Shown: positions 1 through 64,000, numbered from the stretch's first letter. The stretch is 64,000 nucleotides of DNA from Longimicrobiales bacterium (GCA_965238005.1 OZ250165.1:4288001-4352000); one strand, 5' to 3'. The notes: generated from the sequence alone by a model not told the origin. A program made the numbers and translations.

Positions 1-505
1 GTTCCTCAGCGAGCAGGTGCACTCGAAGGATCGAGGCGGCGAGACGCTGCGCAGTGTCGTCGTGTAGCTCGCGAGCGATCCGTCGGCGCTCGTCTTCTGT
101 GGCCTGGAGCACGCCCTCCGAGAAGTCCTGAAGACGCTTTCTCTCGGACACGTCGCGCACGGAGCAAATCACTCGTGCGTCGCCATCCGCCGATGTCCAG
201 GGGCTGAGGCTGATCTCGACGGGGAATCGCGATCCATCCTGACGCCGACCGCTGAGGTCAAGTCCTGCACCCATCGGGCGGATGTGGGGGCTGGCCGTGA
301 AGCCACGCCGATGGTGTTCGTGCGCTGGCCGCTGGGCCTCCGGCACGAGCATCTCCACGGACTGACCTAGTAGGTCTTCACGCGGCCAGCCGAATAGAGC
401 CTCGACCTGCGGGTTCAGGTCGCGGATCACACCCTCCGAATCGACAACCAGGCAGCCATCGGGCGACGCCTCGAAGATCGCTCGGTATTCCTCTGCCGAC
501 AGCAC
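1..505 (-). CDS. PAS-domain sensor histidine kinase (HisKA_3/NarX-like), 3' end beyond window
   Basis: Not in the ORF track. Manual translation gives EYRAIFEASPDGCLVVD...VEMLVPE...HIRPMGAGLDLSGRRQDGSRFPVEISLS...VRDVSERK (FixL-like PAS) then ERRRIARELHDDTAQ (H-box). GTG at 505 follows an AAGGAGGT RBS. Confidence 0.88.
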   Translation of the reverse strand, partial: MLSAEEYRAIFEASPDGCLVVDSEGVIRDLNPQVEALFGWPREDLLGQSVEMLVPEAQRPAHEHHRRGFTASPHIRPMGAGLDLSGRRQDGSRFPVEISLSPWTSADGDARVICSVRDVSERKRLQDFSEGVLQATEDERRRIARELHDDTAQRLAASILRVHLLAEE

Positions 506-722
506 CGGAGCCGACGTACCTCCTTTCTCATCCGAACTTGGGGGGAAACCCCCCACAGCCCTAGAGTCCCATTCCCCACCGTGGCGCCCGCAAAGTCCCT
601 GACAGCGCAGGAAGTCTGCCTAGCAAAGAATATAGGCAAGCCGAGCTGGGCCACAGTGGCTCGTCGCTCGCCCGACGTCCAATGCAACCCAACAGTCAGC
701 GACTTCGAGCAAGGAAGGTCAA

Positions 723-929
723 ATGCTGTCAGAGCAAATGGAGGGCTCGAAGACGATCCCGCCGATGTCCACGACCAGCGCAACAGTTGCCTCACTGGCC
801 CAGTCGCCATACGCGAAGAAGTTCCTCGGCGTACCACTGTTCTGGAAGATCCTGCTTGGCAACCTCGTGGTCGCGGGCTCGGGGATCGTCGCCGGATCCT
901 TGCTCACGCAGGGCACGTTGGGCGGCTGA
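723..929 (+). pseudogene. Probable N-terminal remnant of a membrane sensor protein (one TM helix)
   Basis: KFLGVPLFWKILLGNLVVAGSGIVAG resembles the first TM of HAMP sensor kinases. The ORF stops after 68 aa. Confidence 0.35.
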
Positions 930-1173
930 CAACAGCCTCACAACCGATTGCCCTTTGATAGGGTCCACGCCACATCGCCGCGAACCTGGGGCTCGATCGC
1001 ATGGAATTCGGAACGATGTGGCGCCCGATCCACGGCTCAACTCTGTCGACCGATCGGTTCCCACCGATCGTCTGAAGCAGGAAGAGCCTGTCACCAAGGG
1101 GGCCGAAACGAGACCCCTCCTCCCGGGTCGGCCACCACGGGGAACCGCAGCTCGCCCGTATGCTCACATTTGT

Positions 1174-3738
1174 CTACATCTCTGCGCCCCGCAGCCGCAA
1201 CGCGTTACCGATGACCGACACCGAGCTCAGGCTCATGGCCGCGGCCGCGATGATGGGGCTCAGCAAGATGCCGAACACCGGGTAGAGCACTCCGGCCGCG
1301 ATGGGAACTCCGACGCTGTTGTAGATGAAAGCGAAAAAGAGGTTCTGCCGAATATTACGCATCGTGGCACGGCTCAAACGCCTCGCCCGGACGATCCCTC
1401 GGAGGTCGCCTCGGACGAGCGTGACCCCTGCGCTTTCCATCGCCACATCCGTGCCCGTCCCCATTGCGATGCCGACCTGGGCCTGAGCCAGGGCCGGGGC
1501 GTCGTTGATCCCGTCACCCGCCATGGCGACGACTTTCCCCTCAGCCTGGAGTCGTTTGACGATCTCGGCTTTCTCCTGTGGAAGCACCTCGGCGGCGATC
1601 TCGTCGATGCCAAGCTTGTATCCGACTACCCGGGCCGTCGTCTTACTGTCGCCCGTGATCATGACGACCTGAACTCCCTCCTCGTGGAGTCTCTCGATCG
1701 CGTCAGGCGTCGTCTCCTTGATCGGGTCCGCCACTCCAACGAGGCCCGCGGGCTGGCCATCGACAGCGACGAACATCACCGTCTGGCCATCTCGCCTCAT
1801 GGTCTCCGCACGCTCGACCAGATCCCCCAGTGGCACCTCGAGATCCTCCATCAACGCCAGGTTGCCGAGCCCGACCGAACGGCCCTCCACCCGGCCCTGC
1901 ACACCCTTGCCCGTGACAGACTCGAAGTCCGTGCTGTCACGGAGCGCGGCCCCTCGCTCGATCGCGCCCTCCACAATGGCCTCGGCGAGCGGATGTTCGC
2001 TTCCTCGCTCCAGACTGCCCGCGAAACTGAGAAGCTGCTCGTCGGTGAAGGCTGCGGCCGGGGCCACGGTCACCAGCTTGGGTTTCCCGAGGGTGAGGGT
2101 TCCGGTCTTGTCGACGATAAGCGTGTCGACCTTTCGCAACACCTCGATGGCTTCCGCGTTCTTGAACAGGACGCCCATGGACGCTCCCTTGCCGGTCGCG
2201 ACCATGATGGACATTGGCGTGGCAAGGCCCAAAGCGCAGGGACACGCGATGATCAGGACCGCCACCGCGTTGATGAGCGCGTAGGCCATGGCGGGCTCGG
2301 GACCCACCAGGGCCCAGACGATGAACGTGATGATGGCGATCAACACGACGGCTGGAACGAAGTAGGACGCCACAAGGTCCGCGAGCTTCTGGATGGGCGC
2401 CCGGCTCCGCTGCGCCTCGGCCACCATCTGAACGATCTGCGAAAGCAGAGTCTCGGCGCCCACCCGATCCGCCCGCATGATCAGCGATCCCGTGCCGTTC
2501 ACTGTCGCTCCGATGACCTTGTCGCCCACACCCTTTTCGACGGGTATCGGCTCCCCCGTGAGCATGGCTTCGTCCACCGAGCTCGATCCCTCGACGACGG
2601 TGCCGTCCACGGGCACCTTCTCCCCCGGGCGGATTCTGAGTCGGTCTCCCGGTTGTACCAAGTCGAGGGGAACGTCCTCCTCACTACCGTCATCGTTGAG
2701 TCTTCTCGCCGTCTTGGGCGCCAAACCCAGCAGAGCCTTGATCGCCGCGCTCGTCTGTCCCCGGGCCTTCAGCTCCAGAACCTGCCCCAGGAGAACGAGG
2801 GTGACGATCACGGCAGCCGCCTCGAAGTACACGCCCACCTCGCCGGCTTCGTTACGGAAAGACGCCGGGAAGAGGTCAGGCATGAGTGACGCCACGAGGC
2901 TGAAGACGTAGGCGACACCCACACCGAGTCCGATGAGGGTGAACATGTTGAGGTTGCGTGTGACCACGGACTGCCACCCGCGAACGAAAAAGGGCCACCC
3001 ACCCCAGAGGATGACCGGCGTGCTCAGGAGCAGCTCCGCCCACGCGAGCGTGCCGGACTCGAACCACCTGAGGAGTGGGCTCCCCCCTGGCAGATAGACC
3101 CCCATGGCGATGGCAAGGACCGAGATGCTCAAGGCCGCGCTGACCCAGAAGCGCCGTGTCATGTCCACCAACTCCGGGTTCTCCTCTTCGTCCAGCGTGA
3201 CCATGCGGGGCTCGAGGCCCATCCCGCAGATCGGGCAGCTTCCAGGCTCGTCGCGGACGATCTCCGGGTGCATGGGACACACGTATTCGGTACGCGACGC
3301 CGGGGCCGCGACGATCTCCGGTTCTAGGGACATTCCGCACTTCGGGCATGAGCCCGGGCCCTCCTGACGAACCTCCGGGTGCATGGGACAGGTGTGGATC
3401 GAGGCGATCGTCTTGTGCCCCTCCGGTACGGCTTCCTCCGGAGCTCCCTCCAGGTAGCGCGCAGGGTGCTCTTGGAACTTGGTCACACACCCACGCGAGC
3501 AGAACAGGAATTCGGTGTCATCGTGAACCGTTCGATGGGGAGTGTCCGCCGCAACGCTCATACCGCAGACGGGATCCTCGAGTTGGGTGACCTCGGCGCC
3601 AGGTTCTTGCTCCTGAGGCACCTCATGTGAATGGTCGTGCGGCGGTATAGCCTTTGATGGAGTCCCGTCGGGGGAATCTCCCACCATTCCACCGTGGTCG
3701 TGACCGCTGTGGTCGTCGCCCTCGCGGTCGTGCGTCAT
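1174..3738 (-). CDS. copA: Cu(I)/Ag(I)-translocating P1B ATPase with His-rich N-terminus, YHS domain and two CPMHPE metal-binding repeats
   Basis: DPVCGM..FCSRGC (YHS), two CPMHPE..CPxCGM repeats, [35 protein letters not shown] and MSLSS motifs. ATG 3738 follows AGGAG. Confidence 0.95.
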
Positions 3739-3856
3739 GTCATCTCTCCTGCGCAAGTCGAATTCTCACCCTACCCCTCGAACCGTCGCCAGTCCAGCAT
3801 GTCGCCAGGCAGGTGCCATGCGGGGTCGGGAAGTGGAGCACCCCGCTGCCCTCCGG

Positions 3857-3967
3857 TCATTTCATGGGTTCCGATCGAGTCCTGGGGTGCTGATGGGACT
3901 GCTGAGCCCCGACCGACGGAGTCCAGAGCAGCAGCGCCGCCGAGAGGATCAAGGCCTGGTTGAACAT
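3857..3967 (-). pseudogene. Signal peptide plus His-rich stub of a secreted metal-related protein
   Basis: MFNQALILSAALLLWTPSVGA-QQSHQHP follows an AGGAG RBS and ends after 36 aa, directly upstream of copA. Confidence 0.35.
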
Positions 3968-4056
3968 TGCAAGCACTCCTGATCTAAGGGTCGCCGAAGG
4001 TCGGTCCATCCGCGAGAATGGCTCGTCGGCCTCCGTCATTCGCGTGTCACGCAGTC

Positions 4057-4101
4057 AGCATAGCGGGCTGGCAATGAAGGCTGCGTGAACTTGCCGTGAA
4101 G
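4057..4101 (-). promoter_or_regulatory. Candidate OmpR/PhoB-family tandem binding site with -10 box, facing copA
   Basis: Minus strand reads CTTCAC-N5-GTTCAC-N5-CTTCAT (TGAA on + at 4075, 4086, 4097; 11-bp period), then TATGCT at 4062-4057. Confidence 0.5.
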
Positions 4102-4172
4102 GTGTCTTCACGTCGGCTCGGCACTCCCGTCATCATTCGTATGATGGATTGGACGGGCGGCTCGCAGTGTCG

Positions 4173-4790
4173 TCAAAGATCCGAGGGGTGTAGGGCCTTC
4201 TCGGTCGTCGCCAGGAAACCCAGCGCGGGATCCTTGAACTGGGCGTGCCTCAGCAGCTCCCAATGGTCACGTAAGTAGCTCTGCAAGAAGTGGATGACGT
4301 GATCCAGCATGATCTGCTGGAAACGTGGGTTCCTGAGGCCCCCTCTTGTCGACCCGAAGGCCACCAATCGGATCTGATGGCCCGACTCGGAGATGGCCGT
4401 TCCGGTTTTTAGGAGCTCTTTTACGATGTGACTCGTTTCCTGGGGCGGACAACACCCGAATCGGGAGAGCGCGGCCTCCAGTACCGAACGTCGCCGGCCG
4501 CTTCGGTTGAACTCCGCGACGCCCTCCTTGACCTCACCGATGATCATGTCGGCCTTATCGTGCGGGCATCCGAGTTCCGGAGCGGGCTCGAACCGCTCGA
4601 CCGCCTTGCTCACGCCCGGGCTTCCGGGCACCAACCGGCCGGCGTGGGGGAATCGAAAAGCGAGGATGTCGAGGTCCGTTGCGGCCCGATACTGATCCGG
4701 GCCCATGGCCTCGACGATCGGGTACTCCGATACCGTGAAGTACCCGTTGACTCTCAGATAAGCTTGGACGAGCGCGACGGCATTATCCAC
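4173..4790 (-). CDS. Hypothetical protein with PD-(D/E)XK-like signature
   Basis: AYLRVNGYF..EY..TDLDILA..IIGEVKEG pattern. GTG 4790 follows GGAG. Confidence 0.7.
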   Translation of the reverse strand: MDNAVALVQAYLRVNGYFTVSEYPIVEAMGPDQYRAATDLDILAFRFPHAGRLVPGSPGVSKAVERFEPAPELGCPHDKADMIIGEVKEGVAEFNRSGRRRSVLEAALSRFGCCPPQETSHIVKELLKTGTAISESGHQIRLVAFGSTRGGLRNPRFQQIMLDHVIHFLQSYLRDHWELLRHAQFKDPALGFLATTEKALHPSDL

Positions 4791-4825
4791 AGCCAGCTCC
4801 AATCCCGATGTCGGAAGTCAACAGC

Positions 4826-5104
4826 TTACCGTGATTCTCTCAGTACACGGAGAGTCTCGGCAAACTGCTCCTCGCTGATCTCACCCCGTGCGAACCGCTG
4901 TCGAAGAGCCTCCTCGGCACTCTCTCGCGTCGCCTCTTCGCGGTGGGTCGCCCCCCGCTCGGCAAACGTGATCCAGAAGCCCCAGATGAGCACGAGTAGG
5001 GTTCCGACGACGAAGATCCACCAGGCCCAGTGCATTCCCATAAGAAGGCCACCTTCATGCCAAGAGTAAGGCATCTGGGCCAGGGCGGCGTACTTGGCGT
5101 TCAT
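4826..5104 (-). CDS. SHOCT-domain small membrane protein
   Basis: MGMHWAWW TM segment and AEEALRQRFARGEISEEQF (SHOCT). AAAGGAG RBS. Confidence 0.85.
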   Translation of the reverse strand: MNAKYAALAQMPYSWHEGGLLMGMHWAWWIFVVGTLLVLIWGFWITFAERGATHREEATRESAEEALRQRFARGEISEEQFAETLRVLRESR

Positions 5105-5387
5105 GATCAACTCTCCTTTTAGAGGAGGGCCAAATGGTCCTCGTCTCCAGTGCGGATATTCACGATGCGGACCACGTCTGTGACAGCGACGACACCATCC
5201 CCGCGATGGCCGGGGGACATCAGTCTCCTATGGTCTCGTGTGGCTCCTTGTTGCCCTCGGGTTCGTGGTCGCGGGCATCGCCTCCTGGGCAAGACAACAC
5301 TGGTGGCAGCCGCTTTCCCTCGGACTCGTGGTAGTCTCGCTCGTTCTGTGCCTCGTCGGGAAGACTTCCTGGGCCCGTTTCAGCAAC

Positions 5388-8021
5388 TCAAGCGGTCTGA
5401 AGGGAGCCCTCGGAAGCGCTCTCCAACACACGCTCGAACGCCAGCTTTCCGCCGTCGGACGGCACCGAAACCCTGATCGTTGAACCCTCGGGCACTTCCT
5501 CGTCCAACAGGTACAGGGCCAGGGGATCCTGGACATCCCGCTGGATGGCCCGTTTCAGGGGTCGAGCTCCGAAGGCCGGATCGTACCCCTCCCGGGCCAG
5601 GAAGTCCTTCGCCTCGTCCGTGATGGTCAGTTCCACTCCCAGATCTCCCGCCAGACCCTCCACGCGCCGGAGCTGTAGGTCCACGATGGACCGGAGATCG
5701 CCCTCGGTCAGAGGTGTGTACACAATCACGTCGTCCACGCGGTTCAGGAACTCGGGACGGAAATGACCACGGAGGACCTCCATCACCACCGCCTCCGTGG
5801 CGTCCCAGTCTTCGGATTCGACCCCCTCGAGGATCATCTGGCTGCCGAGGTTCGAGGTCATGATGATGATCGTGTTGCGGAAGTCCACCGTCCGACCCTG
5901 CGAGTCGGTGAGACGCCCGTCGTCGAGGATCTGGAGCAGCACGTTGAAGACGTCCGGGTGCGCCTTCTCGATCTCGTCGAAGAGGATCACGGCGTGCGGT
6001 CTGCGACGGATCGCCTCGGTGAGCTGTCCCCCCTCCTCGAAGCCGACGTACCCCGGAGGCGCGCCGATGAGGCGTGCAACGGCGTGCTTCTCCATGTACT
6101 CGGACATGTCCAGGCGGACCATGGCGCGCTCGTCGTCGAAGAGGAACTCGGCCAGCGCGCGCGCCGTCTCGGTCTTCCCCACGCCCGTCGGCCCGAGGAA
6201 GATGAAGGACCCGATGGGCCGGTCCGGGTCCTGAAGCCCGGTCCGGGCCCGCCGAACGGCGTTCGATACCGTCCCGAGGGCCTCGGGCTGTCCGATGACC
6301 CTCGCACCCAGGAGCTGCTCGAGGTGGCGGAGCCTCTCCCGCTCGGCCTCCATGAGCCTGGAAACCGGAATGCCCGTCCACTCGGACACGACTTCGGCGA
6401 TATCGTCGGCGCCCACGTCTTCCTTCAGATACTTGCCCTCGCCCTGTAGCTCGGCCAGGCGCTCCTCCGCGACGACCACGGCCTGCTCGGTTCCAGGAAT
6501 CTCAGAGTACTGGACCTCCGCCGCCCGCTCCAGGTCCCCGGTGCGGGTGGCCCGCTCGGCCTCGATTCGGAGCTCTTCCAGCCGTTCCTTCAGTCCCTGG
6601 AGCCGCTGGATGGCCTCCTTCTCGGACTGCCAGCGGGCCTTCATCCCGGCGCCCCGCTCCTTCAGGTCGGACAACACCGCTTCGATGCCGCTCAGCCGGT
6701 CCTTGGCGCCGCTCTCCGTCTCACCGGCCAACGCCTGTTTCTCAATCTCCAGCTGCGTGATGCGCCGCTCCACCTCATCGATCTCTTCGGGCATGGAGTC
6801 GATCTCGATGCGCAGACGGCTTCCTGCCTCATCCATGAGGTCGATGGCTTTGTCCGGGAGGAATCGCCCGCCGATGTACCGGTCCGACAGCTTCGCCGCT
6901 GCGACTATGGCGTTGTCGGTGATGCGTACCCCGTGGTGGACTTCGTAGCGCTCCTTGAGGCCCCTCAGGATGGCTACCGTGTCTTCCACCGACGGAGGAG
7001 CCACGAAGACCGGCTGAAAGCGCCTCTCCAGCGCCGGGTCCTTCTCCACGTGCTTGCGGTACTCGTCCAGGGTTGTAGCGCCGACCACTTTCAGCTCACC
7101 TCGGGCCAGAGCGGGCTTGAGCATGTTCCCTGCGTCTACCGCCCCTTCCGCGGCCCCTGCCCCCACGATGGTGTGGAGCTCGTCGATGAAGATGACGAAG
7201 CGACCCTCTCCCTCGATGATCTCCTTCAGAACCGCCTTCATCCTCTCTTCGAACTCGCCCCGGTATTTGGCACCTGCGAGCATGGCGGAGATATCGAGAG
7301 CCAGCAGCCTCTTGTCGGCAAGGGACGTTGGCACGTCCCCGGCCACGATGCGCTGGGCAAGACCTTCGGCGATGGCCGTCTTACCAACGCCCGGCTCTCC
7401 GATGAGGACCGGATTGTTCTTGGTTCGCCTGCCCAGGACCTTCATCACTCGGCGAATCTCCTCGTCGCGGCCTATGACGGGGTCGAGGCGTCCCTCGCGT
7501 GCCAGGGCCGTCAGATCCCTGCTGTACCGCTCTAGGGCCCTGTACTTGTCCTCGGGATTCTGGTCGGTTACACGATGGGAGCCCCTCACCGAAGCCAGAG
7601 CCCCGAGAACCCGCTCCTGGGTGGCGCCGACCTCCCTGAGAATCCGCCCGGCATCGCCCTTCTCCTCGGTCAGCCCAAGGAGGAGATGCTCCGTGGAGAC
7701 GTACTCGTCCCCCAGGGCACGGGCTTGGGCGTCGGACTCGTCCAGGGCTCGGTTCAGGTCTCGGGCCACGGTCGGGTCCGCCCCGCCGGAGACCCGGGGA
7801 CGGGCCTCCAGAACCTTTGTCACGCGCTCCTCCACGAGAGGTACCGGCGCCCCGATCTTGAGTAGGACAGGTGTGACGATCCCCTCCTCCTGGTGGAGAA
7901 GCGCCTCCAGAAGATGCACGCCCTCGATCTCGGGAGTGCCTCGGCGGCGTGCGCCGGCCGCCGCCTCCTGGATGGCTTCGCCGGCCTTCACCGTCAGTCT
8001 ATCGAAGCTCAGCATTGGCAT
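5388..8021 (-). CDS. clpB: ATP-dependent disaggregase ClpB
   Basis: Clp N-domain, [14 protein letters not shown], coiled-coil M-domain, [16 protein letters not shown] and GARPLKR; 877 aa. Confidence 0.97.
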
Positions 8022-8039
8022 CCCTTCCGTGGCTGATAT

Positions 8040-8054
8040 CTGCCATTATGGCAG
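8040..8054. promoter_or_regulatory. Palindromic operator candidate upstream of clpB
   Basis: CTGCCA-TTA-TGGCAG perfect 6-bp inverted repeat about 20 bp before the start, next to a TTGCGC -35-like hexamer on the minus strand. Confidence 0.5.
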
Positions 8055-8233
8055 GCGCAAGCTGGTCCGGGTGTCGCTCCTAACACACACCCCGGCCAAT
8101 CCGGCTGGAGACCGCACTCCAGCGAGTGGTTCCACCCCCGGATGATTCAAGATCCGGGCCACCGGACCTTCTCTTCCTCGTCAAAGCGATCGTCTGCCAG
8201 CTTCTCGGCCTCGATGGTGGACGGATAGGCGAA

Positions 8234-8370
8234 TCAAGATGTCGCGCTGTCCGCCGAGTCGAAGCGTCCTTCTCTCGGGTAGCGATTGAGCTTGCGGTAC
8301 AGAGTCCGACGAATGATGCCCAGCAGTTCGGCGGCGGAGCCCTGGTTCCAGCGTGTACGCTCCAGAGTAC
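8234..8370 (-). pseudogene. Fis-type HTH remnant of a sigma54-dependent activator
   Basis: RTLERTRWNQGSAAELLGIIRRTLYRKLNRY matches HTH_8. There is no upstream AAA+ domain. Confidence 0.75.
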
Positions 8371-8599
8371 GTACTGAGTTTACGGTTCTGCTACACGCCA
8401 CCATGCGTCGCCAAGCTCTGAGCTGCAAGGAGAGCCGTGCAGGGCCTAGCGCTTCCTGCTCAACCGCCGCACATCCCGGCGCGCCGCAGCCGCGCGCAGG
8501 GGTCGCCGACCTTGCCGTCGGCCCACCGTCAGCTTATCGAAGTGGGGCGCCAAGGGGGTGCCCCACCAGGACTTCGAGCCGCCCAGAGGGTCCGCTGCC

Positions 8600-9142
8600 A
8601 TGGGGAAAGATCTCGTCCGGATCAGTCGTTTCCTGAGCCTGGTGCTCCGGCATGATCCGGGCCGGATCGGGCTCGAGGTCGACCGGGAGGGCTGGGCTTC
8701 GGTGGCCGACCTCGTTGAGCGCTCACGCCTGGCCGGCTTGGATCTGACCATCGAGCTCGTTCGGGAAGTCGTCGCCACCAGCGACAAGCGCCGCTTCTCG
8801 CTGAGCGAAGACGGCTCGTCGATCCGCGCTAACCAGGGGCACTCAATTCCGGTGGATCTGGGCCTCTCACCTGTGGAGCCGCCGCCGGAGCTGTTCCACG
8901 GCACGGTCCCTCGATTCCTCGAGTCCATTAGAGCCAAGGGGCTCGTTCCCGGCAGCCGCCAGCGCGTCCATCTGTCGCCGGACGCCGAGACGGCGGCTCG
9001 GGTGGGGAGGCGTCGGGGGGAGCCTGTCGTGCTACGGATCGACGCGGCGGCCCTGGCCGCCCGCGGACAGGACTTCTTCGTGTCCGCGAACGGCGTCTGG
9101 CTCACGGCCGCGGTTCCTGCCGAGTTTATCCGGTTTCCGTAG
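8600..9142 (+). CDS. kptA: RNA 2'-phosphotransferase (Tpt1/KptA)
   Basis: SRFLSLVLRH, SDKRRF, IRANQGHS, LFHGT, RQRVHLS and NGVWLT motifs. Confidence 0.95.
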   Translation: MGKDLVRISRFLSLVLRHDPGRIGLEVDREGWASVADLVERSRLAGLDLTIELVREVVATSDKRRFSLSEDGSSIRANQGHSIPVDLGLSPVEPPPELFHGTVPRFLESIRAKGLVPGSRQRVHLSPDAETAARVGRRRGEPVVLRIDAAALAARGQDFFVSANGVWLTAAVPAEFIRFP

Positions 9143-9239
9143 TTTCAGGAGTTAGGCACTTCTTCCGGTACTTCGTGACCAGGACGAGATGGTAGTGAGG
9201 GCTGTGGTGCGCATGAGCGGATCGCTCCAGGGCTTGCAT
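9143..9239 (-). pseudogene. tnpA: Y1 transposase TnpA N-terminal fragment
   Basis: MQALERSAHAHHSPHYHLVLVTKYRKKCLTPE. Homology ends at the kptA stop codon, with no HUH motif or catalytic Tyr. Confidence 0.85.
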
Positions 9240-10421
9240 GCCGATCCTGTTTGTAACGCATTGCTCGAGCAGTGGCGCAGTGCCTGGCGGCACCAGCGGC
9301 GGCGGCACCTGTCCTATACGGATCAGTGCCAAGAAATCACCCAGCTGAGAGGTGAGGCCCCTTCTGGCAGAAGTTCAATGCCCAGTCGATGCAGGTCACC
9401 GCGAAGCGCGTTGATGGGGCCTTCAAGTCATTCTTTCGGCGCCTGAGGCAGGGTGAGAAGGCGGGGTTCCCTCGGTACAAATCGCTGAGTCGCTTCACCG
9501 GGGGGATACAAGACGCACGGGGATGGCTGGCGCTTCACGCCTGATACCGATCACCGGCACCGGATCCGAAACGGCACGCTCCGGATCAGTGGGATCGGGG
9601 AGATGCGCGCCCGCGGCAGGATGCGTACCTATGGCATCCCGAAGACCTGCGAGATCGTCCAGGAAGACGGACGCTGGTATGCGTCGATCACGCTCCTGTG
9701 CTTCCCCGGGCGGGAGACCACCAACCAGACCGCAGGCCTAGACTGGGGAGTCTCGACCTTCGCCACGGTGGCCACGGCCCATGGCGGTGTAGCCCAGATC
9801 CAGAAGCCCAGACTGCTCCGGTCCGCAGAAGAGGCACTGGCCCAGGCGCAGCAGGTCCTTGCCCGCAAAACGAAGGGATCGAGGAACCGAAACAGAGCCC
9901 GTCGCAAGGCGGCCCGGCTGCACCGGAAGGTCCGGAACCAGCGCCTGGGCTTCCTGCATCAGGTGACCGCCCATCTCGTTCACCACTTCGGCTTTCTGGC
10001 CACGGAAGAGTTGGCGGTGGCGAACATGACGAAGTCAGCCCGGGGCACTGAGGAGGCTCCGGGCACGAATGTCCGGCAGAAGGCCGGACTGAACAAGTCC
10101 ATCCTGGACACCGCACCGGGAATGTTCCTCTCGATGCTTCGGTACAAAGCGGAAGAAGCTGGTGCCGAACTCGTGGAGGTGCCCACGCGGTCCTTGAAAC
10201 CCACGCAGCGTTGCGCACGGTGTTGGGAGACGACGAAGAAGTCGCTTTCCCAGCGCATCCATCACTGCGCACACTGTGGGTTCACCTTGGATCGCGATTG
10301 GAATGCAGCCCTGGTTGCGCTGATTCATGCCCTCAGAGGCGACGGCCGGGAACCGGCCGCATGTGTCCGTCTCCCCGCGTCAGGGGCGGGGTGGCACGAA
10401 ACTCCATGTCGAGCGGCCTAG
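9240..10421 (+). pseudogene. tnpB: TnpB RNA-guided nuclease, two frameshifts and missing N-terminus
   Basis: Three frames join as NALLEQW..LSYTDQCQEITQLR / NAQSMQVTAKRVDGAFKSFFRR..GFPRYK / YKTHGDGW..GLDWGV..LATEEL..CARC..CAHC..DRDWNAA. Shifts occur near 9360 (C run) and 9500 (G run). Confidence 0.9.
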
Positions 10422-10443
10422 CCGCTTACATGGAGTGGTTCAT
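10401..10443 (+). ncRNA. IS605 right-end hairpin / 3' part of the TnpB omega-RNA scaffold
   Basis: ACTCCATGT-cg-AGCGGC-cta-GCCGCT-t-ACATGGAGT then GGTTCAT. The tnpB stop lies within the hairpin. Confidence 0.75.
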
Positions 10444-12464
10444 TGCGTCACGGCCCGCGGCCGCTCCCACTTCTTGAACCACTTCCTCAGGTATAGCTGC
10501 GTCCGGAGGAAGTTCGAGGGGGTCGAGCTCGTGCCGTGCCACTCGTTCTTGTACCGCACCATGAGCGCGGGGACGTCCAAGACCCTGAGCGCCTGATAGA
10601 ACTCCTCGGTCTGCGGCATGGGCGTCCGGAGATCGCCCTCGCCCGTCATGAGCATGGTGGGGGTCGTGACGTTGCCCACGTACATGAGCGGGGAACGCCG
10701 CAGGTGCTCCGAGGGGTCGTCCCAGGGGTACTCCTCGAAGTTGCGGTACCAGCTCGCCCCGTCGGTGGTCCCCACGAACGACAGCCAGTTGGTCACCGGG
10801 CAGTTCGCCGAAGCGGCGGCGAAGCGATCCGTATGGCCCACGACCCACGAGGTCAGGACTCCACCGCCGGAGCATCCGTAGACGAACATGTTGTCCTCGT
10901 CTATGTACCCCTCGGCGATGACCTCGTCCACGCCGGCCATGAGGTCGTCGAAGTCCTGTCCGGGATAGGCGTTCTTGATGGCGTTGCCGAACTCGCTCCC
11001 GTATCCGGAGCTCCCCCGCGGGTTCGTGTACAGCACCACGTAACCGTTCGCGGCGTGGTTTTGCCAAGCAAAGTTGAAGCCCACGTTGTACATGCCGTGG
11101 GGCCCCCCGTGGATCGAGAGGATCAGAGGATATTTCTGTGAGGGGTCGAAGTTCGGCGGCTTTATGATCCATCCCTGGATGTCGTAGTCGCCCACCGACT
11201 TGTACCAGATCTCTTCCACGTCGCCCAGCGTGACGCCCACGAGGACGTCGCTGTTCACATGTGTGAGGAGACGCCTCACGCCCGGGTTTCTCAGGTCGAA
11301 GCTCACGATGTCCGGGGGCTCGTGATAACTGCTCACGGTGCCCACGGCCGTCCCGCCCTTGTCGATGGACGACACGGAGAGCATGTGGCTCCCGTCGGTG
11401 ATCGCGCGGGGCTCACCGTCGAGGGGCACGAACCAGAGGTTCCGCGTCCCACGCATGCTCGCGTTGAAGTAGACGCCACTGCCGTCGGCGGCCCAGGTGA
11501 CGCTACCCAGCCTGCGGCCCAGCTCTCCGGCCAGGCGGCGCGGGCTAGAGCCGTCGGCATTCATGACGTAGAGCCCGGTCTCACGGTATGTGTCTTCGTG
11601 GAAGTCCACGCCCTGGTAGGCGATGAGGCGACCGTCCGGCGAAGGCACCGGGCTCTGGTCCGGGCCGTGTCGCGTGGTGAGCGGGCTGATCACGCCGCTG
11701 GCGACGTCCACCTCGTAGATCTCGGACTCACGCCAAACGTACTCAGCCTTCTCCACCCTCAGCGAGCTGAACAACAGGCTCGCGCCGTCGGACATCCACT
11801 CGGGTGCGCTGTGATTCCAGTCACCGTCCGAGAGCTGCCGCGGCGTGCCCCCTTCGGCGGGGACGACGAAGACGTGCGTATAGCCGTCGTCGATGTATCC
11901 TCGGCGGTCACGCCGGTACTGGAGGCGCTCCACCACCTTGGGACCTTCCGTCCACTCCGCGCTTTCGGGCGGGTCCAGCAGATCGTCCGTCCATTCGCTG
12001 TCGGGGGACTCGACCGTCATGGTGAAGGCGATCTGGGTTCCGTCCGGGGACCACCTCAGGTTGCCCGGTGAGCGGTCGACGCGGGTGATCTGGGTGGTGG
12101 CCGCCTCGGCGTCCATCCAACGGACGAAGATCTGCGCGTCCCCGGCGTCGCTTTCGTCCGTGAAGGCGATGCGGGAGCCGTCGGGTGACCACGTAGGCGC
12201 CGAGCCATCTACCAGGAAGCGGTTCCTCGTGCCGTCGGCGTTCATGATCCAAACGGACGAGCGGCGCCGATCCTTCATCTTGTCCACCCACGCCCGGGTG
12301 TAGACGATCTGGCTGCCGTCGGGGGAGATCTGCGGGCCGCTCACCCACTCCCAATCGAGGTACGTCTCCAGGCTCAGCGTCCCCTCGGGTGCCTGGGCAC
12401 CTGAGGCGGCGGGCAGAAGGAGAGAGACGGCGAGCAGGGCGAACGTGCGGCCTCTGGTGAGCAT
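10440..12464 (-). CDS. Secreted S9 prolyl oligopeptidase/acylaminoacyl peptidase with PD40 propeller
   Basis: Signal peptide, SPDG repeats, IHGGPH, NPRGS, GCSGGG nucleophile, DLRT and EWHG triad. Confidence 0.93.
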   Translation of the reverse strand: MLTRGRTFALLAVSLLLPAASGAQAPEGTLSLETYLDWEWVSGPQISPDGSQIVYTRAWVDKMKDRRRSSVWIMNADGTRNRFLVDGSAPTWSPDGSRIAFTDESDAGDAQIFVRWMDAEAATTQITRVDRSPGNLRWSPDGTQIAFTMTVESPDSEWTDDLLDPPESAEWTEGPKVVERLQYRRDRRGYIDDGYTHVFVVPAEGGTPRQLSDGDWNHSAPEWMSDGASLLFSSLRVEKAEYVWRESEIYEVDVASGVISPLTTRHGPDQSPVPSPDGRLIAYQGVDFHEDTYRETGLYVMNADGSSPRRLAGELGRRLGSVTWAADGSGVYFNASMRGTRNLWFVPLDGEPRAITDGSHMLSVSSIDKGGTAVGTVSSYHEPPDIVSFDLRNPGVRRLLTHVNSDVLVGVTLGDVEEIWYKSVGDYDIQGWIIKPPNFDPSQKYPLILSIHGGPHGMYNVGFNFAWQNHAANGYVVLYTNPRGSSGYGSEFGNAIKNAYPGQDFDDLMAGVDEVIAEGYIDEDNMFVYGCSGGGVLTSWVVGHTDRFAAASANCPVTNWLSFVGTTDGASWYRNFEEYPWDDPSEHLRRSPLMYVGNVTTPTMLMTGEGDLRTPMPQTEEFYQALRVLDVPALMVRYKNEWHGTSSTPSNFLRTQLYLRKWFKKWERPRAVTQ

Positions 12465-12558
12465 GAAGGCCTCCTGGTTGTTGGTGCGGACCACACTGCG
12501 GGCGGCAAGAGGGCTTGCCGCAGGCCCGGGAAGGCAAGATAGGGGTCGGCCGCTTCTG

Positions 12559-13053
12559 CTACCAGTTCTCCGGGGACAGTGCCGGAGCGTTGCGGGGTGG
12601 GGTCCAAAAGAACGGCAGCAAGGTCACCAGGCTTCCGTTGGCGATCCCCTCACCGGGGCTCAGCCAGGCCAGGAAGGCGACATGCAGGCACATGACCACG
12701 ACCAGAAGGATCACCTCTGACGGGCTCGGGAAGAACGCGAAATCGAAGAAGCCGGTGGCGGTGGGTACCATGGGCTCCGAGCAGCTCGGACAGGTGTCGG
12801 GCATGGGCAGCAGCGCATCACGCAACCAGAGCCCGACACTGAGGAGGATGAGAGTCAGGGCGAGCTCTCCGATGAAACCCACAGGCCAGTGCCACCATCG
12901 GGCCTCGAGGATCACTCCGTGGGCTCCCGAGATGAAGACGAGGCCGCCAGCGGCCAGCCATATGAAGAACAGGAGGGACGTCGGGGTCACGCGGGACCAG
13001 AGGTCTCCGCAGCTGACGCACGCCCGTTCCACGTAGGAGCCGGAGAAGATCAT
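12559..13053 (-). CDS. Hypothetical membrane protein with two CxxC pairs
   Basis: High GC3 codon pattern. CVSC, two TM helices, CPSC, third TM. Starts 6 bp after the upstream gene's stop. Confidence 0.55.
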   Translation of the reverse strand: MIFSGSYVERACVSCGDLWSRVTPTSLLFFIWLAAGGLVFISGAHGVILEARWWHWPVGFIGELALTLILLSVGLWLRDALLPMPDTCPSCSEPMVPTATGFFDFAFFPSPSEVILLVVVMCLHVAFLAWLSPGEGIANGSLVTLLPFFWTPPRNAPALSPENW

Positions 13054-13059
13054 ACGGGG

Positions 13060-13726
13060 CTACTCCCAGTCCGCCACGAGGCGTTTCTCGGCCACTTCGA
13101 GGGCGTCGGCCATGCTCATGTCGAGGGCCCGGAGCCGGTGATCCTCGGCGAGGCACTCGAACATCTCGTCATGGAACGCCAGCAGGTAGTGGCGAGTGTC
13201 CTTCCACCGTGCGGGGTCGAAGCCCCTGTGCACGCTCTGGATGCGTATCTCCTGGGCGAGCCACATGGAGTTGGCGACGACGTAGGCGCCGTATCCCCCG
13301 AATCCCTTTCCCGTCAAAGGATGGCCGCCGAACACCTCGTCGTTGGGACCGCCGAACTTGAAGGCGTAGCACCTGACCAACTCCACGAGTGCGATCTGTC
13401 CCGGCGTGTCGACACCGACGACCTTCACGTACGTCCCATCCCATCCGGGATCCGGCTCAGCGATGTGGTAGAGCAGGAGCGTCATGCGCCCCGAGGAGAG
13501 GACGTGGGGCAGGGGTGCTCCGTTGTCCCAGGGCATCTTCCATTCGATCTCCAACGCGGCCTCCTCGCCGTTTGGCTTGCGCCAGATCCCGCTCGGCCCG
13601 CAGGAGCGCCGCGTGTGCGTCGAGGTAGTCCTTCCAATTGGATGGACCGGAGCCCTCCTGACTGCGCTGCAACGCTTCGTCGACGAGAAGCTTCGCCCTC
13701 GTCAATCGGCGCTCGTATCCGCTCAT
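13060..13726 (-). pseudogene. Conserved hypothetical protein split by a frameshift near 13571
   Basis: MSGYERRL..AERDLAQAK joins GEEAALEIEWKMPWDNGAPLPHV..FGGPNDEVFGGHPL..HYLLAFHDEMFECLA if one base is removed at GCCAAAC. Confidence 0.6.
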
Positions 13727-14207
13727 ATCTTGGTTACTGCTCCCATCCCGCCGTGCCCTGAAAAGGCGTGTCCGGCTCAAGGCGTGGACCCCTATGTGGT
13801 CAAACCCCGTGCCACGGCGCCTTGGAAGCGGTCTGGAAAGCGCGTGACGTGCCGCGGCGCTGGGCGTTGGTGGGACGCCACGGACGGGACGAGGGCGCGC
13901 CGACGACGAGGCCGGAAGTCGGTCTTGTCGGTGTTTTGCGCGACGTCTGGCACTTTACTGGATGGTGACGGTCTTGGCGGAGCTGCTGCTCGGAGCTCTT
14001 CCCCCGACGCTGAGTGGGTCACCTACACTCTGGTCCCCAGGGTCGAGGAGGGGGGCCGGAATCTCGAACTGGATGAGCGACTATGGGACGGCGGATGTGC
14101 CCCGGACCAAAGAGACCGGGTTTCTTCGGGACGCCGTGGACCGAGGAGGGTAGGGAACGGCTCCTGAAACAGTCCACGGGCCATCAGCCTCCGTGGGGGG
14201 TAGCGGC

Positions 14208-15047
14208 TCAAGCCATCCGGGATCGCACCGTGAGATAGGCGAGCCCCGAAGAGAGGTCGGGATGCGAGGCGTCCCCAAGGTTCGGTGAAAGGGACCCGAG
14301 TAGTTCGGCAAGCGCGGTCGTGGCGTAGGAGAACCCTGTCCGGTGAGGGGATCCTGGTGGCACGACCAGCCGGACGCCGCGAAGCCTCATGTCCACCAGA
14401 CGTCGATCGAAGTGCGCATTGTGGAAGCGGGCTTCGCACTCCTTCACGACATTGAAAATGCCGAACGGTCCGGCCAGGTCCTGGGGCAACGCCGACACGT
14501 CGGTGACGCCGTTGACGATTGAGATCCTGCGCAGTCCCTCGTCCGAGGGCAGGTAAAGGTCGAGAAAGGCCGAGAAGTCAGACGCGCCCTCTTCGGCGCC
14601 GAGATTCGGAGTGCGGCGGCGTAGGCGTCCTCTGCTCGACAACTGAGCGGATATGGAGGTTCCGGTCCGCTGCGCTTGTCCTTCTGATGGGTGGGGGCGA
14701 CCGAATACTGCGATGGCTGGAGTGTCGTAGGCGACCATCCGTTCGGAGCCATTCCCGTCGATGCACAGACCGTCGTCCTCGAAGGCGACCGAGACCGCGG
14801 GACTCTGAGGGGGAATGTCGACGAGGTCGCTGCTCTCCACCACGACCGTCCTGAGCCCGGCCTCCGTGAGAGCGGCGGCGGTCTCCTCCAGGGCGGCCCG
14901 GTCCTCCTGAGCGAACCATATCTCGGGCACCTTGTAGGCGGCCTTCATCCGCACCTCGGCCGCAGTGAGGTGGAAGTGCGGCGCTGCTGAGATCGGATCC
15001 ACTTCGTTGTGGGGAGGATCTGATACGAGGAGTGACCGAGGATCCAT
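14208..15047 (-). CDS. Hypothetical protein
   Basis: 279-aa ORF with protein-like composition and no recognised motif. Confidence 0.6.
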   Translation of the reverse strand: MDPRSLLVSDPPHNEVDPISAAPHFHLTAAEVRMKAAYKVPEIWFAQEDRAALEETAAALTEAGLRTVVVESSDLVDIPPQSPAVSVAFEDDGLCIDGNGSERMVAYDTPAIAVFGRPHPSEGQAQRTGTSISAQLSSRGRLRRRTPNLGAEEGASDFSAFLDLYLPSDEGLRRISIVNGVTDVSALPQDLAGPFGIFNVVKECEARFHNAHFDRRLVDMRLRGVRLVVPPGSPHRTGFSYATTALAELLGSLSPNLGDASHPDLSSGLAYLTVRSRMA

Positions 15048-15141
15048 GTTTTCAAGCTATGTCGCCGGTCGCACACCCGCCACGAAAAAGAGGGCAGCGC
15101 TGGGAAGGTCCGAATTGGTTCCTCGCGTCTTCGCGCGCGGG

Positions 15142-17022
15142 CTATCGATGGTTGACGCTACGCACAGCACCTATTCGGCGAACTTCGCCTACTAAGCCAT
15201 TCTTTGATTCGGTCTTGCCGCCTAAAACGTGTCTTTCGCCGCCTTTCGTCTCGGACAGCCATTTGCTCGCCGATTTCGAGGTCCTAGAGCGGAATCCCTT
15301 GGACGATATCCGCACCACGGACTCGATCACCTCCGTCTTTCGATGAGGACGGTGACGGCGGAGCTGAGTTCCCGGGAGAGCAGCCTGGGCCGCCCCCGCC
15401 CGCCTCAGGCGTTCCTCTACGTCGCTCAACGCTTCCGGATCGTGTCCGCCGGCGCGCAGGACGCGCTCGTACGAGCGCATCCACTCGACGCTGCGGTACT
15501 GCCTCTCCTCGAGCAGCTCCTTCAGGAGCGCGCCCGCCCGCTCCAGCTCGGCGCGCTCGCCGTAGAGCGTGGCCAGCCAGTACCGCGGATAGTCCGACCA
15601 CCCCGTTCGCGAGCGCCCGGGCTCCCTCGGGATCAGATACTCGAGCTGCTCGATGCGCTCGTCGAGACTCAGGTCGATCGTAGGAGTGAGGATGTCGCCC
15701 TGGCGCCCGACGTACGCGTAAAACACGTCGAGCGCGCTCGCGATGGAGGCGGCGTGAATGTGCCGTGACCACACATCATCGGCGGTAGCCCGCTCTGCCG
15801 CCCGGCGGTATTCGCGTACCGCGTCGGCGCAGGCCCGGGGGGCGTCCGGGCCGTCGTCGTCGCGCCCGGCGTACGGGCACGAATGGATCTCGGACAGCGA
15901 CCGGGCCAGGTAGAAGGCCTACCGCGCCTCGTTCGGATCGACGGTCGCGGCGCTCCGGATCAGGTCGATGCCCTCAGGATCGTGACGCACGACGGCTTTG
16001 ATCAGACCCAGCTCCGCGAGCACCTGCGGGGTGTCGGGCGACGCGGCGAGTGCCGCCTCGAGCAGCGGGATCGCCTCGGCGACGCGCGGTCCGCTGGTCT
16101 TGAGCAAGAGCGCTTCCTCGAGCAGCAGGCCCGGGTCGCCCTGGAGCCCAGCGTCCAGGATCAGCAGCCGGTGGACGAGCGCGTACGCGCCCTCGATGGC
16201 CGAATCAGGAATGGCGGCGAAACCCTCGTAGTCTCCCCGCAGACCCACGTCGGGAAATCCGCCGTGACCGAACGCCTGAAGGAGCAGCTTCTGCGTCGTC
16301 GCCGAGACGAGCCGCCGAAGGGCCCCCGTGTGCTCGGTATCCGCATCGAGCGCCCTCCGGTATTCGGCGATGGCCGGATCGTAGGCCTCGTCGGCGGCGA
16401 AGCGGTCGCCCCCGTCGATGTGGGCCGCCACCCGGGCGCGAACCTCGCGGCCGGTCCGTATCGAGGCCGCTCCGAAGTACAGCCCGAGCGCCACCGCGGC
16501 GACGGCGATCGCCGCGAACCCCAGGCGCCGCAGGGTCGAGCGCCTGGCCGGTCGCACTGGCTCGGCGCCCGCCGACTCGAGTGCCTCGATCAGCCGGTCG
16601 ACGTCGGCGTGAAACCGCCCGTCGGAGATCTCGATGGCCTGGTGGCGGAACAGCGGCGCGAGCTCGGCCGGCACATCGCCGGGCTCGGGAATGCCCGCGC
16701 CGCCCACCAGCACGGGCAGCAGGGTGACGCCCCGGTCCAGCGCCGTTACGACCTCGAGTCGTACGAAGTCGTTCGGCTGCTCCAGCTTCCGTCGGCCCTG
16801 CCCGTCCTTGAAGTCGGCCCAATCGGGGCCGACGAGCACGACGAGTGCGCCGCAGTTCTCCAGTGCCTTCCGCAGGGCCCGGGCGAAGTCCTGCCCCGGG
16901 TCGATGTCGTCCACGTCCATGAAGACGCGGTCCGGCCCGAAGTGGTGACTCAGGCGATCGTACACCCGCCCCGCGTCCGCGCGGCTATCGCCGCGGCGGT
17001 AGCTGATGAAGATGTCGAACAT
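15142..17022 (-). pseudogene. TIR_2 - TM - TPR-like protein interrupted by one in-frame TAG at 15921-15919
   Basis: DIFISYRRGDS..VFMDVDDIDPGQDF..DFVRLEV (TIR), a TM helix and helical repeats. The frame continues EAR*AFYLARSL into ORF 15142..15774. The true 3' end is uncertain. Confidence 0.8.
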
Positions 17023-17169
17023 GGTCCGCAAAAATGCCGGTCCCGGTGGGGATAGGCAAAGGGAACATCACGGCGGAAAAGTCCATGCCGCCTGCTACCG
17101 GTGCTGGTGTGCTACTGCCCCTATTCGAACGCCTGTAGGGGACAGCCTGAGGAAAGCGGAAACATATTC

Positions 17170-18450
17170 CTATTGAGAGGTCGACCGTAGTCGGTCGGAT
17201 TCCACGAATGAACCGTCGAGGGCACCGAGGGAGGGAACCCCGTGCAGCTGCATCGCGATCCGTAACTCTGTCTGCAGAATCTCGAGCACCTTCTCGACGC
17301 CTTCCTGGCCAAACGCCGCCATGCCCCAGATGTATGGACGGCCGATACAGATGGCGTCAGCTCCGAGTGCCATGGCTTTCAGGATATCGGTACCGCGTCG
17401 AAACCCCCCATCGATAAGGATGGGTATGCGGCCGCGCACGGCGTTCACGACTTCGGGAAGGCTTTCGATCGTGCTCCGGCCGCTGGCGTCGGCCCGCCCA
17501 CCGTGATTGGAGACGATGATGCCGTCGGCCCCGTACTGCACGCACCGCTCGGCGTCATCGTCCCGCATGATGCCTTTGACGAGCACATTGAGGTCCGTGG
17601 TGTCCTTGAGACGGCGCACGAAATGCCAGGTCATGGTTGGAGTATCGAAATTTACGCGCTGCATGTCGAGCCCGTCGAACATCGGTTTCCGGGCGAGCCA
17701 TCCGGTAGGGAAGCTCATCGGGTCGTCGTCGGCCGGCGCGTCGTCATGGCATGCGCTGCAGTCGCGCGTATCGATCCGGGCGTACCGGGTCGCAGTTTCC
17801 CGGTTGCTCCCTACCGGCAAGTCGACCGTCAACACGATCGCTTCGCACCCCGCACCCTCGGCCCGGCGGATCAACGCCTCCGTCACCTCCCAGCTCGACG
17901 TCGCGTACAGCTGGTACCAGGCCGGCCGTTCGCGGGCGGCGTTGACGTCCTCGACGGACGTGGTCGTGACGGTGGACAGGATCTGGTGGTGGCCCCGGGC
18001 GCTCGATGCGCGCGCGGCCGCCAGTTCGCCTTCGAGGTGAAACGCCTTCTGGCTGCCGACCGGTGACAACACAATCGGCGTATCCCATCGCTGACCGAGC
18101 AACTCGATGCTCATGTCGATCCGGGAGACGTCGACCAGGCGCCGGGGCCGGAGATTGAAACGTTCGAATCCGTCGCGGTTGGCCCGGAGCGTTTCGTCGC
18201 CATCGACGCCGGTGGCGAGATATCCGTAGTGAGCCGGGGGGAGGGCGGCCTGCGCCGCCGCCTGGAAGTCCAGCACGTTGATCGCGTCACCGGCCGACGC
18301 GAGTCGAGATGTCAGGTCAGGAAGGAGTTCGGATCCGGACGTCTCGTCACGTGATGGTTCGCAGCCAGGCAAACCGAGCAGGGGTAACAGGGGGCTGCCC
18401 GCGAGGAAACGCAGGAACGATCGTCGGTTTGGGTTGACGGAATCCGACAT
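17170..18450 (-). CDS. FMN-dependent alpha-hydroxy acid oxidase/dehydrogenase with Tat lipoprotein signal and CxxCH motif
   Basis: NRRSFL..LPGC, LRPRRLVDVS, WYQLY, LTVD, VKGI, VSNHGGR, DGGFRRGTD, IGRP and RDCSACHD. GGAGGA RBS. Confidence 0.92.
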   Translation of the reverse strand: MSDSVNPNRRSFLRFLAGSPLLPLLGLPGCEPSRDETSGSELLPDLTSRLASAGDAINVLDFQAAAQAALPPAHYGYLATGVDGDETLRANRDGFERFNLRPRRLVDVSRIDMSIELLGQRWDTPIVLSPVGSQKAFHLEGELAAARASSARGHHQILSTVTTTSVEDVNAARERPAWYQLYATSSWEVTEALIRRAEGAGCEAIVLTVDLPVGSNRETATRYARIDTRDCSACHDDAPADDDPMSFPTGWLARKPMFDGLDMQRVNFDTPTMTWHFVRRLKDTTDLNVLVKGIMRDDDAERCVQYGADGIIVSNHGGRADASGRSTIESLPEVVNAVRGRIPILIDGGFRRGTDILKAMALGADAICIGRPYIWGMAAFGQEGVEKVLEILQTELRIAMQLHGVPSLGALDGSFVESDRLRSTSQ

Positions 18451-18790
18451 GTGGTCCTCCGGAATCGGTGGCGCGGTATCATATCGTTTGGTCCACTGAT
18501 ACACTAGCACCAGCCGGGCGCCGGACGTCACTCATGACCGCACAACCAAGACCATGAGCCCCCAGGGGACCCGCGGTTCGTCTAGGTAGCGGAGGAGGGA
18601 CTCGACGCCGAAGCGAGCGAGCGCGCCCCCGGCGCGCGACCCGAAGCGAGCGCCAGCACCAGCGACCGCTCTTGTGTCGCACCCGGTGTGAACCCGGAGG
18701 TTTAGTTGAAGTCGTGATTCAATGTGTGCGGGCCACATCCGCGAACGAACTTGTTCTTATAGTGTGCCACGGATGATCATCGACTTCACC

Positions 18791-18825
18791 GCTATGGGTG
18801 ATGATGAGGTTGGGCGATGGCTGGA
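18791..18825 (+). repeat. 35-bp dispersed repeat, copy 1 (copy 2 inverted at 38992..39026)
   Basis: GCTATGGGTGATG[A/C]TGAGGTTGGGCGATGGCTGGA, 34/35 identical. Confidence 0.85.
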
Positions 18826-18910
18826 CTGATGCGAAGCCGCTAGTTGCCCACCCGTTCCGCCATCCGCCAGGCCCGCCTCCGAGCCCCGGTCGGCTCGCCC
18901 CTTCGCCCCC

Positions 18911-20125
18911 TTACGCTGCCTCGGAGCCGTGTTCGCCGGCGGCGATCACGCCCGCATCGGCAAGCACAGGGCCGAACACGTCCACCGCACTTCGCATGTC
19001 GTCGATCGTGCTGATTGAGATGCGGGCCCACTCGTCTTGGTAGGGCGGAAAGTTGCGCCCCACCCGGATGTTCCGATCGGCGCAGGCAGTCCTGAAAGCG
19101 TCCGCCGGCATGCCTGTCCTCGCAAAAATGAAGTTCGTCTGCGAGCCCGTGGCATCGAGATTTCGGGCCTTGAACCAGTCGATGGTGAACTGGCGGGCCT
19201 CTGTGTTCCGCTCGCTCTCGGCGTAGATACGATCCGGGTCCTGGATCGAGGCCGTCGCGCCGAGCAGCGACGGGATGTTGAGGCTCAGCCCGTAGTGCCA
19301 GGTGCGCATCTTGCGGATGGCGTCCGGATGCGCCACGACCCAGCCGATGCGCATGCCCGCCATGCCGTGCGCCTTGGAGAAGGTACGGGCAACGATGACC
19401 CGGGCTTCCTTGACCGCGCGCGGAATCTGCGTCTCGTGCTGCGGGTTGGTCACGTAGTCGTGGTAGGCCTCGTCGACCATGATCATCGCGTCGGTCTCAC
19501 TGAGCACACGCTCGATGAGCGTCCCCACCGCGTCGGCGTCATGCAGCGTGGCAGTGGGATTGTTGGGATTGTTCAGGAAGACCATCCCCGCGCCCCTGGC
19601 CGCGTCGGCCATGGCGTCGAGGTTGATCATCATGTTGTCGTCGAGCGGCAGCGCCTCCACCGGATGACCGATGAGCTGGGCGTAACCGGGCGCTTCCTCG
19701 TACGACGGGGCTGCCGTTACCAGGGGCCTCGTCGGCGAGGTGAAGACCTGCGTCGCCGTGCGAAGGAGCTGCGTCGATCCGTTCCCGATCATCACGTAAT
19801 CGGTCTGGACGTCGTTCATCTTGGCGATCGTCGTCGCCAGCTCCCTGTTGGCCTCGAAGGGGTATCGGCCGGCCCTGGGACCACTGGCGAGCGCGTCGTT
19901 CATCGCCCTCTGGACGCGGTCACCTGGACCGAGCGGGTTTTCGTTGTTGTGCAGGAGCATGGGGCGCTCCTGCAGGGGAAGCGCCAATGACGCGGCGCGC
20001 GCCCATGCGCGTGAGCCGTCGAACGACATGATGGCGGCGGCGGTGGTGCCGATCCCGACGCTCTTAACGAACGACCGGCGAGAGACGTTCATCGGGCCAT
20101 CCTGGACCTTCTCGTGGGCCTTCAT
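18911..20125 (-). CDS. Tat-signal HisC-like class I/II PLP aminotransferase
   Basis: SRRSFVK signal, NENPLG, NPNNPT, DEAY, RTFSKAHGMAGMRIG, TNF and RISI. Alternative start at 20092. Confidence 0.92.
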   Translation of the reverse strand: MKAHEKVQDGPMNVSRRSFVKSVGIGTTAAAIMSFDGSRAWARAASLALPLQERPMLLHNNENPLGPGDRVQRAMNDALASGPRAGRYPFEANRELATTIAKMNDVQTDYVMIGNGSTQLLRTATQVFTSPTRPLVTAAPSYEEAPGYAQLIGHPVEALPLDDNMMINLDAMADAARGAGMVFLNNPNNPTATLHDADAVGTLIERVLSETDAMIMVDEAYHDYVTNPQHETQIPRAVKEARVIVARTFSKAHGMAGMRIGWVVAHPDAIRKMRTWHYGLSLNIPSLLGATASIQDPDRIYAESERNTEARQFTIDWFKARNLDATGSQTNFIFARTGMPADAFRTACADRNIRVGRNFPPYQDEWARISISTIDDMRSAVDVFGPVLADAGVIAAGEHGSEAA

Positions 20126-21288
20126 GCCAGCACCTCCTCGAATACCTCAACCGCACCCTGCATCTCTGCCAACGTGCCAATGCTGATGCGGGCGTGCGAC
20201 TTCTCCATCGGTGGGAAGTCACGCCCGACGGACACTCCGTGCTGGCGACAGGCAGAGCGGAAGTCCGCCGCCGGGCTGCCCAGCTCGACGAAGATGAAGT
20301 TCGTCTGCGAGTCGTAGAGGTCATAGCCCTTACGGGTGAAGAAATCGACCGTAAGCTTCTTCGCCTCGCTGTTCCGGGCCTGCTCGCTCTGCGCGAAGCC
20401 CTGCTCCTGCAGTGCGGCATACGCCCCACCGACGCCCGGCGTGTTCGTGTTGAAGGTCAGAGAGTAGCGTCGCAGCGTCGCGATGACATCGCTGTGTCCA
20501 ACGCCGTAGCCGATGCGCATGCCTGCCATCCCAAAGCACTTCGAGAACGTGCGGCTGACGAACACGTTCGGCGTCTCAAGGGCCATCTCGATCGCCGACT
20601 CGTAGTCGGGGTGGGTCACATACTCGTGGTACGCCTCGTCGAAGTGGATCACGGTGTTCGGCGAGGCCCGCCGGACCGTGTTCACGAAGGAGCGCACGTC
20701 CGAGGCCGTGTGCACCGTGCTCGTAGGGTTGTTCGGGTTGCAGACGAAGATCAACGAGGGGCCCCGCGCTGCGGATGCCATCGCTTCGAGGTCGAGCTTT
20801 CCGCTGACCCGGAAGATCGGAATCGCCCTCACGTCGGCACCCAGGAAGCGGGCCACCCGTGAAGGCTGAAGGTACGAAGGAGTCCCGGTTACCAGAGGAC
20901 GGTATTTTTTGGTGAACGCGTGCGCGGCGTTCTTCAGAATCTCACCCGAGCCCGCCCCCAGCACGATGTTGTTCGGTTCGCAGCCGTGCTTCTCGGCGAG
21001 CGCGTTGGTCAGGTCACGCATGCTGGGCTGGGCATTCGTAGGATAGCGACCAGCCTCTTCGAAGGACTCGCGAACCGCCGCTACGGCCCCATCTGGAGGC
21101 CCCAGAGGGTTCTCATTGCTAGAGATACGGATCTCGCCCTCTTGTGGCGACGGAATCGGTCCGAACTCACCGGCCAATGGCCCGAGTTCCTCGACGAGCG
21201 CCTCGCGCCCTCGGGCGGTAATGAGCGGCACGCTCGGTGCGCCCGGCCAAGCTTCGAGCCCGAACAGGGCTCTACGGGAGAGCGACAT
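20122..21288 (-). CDS. HisC-like class I/II PLP aminotransferase with twin-arginine leader
   Basis: MSLSRRALF, NENPLG, NPNNPT, DEAY and RTFSKCFGMAGMRIG. ATGA overlap with the next gene. Confidence 0.92.
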   Translation of the reverse strand: MSLSRRALFGLEAWPGAPSVPLITARGREALVEELGPLAGEFGPIPSPQEGEIRISSNENPLGPPDGAVAAVRESFEEAGRYPTNAQPSMRDLTNALAEKHGCEPNNIVLGAGSGEILKNAAHAFTKKYRPLVTGTPSYLQPSRVARFLGADVRAIPIFRVSGKLDLEAMASAARGPSLIFVCNPNNPTSTVHTASDVRSFVNTVRRASPNTVIHFDEAYHEYVTHPDYESAIEMALETPNVFVSRTFSKCFGMAGMRIGYGVGHSDVIATLRRYSLTFNTNTPGVGGAYAALQEQGFAQSEQARNSEAKKLTVDFFTRKGYDLYDSQTNFIFVELGSPAADFRSACRQHGVSVGRDFPPMEKSHARISIGTLAEMQGAVEVFEEVLA

Positions 21289-21453
21289 GGGCCCCTCCTC
21301 GCTAGGGATGCTACATGTGCCGACGGCCTTCGCTCACCCATTGTATGCGCTCGACTTCCCTCAGTCTAGACTCGTGCTTCCGTCGTCTACTTCTGCCGGT
21401 TTCGGCCGTGGTCCTCCGATCTGACGAGAGGTCGCGTCGGGACTCGGTGAGGC

Positions 21454-22923
21454 TCAGCGGCCGGCCGCCACATGTACCCGAATCACACCGACACCGTTCT
21501 CGATACTGATCTCCGTCCCGTACGGCTCGGAGAGCCGCTGGAGTGTCTCCAAAATCTGCTGTGCCCTCTCCGGATGGGCCATGCGCGGTACGCCGCGGTG
21601 CGCCCCCCGCATCTCGTAGCCGAGCTCCACCGGGTACAGCCGGATCTCGGCCACTCCGTTCCCCTCGTAAAGGCTGTGAGCGACCACGCTCTCGTACCAG
21701 ATCGGGTCGTCGAACCGCCTATCGAGCCAGCGCCGCAGGAACTCGCCGTCGGTCATCTCGTTGAAGTCCACGTTGAAGTTTTGGTAGAGGTCCCGGCTCA
21801 ACGGCGATTGGAGCTCGATCTGGAAGAAGAAGTTGCCGAGGCTGTAAAAGATTGGCCTTCCCTCGTAGATCTCGATTCCTCGCAGCTGGTGCGGCCCGGT
21901 CCCGACGAACTGGTCCGCTCCGGCGTCGATCGTCTTGCGAGCCAACTCCTCGAGAAACTCCGGAGGCCTGTCGCTCCAGTTACCGGGGTCGTGCGCGTGG
22001 ATCGTTGCGATGACGAAGTCGGAGTCCCGCTTCGCGCCGCGGATCCCGTGCAGGATCTCCCGGAGGTCGACTTCGTTCATCTCGTATTCCCAACCGCGAC
22101 GGTCCCCGACCTTGTACCTCACCCCGAAAAGGGAGAGCTCGTCATCCTGCTCGGCCTCCGGCACCCGGACCGCGGGTCCGGCGGGCCCCTCGGGCTGCTC
22201 ATCCCGGATCCTGCGAAGCTGTCCGAGCTCCTCCAGTGTTACGAAATAGTAGGGGGTGGTCCTGAGAGCGCTGAGCCCCGGCCGGCCACGCATTTGCCCG
22301 AGCGGATCCAGCGCTGGGGCCATGGCCGTGAAGCTCGAGGCCATGGAGACCAAGGCGACTCGACCCTTGGGAGTCTCCAGGTAACGTCCCGCCCGGGCCG
22401 CAGCCAGGGTCTCACCCGCCCCGGCGTGGACGATGCCGGCTTCTTACAGGATCCTGCTTGTCTCGCGCAGGCCTTCGATCCCCCAGTCGGTCGTGTGGTT
22501 GTTGGCCCGGGCCATGATGTCGAACCCGACGGATTTCAGGTCGTGCACGGCTTGGGGAACGACTCTGAGCCTCAGGCCACCGTACAGAGGCGCCGGGTAG
22601 CCGTGGAAGACGTCCAAGTCGATCGCGGAGTTCTCGAAATTACCGAAGGCGAGGTCGGACTCATGCAGCAGGCGGGCCACGCGCAGGAACCGGGAATCAC
22701 CGATGTCGGAGATGGGTGCGGAGATGATGACATCCCCTACGGACGCCACGGTGAAACCGTCCTCGACGCCCATCTCGAGCGCCCTGGCCGAATCCGGGTC
22801 GGGGGGAAGCTGAGCAGCCGACGGTGCAGACGCGACGACGGCAATGGCGAGAGCGCATGCCGCTGCGAGTAAGGTCTCGTAGGGCTGCCGGCCAAGCGCG
22901 GGGAAGAAAGAGGGAACCATCAT
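21454..22923 (-). pseudogene. CapA-family metallophosphoesterase interrupted by one in-frame TAA at 22446-22444
   Basis: VGD, GNFE, ANNHTTDWG / ..IL*EAGIVHAGAG..ETPKGRVALVSM / HAHD, GPHQLRGIEIY, YSLGNF. Both ORFs share one frame. Confidence 0.88.
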
Positions 22924-23189
22924 CGCCGAATCTCCATGGTTGACAGCATCGCTACGGCTCACCGGCTGGGCCACCGGAATCCGTCGAGCCGGCCCGGTCG
23001 GCGGGGCCGACGCCGCAGCTGAGACCACTAATCCATTGACATTCTACAATTCCGCTGTCCTACACGCATCGCTCCGCTACTGACGAAACGACGCCCCCTG
23101 TCGGGCAACGCAACTGGACCCATTTGGAGCAACTGCCTTCGGTGACGACTCCCGGAGCGGGAGTTCACGCGGGAGGCCGCGACGTTCGC

Positions 23190-23300
23190 TTTCCGGAGGC
23201 GCGCCCGTGCCGTCCAGGATGTAGACGTTGGTGATGAGGACGGAGTCGGTGGACTGCGTGCACGTCGTGAGCGCGAGCAGCGCGACGGCCGCCAGGAACT
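23190..23300 (-). pseudogene. N-terminal remnant of a secreted amidohydrolase
   Basis: FLAAVALLALTTCTQSTDSVLITNVYILDGTGAP, with no continuation. Confidence 0.55.
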
Positions 23301-23379
23301 ATCGCGGCTCATCCCGCCTCAGGGGCAGACCGGGAGCGATCAGCTCACCAATGCGGCAATCGCGAATGCTCAGTCCGCT

Positions 23380-24255
23380 TCACGAACACGACGGCACGTG
23401 CGGCTCGCGGTCGTGCCCTTCGTATCCCGGGTGACCGTAGCCCAGGTAGACCGTGTTGATGGCAGTGTCCTCCCCGGCAGGGAACCCGAACCACCTCTCG
23501 TGGAGGCCCGCCAGCGTGCCGTCCAGCTTCATGCACTCGAGTGCATTCTCGACTTCTTTCCGGAGCTCGACGTCGTCCGGATGGAAGACGAGTCCGAACT
23601 TGCCGGCGATCGGGAGGTTGTAGGCGACGGTAACGATCCCCAACTGGCCGGCCGTGTGGGCAGCCGCGGGTAGATCGGACAGGTTCGCGAACGCGCGCCG
23701 GTTGATCACGGCACTCACCCCGTCGCCACTCCCCTGGTACCGCTGAACGGAGAAGCCAAGCCAGGCCTCGTTGATGCTCGCCCACGTGTCGGACACGGTT
23801 CCGAGCCCCACCGTCAGGATCTTGCCACGCAGGTCCGTGACGTCCCGTAGCTCCGCACCCTGGAACACGAGGAAGCCCAATCCGGTGTCCATGTAGCCTT
23901 CGGAAAAGAGCACGCGGCGTGCTCGATCGGGCGTGATGTTGGTGGGCGCCACGATCATCTCGAAGGCTCTGGCGAGCAGCGCGTCGAAGATGACGGAGAA
24001 GTCCCTGATGACCAGCTTCGTGCCGGACCGTCCGATTCGCTTGGCGATCTCCGATGCCAGATCAAGGGAGAAGCCCTCGTATCCGCCGATCGGGTTCTCC
24101 GTCGTGAACGGTGGATTCCCGACGCCGGACCCGATGAGCAGGGGCCCCGAGCGGTCTTGCCCGCCGAGGGGCGCTCCTACCAAAAGGATCCCGAGGAGCA
24201 GACAAGCCGTCCCCGCGCCATACCAAGGCGGAGTTGCACGATTGTTCCGACTCAT
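23380..24255 (-). CDS. Polar amino acid ABC transporter substrate-binding protein (SBP_bac_3), orphan
   Basis: Signal peptide, NPPF, GFSLDLA, ITPDRA..FSEGY and LDGTLAGLHERWFG. Confidence 0.88.
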   Translation of the reverse strand: MSRNNRATPPWYGAGTACLLLGILLVGAPLGGQDRSGPLLIGSGVGNPPFTTENPIGGYEGFSLDLASEIAKRIGRSGTKLVIRDFSVIFDALLARAFEMIVAPTNITPDRARRVLFSEGYMDTGLGFLVFQGAELRDVTDLRGKILTVGLGTVSDTWASINEAWLGFSVQRYQGSGDGVSAVINRRAFANLSDLPAAAHTAGQLGIVTVAYNLPIAGKFGLVFHPDDVELRKEVENALECMKLDGTLAGLHERWFGFPAGEDTAINTVYLGYGHPGYEGHDREPHVPSCS

Positions 24256-24976
24256 GGGAGGAGCCTCCATCCGAGGTCAGTTGGTCGAACTCTGTAACTT
24301 TCTCCCCTCGGTCCGCCGCCGTCAAGCGAGGGTCGAGCCCCGCGCAACGGCTAGCGGCGACCAGCAGGACGGGGGGGCCGAACGCACGTAGGTGTCAGGA
24401 AACACCCTCCCATCCCTATAATGACAAATTGAGCTCTTAATCACTTGGTACATCTACCCGTGGGAGCGGACTCGGGCTGGCCACCGTGGGGCGAATCGTG
24501 CGTCGCCACGGCGGACGAGCGTGGGCCGAGGGTACCCCAGGTCAGGGGGCGATATTCCGTTTCACCCTTGAACCTAATCGATAGACGCGCGCCGGGGATC
24601 ATCCGGGATGTGACACCGAAGAGAATCGCCCCCGCAATAAAGCCTGGCGTTTCGCCTTGAAGAAGGGCTTCTTCGGGGGATGAATCCACCAGCTAATCCA
24701 GGGCGTCGGAAACAGACATCGAAGCTGACCGTCGTGGAGTTGCCGACGGCGGGAGAAGTTTTCGACACTTGGACCGCCCATCCGGAGGTTTCGCCCTGTA
24801 CCGGCGTGTAAGACGGGACTGTCTATTGATCCGGCCGGCCCGACTAGCGGAAGTTGGTGCTCCGCAACAAGATAGAGGGCGAGTGCGCCGCTACCGGTGC
24901 TAAGAGGCGCTTCCCCAAGAGCTGACTGGCCCAGGGGTCACCACCGCACGCTTCCCGCACGCATTAACATATCTGC

Positions 24977-26683
24977 ATGAAGACCATCGCCTCCCATCTG
25001 GCCACGCTGGTCACGGGGGAAACCAAACTACGCTGGCAGCTTGCGCCGTTCGTAAAATACATGGTCCTCCTGGTCGCGGTCGTTTTGCTCTACGGCTGGC
25101 TGTTCCAAGCGATCATGGCGGGGGAGGGTCAGGACCACTCGTGGTTCACGGGAGTCTATTGGGCGCTCACCGTGATGAGCACGCTCGGCTTCGGTGATAT
25201 CACGTTCGAAAGCGACCTGGGCCGCGCGTTCAGCACCCTCGTGCTGCTGACCGGCATGCTGCTGCTCCTCATCATCCTCCCGTTTCTCTTCATCCGAGTT
25301 GTGTACGCCCCGTGGCTCGAGCAGCGGAGCCGCGGCCGCATCCGCTCGCTGCAGTTGGTGCCGGAAGGTCTCGCGGGTCACGTGCTGATTTGCGCCAACG
25401 ATCCAATTGCGCCCGGGCTCATCCGCCGCCTTCAACTGGCGGACGTGCCGGTTTATGTGATCGAGCCCGACGCCGACCTTGCGATGCACATGCAGGATGT
25501 CGGCACGCCGGTCTTCATGGGCGAAATCGACTCCGTCGAGACCTACCGAGCCGCCCGCGCGGCGCAGGCTCGCCTCGTCCTGGCCAACGCGTCGGACACG
25601 GTCAACTCCAACATTGTCCTCACCGTACGCGAGCTGTCCGAATCGGTGCCGGTCGTTGCGCTGGCCGAAGTGGAAGACTCGATCGATGTGCTGGAGCTCA
25701 GCGGCGCCACACACGTGCTGCCCCTCACGCACCAACTCGGCGAGCACCTCGCCAATCGGGTGAGCTCGGGGACGACGCATGCCAACCTGATCGGCAAGTT
25801 CCATGACCTGCTGCTCGCCGAGTTCCCAGTGCACAACACGCCGTTCCAGGGCCGGACCATCCGGGACACACGGTTGCGCGAGTTTACCGGGGTCACAATC
25901 GTCGGGGTGTGGGAGCGTGGGCGGTTCCTGCCCGCGAGGCCGGATCTCGAGCTGTCGTCGCTCACCGTGCCGGTCGCCATCGGCACGTCCGAGCAGATCG
26001 CGGCGCTGGACGAAGTGCTCGCGATATACGACGCCAATCCGAATCCGGTGCTCATCCTCGGCGGTGGCAAGGTGGGGCGGGCCGCCGCTGCGGCCCTCAA
26101 GCGGCGGAAGATCCCCGTGCATATGGTGGAACGGAACCCGGAACTGGAGCCGCAAATCGCGAGCATTCCCGACCGGTTGTTTCTAGGCGACGCCGCCGAC
26201 CGGCGCATACTTGACGCGGCGGGGATTGCCGAGACACCGTGCGTCCTGCTCACGACGCACGACGATGCGATGAACGTCTACCTGACGGTGTACTGCCGGC
26301 GGCTCAATCCCGACGCGCGTATCCTCACCCGGGTCACGCACGAGCGGAACGTCGAGGCCATCCAGCGCGCCGGCGCCGACTTCGTCTTGAGCTACGCGTC
26401 ATTAGGGGTGCAGACGGTATACTCGATCGTGCAGGGACGGGAGCTCATCGTGCTGGGCGAGGGCGTTGATCTCTTCTACGTGCCGCTCCCGCCGTCGCTC
26501 GCCGACAAGACGCTCGCCGACGCGGGGATCGGCGCGCGCACCGGCCTGAACGTGATCGGCGTCCAGAAGGACGGGCAGATCGTCACGAATCTGCCGCCCG
26601 ACCAGCGGCTAGTTAAGGGCTCGACGCTCGTCGCCCTGGGCAGCGCGGAGCAGTGGGAGCGCTTCAGCGCCGTCTACCACTAG
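24977..26683 (+). CDS. 2-TM potassium channel with tandem RCK (TrkA_N/TrkA_C) domains
   Basis: Pore TVMSTLGFGD, GGGKVG Rossmann motif and two TrkA_C repeats. Confidence 0.92.
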   Translation: MKTIASHLATLVTGETKLRWQLAPFVKYMVLLVAVVLLYGWLFQAIMAGEGQDHSWFTGVYWALTVMSTLGFGDITFESDLGRAFSTLVLLTGMLLLLIILPFLFIRVVYAPWLEQRSRGRIRSLQLVPEGLAGHVLICANDPIAPGLIRRLQLADVPVYVIEPDADLAMHMQDVGTPVFMGEIDSVETYRAARAAQARLVLANASDTVNSNIVLTVRELSESVPVVALAEVEDSIDVLELSGATHVLPLTHQLGEHLANRVSSGTTHANLIGKFHDLLLAEFPVHNTPFQGRTIRDTRLREFTGVTIVGVWERGRFLPARPDLELSSLTVPVAIGTSEQIAALDEVLAIYDANPNPVLILGGGKVGRAAAAALKRRKIPVHMVERNPELEPQIASIPDRLFLGDAADRRILDAAGIAETPCVLLTTHDDAMNVYLTVYCRRLNPDARILTRVTHERNVEAIQRAGADFVLSYASLGVQTVYSIVQGRELIVLGEGVDLFYVPLPPSLADKTLADAGIGARTGLNVIGVQKDGQIVTNLPPDQRLVKGSTLVALGSAEQWERFSAVYH

Positions 26684-26838
26684 TCGCAGGGCGAGGGCGG
26701 CAGTCAGGGGGAAGAGGCCGGTTGGGAAGATCGAGGTAGGTGGGATGGAGCGGAGAAGCGTGGAGGCAAGGGCCTGGAGAAAGATGCGCAGGACGACGAT
26801 GGTGATGGTTGGATTAGCCGGTGCTTGGCATCTCGCCG

Positions 26839-29406
26839 TCACAGTCGCGATGTCGGGAACTCCTCATTGTAGCGCGCGACCGCGTCCGTGGTCCCACAAA
26901 TGTAGAGCGCGTCGTCGGATGAGAGCCGGAATGAAGCCGGGAAGTCCATAGCGACCTGGCCGCCTCGCTCCACCGCCACGATCGTGCAGCCTGTGCGCTC
27001 GCGAATTCGCTCCGCCACCGGGTTCTTCCCGGCGAGCCACCCTGCGCCTACCCGTACGAGCTTAATGCGGGGCTGCAGGGACACCATCTCTCCCAGGACG
27101 TGGTATGCGAGGAGTTGTCCAGCGACCTGACCCACCGAGAGAGCGTAGTCCACGCCGGCACGCTGGACACGCGCCACGTTCTCGGCCAGGGAGACGCCGG
27201 CGATGATCGGGAGGTCCGGAGCGTAGTCGCGGAGGACGGCACCCGCGAGGACCGTGGCGCTGTCCGTGTCGAGGGCGAGTACGGCGACCCGGGCCCCGGC
27301 CAGGGGCACACGCTCGAGCACGTCGCGGTCGATGATGTCACCCACGACGTGGACACCCGGACGCTCCACCGGATCGACGACGCACACTTCCTCGTCCACG
27401 GCGGTGAGAATCTCCGCGAGCTTCCGCCCGATGTCCCCGAAACCGATCACCACGATCGTCCCCTCCTGAGTGATGGGCCGGGCCAACTCGCTGAGCTTCT
27501 CGATGCTCTCCGGAGTTCCCGCGATGACGAGGATCGTGCCGGGGCGGATGGTCTCGTCCGCGGCCGGCGGCGGTTGCAGTGCGGCGTCCCGCCACTGGCC
27601 GACGACGTTGGCCCCAGTGCGGGTGCGAAGCCCGACTTTGGCGAGCGTGGTATCGGCCAGTGGGCTGGCATCGTGGACCCGTAGCTCCGCCACCTCGAGG
27701 AGCCTGCTCAGTGGCCGGACTCCCGTGACCCGAGGGGTGATCCTGGCGCTGGCTCGGGAGCTCAGGACGGCGGCGAGCACGTGGGTAGGGGCGAACGTGA
27801 CGTTGACCCCAGCCAGCAGCATCGGGGCGCGTCGGCGAGGGTCCTCGATCATCGCGACGATCGGGCCTTCGTACCCCACCTCGCGGGCGCTGAGCGCGAG
27901 CAGCGCGTTGGCATCGTCCTCACCATTCAGGACCAGGGCACGGGCGCGGGCCAGTGGTCGGAGGTCCAACTCCTGTTCCGCCAGTCTGGCATGCACCACC
28001 TGTTGCCCGAGTCCGTAGAGGCGGCGCGCCGCCGCTTCGTCCTCCTCGATCACCAGGCAAGGCATGCCTCGTCGCTCGAGCTCGCCCAGCAGGGAGTCCA
28101 CCTCCGGGCCGTATCCGTAGACCACCACACCGCCGTCGACGTTCGGTAGCGCGAAGGGCAGCCGTCCCTCGAAGGGCTCCACTAGCGGAGGAGCGCTGAA
28201 CTTATCCGGAAGCAGTACGCCGAGGGCGCCCCCCTCGAGGCGCGCCGTCCTGCCCTCGAGCAGCACCGAGCAGCCCTTCAGCGCGAGCGGCGTGAACAGG
28301 TTCAGAACGAACATGGTGAAGATCAGCACCGAGAAGATGGACGGGTCGATGGCGCCCTGGGCCAGAGCCAGCGCGGCGAGGATCATCGCCAACTCGGCAC
28401 GCCCGCACATGCCCACGCCCACGGTAAGGGCTTCCCGCGCCGGCAACCCCATGCGCAGCGCCATGCTCCCCGCACTCGCGATCTGACCGACGATCACCGC
28501 CGCGGTGAGCAGCATCAGGAACGCCACGCCCGAAGGGCTGATGTCGAACGTGATGGAGAAGCCCAACGACATGAAGAAGATCGGTCCGAGGAACGAGTAG
28601 GCGATCCCGTAGGAGCGATCCGCCACGACGCGGACCAGGTTCGGGTGCGCCACCTTCTCCTCGAAGAACAAGCCGGCCAGATAGGCCCCCAGGATCATGT
28701 GGAGCCCAATGGCCTCGGCGAAGAGGCCCGCGGCGATGGCCACGAGCAGCACGAAGGTGAAGCCTTTGCCTCCCTCGCTTCGGAAAGGCAGTGTGAAGCG
28801 CGGGTACGCGAACCGACCGAGTAGCACGGCCAGGCCGAAGAAGGCCACTACCTTCGCCAGCGTGACGGCGATGTCCAGGGGCCCGAACGACCCGCCCGAC
28901 AGCACTCCGACTACGAGGCCGAAGAACACGAGGGTCAGCAGGTCGTCGATCACGCAGCTAGCGACGATGACCCGGGCCACGCGCGTATCTGCGAGCCCCA
29001 CGTCCTTGAGGGTCTTCAACGTGATCACCACCGCGGTGGCGGTCATGGTGAGACCGACGAACGTGGCACCTACCGGATCTAGTCCGAACGCCGTCGCCAC
29101 GCCGAAGCTGACGACGAACGGAACGATCGCACCCACCAGGGCAACCCCGAGAGAGCGCTTCAGCGCATCGAAGAATTCGGTGGGCTGGGTCTCCACCCCG
29201 GCGTGGAACATGAGGAAGAAGATCCCGATATCGGCCAGGAGCGTGATCGCCTCACTGGGCTCGATGAGGCCGAAGACAGCCGGTCCCACCAGCACCCCGA
29301 CGATGAGCTCGCCCATGATCGTGGGCAGCCCTAGCGGGCGCAGGGTGACCGCGACCAGCCAGATGCCGGCCAGGAGGATCAGCAGATCGAGGGCGACGTC
29401 ATGCAT
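26839..29406 (-). CDS. CPA2 cation:proton antiporter fused to tandem RCK domains
   Basis: GELIVGVLVGP, VIDD, ILGAYLAGL and GRAE TM domain, then YGYGP and IGFGDIG RCK-N domains plus two RCK-C domains. Confidence 0.92.
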   Translation of the reverse strand: MHDVALDLLILLAGIWLVAVTLRPLGLPTIMGELIVGVLVGPAVFGLIEPSEAITLLADIGIFFLMFHAGVETQPTEFFDALKRSLGVALVGAIVPFVVSFGVATAFGLDPVGATFVGLTMTATAVVITLKTLKDVGLADTRVARVIVASCVIDDLLTLVFFGLVVGVLSGGSFGPLDIAVTLAKVVAFFGLAVLLGRFAYPRFTLPFRSEGGKGFTFVLLVAIAAGLFAEAIGLHMILGAYLAGLFFEEKVAHPNLVRVVADRSYGIAYSFLGPIFFMSLGFSITFDISPSGVAFLMLLTAAVIVGQIASAGSMALRMGLPAREALTVGVGMCGRAELAMILAALALAQGAIDPSIFSVLIFTMFVLNLFTPLALKGCSVLLEGRTARLEGGALGVLLPDKFSAPPLVEPFEGRLPFALPNVDGGVVVYGYGPEVDSLLGELERRGMPCLVIEEDEAAARRLYGLGQQVVHARLAEQELDLRPLARARALVLNGEDDANALLALSAREVGYEGPIVAMIEDPRRRAPMLLAGVNVTFAPTHVLAAVLSSRASARITPRVTGVRPLSRLLEVAELRVHDASPLADTTLAKVGLRTRTGANVVGQWRDAALQPPPAADETIRPGTILVIAGTPESIEKLSELARPITQEGTIVVIGFGDIGRKLAEILTAVDEEVCVVDPVERPGVHVVGDIIDRDVLERVPLAGARVAVLALDTDSATVLAGAVLRDYAPDLPIIAGVSLAENVARVQRAGVDYALSVGQVAGQLLAYHVLGEMVSLQPRIKLVRVGAGWLAGKNPVAERIRERTGCTIVAVERGGQVAMDFPASFRLSSDDALYICGTTDAVARYNEEFPTSRL

Positions 29407-29526
29407 GCGGCGAATCTAGCACAGGGGTGCTCGCCGGCTACGGCGACATCCGCCAAGTCGAGGCGAGCCACGGTCTAGTGGGTGCTCATGGCGACCAGCG
29501 GCCCTGCGGGGATTACACTTGGCACA

Positions 29527-29615
29527 GTGAGCCTGGGTAGACTCGAACTACCGACCTACGGATCAAGAGTCCGACCGCAGTACATACGCGTGGTACCCCG
29601 AGGTATCCTGAGCTA
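29527..29615 (-). other. att-like site: chimeric tRNA 3' half (Lys-like anticodon arm, Ile-like T/acceptor) plus diverged flank
   Basis: Minus strand reads CGGACTCTTGATCCGTAGGTCGGTAGTTCGAGTCTACCCAGGCTCAC. 29527..29557 is 30/31 identical to 37971..38001, and the flank aligns with 31401.. and 44396.. Confidence 0.8.
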
Positions 29616-29755
29616 CGGGAGAGACACCGGACCCCGAAGGTTTCCGGCCCTACTTCTAGTCCGCAGCCCGTGACGGGAAGTACGCACCCACACCGTGCGA
29701 GGGCATCCGCTATCGTTGCGGGCATAAAGGCCAAAGATCTGGCGAGGACGCCCAC

Positions 29756-31222
29756 ATGAAAATCCTGATGAGCCTCGTGTTCTATCCCCGGGGAGGGAGT
29801 GCCCAGGTCGCCCGCTATTTGTCGCGTGCACTGATCGAGCTGGGCCACGACCTGCACTTGGTCACCGGCACGCTGCGCGACGGTGACCCGCAACACGACG
29901 CCGAAGTATTCTTCGGAGAGATCCCTCTCACTTTGGTCGATTATACCGACGCTTGGCACGGGTTCGAACGGGGTGAGAATCCGATTTCCGACCAGTGGCC
30001 GGTCCCGTTCCACCCGAGTTACGAAGACAAGCCCGGTGTACCGGATCGCGTCTTCTCCCAACTCAACGAGGGCGCCTACTCAGCGTTGCGGGAGTGTTGG
30101 ACCGGAGTGTTCCAACGTGTGAAGGAGCACTTCGAGCCTGATCTTCTTCACTTGCACCATCTCACGTACGCACATCTTGCCGCAGCGCATGTATTTCCCG
30201 ATGTGCCTAAGCTGACGCAGCTCCACGGGACCGAGATAAAGATGCTGGAACAGCTCGATGAGGCGACGGATGAGCCGGGTGGCGAGGCTTCAGGTGGCGA
30301 GTCGGACCATGTCGGGCGCGGAATCCTCACCGACGCGGTCTCCGTTACGGACCACTTCGCGGCCATCAGCCAGGACGTTCGCGAGCGAGGGATGGTACGC
30401 TTGCACCTGGACGAGGAGGACATCACCACGATCCCGAATGGCGTGGACACGACGTTGTTCCGACCGTTGAATTGGTCCGCCGATGAAAAGTGGGATTTTC
30501 TGCAGAAGATTTTGGTGGAAGAGCCCCGGGGCTGGGCTGCGGGCGGTGCCCCGGGAAGCGTGCACTACGACCGGACCGACACGAAACGGCTGAGGGACGA
30601 GTCGGGCGCGTTGAAGCCTTTGGCGATTTTCGTGGGGCGATTTCTCGACTTCAAACGTGTCCCGCTGTTACTCCGTGCCGTCTCGCGAGTCAATCGGTCC
30701 TCGGAACGCGACGGTGACCCCTCCTTCAACTTGCTGGTGTGGGGCGGAATGCCCGGCGAATGGGAAGGCGAGCACCCCCACACGGTCGCCCGTTCCCTCG
30801 ACTTGGCGAATGTGTTTTTCTGCGGATGGTTGCCGCACGATGTTCTATCTCGAGGACTGAACCTCGCGGACGTCTTTGTAGCCCCGTCCTTCAACGAGCC
30901 GTTTGGCCAAGTGTACCTCGAAGCGATGGCTGCGGGGGTTCCAGTGATCGCGACGCGAAGCGGAGGGCCGCTCGGCTTCGTGGTCGACACGGGAGCCGGT
31001 GCGAACGGATGGCTGTGCGAGGTGGACGACTTGGAATCCTTGGCGACGACGCTCCGCCACGCCGTCACGGATGAATTGGAACGCAAGCGTCGAGGCGTAA
31101 ATGCACTGGCACTGGTCCGGGGCCGGTACGACTGGAAAGAGATCGCCTGCCGGTACGTCGAACTCTACGGTGCCGTGAGAGACGTCGGCGGCGACGGTCC
31201 GGCTGATACGATCATTGGTTGA
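29756..31222 (+). CDS. GT4 (GT-B) glycosyltransferase
   Basis: PRGGSAQV, HLHH, QLHGT, IPNGVD, FVGRFLDFKR and EPFGQVYLEAMAAGVPVI. Confidence 0.92.
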   Translation: MKILMSLVFYPRGGSAQVARYLSRALIELGHDLHLVTGTLRDGDPQHDAEVFFGEIPLTLVDYTDAWHGFERGENPISDQWPVPFHPSYEDKPGVPDRVFSQLNEGAYSALRECWTGVFQRVKEHFEPDLLHLHHLTYAHLAAAHVFPDVPKLTQLHGTEIKMLEQLDEATDEPGGEASGGESDHVGRGILTDAVSVTDHFAAISQDVRERGMVRLHLDEEDITTIPNGVDTTLFRPLNWSADEKWDFLQKILVEEPRGWAAGGAPGSVHYDRTDTKRLRDESGALKPLAIFVGRFLDFKRVPLLLRAVSRVNRSSERDGDPSFNLLVWGGMPGEWEGEHPHTVARSLDLANVFFCGWLPHDVLSRGLNLADVFVAPSFNEPFGQVYLEAMAAGVPVIATRSGGPLGFVVDTGAGANGWLCEVDDLESLATTLRHAVTDELERKRRGVNALALVRGRYDWKEIACRYVELYGAVRDVGGDGPADTIIG

Positions 31223-31254
31223 GCCGCCCTCCCGTGCCCACCAGTTCCCGACAA

Positions 31255-31548
31255 GTAACCCGAGTTTTTGGGGTCCCACATGGGGTCCCGAGGCCCCATT
31301 TTCCGCCCCTAACTGACCGACACAAAAAAGCCCGGAAGCCCAGATAACTCTTGGACTCCCGGCCAGTACCCCGCCAGGGACTCGAACCCCGAACCTACTG
31401 ATTAAGAGTTAGATAGCAGTATATACGCAGAGTGTTCGTGAGGTGGCCTAAGTTGTGTCGAGTTAGGGCGTTAGGGAGTCGACTGGTCTTTTGAGTGTTG
31501 CTGAGCTTTCACCAGTTACGGGGAGTTTGGGGTCCCGGTTGGGGTCCC
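31255..31548 (-). mobile_element. Complete attP-like unit, copy 1: arm repeats, terminator, tRNA-Lys(CTT) 3' half (31366..31409), arm repeats
   Basis: TGGGGTCCC x2 at each end. Core on minus is ACTCTTAATCAGTAGGTTCGGGGTTCGAGTCCCTGGCGGGGTAC. Colinear with 44251..44544. Confidence 0.82.
31324..31362 (-). terminator. Intrinsic terminator after the tRNA-Lys 3' half (second copy at 44321..44358)
   Basis: CCGGGAGTCCA-loop-TGGGCTTCCGG followed by GCTTTTTT. Confidence 0.75.
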
Positions 31549-31562
31549 AACGCTGTGGTCTT

Positions 31563-32330
31563 TCAGGAACGGACTCTCCCCCCCGAACCCCCGTCACCAC
31601 CAATTCGTCGCGCGCTCGCGTAGCAGGACACGTACATGAGGCACCGCTCCCGCAGCTCGTATTCCGCAGCGGTCACTTCGTCCGGATGGCCATGGGCAAG
31701 TTCGTAGGGGATCACTCCGCGTTGTACGCCAGCCAGAAGTACCCGAGAGAACTCGAGCCCTTTCATCCGATGCATGGTGGAAAGTCGAATCCCTATCCCA
31801 CCGGCCTCCAGACCTTCCTCTTCCTCGACGCGCGTGACCTCGAGTCCATCACCTCGGAGGAGCGGCTCGTAACGGTCGTCGAGAAGTTTGTTCGTGCGGG
31901 CCGCCACGCAAATGGTCGAATCGCGAACACCGGAATCGATCCAGTTTTTCACGCGAGAGAGAATGAATGAGGCCTCATTGGCCTCACTCTTGAAGTTGGT
32001 CACTTCAGGAGTCGGGCCCTCCCGGACCGAGTGATACCCTTGGAGGCCGTCACTTCCACCGTCGAGATCGTCGATCTCGCACTCCTCCAGCACCGCCACA
32101 GCCCTGGACCGGATCTGCTGCGTGGTCCGGTAGTTCAGGCGGAGTCGCAGATCCCGGCCTCCGATCTCGATGCCGCACTGACTCATGACCACCGGCCTGC
32201 CATAGATTCTTTGATGTCCATCGCCGACCAGGTACAGGGAATTTGGCCCCTCGGGTGCGATCGTCCGGAGTAGCTTGAGTGCTGGAGCCGTAAGATCCTG
32301 GACCTCATCAACCAACACGGTCCGGTACGG
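31563..32330 (-). pseudogene. UvrD/SF1 helicase C-terminal fragment
   Basis: VLVDEVQD, VGDGHQRIY, LNYRTT and STMHRMKGLEF. ATRARDEL is reached only via a frameshift near 31625. No Walker A motif. Confidence 0.88.
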
Positions 32331-32364
32331 CAACAGGACCGCCCCCGCGAGCAGTTCCATCGGT

Positions 32365-32770
32365 TCGGCACTCCCGACGACGGTCGACGTTCGGGCATAC
32401 AACCACTTCCTGGGAGCGTGCCAGGTTGTATTGATGGGCGCCCCCGAAGTCGCAAGCCGATACCGGGAGGGGTTGCCCGGGTGCCTCGGAAACCGGCCGA
32501 TCCTCATGCCCGGGTTCCACTCCAATCTCCGGCGGCGTCTTCTTCGCTGGTACCGGGATCATGGGCTGGAGCCCAGGGTCGTCGCCGAAATCGCTGACAG
32601 TGCTGTGCTCAAGGTCTTCGGACAGCGCGGGCTGGGTATGTTCGCGGTGCCGACGGCGGTCGAGGCGGACGTCGCTCGTCAGTACGAGGTGGAGCGGATC
32701 GCGGTCCTGGAGGGAGTGCGGGAGGAGTATTACGCCATCTCCGTGGAGAGGCGCATCCGTAATCCGGCCA
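32365..32770 (+). pseudogene. nhaR: NhaR-like LysR regulator, substrate-binding domain fragment
   Basis: VRAYNHFLG..LRRRLLRW..VVAEIADSAVLKVFGQRGLGMF..YYAISVERRIRNP. No HTH. Confidence 0.8.
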
Positions 32771-32844
32771 CTAGCCCCCTGCCCCGCTTTCACACATGCG
32801 ACGGCTGTGACGACTAAACTGTTTGAGCGATCGTCTCAATAGCA

Positions 32845-32925
32845 CGGGCGGTCTCCAGGACGACCTGCTCGCTCTCGTATTCCAGCTTCTCGGCGCGGGT
32901 GTCGACGAGGTGCTGGACCCGAGCT
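32845..32925 (-). pseudogene. Short remnant of the same TerS-like gene seen at 40215
   Basis: RVQHLVDTRAEKLEYESEQVVLETAR versus RIQHLVDRRAEKLEYESEQVVLETAR. Confidence 0.7.
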
Positions 32926-33186
32926 ATCACGTTGACGCACTCGACGTGACTGGGGGGAACGAGGGGTAGCCAGTCATTTGCCTTCGACGATAGGGAGCGG
33001 TCGCTCGGCAGGCAACCGATTCTCGGGAGGTAGCAAGTCGGGATGTGCCGTTGCGCACCGTCGGGTCCGAGGCGACCGGTTCGCGGTGAACGTCCTTCCG
33101 TCGTAGGATGACTGGCCCAGCTCTCCCCCGCGACGCATTGCACCGAGATCGGCGACGTCGACGGATTCCCCCAAGACGGAGTCGCC

Positions 33187-34746
33187 GTGCGAAAGCTGCG
33201 AGTCGCGGTCCTCGATCTGGTCACCAAGGCGCCGACGCGCACCCTGTGGGCTCGCGTGGTGCATCCCAGTTTCGCGAGCATCATGCCGCAGGCGATCGCC
33301 GCGTGGTGTGAGAAGGCAGGACACGACGTCACCTTCGTCTGCTACACGGGCTTCGAGAACCTGCTCGAGGAGGTCCCGGCTGATCTCGACCTGCTCTTCG
33401 TGGGGGCGTTCTCCCAGGCGGGTCAGCTCTCGTACGCGCTCAGCAACATGTTCCGGCAACGCGGCTGCGTGACGGTCCTGGGCGGCCCCCACGCGCGCAG
33501 CTATCCGGACGACGCCCGCAAGTACTTCGATTACGTCCTGGGCTTCACCGACGAGGAGATCGTCGCTCGAGTTCTCGAGGAGTGCTGCGCCCAGCGGCCA
33601 TACGGTGAATACCTCACCGCGAGCCAACAGCCCCGGCACCTACCCGGAGTCCGCGAGCGCTGGAAGTACATCAAGCCGACCATCATGAAGTCGGCGACAC
33701 GGATCAAGGGTGTCCCGATGATCGGGAGCCTCGGATGCCCGTACACGTGCAGCTTCTGCGTCGACTCCACGGTGCCGTATCAGCCGATGGCCTTCGACGA
33801 GATCCGCGACGATCTGCGCTTCCTGGTCGAGGAGATGCCCCAGGCATGGATCGCATGGCACGATCCCAACTTCGGGGTCCGCTTCGACGACTACATGGGG
33901 GTGATCGAGGACGCTGTGCCCCCCGGGACGCTCACGTTCGCGGCTGAGAGCAGCCTGTCGCTACTCTCGGAGGACCGGGTCACGCGGCTGGGCGCCGCCA
34001 ACTTCAAGCTCATGCTCCCGGGAATCGAGTCCTGGTACGGCTTCGGCAACAAGGCCAAGACGGGCACGAAGACCGGGCTCGCCAAGATGGAGCAGGTCTC
34101 CGATCACGTGAACATGATCTTGGAGCACATCCCCTACGTACAGACGAACTTCGTGATCGGTCTGGACGACGACGAAGGCTGCGAGCCGTTCGAGTTGACC
34201 AAGAAGTTCCTCCGTCGGACGCCGGGGGCGTTTCCCGGTTACTCGCTCCTATCGTGTTTCGGCGAGGCGGCGCCGCTGAACCTCGAGGTGCAGCGCGCCG
34301 GTCGCGTGCGCCCGTTCCCCTTCCACTTCCTGAACAACAATCAGGCGATGAACGTGCAGCCCAAGAACTACGAGTGGACCACGTTCTATGACCACCTCAT
34401 CGACCTCTGCGAGTACTCGTTCTCGCTGCCTACCCTGGTTCGGCGTTTCCGCGCCACCCCCCCGCTCTTCGCGAAGGGGCTCAACCTAGTCAGGGCGATG
34501 TCGTCCGAGGGTTACGGCCGCATCAAGTATCACAAGACGATTCGCCGCATGTTGGGGGAGGATCGCCACGTGAGGAACTTCTTCGAGGGCGAGACCGACG
34601 AGATCCCACGTTTCTACGTGGACCGCATTCGGCACGAGCTCGGATCGTTCTGGGAGTACCTGCCCGAGGGGGCACTGGACCACGACCAGAACGCGTACGT
34701 GAAGAAGACCGACAAGGCCCGCGTGATGCAGGCGGCACAGGGATAG
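33187..34746 (+). CDS. B12-binding-domain radical SAM protein
   Basis: TVLGGPHA, GCPYTCSFC (CxxxCxxC), DPNF and PGIES. Confidence 0.9.
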   Translation: MRKLRVAVLDLVTKAPTRTLWARVVHPSFASIMPQAIAAWCEKAGHDVTFVCYTGFENLLEEVPADLDLLFVGAFSQAGQLSYALSNMFRQRGCVTVLGGPHARSYPDDARKYFDYVLGFTDEEIVARVLEECCAQRPYGEYLTASQQPRHLPGVRERWKYIKPTIMKSATRIKGVPMIGSLGCPYTCSFCVDSTVPYQPMAFDEIRDDLRFLVEEMPQAWIAWHDPNFGVRFDDYMGVIEDAVPPGTLTFAAESSLSLLSEDRVTRLGAANFKLMLPGIESWYGFGNKAKTGTKTGLAKMEQVSDHVNMILEHIPYVQTNFVIGLDDDEGCEPFELTKKFLRRTPGAFPGYSLLSCFGEAAPLNLEVQRAGRVRPFPFHFLNNNQAMNVQPKNYEWTTFYDHLIDLCEYSFSLPTLVRRFRATPPLFAKGLNLVRAMSSEGYGRIKYHKTIRRMLGEDRHVRNFFEGETDEIPRFYVDRIRHELGSFWEYLPEGALDHDQNAYVKKTDKARVMQAAQG

Positions 34747-34774
34747 AGACCAGGCCGGCATTCTCCCGCACTTG

Positions 34775-35785
34775 TCACGCGAACGCTACCAGCCGCAACG
34801 GCTCGGACTTCCCACGCAGCTTCGTGGGGCCCATCTCCTCGACTGTCCATCCGTCCGGAAGAGTCAGGCGTTCGAAGAGATCGGCGGACCCGACGAGGCG
34901 CCTTCCGAGCCGGGCACACTCTCCTTGAATCCGGGCGCCGGTGTTGAGTACGTCGCCGTTGAAGACGAGCCCGCGCTTCAGATCTCCGATCTCCGCAGTC
35001 ATTACCTCCCCCACGTGCACCCCGGCCTTGTACTCCGGCACGACACCGAATTGGTCCAGGTAACGCTGTGTCTTCTTTTCGATGACGGAGTCGATGTCGA
35101 AGAACACTCGGAGGCAGTTCGCATCCTTGATCCCCCTCTCCTCCCTCCAGGTGACGACGACTTCGTCTCCGACGTACTCGTAGATCTCACCACCATTGTT
35201 GAGTACCGGCCCGGAGATGTCCCTGAAGAACTCGTTGATCAGGCCGAGGTAGGCCTCGTGCCCCAACTCCTCCGCGAGCGACGTCGAGGACTTGAGGTCT
35301 AAGAACATGAAGATGCGAGATTCGCGGTGAGGCCTGTGATATCGGCCCAGCAAGTAGCTCAGTAACACCCCCGGACCGAGGATCCGATCGAGCTGTCGAA
35401 AGAAGATGATGATCACGTAGAGAAGGAAACCGATGGCGACTTTGCGGGGGAGGGTGGGTTCTAAAAGAGACGCCCAAAATTCATCGATCGTCAGGCCTTG
35501 AAGGAAACCGAAGACGAGGCCGACCGACGAGAACACGGCAATCAGGGATCCGATGTACGTGATTGCCTTCGCCAGTAGTGCCACCGAGAACGGCAGACGC
35601 CGCATCCGCTCGTCGAAGGTGGACTCCTCGAGCAGGGCCAGCGGCATCGCGAGGGCGATCCCGACGACGAGACCGATGATCGAAATCCTCCCGTCGCTCA
35701 TGAACTCATAGCCAAGGGCGACGGGAACGCAGACCATTATGATCATGATGGCGGTTCTGAACCGGCGTGCTGTTTTCGCAGTCAT
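34775..35785 (-). CDS. Membrane class III adenylate/guanylate cyclase
   Basis: About 4 TM helices, FMFLDLKSST, YVGDE and GDVLNTGARIQ. Confidence 0.9.
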   Translation of the reverse strand: MTAKTARRFRTAIMIIMVCVPVALGYEFMSDGRISIIGLVVGIALAMPLALLEESTFDERMRRLPFSVALLAKAITYIGSLIAVFSSVGLVFGFLQGLTIDEFWASLLEPTLPRKVAIGFLLYVIIIFFRQLDRILGPGVLLSYLLGRYHRPHRESRIFMFLDLKSSTSLAEELGHEAYLGLINEFFRDISGPVLNNGGEIYEYVGDEVVVTWREERGIKDANCLRVFFDIDSVIEKKTQRYLDQFGVVPEYKAGVHVGEVMTAEIGDLKRGLVFNGDVLNTGARIQGECARLGRRLVGSADLFERLTLPDGWTVEEMGPTKLRGKSEPLRLVAFA

Positions 35786-36040
35786 GATAGCCTCGGACTG
35801 GGACAAACTCTGATTCGAGTCAGACAATCGGATGAGGCTACCGCGCGGGGTGTGGATCTCGCAAACGGGGGCTCCTCGGCATGGAAGGGGTCATGAGGAA
35901 GACTGGAGCGCAGCTCACGCAGTTCTCACGATATACGGCTCGCCGGGGTGGTGCGGCTCGGAACGGGCGCCTAGTCTGGGGGCGTCCCGGCTGGCGCATG
36001 AAGTGCAGGCTCTGGATTACACCGATCCGTCACAGGGGTC

Positions 36041-37042
36041 ATGGTCCACAGCACAGCAACCAGAACGACGTCGATCATCAGAGCTCTAGGATGGGTCGCA
36101 ATCGTGCTTTCGGCGATCCTCCTCCTTGGCGACGGGGTCTCTCGTCTGGCTGGCTTGACTCAGGATCCCCGGCCGACGGATGTGTTGGACATTCGCTATG
36201 TCCAGCACCCGTGGATCACGGTCCTCCACATCGTCCCAGGGCTGCTGTTCCTCACGCTGGCTCCCCTGCAGTTCGTCGCCCGGATTCGGAAGCGGCGAAT
36301 CGGCCTTCACCGCGGCCTCGGGCGCATCCTCGCCATCTGTGCCGCGATCAGCGCCCTGTTCGCTCTGGTCGCCAACTTCCGCTTGCCCGCCTTCGGCGGA
36401 ATCAGCACTCAGGCGGCAACAGTCTTCTTCGGCACAATCTTTCTCTTTTCGCTGACGAAGGCGCTTCGTCATATCCGGCGGAAAGAGGTAGGCCTGCATC
36501 GCGAGTGGATGATCCGAACGTTCGCCATAGCCACAGGGGTTGCGACCATCCGGGTTTTCCTCGAGCTGCTCACGGCGCTGTCGGGACTCGGCCTCGAGGA
36601 GGTGTTTGGTGCCTCCTTCTGGCTGGGCTTCGGCGTCAACCTCCTAGTGGCGGAGGCGTGGATCAACCACACTCGTGTGGCGGGTCGCCTGACGGGCACC
36701 CGCACCTTATCGGCGAGCATCGGATTATGCTTTGTTTTCGTCGGCATCGCTCCGGCTGTCCATGCTCAATCCACGCCTTCATTTTCGGCGAGTTACGACT
36801 TTTTGGCCTATCAGAATTTCAAGAACCCAACGATTGCCGGCCAGCCCGCACCCGAGTTGCGAGACACCCAGGTACTAACCAAGAGGCGCCACTACTTCTA
36901 CGAGTTTCCGCCGCTGGAGGAGTGCCGCGATGGGCTGCGGGCGAGGTCGACTGGGACGGCGGACGGGAAAAAGGTGAAGTCGAGCTGGTTGGCGACACGA
37001 GTGCCTGGCCACGTTTCCTCGCGGCGACGGGCTATCTACTGA
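36041..37042 (+). CDS. DUF2306-like membrane protein running in frame into unrelated gene fragments
   Basis: LHIVPGLLF..LQF..HRGLGR..HREWMIR..AEAWI to about 36670, then a signal-peptide-like stretch and RRHYFYEFPPLEECR. Confidence 0.75.
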   Translation: MVHSTATRTTSIIRALGWVAIVLSAILLLGDGVSRLAGLTQDPRPTDVLDIRYVQHPWITVLHIVPGLLFLTLAPLQFVARIRKRRIGLHRGLGRILAICAAISALFALVANFRLPAFGGISTQAATVFFGTIFLFSLTKALRHIRRKEVGLHREWMIRTFAIATGVATIRVFLELLTALSGLGLEEVFGASFWLGFGVNLLVAEAWINHTRVAGRLTGTRTLSASIGLCFVFVGIAPAVHAQSTPSFSASYDFLAYQNFKNPTIAGQPAPELRDTQVLTKRRHYFYEFPPLEECRDGLRARSTGTADGKKVKSSWLATRVPGHVSSRRRAIY

Positions 37043-37067
37043 GGTATGAACCCGAAGAGGGAGCCGA

Positions 37068-37403
37068 GTGATGGGAGCAAAAGCAAAGACGGATGCGAGT
37101 GCCCTTTTCTGGAGGACCGCGGCGGCGTTGATGAGTCGCCCCGATGTGAGCGAGGGGACGCTCATGGGGTTCCCATGCCTGCGGGTGGGCGGTGGCTTCT
37201 TTGCCACGTGCGATCACCGCTCGGGGGACCTCATCGTGAAGCTGTCACGTGACCGGGTGCAGGAAGTCATCGCTAAGGGCGAGGGTGAAGCGTTCGCACC
37301 GGCCGGTCGCGTATTCAAGGAGTGGGTGTTGGTAAATCGACGTGACGCGCGGCGATGGCGGAAATTGATGGACGAGGCGCTTCAGTTCGTCCGCACCGCT
37401 TGA
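37068..37403 (+). CDS. Small TfoX/YjbR-like hypothetical protein
   Basis: GTLMGFPCLRVGGGFFA..LIVKL..FAPAGRVFKEWV. GAGGAG RBS. Confidence 0.75.
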   Translation: MMGAKAKTDASALFWRTAAALMSRPDVSEGTLMGFPCLRVGGGFFATCDHRSGDLIVKLSRDRVQEVIAKGEGEAFAPAGRVFKEWVLVNRRDARRWRKLMDEALQFVRTA

Positions 37404-37543
37404 ACACGGACGTCTCGTTGATCAACTCCAGATGGAAGACCTGCGGCACTACCTGGACGGTTTCTAGTCGGATGTCTTGTCGGCATACGGCGCTGAGATC
37501 GCGCGACGAATGAAAGAGTGAAACCACCAACGAGGAGAGAGCG

Positions 37544-37831
37544 ATGAAGAAGTTTATGATTCTGCATTTCGGATTCGAGAAACCCACCCCCGAAATCATG
37601 GCGGCCTGGGGAAAATGGTTCGAGTCGATCGCCGACAAGACGGTCGACCAGGGCGGCTTCCACGGGGGTGCGCGAGAAATCTCAAAAAGCGGAACCAAAG
37701 ATCTGCCGATGGGCATGGAGTCCATCACCGGCTACTCGATCATCGAAGCCGCGGACCTCGACGCGGCAGAAAAAATCGCACAAGACAATCCATACATCGC
37801 AAGCATCAGAGTCTATGAAATTACGATGTAA
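37544..37831 (+). CDS. YCII-related domain protein
   Basis: MAAWGKWF..ITGYSIIEAADLDAAEKIAQDNP..IRVYE. GAGGAG RBS. Confidence 0.88.
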   Translation: MKKFMILHFGFEKPTPEIMAAWGKWFESIADKTVDQGGFHGGAREISKSGTKDLPMGMESITGYSIIEAADLDAAEKIAQDNPYIASIRVYEITM

Positions 37832-37970
37832 GACCCAGTCATTTATGAAGAGGCTCATAGCGACTGCTCTGGAGCAGAACCCGCCATTCCTCCATCGTCG
37901 CGGTAGTCTTGCCCAAGTCGACCAAAAACACCGTCGTCCAGCCCGATAGAGGTCTCAACCATTTCCACGA

Positions 37971-38163
37971 GTGGGCCTGGGTAGACTCGAACTACCGACC
38001 TCACGCTTATCAGGCTCCTACGGAAGGAGCCGAATGTCGGCAAGAAACCGTATAAACCCTTGGTAGGGCGCACGATCTGCCGTACTTGCCGTCATGGGAT
38101 GCCGGAATCTGCCGTGATTAAAAGGCACAATGACGGGCCCATTGGGCACACGAACGGACACAA
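37971..38163 (-). other. att half-site: tRNA-Ile(GAT) 3' half (37971..38015) plus one arm
   Basis: Minus strand reads GCCTGATAAGCGTGAGGTCGGTAGTTCGAGTCTACCCAGGCCCAC. The flank has four TGCCG repeats and a GGGCACA/GGACACA pair. Confidence 0.82.
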
Positions 38164-38182
38164 CGCGCCGACCCAGATCGAC

Positions 38183-38233
38183 TTCTGCTTGCGCCTCCCG
38201 GCCCACTTTCGGATGTTGACCTCGGTCTGATCC
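38183..38233 (+). promoter_or_regulatory. 51-bp conserved leader of kinase genes, copy 1
   Basis: 48/51 identical to 40827..40877. Contains TTGCGC-N17-GATGTT. Confidence 0.7.
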
Positions 38234-38245
38234 CGGAGTGCGCCC

Positions 38246-38385
38246 GTGTCCGATCCAGTTATCCGTCTCAACGTCGCCCTGAAGGGCCGCTACCGCATCG
38301 ACCGGGAGCTAGGCGAGGGCGGGATGGCTACCGTCTATCTGGCCGATGACACAAAGCACGAGCGCAAGGTCGCGCTCAAAACCCT
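38246..38385 (+). pseudogene. Ser/Thr kinase N-lobe fragment
   Basis: MSDPVIRLNVALKGRYRIDRELGEGGMATVYLADD..KVALK, then homology stops. Confidence 0.88.
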
Positions 38386-38451
38386 GGAGTGCGCGTGTAG
38401 GCCGGGCGTAGTCTCTTATCAGTCTACCGAGACCCACAGCAAGGGAGTCCC

Positions 38452-38949
38452 ATGAAAAAGTGGCTGAGGCGCATCCGTGGCGCAGTCGGCATGGGGCTGA
38501 CTTGGGCTGCAGCATGGCTCGGCGTCGGTTCCATACTCAATGCGGTAACTGCGGTAGTCTTCGGGGGCAGCCAGGGGATCGAGGGTATGGTCCTCTACGC
38601 CATTGCCGGCTTTGTCGTCGGTACTGCTTTCTCCGGGGTCCTGGGGCTCGCTGAGGGCCGTCGGAACTTCCATCAGATGTCCCTCGGGCGCTTCGCCGCT
38701 TGGGGGGCGTTGGGGGGTCTTCCACTGGGGCTTTACATGTCATGGCTCAATGGCGATTTCGCGCCTGGAGGGAGCATCGCGGCGGCGCTGCTTCTTACCG
38801 CCGTGCCAACACTGCTCGGTGCGGGCTCCGCCGCCGGTTCGCTGGCACTGGCTCGAAGGGCAGACGACCGCGAGATGCTCGAAGCCGGTGCAGAAGTTGC
38901 CGACATTGGGCTGACCGAAGAGGAGAAGCGCGAGCTGCTCGCGGGGTAG
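38452..38949 (+). CDS. Hypothetical 4-TM membrane protein
   Basis: MKKWLRRIRGAVGMGLTWA.. hydrophobic ORF with AAGGGAG RBS. Confidence 0.8.
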   Translation: MKKWLRRIRGAVGMGLTWAAAWLGVGSILNAVTAVVFGGSQGIEGMVLYAIAGFVVGTAFSGVLGLAEGRRNFHQMSLGRFAAWGALGGLPLGLYMSWLNGDFAPGGSIAAALLLTAVPTLLGAGSAAGSLALARRADDREMLEAGAEVADIGLTEEEKRELLAG

Positions 38950-38991
38950 GAGAGGCTGGCACCGTGTGTTGGGCGCTGAGTCGCAGTTCCA

Positions 38992-39026
38992 TCCAGCCAT
39001 CGCCCAACCTCAGCATCACCCATAGC
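38992..39026 (-). repeat. 35-bp dispersed repeat, copy 2
   Basis: Reverse complement matches 18791..18825 at 34/35. Confidence 0.85.
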
Positions 39027-39336
39027 TTGACCTCAGCGGTCCGAATCGAAGGACCCCTGCTTCCCGCAGCCCAGGAGGTTGACAATGCTTCGTGTTGCTT
39101 GGTTCACCTTATGTGCAAGTCTATGATCGGTTCCCCTATCTCTATCGGCTCTCGTGCCGAGCCCAAGCGGATCTGTACGGCATCGCCTCTGAGCGACCAA
39201 ACGACTGGATCGTCGACGGACGTGTTCGCCTGCTCGACTTCCTACGCGCCTACGAGTTGTACAGCACTGGGTAATCCGGGGTCACGAGGGACCGACGAAC
39301 CAGGGTAGGTGGGGCGGAAAACACAACAAGAGACCA

Positions 39337-39618
39337 ATGATGCTTACGACGGAAGAATGTGAACAACTCCGGGCCCAAGCCGAACTGCAAGGGATGCCTG
39401 CATGCGAAAAGTGTAAGGTCATCCCTGGGACCCTAACGGATGACATAATCACGGTACGTGAAGTTCCGGCCGTGCCGATGTCTCAGGCCGACCGGGATGT
39501 ACAGGTCGCCCGAGCTAAGCATGAGTGGACCGTAGTGGTTCAGGATGTCACCTACGCGGTCGGGCAAGATAGCCGATACCTGTTGATCGCCTATGCGCCC
39601 TGGCCCGGAACCACCTAA
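39337..39618 (+). CDS. Small hypothetical protein
   Basis: 93-aa ORF of lower GC with a CEKC pair. No recognised family. Confidence 0.45.
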   Translation: MMLTTEECEQLRAQAELQGMPACEKCKVIPGTLTDDIITVREVPAVPMSQADRDVQVARAKHEWTVVVQDVTYAVGQDSRYLLIAYAPWPGTT

Positions 39619-39753
39619 GGCGGCGGGGACCCCCATGAGGCGGGTAGAGGCGGGAGGAGCAGACTAGAGCTTCCTGGGACCCATCCGACACCACTGACCC
39701 ACCCCCAAAGGCTAGATCCATCGACCTCCAGAACTCGTTCCACGCGAGTTAGC

Positions 39754-39853
39754 CGGAGCCCAAGCGGAATCTCCAGTCACCGCCGGGAGTCGCTCGCGCG
39801 CTTCGCTTGCGGTCGGCATCTTGGTTCCGCAGCAGAATCGCAGATCCGTTAGA
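39754..39853 (-). other. attC-like partial site
   Basis: Minus strand starts TCTAAC-GGATCTGCGATTCTGCTGCGG (R''/L''-like). CGGAACCAAG pairs with CTTGGGCTCCG around a GCGAAGC centre. The L'/R' half is missing. Confidence 0.45.
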
Positions 39854-40214
39854 GTGCGCCGTGCAAAGGTGGCGCGTTCTTGCAGGTGGAAGTCCTGCCG
39901 AGGCAGTTGGCGGTTCAGCCTCGTAGCTACGGGCGGGCGGTCTTCGGGTAACGGGAGGTCGTCAAGCCGCTCGGACAAGAGCCCTCGAAAGGAGGGCCAG
40001 CAAATCTGCGGGCCGAACGCGAGTGAACCCTGAGCAGGCCCCGAAAGAGCAGTCGCGAGAGCCGACCCGACTCTAACGCGGGGAAGGCCGCCGTATCCGG
40101 GACTGGGACAACCGCCGGTTCCGGGTGACTCGCCGGGGTAGTGGGGACGGCACGTAGAGACAGAACGCGTCGCAACACGGGAGGCCCACGGAGGCGAGGG
40201 GGTCGCTGCCCCTC
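39854..40214 (+). mobile_element. Group II intron 5' fragment (domain I to about III; no RT, no domain V/VI)
   Basis: Begins GTGCG. Contains a GCAGGTGGAAGTCCTGC hairpin and GCGAGTGAACCCTGA, GCCGACCCG..GGGGAAGGC, GGGGTAGTGGGGACGGCACG and AACACGGGAGGCCC blocks typical of bacterial group II introns. Confidence 0.82.
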
Positions 40215-40685
40215 AACCGGATTCAGCATCTCGTGGACCGCCGAGCTGAGAAGCTGGAGTACGAGTCGGAGCAGGTAGTTCTGGAGACCGCCCGGCTGGC
40301 CATGAGCATCATCTGCGACGTCAGGGAGATCACCGAGAGCGGCGACGTGGTGGTCTTCCCCTCGGACACGTGGAGTGATCACACGGCGAAGGCGGTGAGC
40401 GAGGTCACAGTCCACAAGACCGAGCACTACGGCAAGGACGGAGGCCTCCGCAGCATCAGCACGCGGACCAACGTGAAGATGCATCCAAAGCAGGCGGCGC
40501 TGGCCCTACTCTCCCAGCAGCTCGGCATCATCGGCAAGGCCGCGAAGCAGCGTCCGGTCTGTTTGGAGGACATGGGCATCTGCATCCTCCCGACCCTCGA
40601 CGAGGAGCCCGACTGGGAGCGCATCGAGGACGGCGACCCACGCTACTCGCTGGTCAGGCCGCCGAGTGACGACGGGGACGAGTGA
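40215..40685 (+). pseudogene. Terminase small subunit-like protein lacking its N-terminal HTH
   Basis: RAEKLEYESEQVVLETARLA..AVSEV..VKMHPKQAALALLSQQLG resembles the TerS (Terminase_2) C-terminal pattern. Confidence 0.6.
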
Positions 40686-40826
40686 TGAATTATCAGGAAG
40701 AGATCATTCCTTCAGATCAGCAAGCCGATAACGGCCTCTGAGCCACGAGGATGGTCCAGCCTACCCCCAGGGATACCGAGTAAATCCCGAAGACGCTCTA
40801 CACGCCTTTACACGCGTCTGACAGGG

Positions 40827-40877
40827 TTCTGCTTGCGCCTACCGGGCCGCTTTCGGATGTTGACCTCGGTCTGATCC
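40827..40877 (+). promoter_or_regulatory. 51-bp conserved leader of kinase genes, copy 2
   Basis: 48/51 identical to 38183..38233. Confidence 0.7.
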
Positions 40878-40897
40878 TCCTATCCACGGACCGCTCG

Positions 40898-43800
40898 ATG
40901 ACTAGCTCCAAGAGGCGTCGCCTTCTCGCCGTGATGTTCACGGATGTGGTGGGCTACACGGCATTGATGCAGCGGGATGAGGAAGCGGCCCGGATCGTCC
41001 GACGACGCCACCGGGAGGTGTTGGAGGCGGCTGTTTCCTCAAACGGTGGTGATCTGCTTCAGTACTTAGGCGATGGAAGCCTCACCACGTTCCCGAGTGT
41101 CGTTGATGCGGTACGCGCCGCGATCGAGGTTCAACGCGGGCTCCGCCAGGAACCCGTCGTCCCGTTGCGGATCGGCATCCATCAGGGTGACATCTCCTAC
41201 GACACCCAGGGCGCTTACGGCGATAGTGTAAACATCGCCTCACGAATCCAGTCACTGGGGCCAGCCGGCAGCATCTTGGTCTCTGCGAAGGCTCATGACG
41301 AGGTCAAGAATCAGCCTGACATCACTACGACCCCTCTCGGTGAGTTCGAGCTAAAGAATGTCGAAGAATCGTTGCAGGTTTACGGGATTGTGGCAGACGT
41401 GCTCACGGTCCCGACTCGCAGTGAGGTTCTTACAAAGATTCGAAGTGCGCCTGACGCTGCGTTGAACATCACAATCCGCCTGAACACGGCTCTCGAGGGC
41501 CGCTACCGCGTAGGGCGTGAGCTTGGCCAGGGCGGCATGGCTACGGTTTACTTGGCCGAGGACCTGAGGCACGAGCGGAAAGTCGCCCTCAAGGTTCTCA
41601 AGCCTCAAGTCGCAGCAGTCGTGGGTGCCGAACGCTTCCTGGCCGAGATCAAGACCACAGCGAATCTCCAGCATCCGCACATCCTGCCGCTGTTCGACTC
41701 CGGCGTGGCCGACGGGTTCTTTTTTTATGTGATGCCCTACGTGGAGGGGGAGAGTCTGCGGGGTAGGCTGGACCGTGACCATCAGCTTCCGGTCGACGAG
41801 GCCGTCCGCATCGCCACGTACATGGCCGAGGCGCTCGACTACGCTCACCGCCGCGGAGTGATCCACCGCGACATCAAGCCGGGGAATGTCCTGATCCATG
41901 ATGGGCAGCCGGTGATCTCTGACTTCGGCATCGCCCTCGCGGTTGGGGCTGCCGGAGGGGATCGGCTTACCCAAACAGGCCTCAGTATGGGAACGCCGTG
42001 CTACATGTCGCCTGAGCAGGCGACCGGCGAACAGACGGTGGGGCCGGCCACAGACACCTACGCGCTCGGGTGTGTCCTGTACGAAATGCTAGTCGGTGAA
42101 CCGCCGTACACGGGCAGAACAGCGCAGGTGATCCTCGGCAAGAGCATCGCGGGGGAACCCGTGTCGGCTACCGAGCACCGTCCATCGGTCCCGGCAAATG
42201 TGGACGCGGCGATCAGAAACGCTCTAGAGAAGCTGCCAGCGGATCGCTTCACGGGCGCTCAGGACTTCGCTAAGGCGCTGGAGGATGAGCACTTCCGGTA
42301 TGGGGAACTGGTAACGGAAGGTGCAAGCGCCGCCGCGGGTCCATGGAAGGGATTGTCAATCGCCTTGGCGGCTGCCTTGGCCGCGACGCTCGGATGGTCG
42401 CTACTCAGCCCCGAACCACCCGCGCCGCTCGCCCGATTCTCGTCACCTTTCGAGGAGGGACAGTTTCCGGCTCCGGCTTCGTTTACGATGGAGTTCATGG
42501 CGGACGGCTCCGCGTTGGTGTACGTGGGACCGGATGCGTCAGGCGGGGGCACGCAGTTGTGGCTACGGCGTTGGGCCGACCTCGATGCAACACCCATTCA
42601 GGGAACAGAAGGTGCGATCGACGTCGCGCTGTCGCCCGACGGGCGAGAGGTGGCATTTGTGGCCCAGCGTGCGTTGCGTGTGGCCCCACTCGACGGTGGC
42701 CCGAGCCGGGCGCTGGTCGAGCTGGACGGCGGGGTCTCGGAGTGGACTTCGGACGGGACTGTGTACTTCACTGAACCCCCCGCCTCACTCGGACTCGCCC
42801 GCATTCCAGCCACAGGCGGAGGTAGCGAGGCAGTCGAGAGCATTACCGAGTTGCTAGAAGGCGAAGCCTACCACGGCTTTCTCAGCGTGCTTCCGGGGGG
42901 AATCATGGGGGTGTTCCAGGTAATGCACTCCCTGACTGGAGAGGACGCTGAGGTCTGGGCCATAGACCTGGACACCCGCGAGAGAAGGTTCCTCACGGCG
43001 GGCACCACACCGCGCTACGCTTCGACGGGGCACTTGCTGTTCGTAACGCCGGACGGTGTCCTCATGGCGCAGCCTATGGACCCAGCCACGGCAGAGCTTA
43101 CTGGCCCGGCCGTCCCGGTGGTAGAGGGTCTCGCGATCAACATCGGCCTTGCAGCCTATGCGGTGTCGGAGAGCGGGACGCTGATCTATTCGGCCGGGGG
43201 CCTGGCTGCGGTTGAGGGGATCTTCGAGCCAGTATGGGTGACGCGCTCAGGCGAGGCGGCACCTGTCGATCCTGGCTGGCGGTTCAACGCCATGGAGGGC
43301 TTCGGATTGAGGCTTTCGTCGGACGGCGCACGGGTGGCTATCACACAGAGGGTTGATGGAAACGAGGATGTCTGGATCAAGCAGCTTCCTGACGGACCGC
43401 TTGAGCGGCTCACATCAGATGACCTGGTCGACGCCTCCCCTTTCTGGAGTCCGAACGGTCAGTTCGTCGCCTACAGTAGGGGGGTACTGAACGGCGACAT
43501 CTGGCAAAGGCGTGCCGACGGGACGGGGTCGCCGCAGCTGGTACTCGACGACGAGCGAAGCCTGTATCAGGGCCGCTGGAGCCCCGACGGCGAGTGGATC
43601 GTATTCCGCACAATTACAGGACCCACACCGTCGTCCGACGACGACATCGTTGGCTTCCGGCCAGGCGTGGACAGCGCCGCGATACCGTTGGTTGCGAGCC
43701 CAGAGTTCTCCGAACAATCCCCGGCCCTATCCCCGAATGGGCGCTGGCTCGCGTACACTTCCGACCGGACAGGTCGGAGGGAAGTCTACGTCACGCCCTT

Positions 43801-44146
43801 CCCTGACGTCGATTCAGACCCAGTGTCAGTCTCGCGGGCCGGGGGACAAGCCCCCCTGTGGGCGCACAGCGGCAGCGAGTTGTTCTTCGTCGATGCCCAG
43901 GGAGGGCTCATTGCGGCTGGGGTAGAGGCGGATTCGGTGTTCCGCATCCTTCAGAGAGAGACGCTTTTCACCATCGGGTCGGAATACCTCCTTCTGGAGG
44001 GTATGGATTTCCACGACATCCGGCCCGACGACGAACAGTTCCTGATGGTACGTGCGGCGGTAGTCAGCGCTGAATCCAGTGGCGATACCCGGTTCATACT
44101 GGTCGAAAACTGGTTCACTGAGCTTCGCGAGCGGATGGGTAATTGA
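40898..44146 (+). CDS. Class III cyclase - Ser/Thr kinase - TM - PD40 beta-propeller fusion
   Basis: FTDVVGYT, YLGDG, GDSVNIASRIQ; GQGGMATV, VALK, HRDIKPGN, DFG, YMSPE; TM; multiple SPDG/SPNG repeats. Confidence 0.93.
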   Translation: MTSSKRRRLLAVMFTDVVGYTALMQRDEEAARIVRRRHREVLEAAVSSNGGDLLQYLGDGSLTTFPSVVDAVRAAIEVQRGLRQEPVVPLRIGIHQGDISYDTQGAYGDSVNIASRIQSLGPAGSILVSAKAHDEVKNQPDITTTPLGEFELKNVEESLQVYGIVADVLTVPTRSEVLTKIRSAPDAALNITIRLNTALEGRYRVGRELGQGGMATVYLAEDLRHERKVALKVLKPQVAAVVGAERFLAEIKTTANLQHPHILPLFDSGVADGFFFYVMPYVEGESLRGRLDRDHQLPVDEAVRIATYMAEALDYAHRRGVIHRDIKPGNVLIHDGQPVISDFGIALAVGAAGGDRLTQTGLSMGTPCYMSPEQATGEQTVGPATDTYALGCVLYEMLVGEPPYTGRTAQVILGKSIAGEPVSATEHRPSVPANVDAAIRNALEKLPADRFTGAQDFAKALEDEHFRYGELVTEGASAAAGPWKGLSIALAAALAATLGWSLLSPEPPAPLARFSSPFEEGQFPAPASFTMEFMADGSALVYVGPDASGGGTQLWLRRWADLDATPIQGTEGAIDVALSPDGREVAFVAQRALRVAPLDGGPSRALVELDGGVSEWTSDGTVYFTEPPASLGLARIPATGGGSEAVESITELLEGEAYHGFLSVLPGGIMGVFQVMHSLTGEDAEVWAIDLDTRERRFLTAGTTPRYASTGHLLFVTPDGVLMAQPMDPATAELTGPAVPVVEGLAINIGLAAYAVSESGTLIYSAGGLAAVEGIFEPVWVTRSGEAAPVDPGWRFNAMEGFGLRLSSDGARVAITQRVDGNEDVWIKQLPDGPLERLTSDDLVDASPFWSPNGQFVAYSRGVLNGDIWQRRADGTGSPQLVLDDERSLYQGRWSPDGEWIVFRTITGPTPSSDDDIVGFRPGVDSAAIPLVASPEFSEQSPALSPNGRWLAYTSDRTGRREVYVTPFPDVDSDPVSVSRAGGQAPLWAHSGSELFFVDAQGGLIAAGVEADSVFRILQRETLFTIGSEYLLLEGMDFHDIRPDDEQFLMVRAAVVSAESSGDTRFILVENWFTELRERMGN

Positions 44147-44198
44147 CCCGTCAGATCCCCTGTTCGCGTCTTCGTGGAAGGCGTGGTGATCGTCGGCA
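44143..44198 (+). pseudogene. Stub of a coupled downstream membrane-protein gene
   Basis: TTGA overlap, then TRQIP / RVFVEGVVIVG across a frameshift, cut off shortly before the att unit. Confidence 0.4.
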
Positions 44199-44250
44199 AC
44201 CTGCGGCCAGATACTCAGGGTTCCCCTCCCATCCACTGAGTCCTCGCCAG

Positions 44251-44544
44251 GCAACCCGAGTTTTTGGGGTCCCGCTTGGGGTCCCATAGGCCTCTTTTCG
44301 CCCCTCAGCTCACCGACACCAAAAAGCCGGAAGCCCGGGTAACTCCTGGACTCCCGGCCAGTGCCTCGCCAGGGACTCGAACCCCGAACCTACTGATTAA
44401 GAGTTCGACCGGAACATATACGCAGAGTGCCCGTGAGGTAGTCTAAGTTGTGGCGAAGTCTTGGGGCTAGGGGGTCGATTGTCCTCTCGAGGGTTCCCGA
44501 GATTCGACCCGTTTCGGGGAGTTTGGGGTCCCGGTTGGCGTCCC
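44251..44544 (-). mobile_element. Complete attP-like unit, copy 2 (tRNA-Lys(CTT) 3' half at 44361..44404)
   Basis: Same order and length (294 bp) as 31255..31548, with arms TGGGGTCCC x2 on the left and TGGGGTCCC/TGGCGTCCC on the right. Confidence 0.82.
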
Positions 44545-44823
44545 GATGCACCCATCCGTCCTCCGAGACGGACCGTGGGACAGTACCTCCCAAGGAGCTG
44601 ATTCCACCGTCGCGTGCACATGGCGGGACGAGCATCTTTAGGTGCTCAAATCCCGGTCGTCATATGCACAAGGCTGAAAAGGCGCAGCCAGAGAGCCGCA
44701 CCCTCCTACCCACTGTGACTCCCTTCACTCCTTGTCTCTTGCCATGCCCCAACCTACAATGCCATCAGCCTCGGACGCCCGTTGAATCTCCTTCCCCCTC
44801 CCCCACCCAGCGGGGCCCGCCCC

Positions 44824-46509
44824 ATGACCCACCGTCCTTCGTTCCGGCACGCACTCCCGCTCCTGGTGACGGGGGCCGTCCTCCTCGGGCTTGCGGCGGA
44901 TGCGGGCGGCCAGACGCCGCAGGCCGTCCTGCCCGCCCCGCCGCGCGCGGAAGGCGAGGGGCCGTTCGACCGCCTGATCATCCGGGGCGGGACCCTGATC
45001 GACGGGACGGGCGCGCCGCCCCGGGGGCCGGTGGACATCGTCATCGAGGGGAACCGGATTGTCGAAGTCGTGGGCGTCGGTACCCCCGGCCGGCCCATCG
45101 ACCCGGACCGGCGGCCGGGCGGCGCCACGCGGGAGATCGACGCCCACGGCGCCTGGGTGCTTCCGGGTTTCGTCGACGTGCACGTCCACATCGCCGACGT
45201 GAACGCCGGAGGCGACCCGTCGCAAAGCGAGATCCTCAAGGTCCCGGAGGCCGAATACAACTACAAGCTCTGGCTCGGCCACGGCATCACCACGGTCCGC
45301 GGGGTTCCCTTCGGCGAGATGGACTGGTCCCTGAACGAACGGGACCGCAGCGCCCGGAACGAGATCACCGCGCCCCGCTTGGTCTCGTACCACGTACCCG
45401 GCAGCGGCCGGGAATGGGGCGGGCGGCAGATCCTCACGCCCGAGGATGCCCGGGAGTGGGTGCGGTGGGCGGCGGAGAAGGGGATCGACGGCCTCAAGCT
45501 GGATGCCTACCGGCCCGAGATCATGCAGGCGCTGCTAGACGAGGCCGGCCGCCACAGGCTCGGCTCGTCGGCCCACCTCAGGCAGACGGGTGTCGCCCGG
45601 ATGAACGCCCTGGACGCCACCCGTCTCGGCCTCGGCACCGTCACCCATTTCTACGGGATCTTCGAGGCGCTCTACGACGATCACGACGTGCAGCCGTGGC
45701 CGCCGGAGATGAATTACAGTGACGAGCAGCTCCGGTTCGGCCAGGTGGCCCGCCAGTGGAACCTGATCGGTCCCCAGGGCTCGGAGGCGTGGAACGCCCT
45801 CATCGACGAGTTCCTGGAGCTGGACGTGATCCTCGATCCCACGATGACCGCGTACGTGGCGACGCGGGACGTGATGGCGGCCCGCCGGGCGGACTGGCAC
45901 GCGGAGTACACGCTTCCCTCCCTGTGGGACTTCTATGTCCCCAACCCCACCAGCCACGGCTCCTACTTCGCAGACTGGACCACATGGGACGAGGTGGCGT
46001 GGAAGCGGTTCTACCGGACGTGGATGGCCTTCCTCGACGACTACAAGGACGCCGGCGGCCGGGTGACGGTCAGCTCGGACGCCGGCTTCACGTACAACCT
46101 CATGGGCTTCTCGACCATCGAGGAGATGGAGCTCCTGCAGGAAGCCGGATTCCATCCCTTGGAGGTGATCCGGGGGGCCACGCTCCAGGGCGCTGAGGCC
46201 CTCTTCGAGCCCCGGGGCGAGCCCATCCGGTTCGGCGTGGTCCGGCCGCGACTCCTGGCGGATCTGGTGATCGTGGGCGAGAACCCGATCCAGAACCTGA
46301 AGGTCCTTTACGGCACTGGACACGTGCGCCTGGACGACGAGACCGGCAGCCCGGAGCGGGTCGGCGGCGTGACGTACACAATCAAGGACGGGATCGTCTA
46401 CGACGCGAAGGAGCTCCTGGCCGACGTGCGCCGCATGGTCGAGGAGCAGAAGCAGGAGCGCGGGATCACGTCGCTCCCTGGCCCCGAAGCCCGACCCCAC
46501 ATGAGGTAG
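44824..46509 (+). CDS. Secreted metal-dependent amidohydrolase, paralog 1
   Basis: Signal peptide, IDGTGAPP, PGFVDVHVH, GLKL, SAHL, THFY, SSDAG and ADLVIV..NP. Confidence 0.92.
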   Translation: MTHRPSFRHALPLLVTGAVLLGLAADAGGQTPQAVLPAPPRAEGEGPFDRLIIRGGTLIDGTGAPPRGPVDIVIEGNRIVEVVGVGTPGRPIDPDRRPGGATREIDAHGAWVLPGFVDVHVHIADVNAGGDPSQSEILKVPEAEYNYKLWLGHGITTVRGVPFGEMDWSLNERDRSARNEITAPRLVSYHVPGSGREWGGRQILTPEDAREWVRWAAEKGIDGLKLDAYRPEIMQALLDEAGRHRLGSSAHLRQTGVARMNALDATRLGLGTVTHFYGIFEALYDDHDVQPWPPEMNYSDEQLRFGQVARQWNLIGPQGSEAWNALIDEFLELDVILDPTMTAYVATRDVMAARRADWHAEYTLPSLWDFYVPNPTSHGSYFADWTTWDEVAWKRFYRTWMAFLDDYKDAGGRVTVSSDAGFTYNLMGFSTIEEMELLQEAGFHPLEVIRGATLQGAEALFEPRGEPIRFGVVRPRLLADLVIVGENPIQNLKVLYGTGHVRLDDETGSPERVGGVTYTIKDGIVYDAKELLADVRRMVEEQKQERGITSLPGPEARPHMR

Positions 46510-46515
46510 CGCACC

Positions 46516-48132
46516 ATGGTCAAGGATCTCTCCTCCCTCCGACGGCTGGTCCCACTCCTGATGGTGGGCGCGCTCCCCGTTTCTTCGCCGGCCGACGCCA
46601 CCGCCCAGGTCCCGGACTTCATCACGCCAGCACCCTCCCGGCAGGAGGGCGATGGGCCCTTCGATCGCCTCATCATCCGGGGCGCCACCGTCATCGACGG
46701 AACCGGCGCTCCGCCGCGGGGCCCCATGGACATCGTCATCGAGGGCGATCGGATCGTGGACATGGTGCAGGTGGGGGCCCCCCGCGTGCCCATCGAGGAG
46801 AGCCGCCGGCCCGGGGGCGCCACGCGGGAGATCGACGCCCACGGCGCCTACGTGCTGCCGGGCTTCATCGACCTCCACGTCCACACAGGCGCTCCGGGGA
46901 AGACGCCCGAGGCCGAGTACATCTACAAGCTCTGGCTCGGCCACGGTATCACCACCGTGCGGGGTGTCGCCTTGGCCGACGGCACGCTCTTCTGGGGGCT
47001 CCGAGAGAAGGAGCGGAGCGCCCGCAACGAGATCACCGCGCCCCGGATGTTCGCGTGCATCAAGAATCCGGACCGGGTGCCCGGCTGGGACGATCCCCAC
47101 CTCCTGACACCGGAGGCGGGACGAGCGTGGGTTCGCTTCGCCGCCGAGAGCGGCGCGGACTGCCTCAAGCTGGGACGCTACTCCGAGGGGATGATGGACC
47201 CTCCCGTCATGAGGGCGATCCTGGACGAAGCCCGGAATCTCGGCCTGGGCACGACTGCCCACCTCCACCAGACCGGCGTGGGACAGATGAACGCCTTGGA
47301 CATGGCCCGGGCCGGCCTCGGCACCCTCACCCACTATTACGGCCTGTTCGAGTCCCTGTACCGGGACGACGACATCCAACCCTTCCCGGTGGACTACAAC
47401 TACGCGGACGAGCAACACCGCTTCGGTCAGGTCGCCCGCCAGTGGAACATGATCCACCCCCAGGGATCGACGGAGTGGAACGACCTCATCGACGAGTTCC
47501 TGGAGCTGGACTTGATCCTCGACCCGACCATGACGGCGTACGTGGCCAGCCGGGACGTGACTCGGGCCCGCAACGCCGACTGGCACGACGAATACACGCT
47601 CCCGTCGCTCTGGGACTACTACCAGCCGAGCCGGGAGAACCACGGGTCGTACTACTATGACTGGACCACGTGGGACGAGGTGGCGTGGAGGAACTTCTAC
47701 CGGGTGTGGATGGACTTCCTGGACGACTACAAGGACGCGGGCGGGCGGGTGACGGTGAGTTCGGACGCGGGCTTCATCTACAACCTCTTCGGCTTCTCGA
47801 CCATCGAGGAGATGGAGCTCCTCCAGGAGGCAGGCTTCCACCCCCTGGAGGTCATCCGGGGCGCCACCATGCACGCGGCCGAGGCCCTCTTCGAGCCCCG
47901 GGGCGAGCCCATCCAGTTCGGCGTGGTGCGGACGGGGCTCCTGGCGGACCTGGTGATCGTGGAGGAGAACCCCATCCAGAACCTGAAAGTGCTCTACGGA
48001 ACGGGGGCCCTCCGCCTGAACGATGAGACGGGCCGCGTCGAGCGCGTGGGTGGCGTGAAGTACACGATCAAGGATGGCATCGTGTACGACGCGAAGGAGC
48101 TCCTCGCCGACGTGCGCCGTATGTCGAGGTGA
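46516..48132 (+). CDS. Secreted amidohydrolase, paralog 2 (short C-terminal tail lost)
   Basis: PGFIDLHVH and the other motifs. Ends LADVRRMSR* where paralog 1 reads LADVRRMVEEQK. Confidence 0.92.
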   Translation: MVKDLSSLRRLVPLLMVGALPVSSPADATAQVPDFITPAPSRQEGDGPFDRLIIRGATVIDGTGAPPRGPMDIVIEGDRIVDMVQVGAPRVPIEESRRPGGATREIDAHGAYVLPGFIDLHVHTGAPGKTPEAEYIYKLWLGHGITTVRGVALADGTLFWGLREKERSARNEITAPRMFACIKNPDRVPGWDDPHLLTPEAGRAWVRFAAESGADCLKLGRYSEGMMDPPVMRAILDEARNLGLGTTAHLHQTGVGQMNALDMARAGLGTLTHYYGLFESLYRDDDIQPFPVDYNYADEQHRFGQVARQWNMIHPQGSTEWNDLIDEFLELDLILDPTMTAYVASRDVTRARNADWHDEYTLPSLWDYYQPSRENHGSYYYDWTTWDEVAWRNFYRVWMDFLDDYKDAGGRVTVSSDAGFIYNLFGFSTIEEMELLQEAGFHPLEVIRGATMHAAEALFEPRGEPIQFGVVRTGLLADLVIVEENPIQNLKVLYGTGALRLNDETGRVERVGGVKYTIKDGIVYDAKELLADVRRMSR

Positions 48133-48465
48133 GCTTCGACCGACAGCGTCCTCAACCCTGTACGAGAACGCCCGGGTGGTCGCAGAGTCCAAGTGTGACG
48201 CTCCAGCCGCGAACGCGGTCACGGTTCGCTTCGGGGTCGAATCGGGAGTCCTCGGATCGTCCCGTTGAAGGCGGATTGCCGGGGGGGGGATTCGCCGAAT
48301 ACGCGAACCGAGGGAGCGGTTGTCCGACTCCCTTGCGGCGCCTTGTGGCCTCCCCGTATTGTCGCGACCACAGGGCTCTTCCCAAGGGGGGTGGACCCCA
48401 ACGCTTGCCCGGCTGCACCCTGTCCGCACCGGGCACGGCAACCCCAACCGCGAGGATCGAGCGAC

Positions 48466-50130
48466 ATGAGACCTCACATCATGATGAAGTACCCATTCCT
48501 GGCTCTGGCGGCCGCGGCCGTCCTGGCCCTGGGGACGGCAACTCCGGCCCAAGCACAGGGGCGGGAGGTGGAGCAGGCCCCTGACCGGGCCCGGGGAGAA
48601 GGCCCCTTCGAACGACTCATCATCCGGGGAGTCAACATGATCGACGGCGCCGGGAGCCCGCCTCAGGGCCCGGTGGACATCGTCATCGAGGGGGATCGCA
48701 TTACCCAGATACGGGGCGTCGGCGCCCCCCTCGTGGAGATCGACGAGGCCCGCCGGCCCGGAGGAGCGACCCGGGAGATCGACGCCCACGGCATGTTTGC
48801 CATGCCCGGCTTTGTGGACATCCACATGCACACCGGCGGCGTGCCTAAAGCACCCCAGGCGGAATACATGTACAAGCTCTGGATGGGCCACGGGATCACC
48901 ACCACCCGGGGCGTCGGATACGGCCCCTTCGAGTGGTCGCTGCGGGAGAAGGCGCGCAGCGTGCGGAACGAGATCACCGCGCCCCGGATGTTCGTGTACG
49001 TGCGCCCCGGCTCGGGTGAGGGGTGGACCGGCGGCTCGCTCAACGACCCGGAGACTGCGCGCGCGTGGGTACGCTGGGCCGCCGAGCAGGAGATCGACGG
49101 CGCAAAGGTCGACGGCCTGAAGCTCGGGTCCTACGACCCGGACATCATGGAGGCGCTCATCGACGAGGCCCACAAGTTCGGCCTGGGCACGGTTGCCCAT
49201 CTAGGGCAGACTGGCGTCGCCCGCATGAACGCCCTCGACGCCGCCCGGATCGGACTGGACGCCGTGACTCACTTCTACGGGCTCTTCGAGGCCTTGTACG
49301 ACGATCGTGACGTCCAGCCCTGGCCGGTGGACCAGATCAACAACGACGAGCAGCAACGCTTTGGCGAGGTGGCCAGTCAGTGGAACATGATCCACCCACA
49401 GGGCTCGGACGAGTGGAACGCCCTCATCGACGAGTTCCTGGAGCTGGAATTGATCCTCGACCCGACCATGACGGCGTACGTGGCGACGCGGGACGTGATG
49501 CGGGCCCGCAACGCCGACTGGCACGCCGAATACACGCTCCCGTCGCTCTGGGACTACTACCAGCCGAACCGGGTGAACCACGGCTCCTACTACTACGACT
49601 GGACCACGTGGACCGAGTTGACGTGGAAGAGCTTCTACCGCGTGTGGATGGCCTTCCTGGACGATTACAAGGACGCCGGCGGCCGGGTGACGGTCAGTTC
49701 GGACGCGGGCTTCACCTACAACCTCTTCGGCTTCTCGACCGTCGAGGAGATGGAGCTCCTCCAGGAAGCGGGCTTCCACCCCCTGGAGGTCATCCGGGCC
49801 GCCACCCTGCACGGGGCCGAGGCTATCTTCGAGCCGAAGGGTGAGCGCATCGAGTTCGGGATCCTCCGGCCGGGCATGAAGGCCGACATCGCGATCGTGG
49901 GGGAGAACCCCATCCAGAACCTGAAGGTGCTCTACGGGACCGGGGCGGTCCGGCTCAACGACGAGACGGGCATGGCCGAGCGCGTCGGCGGCGTCCTGTG
50001 GACGATCAAGGACGGCATCGCCTACGACGCAAAGGAGCTCCTGGCCGACGTGCACCGCATGGTCGAGGAGCAGAAGCGGGAGCGGAGAGTCACCACGCTG
50101 CCAGACGTGCCGTGGGCGGGACGAAACTGA
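48466..50130 (+). CDS. Secreted amidohydrolase, paralog 3
   Basis: Signal peptide AQA-Q, PGFVDIHMH and the same motifs. Confidence 0.92.
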   Translation: MRPHIMMKYPFLALAAAAVLALGTATPAQAQGREVEQAPDRARGEGPFERLIIRGVNMIDGAGSPPQGPVDIVIEGDRITQIRGVGAPLVEIDEARRPGGATREIDAHGMFAMPGFVDIHMHTGGVPKAPQAEYMYKLWMGHGITTTRGVGYGPFEWSLREKARSVRNEITAPRMFVYVRPGSGEGWTGGSLNDPETARAWVRWAAEQEIDGAKVDGLKLGSYDPDIMEALIDEAHKFGLGTVAHLGQTGVARMNALDAARIGLDAVTHFYGLFEALYDDRDVQPWPVDQINNDEQQRFGEVASQWNMIHPQGSDEWNALIDEFLELELILDPTMTAYVATRDVMRARNADWHAEYTLPSLWDYYQPNRVNHGSYYYDWTTWTELTWKSFYRVWMAFLDDYKDAGGRVTVSSDAGFTYNLFGFSTVEEMELLQEAGFHPLEVIRAATLHGAEAIFEPKGERIEFGILRPGMKADIAIVGENPIQNLKVLYGTGAVRLNDETGMAERVGGVLWTIKDGIAYDAKELLADVHRMVEEQKRERRVTTLPDVPWAGRN

Positions 50131-50529
50131 CGCCCGCCCGATCTTCCACGATTCGGATGCCCCGAGAATCCGCGTGGATTGAGTTCTTCGGAGCACGCTG
50201 GGCGCACTGAGGAGGCCGAGACGCCCCCCACACTTCGGTCGGTGTGAGGGGCGTCGAGCGTCAGCACTGAGCGCCGGCGTGTATTGGAAGTTGAGCTCCA
50301 GCGTCGGTGGGAGCTGCGCTCCCTGACGACTACCGTGACCCACCTGTGGGTGGCGAGAACCAAATCATTGGTGTTTCACCGGGTGAGATGGGGGGATTGT
50401 CGATGGCGAGTCACGGGGTCGGGCATGTGCACCTCGTAGCCATGTATGCTAGAGGGTCATGATATGGTGTGGTAGGCGTTCGCGCTCATCCAGACGTCCT
50501 CCGAAGAGCGCCCAATCACGGCGGATCTT

Positions 50530-50720
50530 GTGTGCCACCGGTGTGCCAACTCAGCCAAACGGGGCAGACCAGAGAAATGCGGAGCGCAAGACCAACCTCA
50601 CGTAAGTGCCATCCGAGAATACACTTACGGCACTGAGCCAACCTCAACAGAACTCAGCAAAACCGCCCGAATAATGAATGGGGTTCAGGGGGTCGCCGTG
50701 ACGAATCCGTGGTTCGAGAC
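50530..50720 (+). other. att half-site: arm repeats plus degenerate tRNA-Pro(GGG) 3' half (50675..50720)
   Basis: GTGTGCCA x2 (50530, 50541), a CGTAAGTG..CACTTACG inverted repeat, then TGAATGGGGTTCAGGGGGTCGCCG-tga-CGAATCCG. Confidence 0.65.
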
Positions 50721-50792
50721 GTTCACGACAATGCCCCCCGGCAGTCATAGCTTCGGGGGGCCTGTCTGCTAGAGACCGAAGGGCAGAACCGG

Positions 50793-51458
50793 CTAGTCGT
50801 CGCGCGGTTGGCGAACGAGTCGGATGTACGGCAGCGGCTGTTCCCAACCATCAGGGAACCTCTCCTTCGCCTCCTCGTCGGAAACCGACGGCGACATGAT
50901 CACGTCGTCGCCCTGCTGCCAGTTCGCGGGCGTGGCGAGCTGCTTCTCAGCCGTGAGCTGACACGAGTCGAGCAACCGGAGGATCTCGGCGAAGTTCCGT
51001 CCCGTGCTCATGGGATACGTCAGCGTCGCCTTGATCCTCTTGTCCGGCCCGATCACGAAGACCGACCGCGCCGTCGCGTTGTCCGCCGGCGTGCGCCCCT
51101 CCGACGTGTCGCCTGCGTCTGCCGGCAGCATGTCGTACACCTTCACGACTTCCAGATTCGGATCGCCGATCAGCGGGTAAGTCACCGCGTGACCCTGCGA
51201 CGCCTCGATGTCCTTCGACCATGCCTGGTGGTCGCTCACACCATCGACGCTGATGCCGATGATCTTGCAGTTCCGGGCCGCGAACTCGCCCTGAAGACCC
51301 GCGACGGCACCGAGCTCCGTGGTGCAGACCGGCGTGAAGTCCTTAGGGTGCGAGAACAGGAGAGCCCAACCGTCACCGATCCAGTCGTGGAAGCTGATCG
51401 TTCCCTGCGTGGTTTCGGCCGTGAAGTCGGGCGCGGTGTCGTTGATGCGTAAAGCCAT
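50793..51458 (-). CDS. 1-Cys peroxiredoxin (Prx6 type)
   Basis: FSHPKDFTPVCTTE, YPMSTGRNF and TPANW. Confidence 0.95.
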   Translation of the reverse strand: MALRINDTAPDFTAETTQGTISFHDWIGDGWALLFSHPKDFTPVCTTELGAVAGLQGEFAARNCKIIGISVDGVSDHQAWSKDIEASQGHAVTYPLIGDPNLEVVKVYDMLPADAGDTSEGRTPADNATARSVFVIGPDKRIKATLTYPMSTGRNFAEILRLLDSCQLTAEKQLATPANWQQGDDVIMSPSVSDEEAKERFPDGWEQPLPYIRLVRQPRDD

Positions 51459-51564
51459 GGGTTCCTCCAATGATCCAATGTGTGGTTTGCTATGCCACTG
51501 AGCGGTGCGGATCGAGAATGCGAACGGGCGAACGCACCTTCGCTCACAGGGCTGGGCGGTGATG

Positions 51565-52494
51565 CTACCCCTTCACGATCGCCGTCGCCACCTGTCTGCC
51601 TGCCTGCCTCGGCGCCACGGGTTTCAGCGTATCACCCTCTGCGGCCTCGCCCTCTACAATGGTGCAGACCGACGACTGCGAGAGCACGCGTGTGACCTCG
51701 ATGACTCCCACCACGTCGGTGATCTGGTCGAGAACCTCGCCCGCGGCGTTGACGATCTCGTCGATCACGCGGTGCACTTCGGAGCGCTGGCCGACCTGCA
51801 CGCCGAAGTTCTCGCCCTGGTCGATGTAGATCGATCCGTCGGCGGCGCTGCCCACGATCACCGGCATCGCCACCGGGGGCGCGGCGACCTCCGTGATCAC
51901 GAACCTGTCCCTCTGGCGCACGAGTGCTTCGACGATGTTGTCCGCGGCCGGGCCGAGGGCTTCCTCCGCGGCGCCCCGGTCCATCGCCGACATGCTGATG
52001 ACCCCGCTCACGTTAACGAGTCGCTTGCTCCCGGAGCCCTCCGTGGCCGTGATGATCTCGCCCGTCTCCGTGCTGAAGGCACGGACGTTCATCTCGCTCT
52101 CGGCTTCCGTGTAGCCGACGTTCCTGCCCAGGACGCGTGTGCCCCTCTCGTCGATGGAGAACCGCGTCACGGAGCCGGTGATCAGATACATGACGCCGGC
52201 GAGTCGACCGATCTCGACAACGTCGCTCGGGTTGACCTGGCCTGAGAGCTGGAAGCCCTGCTCCTCGAGGATCGCTTGCAGCCGCTCGCGCTCGATGACG
52301 GTGAACGCCCCCGAGTTCACGAGCCGCGTTACGATCATGTCGGCGGCCACGTTGCCCATCTCGCCGGCCCACCGGTCGGTCCTGTTGTCGAAGGGGAAGA
52401 CCGCCACTCGCGGCTTGTCCTGGGCGAGAACCGGCCCACCCGCCGAAAGCACGGCTGCGGTGGCGACAATGATTCCTCTGAGCAGCTTGCTCAT
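51565..52494 (-). CDS. CsgG/HfaB-family secreted protein with C-terminal beta domain
   Basis: Signal peptide, RVAVFPF, FTVIERERLQAILEEQ, LITGSVT and IYIDQG. Confidence 0.85.
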   Translation of the reverse strand: MSKLLRGIIVATAAVLSAGGPVLAQDKPRVAVFPFDNRTDRWAGEMGNVAADMIVTRLVNSGAFTVIERERLQAILEEQGFQLSGQVNPSDVVEIGRLAGVMYLITGSVTRFSIDERGTRVLGRNVGYTEAESEMNVRAFSTETGEIITATEGSGSKRLVNVSGVISMSAMDRGAAEEALGPAADNIVEALVRQRDRFVITEVAAPPVAMPVIVGSAADGSIYIDQGENFGVQVGQRSEVHRVIDEIVNAAGEVLDQITDVVGVIEVTRVLSQSSVCTIVEGEAAEGDTLKPVAPRQAGRQVATAIVKG

Positions 52495-52516
52495 GAGTCG
52501 AACCTCCGATGGTTAG

Positions 52517-53995
52517 CTAGTCGCGAAGCGCCCGCACGAGCCAGCCTCTGGCAGCGGTTGCACCCTGTCTGCCGGCTTCCAGGGCGGCCTCGGTCCGGGC
52601 GTCGAGCGCGGTGCGTCCGGGCTTGGCGGGCTCGCCTCCCATGCCAACCCGGAACGCGGCCGAGTTGACGACCTCTCCCGTAGAGACCCGGTACATCCGG
52701 AGCTCGAGCTGCGCGCTGCCGCCGAACATGGGGCCGACGGCCTGAGTGGCGGTCGACTGGAGATCACCGACGATCATGAACTCCGCCCCGTACCGCCGCC
52801 CGAGGCTCGCGAGGGATGCGAAGTCACCCTCGAGCGCCGACCGTACGGCCGGCTCGTCCTCCCGGATGAGCGCCAGGCTGCTGGCGTCCATCACCCTCAC
52901 CTCCCGGCGGCTCCTCAGCGAGCGGAGGATCGATCCCTCCACGAGTCGGGGACCCGGACCGTCGCCGTACACGATGACGAGTAGGCCGTTACGGGGTGCC
53001 TCATCGACGACCCCCTCATCGGGAGTCTCGGCTGCCGTGGTGGGCCTGACCCCGGGCTGCTGGGGCCCAGGGTCGTCGACGGGGGGCGTCTGCGTGTCCG
53101 TGCCGGAGTCGCCACCACCCGCGATGGAGTCGGTCGCCCGCCCGACGTCGGGAAGCGGCTCACTCGCCTGTCCCCCGGCGTCCTCCGCAGGCGAGCTCTG
53201 CTGATCCGTCGCGACGGCGGCCGGCGGGTCGCCGCCTTCCTCGCCCTCCGCCCGTGATCCTTCGCCCACGGTGACGGTTGACGCGACGAAGACCGAGAGG
53301 AGAATGAAGCCGACCACCGAGGTGGCTATTCCCACGGCCACGGCCTTCCGGTGCCAGGCGCTCGTCCGCTTGGGCGGTCGGTCGGAGGCGGCCGCCGCTG
53401 CGGCGCCGGCGAGGGCCGACTCGGGCACCGCGACCGTCTCTCCCGGACGGGCGAGCACGTAGAGCGTGGCTGGCTTGTCGACGCCCTTGAGCGAGTGCTG
53501 ACCGATGGACTGCGGGTCGTACTTGGACCGGTTGCGGATCAACCGATACACTTCTTCACTCACTACGATCTGGTCTGCGGTCGCGACGCCCTCGATGCGG
53601 GCGGCCACGTTGACGCCGTCGCCGTACACGTCTCCGTCTTCGGCCTCGACGACCTCACCGACGTGGACGCCGACGCTCAGGCTACAGTCGTGTGAGCGTA
53701 CGACTTCCAAGCCGTCGAAGGCCTCACGGAGCGCGATCGCGCTCTCGAGGGCTCGGTTGGTCGAGTCGAAGACGGCGAGAGCGCCGTCCCCGAGGAACTT
53801 CACGACCCGGCCCTTGCCCCCGACAGCTTCATGGACGAGCCGCTGGAACTCGTCCACTATCGCCAGCGCCGCGTCCTCGTCCCGGTTGGAGAGGGCCGTG
53901 TAGCCGACGATGTCGGCGAACCAGACGGCGGCGAGGCGCCGTGTGCGATCCCGTGCCACGTCTACGAAGTTAAGGCCATATGGTCGCTCATGCAT
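52517..53995 (-). CDS. Class III cyclase - TM - low-complexity linker - extracytoplasmic domain
   Basis: FADIVGYT, VKFLGDG, DVYGDGVNVAARIE, LKGV, one TM helix and a Pro/Asp-rich linker. Confidence 0.88.
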   Translation of the reverse strand: MHERPYGLNFVDVARDRTRRLAAVWFADIVGYTALSNRDEDAALAIVDEFQRLVHEAVGGKGRVVKFLGDGALAVFDSTNRALESAIALREAFDGLEVVRSHDCSLSVGVHVGEVVEAEDGDVYGDGVNVAARIEGVATADQIVVSEEVYRLIRNRSKYDPQSIGQHSLKGVDKPATLYVLARPGETVAVPESALAGAAAAAASDRPPKRTSAWHRKAVAVGIATSVVGFILLSVFVASTVTVGEGSRAEGEEGGDPPAAVATDQQSSPAEDAGGQASEPLPDVGRATDSIAGGGDSGTDTQTPPVDDPGPQQPGVRPTTAAETPDEGVVDEAPRNGLLVIVYGDGPGPRLVEGSILRSLRSRREVRVMDASSLALIREDEPAVRSALEGDFASLASLGRRYGAEFMIVGDLQSTATQAVGPMFGGSAQLELRMYRVSTGEVVNSAAFRVGMGGEPAKPGRTALDARTEAALEAGRQGATAARGWLVRALRD

Positions 53996-54204
53996 CTCCT
54001 CGGATCAGACCGAGGTCAAGATCCTATGCGCGGGCTGGTAGGCGTAAGCAGAATCCTGTCAGAACGCTTGCAAGTGCTCGGAACCCCCGGAGGTGGCGGC
54101 CCAAGACCCTTTTCCGCTCTGGCGTGAAGACGTCGTCACCCCGTTCATGTTGACCGCTTTGGTCCGGCCTCTCACCTTATCCCCACCCGTAAAAGGGTTT
54201 TTGT

Positions 54205-54233
54205 TTTGCCGGTTCTTGGCGGAAGGGTAGAAT
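54205..54233 (+). promoter_or_regulatory. Sigma70-like promoter of the S46 peptidase gene
   Basis: TTGCCG-N16-TAGAAT preceded by a T-rich tract. GAGGT RBS before ATG 54249. Confidence 0.5.
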
Positions 54234-54248
54234 CCGACGAGGTGCATC

Positions 54249-56531
54249 ATGGAGTCGATGGGTACTTTGGGTAAGCGTTCGCGTGTCCTGACCTGCCTCG
54301 GCGGGGTTCTCTTCTTGACCGCCTGTGGTGGGGCCGCCACACCGGCGCCCCGGCCGGCACCGGTAGCCGACCCCGATCCGGCGGACCCACCGGCGGAGGT
54401 GGTTGCCGAAGCTCCGCCTCAGACCGCCGAGCCTCAGCCCTTCGTGTACGGGGTGGACCTCGACACGGTCCAGGCCAGCCGCTTCGACCAGGGGAAGATG
54501 TGGACGTTCGAGCTTCCCCCGGTCGGCTACTTCGAGCAGACGTACGGATTCCGTCCGGACGACGCATGGTTCGAGAAGGCCCGACTCGGCTCGCTGCGCC
54601 TCTCGAACTGCTCGGCTTCCTTCGTCTCTCCGAACGGACTCGTCCTGACCAACCACCACTGCGCGCGCGAGTTCGTCTCGCAGGTCTCGGGCGACGGGGA
54701 GTCGCTTCTCGACGACGGCCTGGTGACGCGGGACCTCGCCGACGAGCGGTCCCTGGAGGACTTCCAGGCCGACCAGCTCGTCGACATCGTCGACGCCACC
54801 GACGAGGTGAACTCGACGCTCGACGCGCTTCCCACCGCGCAGCGGGTGGAGCGGCGAGAGAGCCTCCTCGAAGAGATCGAGGCGCGCATCTTGGAGGAGC
54901 TGGGTGGTGAGGACTCCGGGCACGTGGTCGAGATGATCTCGCTGTACAACGGCGGGCGCACGTCCGCGTATGTCTTCCGCCGCTACACGAACGCGAAGCT
55001 CGTCTTCGTCCCCGAGCTGCAGATCGGATTCTTCGGTGGCGACCCCGACAACTTCACCTACCCCCGCTACAACCTCGACTTCTCCTTCTTCCGCATTTAC
55101 GACGACGACGGGCGGCCGCTGTCGACCGAGAACTACTTCCAGTTCGACGACGACGGTCTGGAGGAGGGCGATCCCATCTTCATCGTCGGCAATCCCGGCT
55201 CGACCAGCCGACTCCAGACCGTGGCCGAGCTCGAGTTCCGCCGAGACGTGAGCGACCGCGCGATCCTCGACCTGCTGCGCTCCCGGATGGAGGCCCTCGA
55301 CTCATACATCAACGAGTTTCCGGAGGACGCCGAGGAGCGAGATCTCAGGAATACGTATTTCAGCCTGTCGAACTCTTTGAAGGCGTATACGGGGCAAGTG
55401 CGCGGCCTCGAGGACCCGATCATCATCGCGCGCCGCAAGGACACCGAGCGGGACTTCCAGGCGGCGATCGACGCCGATCCGGCGCTCTCTGGCCGTTACG
55501 GATCGCTGATCGCCGATATGGCTGAGCAACAGGATCAGAAGCGCGCGCAAGCGCCCGGCTTCGGCGCCTTCCTCGCGATGTCGAGTCCCGCTATAGCGTC
55601 GTCGACGCTGCATCGCGCCCTCATCGCCTTTCAGATCCTGAATGCACGACAGAGCGGCGCTCCCGCCGACGCGATCGAAGGCCTCATGGAGCAGCTGCGC
55701 AGCGTCCCGGATCAGGCTTCCGAGCTCGACCAGGCGTTCGTCGAGGCACGGTTCCACGACTTCACGCACTCCTACGGTGACAGCTCACCGCTCTCCACGG
55801 CGGTGCTGCAGGGCATGAGCGTCGAGGCCCGAGCCGCTGCCGTGGTCAGTGGGTCGCAGCTCCAAGACTCGGCGGCCGCGGTCGCCGCGATCGAGAACAA
55901 CACGTTGACCATGGCCGACCCCGCGCTCGGGATCGTGGGCGCCTATCTGCCTACCTTCTCCCAGTTCCAGCAGATCGTCGCGTCTGTCTTCCCGCAGGAG
56001 GAGGAGATCGCTGCCGAGCTGGGTCGGGCCCGCTTCGAGATCTACGGGATCGATGAGCCGCCCGACGCGACCTTCTCGCTCAGGATCGCCGACGGGGTCG
56101 TGACCGGATACGACTACAACGGCACGCGGGCGCCGGCGTTCACCACGATCTACGGCTTGTACGACCGCCACTTCTCGCACGCGGGTGACGATGACTGGGC
56201 ACTCCCGGACCGCTGGCTGGACGCGCGGGAGACGCTCGATCTCTCGACGCCGATCAACTTCGTCTCGACGGCCGACATCATCGGCGGCAACTCCGGTTCG
56301 CCGGTTCTGGACCAGGAGCTCGAGGTGGTCGGAGTGGTCTTCGACGGCAACATCGAGAGCCTGCCGGGGGACTACATCTATGTTCCGGAGCTGAACCGGT
56401 CCGTCACGGTCGACGTGCGTGCCATCCTGGAGGCCCTCGACGAGATCTACGACAGCGACAGGTTGGTGCTGGAGCTCACCACGGGTCGACTCGTGGAAAC
56501 CGAGGAGGAGGCCGACCGGGCAGGGCGCTAG
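54249..56531 (+). CDS. S46 dipeptidyl-peptidase family lipoprotein
   Basis: LTAC lipobox, CSASFVS, TNHHC, FGGDPDNFTYPR, PDATFSLR, DIIGGNSGSP and FDGN. Confidence 0.93.
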   Translation: MESMGTLGKRSRVLTCLGGVLFLTACGGAATPAPRPAPVADPDPADPPAEVVAEAPPQTAEPQPFVYGVDLDTVQASRFDQGKMWTFELPPVGYFEQTYGFRPDDAWFEKARLGSLRLSNCSASFVSPNGLVLTNHHCAREFVSQVSGDGESLLDDGLVTRDLADERSLEDFQADQLVDIVDATDEVNSTLDALPTAQRVERRESLLEEIEARILEELGGEDSGHVVEMISLYNGGRTSAYVFRRYTNAKLVFVPELQIGFFGGDPDNFTYPRYNLDFSFFRIYDDDGRPLSTENYFQFDDDGLEEGDPIFIVGNPGSTSRLQTVAELEFRRDVSDRAILDLLRSRMEALDSYINEFPEDAEERDLRNTYFSLSNSLKAYTGQVRGLEDPIIIARRKDTERDFQAAIDADPALSGRYGSLIADMAEQQDQKRAQAPGFGAFLAMSSPAIASSTLHRALIAFQILNARQSGAPADAIEGLMEQLRSVPDQASELDQAFVEARFHDFTHSYGDSSPLSTAVLQGMSVEARAAAVVSGSQLQDSAAAVAAIENNTLTMADPALGIVGAYLPTFSQFQQIVASVFPQEEEIAAELGRARFEIYGIDEPPDATFSLRIADGVVTGYDYNGTRAPAFTTIYGLYDRHFSHAGDDDWALPDRWLDARETLDLSTPINFVSTADIIGGNSGSPVLDQELEVVGVVFDGNIESLPGDYIYVPELNRSVTVDVRAILEALDEIYDSDRLVLELTTGRLVETEEEADRAGR

Positions 56532-56566
56532 CGAGAGAGGGTGTTCGGGACCGGCGATCCGCCGGC

Positions 56567-58342
56567 CTAGAGGGGCCAGAACCAGGGAATCAAGAGCGTG
56601 CCCAAGACCCAGAATATGAGGTTGAGTGGTGCGCCAACACGAACGAAGTCCACGAACCGGTACTGGCCGGGCCCATAGATCATCGTGTTCGTCTGGTAGC
56701 CAACCGGCGTCATGAAGCTCGACGACGCCGCAAACACGACCGCGAACATGAAGGTGCGCGGGTTCGCGTCGATCGAAAGCGCGGTGGTGATCGCGATAGG
56801 GAGTAACAGCGCGACAGTCGCGTTGTTCGACATCACTTCTGTCAGCAACATGGTGATGCCGAAAAATGCAGCAAGCAGCGCAATCGGCCCGAATCCACCG
56901 ACCCCGTCAATCATCCCTCCCGCCAGCATCGTCGAAGCGCCAGTTTTTTCCAATGCGGCGCCCAGCGCAAGCATGCCCGCCAGTAGGAAGAGCACGTTCC
57001 ACTCGATCGCCCCGTAAGCCTCCTCCGTCGAGATGCACCCGCTCAGCACCATCATCAGGGCGCCCGCGGCTGCAGCAGCCACAATCGACAGCATTCCGGT
57101 TGCCGCGATCACAACGACCGAGACCACGATGACGAGCGCTTTGGTGGCCTTGGGCCAGTTGAAACGTGGGATCCCGGCCCTGGACACCAACAGGAACACG
57201 CGCTGCTGGGTGAGATGCTCGATCTGGTCGTTCGGTACGTCGATCAGCAGCGTGTCTCCCGGCATCAGCTTCATGTTCTGAAACTCGCCATGCGTTAGCG
57301 CTCCGTGCTGCCGGACGGCCAGCACGGCGGCTCCGTAATTCTCTCGTAGATGCGACTCGGCGAGGGACGTCCCGGCCAGCGGTGAGCTGGGCCCGACGAC
57401 TGCCTCAACGAGCCTGGTGTCGGTGGACTCGAGGTCCTCGTCACGCCACTTCATGCTCATGCCGAAGGTCACTCCGGCGCGGTCCTTCAGCTCGTTGATC
57501 GTGTGCAGATCCCCCTTGATGCGAAGAACGTCGTGTTCGCGAAGGATGATCTCAGCAGTCGGGCGCAGGGTGTCCTCGCCGCGTAGGATCTGCAGAACTT
57601 CGACGCCCAGCTCTTCGACGAGCGGCGCCGATGCCAGTGACTGGCCGACTGATTTCGATTCCGCCAGTAACACGAGGTCGGTCAGGTAGTCGCCCATACC
57701 GAAGCTCTTCGTCAGATCCCCTTTGCCGCGGTGGTCGGGAACGAGCTTTCTGCCCACCGTCATCATGTAGGCGACTCCGACGGCGAAGAAGATCACGCCG
57801 AGCTTCGTGAACTCGAACATGCCGAAGGCTTCGAGCCCTGCCTGCTCGGCTATCGAGCTCGCCAGGATGTTGGTCGATGTCCCAAGCACGGTGCACATGC
57901 CTCCAAACATGGAAGCGAAGGAGAGGGGCATCAGCAGTTTTGAGGGGCTCGTGTCTGCTCGCCGCGCGACGACGATGACGACAGGGATCAGGATTGCCAC
58001 CGCAGCCGTATTGTTCAGGAAGGATGACAGCACGCCGACACCCACCATCACCAGGAACAGCGTCAGCCCCGAGCTGTGCCGGGCCAGTCTCCCGAGCGCT
58101 CTGCTAACGAAGTTCACCGCGCCGCTCCGGAACATTCCGGCGCTGAGCACGAACATCGCGCCGACCGTGACGGTTGCGGTGTTAGCGAAACCGGCCAACC
58201 CCTCCGCCGGGGTGAGAACGCCGGAGACGAGAAGCGCGATCATGACGAGGATGGCCACGACGTCGGTGGAGAATTTCTCGGTGACAAACAGCACCATCGC
58301 ACAGATCGTCAAGACCAGTACGAAGACGATTTCCCACGTCAC
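56567..58342 (-). CDS. SLC13/CitMHS-family permease with two TrkA_C domains
   Basis: FLNNT, SKLLMPLSF, GTSTN, MSNNAT and TPVGYQTN. Confidence 0.93.
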   Translation of the reverse strand: MTWEIVFVLVLTICAMVLFVTEKFSTDVVAILVMIALLVSGVLTPAEGLAGFANTATVTVGAMFVLSAGMFRSGAVNFVSRALGRLARHSSGLTLFLVMVGVGVLSSFLNNTAAVAILIPVVIVVARRADTSPSKLLMPLSFASMFGGMCTVLGTSTNILASSIAEQAGLEAFGMFEFTKLGVIFFAVGVAYMMTVGRKLVPDHRGKGDLTKSFGMGDYLTDLVLLAESKSVGQSLASAPLVEELGVEVLQILRGEDTLRPTAEIILREHDVLRIKGDLHTINELKDRAGVTFGMSMKWRDEDLESTDTRLVEAVVGPSSPLAGTSLAESHLRENYGAAVLAVRQHGALTHGEFQNMKLMPGDTLLIDVPNDQIEHLTQQRVFLLVSRAGIPRFNWPKATKALVIVVSVVVIAATGMLSIVAAAAAGALMMVLSGCISTEEAYGAIEWNVLFLLAGMLALGAALEKTGASTMLAGGMIDGVGGFGPIALLAAFFGITMLLTEVMSNNATVALLLPIAITTALSIDANPRTFMFAVVFAASSSFMTPVGYQTNTMIYGPGQYRFVDFVRVGAPLNLIFWVLGTLLIPWFWPL

Positions 58343-58484
58343 TTTTGCCCCCTGTGCTCGATGTGTTGCCCGGATGCCGAAGAATACACCGTCGGCGCGC
58401 GCAGTGACGACCCGCTATCATTCGATTTTCCATCGAACCCTGAGGAGCGAGCCCGGTGAAGCTATTCCATTGGCTGGTGTTCGA

Positions 58485-59795
58485 ATGAGCGTGTCGACGA
58501 ATCAGCTCAAAGGTTGGATCGAGGATGCCCGAGCGCGAACATTTTCGATGGTGGACGATCTCGACGATGACCAGATGTCGGTGCCGTATTTGCCCACAGT
58601 GAACCCGTTCCTGTGGGAGCTGGGCCACGGGATATGGTTTCAGGAGTTCTGGGTGTTGCGTCATGCGCTCGGTGAAACGCCGCTCGGTGGAACGCCCCTG
58701 CTCGATGATCCGGATCACCTGTTCGACTCGGCCCATGTCGGACATGAGATGCGCTGGCATTTGAAGATGCCGGGACGAGTGGAGGTTGTGAGCTATGGAC
58801 AGCGAGTGCGGGATGCCGTTCTCGAGAAACTCGCCGAGGGTGAACCCAGCCCCGAGCTTCGCTACTTCCTGCTCCTGTCTGTGTTCCACGAGGACATGCA
58901 CCAGGAAGCGTTTTGTTACATGCGTCAGACGCTCGGCTACGCGCCGCCCAGCTGGCTCGGCCCGGCGCAGGCGGCAGCGGAGCCGTCGCCGTACGGTGAC
59001 GCGAGGATTCCGGGAGGCCGGGTCGACATCGGCGCGAGCAGGGACGAGCCGTTCGTGTTCGACAACGAAAAGTGGGCCCACCCGGTCGACATCGAGGCGT
59101 TCCACATTGCCCGCTCGCCGGTGACCCAAGCTCAGTTCCTGGAGTTCGTCGAGGACGGCGGCTATCGACGGTCCGAGCTGTGGAGTGACCCTGGCTGGCG
59201 CTGGCGGCTGGCTGCTGGCGCCGAGTGCCCGGTCTACTGGCGACTCCACGGCGATGCGTGGCAAAAGCGTGTCTTCGACACCTGGCGGGATCTCGAGGTG
59301 AATGTCCCAGTCGTCCACGTCAACTGGTATGAGGCGGACGCCTGGTGTCGCTGGGCGGGACGGCGCCTGCCGACCGAGCCTGAGTGGGAAGTCGCGGCGA
59401 CGGCCGAGGTCGATGGCGACGCGTTGACCGGTGCCCGGCGCCGGTACCCATGGGGCGACTCTCCCGAGCCGGGCCCCGAGAGAGCCAACCTCGATGGCAA
59501 CGGTGGCGGTCTCTGGCCGATCACGGCCGCCGCCGCGGGTGACACGCCAGCCGGCTGCCGGCAGATGCTAGGTAACGTCTGGGAGTGGACCGCCAGCGAC
59601 TTCCTGCCCTACCCGGGCTTCGTGGTCGACCCCTACGAGCAGTACTCGAAGCCGTGGTTCGGCTGTCGCAAGGTCTTGCGTGGCGGCTGCTGGATGACTC
59701 GAACGCGCATGCTGCGCCCCACCTGGCGCAACTACTTCACGCCGAATCGGCGGGACGTTTTCACGGGTTTTCGCACCTGCGCGATCGAGCGTTGA
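58485..59795 (+). CDS. senA: Selenoneine synthase SenA (EgtB-like DinB plus FGE-sulfatase fold)
   Basis: VNPFLWELGH..WFQEFW, FHEDMHQE iron triad, FDNE, RLPTEPEWE, GNVWEWT and GFRTC. Translationally coupled to senB. Confidence 0.85.
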   Translation: MSVSTNQLKGWIEDARARTFSMVDDLDDDQMSVPYLPTVNPFLWELGHGIWFQEFWVLRHALGETPLGGTPLLDDPDHLFDSAHVGHEMRWHLKMPGRVEVVSYGQRVRDAVLEKLAEGEPSPELRYFLLLSVFHEDMHQEAFCYMRQTLGYAPPSWLGPAQAAAEPSPYGDARIPGGRVDIGASRDEPFVFDNEKWAHPVDIEAFHIARSPVTQAQFLEFVEDGGYRRSELWSDPGWRWRLAAGAECPVYWRLHGDAWQKRVFDTWRDLEVNVPVVHVNWYEADAWCRWAGRRLPTEPEWEVAATAEVDGDALTGARRRYPWGDSPEPGPERANLDGNGGGLWPITAAAAGDTPAGCRQMLGNVWEWTASDFLPYPGFVVDPYEQYSKPWFGCRKVLRGGCWMTRTRMLRPTWRNYFTPNRRDVFTGFRTCAIER

Positions 59796-60751
59796 ACGTC
59801 ACCCTGGTCAGCCCGGCTCCAGTGACGTCGCTAGGCGGGAACCGCACGACCTCGGTGCGCTGGCAGCGGCTGTTGGAAGAGTTGGGGCACCCGACGGATC
59901 TCGTTCAGAGTTGGCAGGGTGACGAAGCCGAAGTCTTGATCGCGCTGCATGCACGAAAGAGCTTCGAATCGATCCGGCGATTCCACGAAGTGCGGCAGGG
60001 AGCACCGCTGGTGGTCGCGTTGGCCGGAACCGATCTGTATCGCGACCTCGACCAGAGCGACGAAGTGCTTCGTGCCCTCGAGATGGCGACCCGCGTCGTG
60101 GCCCTGCAGCCGGCAGCGCTCGAGCGCTTGCCGCGGGCGGTGCACGACAAGGTCCATGTCATCCTACAGTCGGCCGAGCCCCCGCCCTCGCCCCCGGAGA
60201 CCTTGCCGGATCGATTCGAAGTCTCTGTGCTATCCCACCTCCGGGCGATCAAGGATCCACTGATGGCCGCGGCCGCGACCCGGCGCCTGCCGGCGACTTC
60301 GCGCATCGTCGTGCGGCACGCCGGTAGCGCGCTCGACCAGGAGCTCGGCGAGGAGGCCCGCAAGGAGACCGAGACCAACCCGCGCTATCGATGGCTCGGG
60401 CCGCTGCCGTTCGATCTAGCCCGTGAGCTGCTCGCGAGCTCCCGTCTGATGGTACTCAGCTCGCGCGACGAGGGCGGTGCCAACGTGGTCTCGGAAGCGA
60501 TCGTTGCCGGGGTGCCGGTCCTGTCGACCGACATCCCCGGATCCAGGGGACTGCTCGGTGACGACTACCCCGGGTACTTCCCGGTCGGCGACGACGAGGG
60601 CCTCGCGAGCCTTCTGCTACGAGCCGAGTCCGAGCCCGCGTACCTGGCGGAGCTCAAGGAACACTGCGTGCGCTTGCGGCCTCGCTTTGCCCCGGAAAGG
60701 GAGCGGACGGCCTGGCAAGAGCTCCTGGGAAGCGTTCTCCGCACTCGCTAG
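59792..60751 (+). CDS. senB: Selenosugar synthase SenB (TIGR04348-type glycosyltransferase)
   Basis: GNRTTSVRW, LIALHARKS, GTDLYRD, HLRAIKDP, SSRDEGGANVVSEA and GLLGDDYPGYF. TTG start overlaps the senA stop (TTGA). Confidence 0.88.
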   Translation: MNVTLVSPAPVTSLGGNRTTSVRWQRLLEELGHPTDLVQSWQGDEAEVLIALHARKSFESIRRFHEVRQGAPLVVALAGTDLYRDLDQSDEVLRALEMATRVVALQPAALERLPRAVHDKVHVILQSAEPPPSPPETLPDRFEVSVLSHLRAIKDPLMAAAATRRLPATSRIVVRHAGSALDQELGEEARKETETNPRYRWLGPLPFDLARELLASSRLMVLSSRDEGGANVVSEAIVAGVPVLSTDIPGSRGLLGDDYPGYFPVGDDEGLASLLLRAESEPAYLAELKEHCVRLRPRFAPERERTAWQELLGSVLRTR

Positions 60752-61960
60752 CGGTCATCGCCCGTGACGAGCCGCCCTCCTTCCACCCAGACGTCTCCGT
60801 CGACCGTCACGGTCGCGTCGGTGAAGAAGTTCCAGCGAACGTAACCGCCCCCGACCGCACCGCCGAGCTCGGAGTTGTCCCCAAGCGAGAGACGCACCAC
60901 GCCGGCGCCGTAGCCGTAGTAGGGGATCCACGGATCACCCTGCTCCGGGATCCCGAGCAGCGGGTTGAAGCCCAGCGCAAATTCCCGGAACGCGCGTCCG
61001 GCGTCTCCGGCCGAGTCCATCTCCGCCACAGCGGCGCCGAGGCCTTGCTCGGCCCGGGCGTCGACGACCCGACCCGACTCGAACGTCAGCACCAGACCTT
61101 CCACGGTGATCCCGCCCCACACCGACGGCGGGAAGGCGATCGTGCCGTTGACCGACTCCTCCAGCGGGGCGACGCGGATGGCGCCCGCCGGGAGCTCGAC
61201 CTCCCGATCGATAAGGTTCAGGGCCCGCTCCGCCCGTGCGGCCGACGCATCCCCGTCCTGCTTGGTCACCGGACGGTCGCCGATGCGGAAGGACATGTCG
61301 GTACCAGCCGGCGTCGTGACACGGACCTCCGAGCCGCGCATCGCCTGCTCGAAGCCGGCCTGCGCGGCGGCGAGCGCCACGTAGTCGGTCTCGTGCAGGA
61401 CGTTCTCGTAGAAGGCGTCGTACTCGGGTGTTTGATCCATGAGCGTGCCGTCGAGCGCGTACGCCCCCGCCCAGTGGAAGTGGACGGTCCGGCCCTGTCC
61501 CTGCCGGAGCAGGTCCTGGAGGCCCGAGTAGACGGGGTGCAGCACGGTCGCCCCCGGCATCATCACCGCCGCGTCCACCTCCCCCAGAAGTTCGACCAGC
61601 GCCTGGTCCGAGGCCTCCGCGAGCCGGGCCGTGAAGTCGGTCGCCCAGGCGTTCGGCGTGTCACCGGCTACCGACCAAGCGCCCAGGTCGGTCGCACCCG
61701 CGGCCAGGACGCCCGCCCGAAACGTCGGCACTATGGCGTTGAATGAGCCGGGCATCGCCACCAGGAGCACACGCTCGCCCGGCTGCAGCGCGAGCCGCTC
61801 GAGCAGGCCCTCGGCGAGAGCGTCGTAGTCGAGCACAATCGGCTCGGTGTCCGGTCCCGGCGGGGGGTTCGGAGACGGCTCGCAGCCTGAGAACAGGAAC
61901 AGGCCCAACGCTGTTTTCGCCACCCACAGGATATCCGGTGTCGGATCACCATCGGGTGAG
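60748..61960 (-). CDS. M29-like aminopeptidase/metalloprotease lipoprotein (start uncertain)
   Basis: FSGC lipobox, VRVTTPAGTD, ELPAG, REFALGFNP and SLGDNSELGG. Confidence 0.7.
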
Positions 61961-61985
61961 GTCGAGTGGCGCTGGATCGTAGATC

Positions 61986-62528
61986 TCAACGGACTTCGAG
62001 CCCCCGAAGCTCGAGCACGGCCCGGATGATCTTCTGATGGTGGTTGTCGTGGATCACAGCGAACTGTAGCCACTGCGCCGCGTTGAGGTTGCCGAACGCG
62101 AAATGATTTCGTGTGGCGGGCGACGCCTGTAGCTGCGCGAGGGAACCCTCTAGTCCCTCCACCCGCTCTCTGATTCCGTGAAACCTTGCCGCCAGCTCCT
62201 CGGCGCTCGTCCCCTTGGGCAGGTTTCGCTCAGGGGCCTTACCCCGACCTCTGGGAAATGCACCGACGAGCAGGACGATCCGCCCGGCCAGGCTGGGGCG
62301 ACCGCCTGTGTCGAGCTTGGGATCCCCGTCGCGGGCTCGCTCGATCCAACTCACGATTCCCCCATTGGCGATCGAGAGATGCTCCAGGTGGTCCTTCACG
62401 CTCCACTTGGAGACCGCCGGGGCCGACGCCTCGTACAAGGCCGGATCGCATGCCTGCTCGATCTCCAGGTCCAGGCTCGCCAGTAGTGCGGCGTGGGCTC
62501 GGAGGAGCTTCGTCGACGCAACGTCCAT
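61986..62528 (-). CDS. DinB-family protein
   Basis: WSVKDHLEHL, HFAFG and IHDNHH. Confidence 0.85.
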   Translation of the reverse strand: MDVASTKLLRAHAALLASLDLEIEQACDPALYEASAPAVSKWSVKDHLEHLSIANGGIVSWIERARDGDPKLDTGGRPSLAGRIVLLVGAFPRGRGKAPERNLPKGTSAEELAARFHGIRERVEGLEGSLAQLQASPATRNHFAFGNLNAAQWLQFAVIHDNHHQKIIRAVLELRGLEVR

Positions 62529-62658
62529 TCTCCTGCGTCCTCACATTCATATGCCGTGACACGACCGGCAGAGCCGAGGGAGGTGTAGCCCCTTTTTTAC
62601 TCCAAAATCTGGATCTTTCTCCCCACCCACCCCCGCTCCCCTACCCGAACCAACCGCG

Positions 62659-63018
62659 TTACCGTACCCCCAACGCATTCAAGCCGAGCAGCAGGTGCTG
62701 CAGCACGATGGGCCACCACTGATCGGACACTGGAAAGGCATACGTCCATGCATCGGTCGTCGGTCTTCCATCGCGGTGGTCCTCGAACGCCTCCAGGTAC
62801 CGGTTGGCAAAGATCACATCCAACCGCTCGATCCGGTCGCCGTCGTCGAAAAAGCCGTCGGCGATTCCTTCGCCAACCTTGACCGTGACCTTGCGGTAGA
62901 GCGCGGCGAAATATCCGAGCCGTGAGCTCGCGGCGCGCGACCACTCGACGATCTCCGTCAGCCGCTCCACGACCTCGTCGATCGTGTCGGCGGGCACCCG
63001 TCGTCCCGCCTCGCTCAT
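62659..63018 (-). pseudogene. DUF5995-like protein, 3'-truncated
   Basis: GYFAALY..FDDGDRIERLDVIFANRYL..QHLLLGLNA, then an abrupt stop. Confidence 0.7.
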
Positions 63019-64000
63019 CCGATCGGCGCCCGAATCGCGCGGCCGGGCCGAGCGTCCGTGACCTCTCCGTCATCGACGACGATCTCCCCCTCGATGATCA
63101 CGTACGGAATCCCTGCGGCGGGGATCGTAGCGTCCTCGTAGGTCGAGCGGTCGATCACCGTCTCCGGATCGAAGATCGTGATGTCGGCGTCGGCGCCGAC
63201 CCGGATGCGTCCTTTGTTCGCCATCGAGGGAACGCGCGCCTCGAGTCGGCGGGCGGGCATGACCGTCATTTTCCTGAGGGCGTCCATGAGCGTGAGCCCG
63301 CCTTCCTCACGGACGTACCGCCCGAGCACCTTCGAGTACGAGCCCGAGGTCCGCGGGTGGCCCTGCCCATCCACGAGGAAGCCGTCGCTCGCGATCATCG
63401 TGAGGGGGCTGAAGACGGCCGTCCGTGTCATGTCTTCGGTGCGACTATGGATGATCACGGCGCCGCCTTGCCTGCGCGCCCCCGCGAATGTCTCCCGCGT
63501 CGCCCGCTGTCCGGTTGACACGAGCTGGTGGCGCTGGAAGTCCTCGTCGGTCCAGCTCTCCCAGTCGTCGAAGAGTGCGGATGGGATCTCGGTCATGCCC
63601 GCGCCGTACGGGTACGTCTCTGTCGTGACGTCCTGGCCGGCCGACCGCGTCTCCTCGACCATCTCGAGAAAACGGTCGATGTCCCGCCCGGAGGACGAGT
63701 TGATGTGCACAACGTGGAGCGCGGCCCCGGCCCGGCGCGCCGCGGCGAGCGTGGAGTCGAAGCCCGGCACGCCGCTCCGCATGTGAATGTGGATCGGGGC
63801 CCCGATGTCACCCGCAACGCCGAACATGCGCTCGATCTCGTCCATGGTCGCGCCGGGCGTATACGCGGCCCCGAAGCCTACGGCGACCGCGCCCTGAGCC
63901 AAACCCTCTCGAATCCGGCGCTCCATCTCATCGAGCTGCTCGGGCGTCACGCTTCCCGAACCTCCGATCCCAGCGGGCAGAATGCCCTCACTGGGATCGT
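63015..64000 (-). CDS. N-acyl-D-amino acid deacylase-like amidohydrolase, 5' end beyond window
   Basis: HIHMR, HVVHINS, TETYPY, IASDG, HPRTSG and KGRIRVGADAD. Confidence 0.9.
   Translation of the reverse strand, partial: DPSEGILPAGIGGSGSVTPEQLDEMERRIREGLAQGAVAVGFGAAYTPGATMDEIERMFGVAGDIGAPIHIHMRSGVPGFDSTLAAARRAGAALHVVHINSSSGRDIDRFLEMVEETRSAGQDVTTETYPYGAGMTEIPSALFDDWESWTDEDFQRHQLVSTGQRATRETFAGARRQGGAVIIHSRTEDMTRTAVFSPLTMIASDGFLVDGQGHPRTSGSYSKVLGRYVREEGGLTLMDALRKMTVMPARRLEARVPSMANKGRIRVGADADITIFDPETVIDRSTYEDATIPAAGIPYVIIEGEIVVDDGEVTDARPGRAIRAPIG

Follow-up and report, generated by a model that had tools for sequence, protein, structure and literature searches.

Two-armed attP-type sites built on tRNA-Lys fragments, and a probably fossil array of integrase-less cargo, in a Longimicrobiales genome

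Two direct repeats of about 330 bp in the genome of a Longimicrobiales bacterium are attP-type sites of two-armed anatomy. They are assigned to this type because both arms occur singly, on either side of cargo, at the intact tRNA-Lys(CTT) gene. The repeats lie in a stretch of 64,000 nucleotides (GCA_965238005.1 OZ250165.1:4288001-4352000), here called the window, to which positions refer unless they are given as genome positions. With moderate confidence, we regard these units as junctions that arose by serial site-specific integration of tRNA-Lys-specific elements of the Longimicrobiales, in an array that has since been remodelled. The array in the window is probably a fossil, CIME-like accretion array.

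Anatomy of the two-armed units

The two units were delimited by a repeat search and by comparison with relatives (31227-31556 and 44208 or 44220 to 44546). They are colinear and in direct orientation, as stated in a preliminary description, which had given them 294 bp; the homology is slightly wider. A search of the own genome aligns them with an identity of about 82% over positions 1-306 of the query (E 9.5e-80). Within each unit, two TGGGGTCCC pairs enclose a terminator, the portion of tRNA-Lys(CTT) that runs from the anticodon loop to the 3' end, and a conserved stretch of 115 nt, in this order:

31227-31556, minus strand: unit 1, two-armed attP-type site (repeat search, own-genome search, comparison with relatives)
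31227-31365: left arm of unit 1, with a TGGGGTCCC pair at 31269-31289 (copies starting at 31269 and 31281)
about 31330-31364, minus strand: terminator of unit 1, its hairpin-like part with a T-run mapped to 31331-31344
31366-31409: core of unit 1, matching the tRNA-Lys(CTT) of this genome at 44/44 positions (tRNA positions 32-75)
31410-31556: right arm of unit 1, with a pair at 31528-31548 (copies starting at 31528 and 31540)
44208-44546, minus strand: unit 2, two-armed attP-type site (repeat and own-genome searches, comparison with relatives)
44265-44285: left pair of unit 2 (copies starting at 44265 and 44277)
44367-44404: core of unit 2, 38/38 identical to tRNA-Lys(CTT); the acceptor part (44361-44366) differs at 2 positions
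44524-44544: right pair of unit 2 (copies starting at 44524 and 44536; the second copy reads TGGCGTCCC)

The units part from the tRNA at 31409/31410 (unit 1) and 44404/44405 (unit 2), and loose contig ends at 31409 (four runs) continue into the 5' half of the tRNA. The TGGGGTCCC pairs have a period of 12 nt and stand about 130 nt to each side of the core. The 9-mer taken alone shows no enrichment (42 and 27 occurrences on the respective strands, about 56 expected). Pairs with the 12-nt period are enriched, 8 of the 13 relaxed matches in the 4.84-Mb genome falling in unit-related sequence, all on one strand. It is to TGGGGTCCC that an integrase would bind. The conserved right arm matched no known RNA family in Rfam, and a sigma-70 scan of unit 1 yielded no promoter.

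The intact tRNA-Lys(CTT) gene, which the preliminary description had proposed to locate, lies at genome positions 3924059-3924133, about 400 kb from the window. A left arm alone abuts this gene and a core with a right arm alone follows 6.9 kb downstream, beyond the cargo; homology at this locus breaks exactly at the anticodon loop. The two-armed attP-type anatomy claimed earlier is borne out by this separation of the arms. The cores are identical to the tRNA, arm motifs are repeated on both sides and single arms surround an insert; a partner integrase beside the site was found neither in the window nor near any TGGGGTCCC pair in the genome. Full two-armed units number only two in the 4.84 Mb. 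A hybrid copy is present at genome positions 351690-351790, where the right-arm pair is joined to sequence that normally follows the left-arm pair.

The array in the window and its cargo

Besides the two units, the array contains two other tRNA-derived or tRNA-like fragments and two intervals of cargo:

29526-29612, minus strand: third, diverged site (repeat search, Rfam)
29756-31222, plus strand: single gene of a GT4-family glycosyltransferase, the cargo of the 1.8-kb interval (PF00534, 5.8e-27)
31563-37949: first part of the 13-kb interval (Pfam and ORFs)
31563-32525, minus strand: UvrD-helicase fragment
32275-32817: LysR fragment
33187-34746: radical-SAM-like gene
34775-35827, minus strand: cyclase-domain gene
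within 31563-37949: a 396-aa ORF, a YjbR-like ORF and a YCII-like ORF
37971-38015, minus strand: tRNA-Ile(GAT) 3' fragment, 45/45 identical, oriented as the Lys cores
38016-44207: second part of the 13-kb interval
38178-38404: kinase-gene fragment with a multicopy upstream motif
39880-40022, plus strand: group II intron domain 1-4 piece (Rfam)
40898-44146: 1082-aa cyclase/Ser-Thr-kinase/PD40 protein
within 38016-44207: small unassigned ORFs

The diverged third core with a homologous flank, placed near 29527 by the preliminary description, is indeed there. Over 59 nt (29540-29598) it is 71-75% like the units, and 29528-29589 on the minus strand gives a borderline Rfam tRNA match (30.1 bits against a cut-off of 29, E 0.0075). 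The tRNA-like 3' fragment of this site has a T arm of the tRNA-Ile type and a loop that reads CTT; the next 45-50 nt or so are homologous to that part of the right arm which lies near the core, without a TGGGGTCCC pair. Possibly, this site is the distal end of the array, next to a Na+/H+ exchanger gene (26839-29406). Homologues of the latter in G001 and G002 (75%) reside among other mobile DNA and have no neighbours in common with the window.

The 13-kb interval had been considered as one unit. It is composite, since it holds the tRNA-Ile(GAT) fragment, missed in the preliminary description, which is a relic of an element with another att type; gene fragments and the group II intron piece are found there as well. 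There are no recombination or transfer genes in 31563-37949, and single genes of this part are 86-92% like scattered loci in G001, G002 and G011. The glycosyltransferase gene of the smaller interval is 77% like a locus elsewhere in G001, a genome of the same genus.

The window harbours neither an intact tRNA (ARAGORN, 0 genes) nor a tyrosine integrase, as had been noted before: none of the genome's 48 PF00589 matches falls within it, and an integrase HMM found nothing in six frames. Nor is there an integrase remnant beside either left arm or in the two intervals. The array touches no tRNA-Lys gene, and no further piece of a unit occurs within about 100 kb to its right. Its borders are not definable by synteny, which is broken at nearly every gene in comparison with same-genus genomes. 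Logan contigs of four runs, inspected for 27500-47000, break at the units and contain no joint between 31409 and 44404, no circle and no empty site, which is uninformative either way. A listed joint from 31551 to 39792 is probably derived from another copy, because its short side spans only 31 letters and 21 foreign letters intervene.

Related sites, the partner integrase and the origin of the array

Searching the unit against its own genome and against relatives, as had been advised, revealed arrays at the tRNA-Lys genes of G001, G002, G011, G034, G061, G062 and G063, in addition to the two full copies here. In other Longimicrobiales genomes and in metagenome contigs the units bound integrase-less cargo of 2-15 kb, and no tyrosine integrase lies between the att sites of the tRNA-Lys arrays (Pfam, HMM). 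Single arms around an insert at an intact target recur in G034, G002 and the loci L082 and L122. The core co-varies with the tRNA of the host: units of G034 carry the G034 variant of tRNA-Lys(CTT), and copies in G001, G011 and at G000-3662k (G000 being the present genome) carry tRNA-Lys(TTT) cores. The right arm is 75-87% conserved across all these copies. Elsewhere, G061 has three orphan two-armed units in a row, at spacings of 2.5 and 3.4 kb, and orphan units also occur in G063. In 49 of 78 metagenome loci, at least 60 nt of unit-like sequence is present; the integrase HMM had 0 matches in the 74 loci scanned (319 kb), and the right-arm motif had 0 in viral contigs.

The comparison of cargo between cores, also suggested in the preliminary description, uncovered differences between near-identical metagenome contigs. 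L082 and L122 are identical at 3,743 of 3,743 positions and then differ by a 2.2-kb single-gene cassette, located between tRNA-Lys(TTT) and a cassette A. The latter keeps 100% identity over 3.7 kb in contigs that are only about 89% alike in their tRNA flank, which implies a recent transfer of a unit-bounded block; its neighbours differ between L082, L122 and L140. On the left-arm side, shared cassettes stay identical as far as the pair or slightly beyond it, not to the anticodon loop, with 16 mismatches in the next 65 nt. The end points of these identity blocks vary inside the units (L082 coordinates 3720, 3743 and about 23), and homologous exchange is therefore indicated.

An integrase gene split by IS3 (P0001/P0002) beside the own-genome tRNA-Lys core was considered as partner and rejected, because the adjacent arm has CAGTAAC and not TGGGGTCCC. 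At tRNA-Arg(TCT) there is an intact paralogue (80%), in a 22-kb island with a 44-nt repeat whose two arms both hold CAGTAAC pairs, in the same layout as in the units. This layout is also seen for the CCGCAACAC pairs of a tRNA-Lys island in G025. Two other integrase subfamilies of the Longimicrobiales hence have the same site anatomy with other repeats (CAGTAAC and CCGCAACAC).

The partner is likely to be another family of tyrosine integrases. In this genome, the candidate family has no intact member and is represented only by P0003, a C-terminal remnant of 105 aa outside the window, which is 91-98% identical to full-length integrases of 386-425 aa in public data. In L149 and L151, a GGGACCCCA pair is situated at the 5' end of ORFs that are 64-69% identical to the latter; the core there is only a 20-nt anticodon-arm-like sequence that lacks both the T arm and the terminator. 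The candidate integrase P0005 combines catalytic and SAM-like domains with a sub-threshold match to Arm-DNA-bind_4. The integrase with these arms that the preliminary description called for thus has a counterpart in a pair-linked family (L149, L151), but not in an intact gene of this genome. Left arms in G062, in the metagenome cassette A and in L127 are immediately adjoined by short C-terminal integrase remnants; in G005 the remnant is weaker (51% identity) and lies some 210 nt away from the tRNA-Lys core, at which no left arm was found. No contig combines a full unit with an adjoining intact integrase. In samples of family genomes, many of them incomplete, the best full-length match for P0003 was 71% over 58 residues (121 genomes), and for P0005 the best was 49%, which is no close relative (314 genomes). 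The array-bearing G011, G034 and G061-G063 contained none for P0005 at E 1e-30, and viral contigs a single relative, only 39% identical.

In the proposed course of events, the tyrosine integrase would be heterobivalent and would make its cut within the anticodon loop, positioned by the pairs of TGGGGTCCC arm sites at about 130 nt on either side. Along with its left arm, each element would supply a fresh tRNA 3' half and a terminator. Once a second element had entered, a left arm from one element, the core and a right arm from its neighbour would meet at the junction and make up the 330-bp unit. In most members the integrase gene, originally located after the left-arm pair, would have disappeared, leaving cargo-only, CIME-like cassettes of one to few genes. 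With its partner persisting only as the 105-aa remnant elsewhere in this genome, the window array would be movable only with an integrase in trans. It may have lost contact with its tRNA or started out at a secondary tRNA-like site (29527), and other insertions as well as homologous exchange among units would later have reshaped it. Several observations count against accretion: unit 2 is two-armed, though the simple model ends an array in a left arm and an intact tRNA; the array lacks a tRNA-Lys, and G061 and G063 have orphan units; identity blocks miss the anticodon loop on the left-arm side; and neither a full unit beside an intact integrase nor a close relative of the candidate turned up in the genomes sampled.

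It could also be imagined that a tRNA-Lys-based cassette system of the Longimicrobiales exists, in which a trans-acting integrase captures, stacks and exchanges cargo-only cassettes, each with a complete 330-bp site. This reading is a tentative one, with well below an even chance, and the same holds jointly for its action at both tRNA-Lys and resident units, by which arrays would become integron-like shuffling platforms across genera. That such a platform is still at work, a rare integrase in trans recombining the unit of a circular cassette with any resident unit and not just with the tRNA, so that arrays could grow wherever a unit has landed and single genes be shuffled between genomes, appears unlikely. 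One-gene cassettes and arrays purely of two-armed units (in the window, in G061 with 3 units and in G063) argue for it, as do the changing neighbours of cassette A, the 86-98% identity of window cargo genes to scattered loci in other genera and the 75-87% conservation of the units across genera versus unrelated cargo. However, lambda-type integrases are not known for efficient recombination between two attP-type sites, and no integrase is near any array. Moreover, the cargo is in both orientations and includes gene fragments, the block boundaries point to homologous exchange, and the contigs, which break at units, have neither circles nor empty sites for the window. Of the integron-like, trans-mobilised cassettes of the preliminary description, the integrase-less tRNA-Lys arrays in relatives, the cargo variation and the pair-linked integrase family hold up; the defining features of integrons fail, an intact integrase is missing here and the array is on no tRNA.

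At the other extreme, the sites could be pure relics, made long ago at tRNA-Lys, with homologous recombination and rearrangement between 330-bp repeats responsible for everything since, including the departure from the tRNA and the metagenome differences. The variable ends of identity blocks, the hybrid copy, the broken synteny and the drift of unit 2 from the tRNA by 2 mismatches are in line with this, but the recent transfer implied by cassette A and the continued existence of full-length integrases so similar to the remnant render it improbable. Finally, two-armed units away from tRNA genes and short pieces with the pair alone are reminiscent of a MITE-like unit, a small non-autonomous repeat copying to new sites, which the preliminary description had offered as an alternative. 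Such an origin is highly improbable: the unit ends are direct, the repeat search gave no inverted pair at them, full copies are as few as two, single arms stand apart around kilobases of cargo at intact tRNAs, and the core follows the host's own tRNA variant.

Even a fossil array is informative. It offers an explanation of the gene-by-gene scrambled order in these genomes and a clean natural series of arm motifs for one integrase clade (TGGGGTCCC, CAGTAAC, CCGCAACAC), suited to studies of the evolution of arm specificity, and it warns that a two-armed att site can be retained at a great distance from its tRNA target. If the cassettes are still mobilised in trans, they would constitute a second route, unrelated to integrons, for stacking and trading single genes at a fixed site. 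The host phylum, the Gemmatimonadota, is poorly studied and common in marine sediments and sponges; the host genome is that of a marine-type member.

Comparison with known systems

Literature searches gave no account of this system among the best 8-12 matches of each, and the word stem Longimicrobi occurred in none of the best 10 matches of one of them, which does not imply absence from print. The attP site of lambda-type elements measures about 300 bp and has a core with repeated arm sites on both sides, attL and attR each keeping one arm. In contrast, the putative arm sites described here are simple, symmetric direct pairs, and the integrase gene is absent from the sites. With integrons, the arrays share small non-autonomous cassettes with one recombination site each and an integrase that is not encoded by the cassettes. 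They differ in having no IntI, no attI and no attC hairpin, in a tRNA-derived site with direct repeats and in cargo of mixed orientation, often of several genes.

CIMEs, as portrayed in parts of PMC5704250, have kept their att sites and lost the genes for integration and transfer; they occur in tandem at the 3' end of tRNA-Lys, with chimeric internal att sites, examples being relatives of ICESt1/ICESt3 and the tRNA-Lys islands of Streptococcus agalactiae. The window intervals resemble those CIMEs in being bounded by att sites and devoid of integration or transfer genes. As to a possible derivation by decay from an autonomous element, integrase remnants lie beside left arms in relatives and metagenomes, and the two window intervals have none. 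Measured against the same parts of that source, the present case is different in that no ICE or IME adjoins the window array and conjugation genes are absent, that the cassettes are far smaller (2-6 kb, down to one gene), that the host belongs to the Gemmatimonadota, that arrays also occur away from any tRNA and that the candidate integrase was not found in the host genomes searched (PMC5704250).

The tycheposons of Prochlorococcus, according to the portions of bioRxiv 10.1101/2020.12.28.424599 drawn upon here, are tyrosine-recombinase elements for which tRNA genes are the entry point and which displace earlier arrivals inward, leaving islands with partial tRNAs, broken integrases and stranded cargo. 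As depicted there, they carry integrase and replication modules and stay beside the tRNA, whereas the window array has no tRNA and no integrase, and its kind of unit is mostly cargo-only, yet with complete, conserved two-armed sites. The tRNA-Lys locus of this genome fits such an island only loosely. SGI1 encodes its own integrase, unlike the units. Its secondary attachment sites and tandem arrays (PMC2297512) provide a precedent for integration off the primary site and for tandem copies. In comparison with these systems, what is found here is probably a decay product of a known kind, in an unusually compact, widespread and array-forming version.

Two-armed units and their setting in the window

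The preliminary description had recognised two colinear tRNA-Lys(CTT) units of 294 bp, and both stand. In the repeat search and in the search of the source genome (one contig, 4.84 Mb) they share 82% identity across 306 nt (E 9.5e-80). Set against copies in other genomes, their limits extend to those listed here.

Sites of the tRNA-Lys array in the window
29527: third site; tRNA-like 3' fragment with about 45-50 nt of right-arm homology, no pair
31227-31556: unit 1
37971-38015: fourth fragment, tRNA-Ile(GAT), same orientation as the cores, within the 13-kb interval
44208/44220-44546: unit 2
Left arm, both units (plus-strand reading): two TGGGGTCCC copies, spacing 12 nt
Hairpin with T-run, both units: terminator on the minus strand
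Core, both units: reverse complement of tRNA-Lys(CTT) positions 32-75
Right arm, both units: conserved, ending in a second TGGGGTCCC pair

The core of unit 1 matches tRNA-Lys(CTT) at 44 of 44 positions and that of unit 2 at 38 of 38, followed by two mismatches. The single TGGGGTCCC 9-mer is not enriched genome-wide (42 and 27 copies, against about 56 expected per strand), and the paired form is nearly restricted to the unit family, which accounts for eight of the 13 relaxed genome matches, all on the same strand. The third core, described earlier as diverged, is real but partial, and its Rfam tRNA match is borderline. As had been described, the 64-kb window contains neither a tRNA gene nor an integrase: the 48 PF00589 matches of the genome all fall elsewhere, and an integrase HMM built from 39 integrase segments of the source genome finds no match there.

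From left to right, the array runs from a Na+/H+ exchanger gene through the partial site, one GT4 gene, unit 1, 12.7 kb of mixed cargo and unit 2 to an amidohydrolase gene and the genes beyond it. Within the cargo are UvrD and LysR fragments, the tRNA-Ile fragment and a piece of a group II intron; the 13-kb interval, taken before as one non-autonomous unit, is instead a composite of several accreted relics. To the right of the array, about 100 kb contain no left arm, core or tRNA-Lys piece. Across the window, single-gene modules are 86-98% identical to scattered places in three related genomes (G001, G002, G011), with ordinary homologues at about 75%, and the region is very fluid. Relocation of the array by rearrangement is plausible, and the array looks like a fossil.

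Several other features accompany it. The TrkA/ion-channel gene at 24931-26700 is 93-97% identical at unrelated positions in the same three genomes (G011 belonging to another genus), its neighbours being at about 75%, and looks like a recently exchanged single-gene module. With further fragments of tRNA-Pro(GGG) (positions 30-53, at 50675-50698) and tRNA-Met (positions 56-74, at 18587-18605), the window as a whole resembles a patchwork of integration relics. Group II intron domains 1-4 lie at 39880-40022 on the plus strand (Rfam, 87 bits), with no reverse transcriptase nearby. In locus L063, an intron with reverse transcriptase and maturase (216-2121) sits inside a left arm, with the terminator on one side and the pair on the other, a placement that recalls introns inserting just after terminators. 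Finally, a motif of about 50 nt, TTCTGCTTGCGCC...GGATGTTGACCTCGGTCTGATCC, precedes Ser/Thr-kinase family genes at 38183-38233, 40827-40877 and 54002-54050 (reverse-complemented); there are some 35-37 copies in the source genome, relatives have many more, and the motif may be a common promoter or leader of a large family of kinase genes.

Single arms at intact tRNA genes, and arrays in relatives

Related features elsewhere in the source genome
3924059-3924133, minus strand: intact tRNA-Lys(CTT) gene
Immediately downstream of it: left arm, unaccompanied by a right arm
6.9 kb beyond the lone left arm: core with right arm only
Between these arms: SMODS/SLATT pair, nucleotidyltransferase, pentapeptide protein, left-arm remnant
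475388-475702: P0003, integrase remnant of 105 aa

In every copy compared, similarity to the tRNA gene ends at the anticodon loop, and in four sequencing runs the tRNA 5' half is the commonest continuation past 31409. Thus the behaviour of the arms is that of attL and attR, the anatomy of the two-armed unit is that of attP, and the earlier attP-type reading is supported. Moreover, the core tracks the host tRNA: units in G034 carry the T-arm variant of that genome, and copies in G001, in G011 and at 3.66 Mb of the source genome have a tRNA-Lys(TTT) core, the right arm remaining 75-87% conserved across copies with differing cores. It is difficult to see how this pattern could arise unless units recombined with the resident tRNA. 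Spread of the unit as a MITE-like repeat, the alternative offered before, is not supported.

At the intact locus, the first cargo past the right arm (L010 5492-6872; genome 3917492-3918872) is a SMODS nucleotide synthetase with a SLATT-like 2TM effector, a CBASS-like defence pair. An atypical tRNA-Lys(CTT) occurs among 17 tRNA genes in 1.8 kb at 1035994-1037821, and another 17 are grouped at 4451264-4453598.

The unit family belongs to the order Longimicrobiales of the Gemmatimonadota. Unit pieces reaching past the tRNA core are present in several genomes of the family, and tRNA-Lys arrays occur in G001, G002, G011, G034, G061, G062 and G063. Their inter-site cargo is unrelated from one genome to another and includes pilins, hydrolases, a sulfite-oxidase-like enzyme, transporters, TPR proteins, NHL propellers and TIR/STAND proteins, IS transposases being frequent. 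A GT2 gene is the recurring chromosomal neighbour at the far end of tRNA-Lys(TTT) arrays; the site beside it in G061 has terminator, core and right arm and no left pair, so that the pair is element DNA and not native flank. Two-armed units distant from tRNA-Lys occur in G061 (three in a row) and G063. An array of another att type, with at least six copies of a tRNA-Ile-type 3' fragment spaced 1.5-8 kb, lies at 3825691-3846108 of contig C1 in G011.

A metagenome scan with the pair motif returned 84 stretches and 78 loci (322 kb in total), with unit-like sequence of 60 nt or more in 49 of the loci. Eight two-armed units occur in seven contigs, alongside 21 sites with left arm and core and 15 with core and right arm; many sites are truncated by contig ends. 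Successive sites are mostly 2-6 kb apart.

Candidate integrases

No tyrosine integrase was found between the att sites of relatives (Pfam on 124 and 63 ORFs; integrase HMM). Matches to the HMM lie at 14270-15619 of L063, 4 kb outside an array, in the gene of L010 that an IS has split, and in a fragment in L052.

The gene beside the source genome's own tRNA-Lys core is a tyrosine integrase interrupted by an IS3 element (halves P0001 and P0002). An intact paralogue (80% identity) resides at tRNA-Arg(TCT), in a 22-kb island (1776164-1798342) that has a 44-nt direct repeat of the same geometry and CAGTAAC pairs in both arms. CAGTAAC also occurs in the arm beside the split gene, which was accordingly rejected as partner of the unit arms: it belongs to a separate element, an earlier entrant at tRNA-Lys, and the island is a complete relative sharing the site architecture.

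Short integrase C-termini directly adjoin left arms in cassette A (a 3.7-kb block of three metagenome contigs), G062 and L127; G005 has a weaker remnant (51%) about 210 nt from its tRNA-Lys core, and P0003 is 4 kb away from a tRNA-Lys(TTT) core that carries the proximal portion of a right arm. These remnants lead to a better partner candidate than the split gene. Complete proteins of 386-425 aa that share 91-98% identity with P0003 over its matched part are present in ENA and NCBI data. At the predicted N-terminus they have xPQ-x-xPQ or DPK-x-RPQ, repeating every four codons, which would be the translation of a GGGACCCCA pair. One of them, P0005, has catalytic and SAM-like domains and a sub-threshold arm-binding match (19 bits, cut-off 22.3). 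An ORF in L151 begins at 74, contains a pair at 112-132 and matches P0005 residues 1-120 at 64%; L149 matches residues 15-94 at 69% and has the pair in its DNA. Against the candidate, the core in both loci is just 20 nt, anticodon-arm-like, and lacks T arm and terminator, so that neither locus could restore a tRNA. Searches of 314 family genomes (best match 49%) and of five array-bearing genomes gave no close homologue. The link of the candidate family to the unit pairs is good but not closed. Mobilisation of the unit family in trans, as proposed before, is plausible.

Exchange between units, and comparison with known systems

Cassette A comprises a right arm, a SAM methyltransferase, IS5-like and IS6-like transposases, an integrase remnant and a left-arm pair, and is identical at all 3,743 positions in contigs L082 and L122. 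In L082 its left arm leads into an intact tRNA-Lys(TTT); in L122 there follow a short right arm, one PF00144 serine-hydrolase gene and another left arm before the tRNA, beyond which lie RNase HII and TrmD. In L140 the cassette has a left arm on its left, where L122 has plain flank. The variation in cargo between cores that had been sought is present in these contigs, as unit-bounded presence/absence variation.

The identity stops 8 nt beyond the pair, the following 65 nt (the terminator part) having 16 mismatches, and a simple anticodon-loop crossover does not account for this; against L113, it stops before the pair. The repeat at genome 351690-351790 is a hybrid: its distal right arm and pair are continued directly by what usually follows the left-arm pair, as if the cargo had been deleted by exchange between the two pairs. 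Units must thus also recombine homologously with one another, often at their pairs.

The array had been called integron-like; it shares the logic of an integron, but every defining feature fails. The closest described kind is a cis-mobilizable element (CIME) with tandem accretion. Tycheposon islands (bioRxiv 10.1101/2020.12.28.424599) likewise stack inward and hold partial tRNAs and broken integrases. Compared with CIMEs and Tycheposons, the unit family differs in that the candidate integrase is absent from the searched host genomes, most members are small and cargo-only, complete two-armed sites are strongly conserved across genera, and orphan arrays are formed as well.
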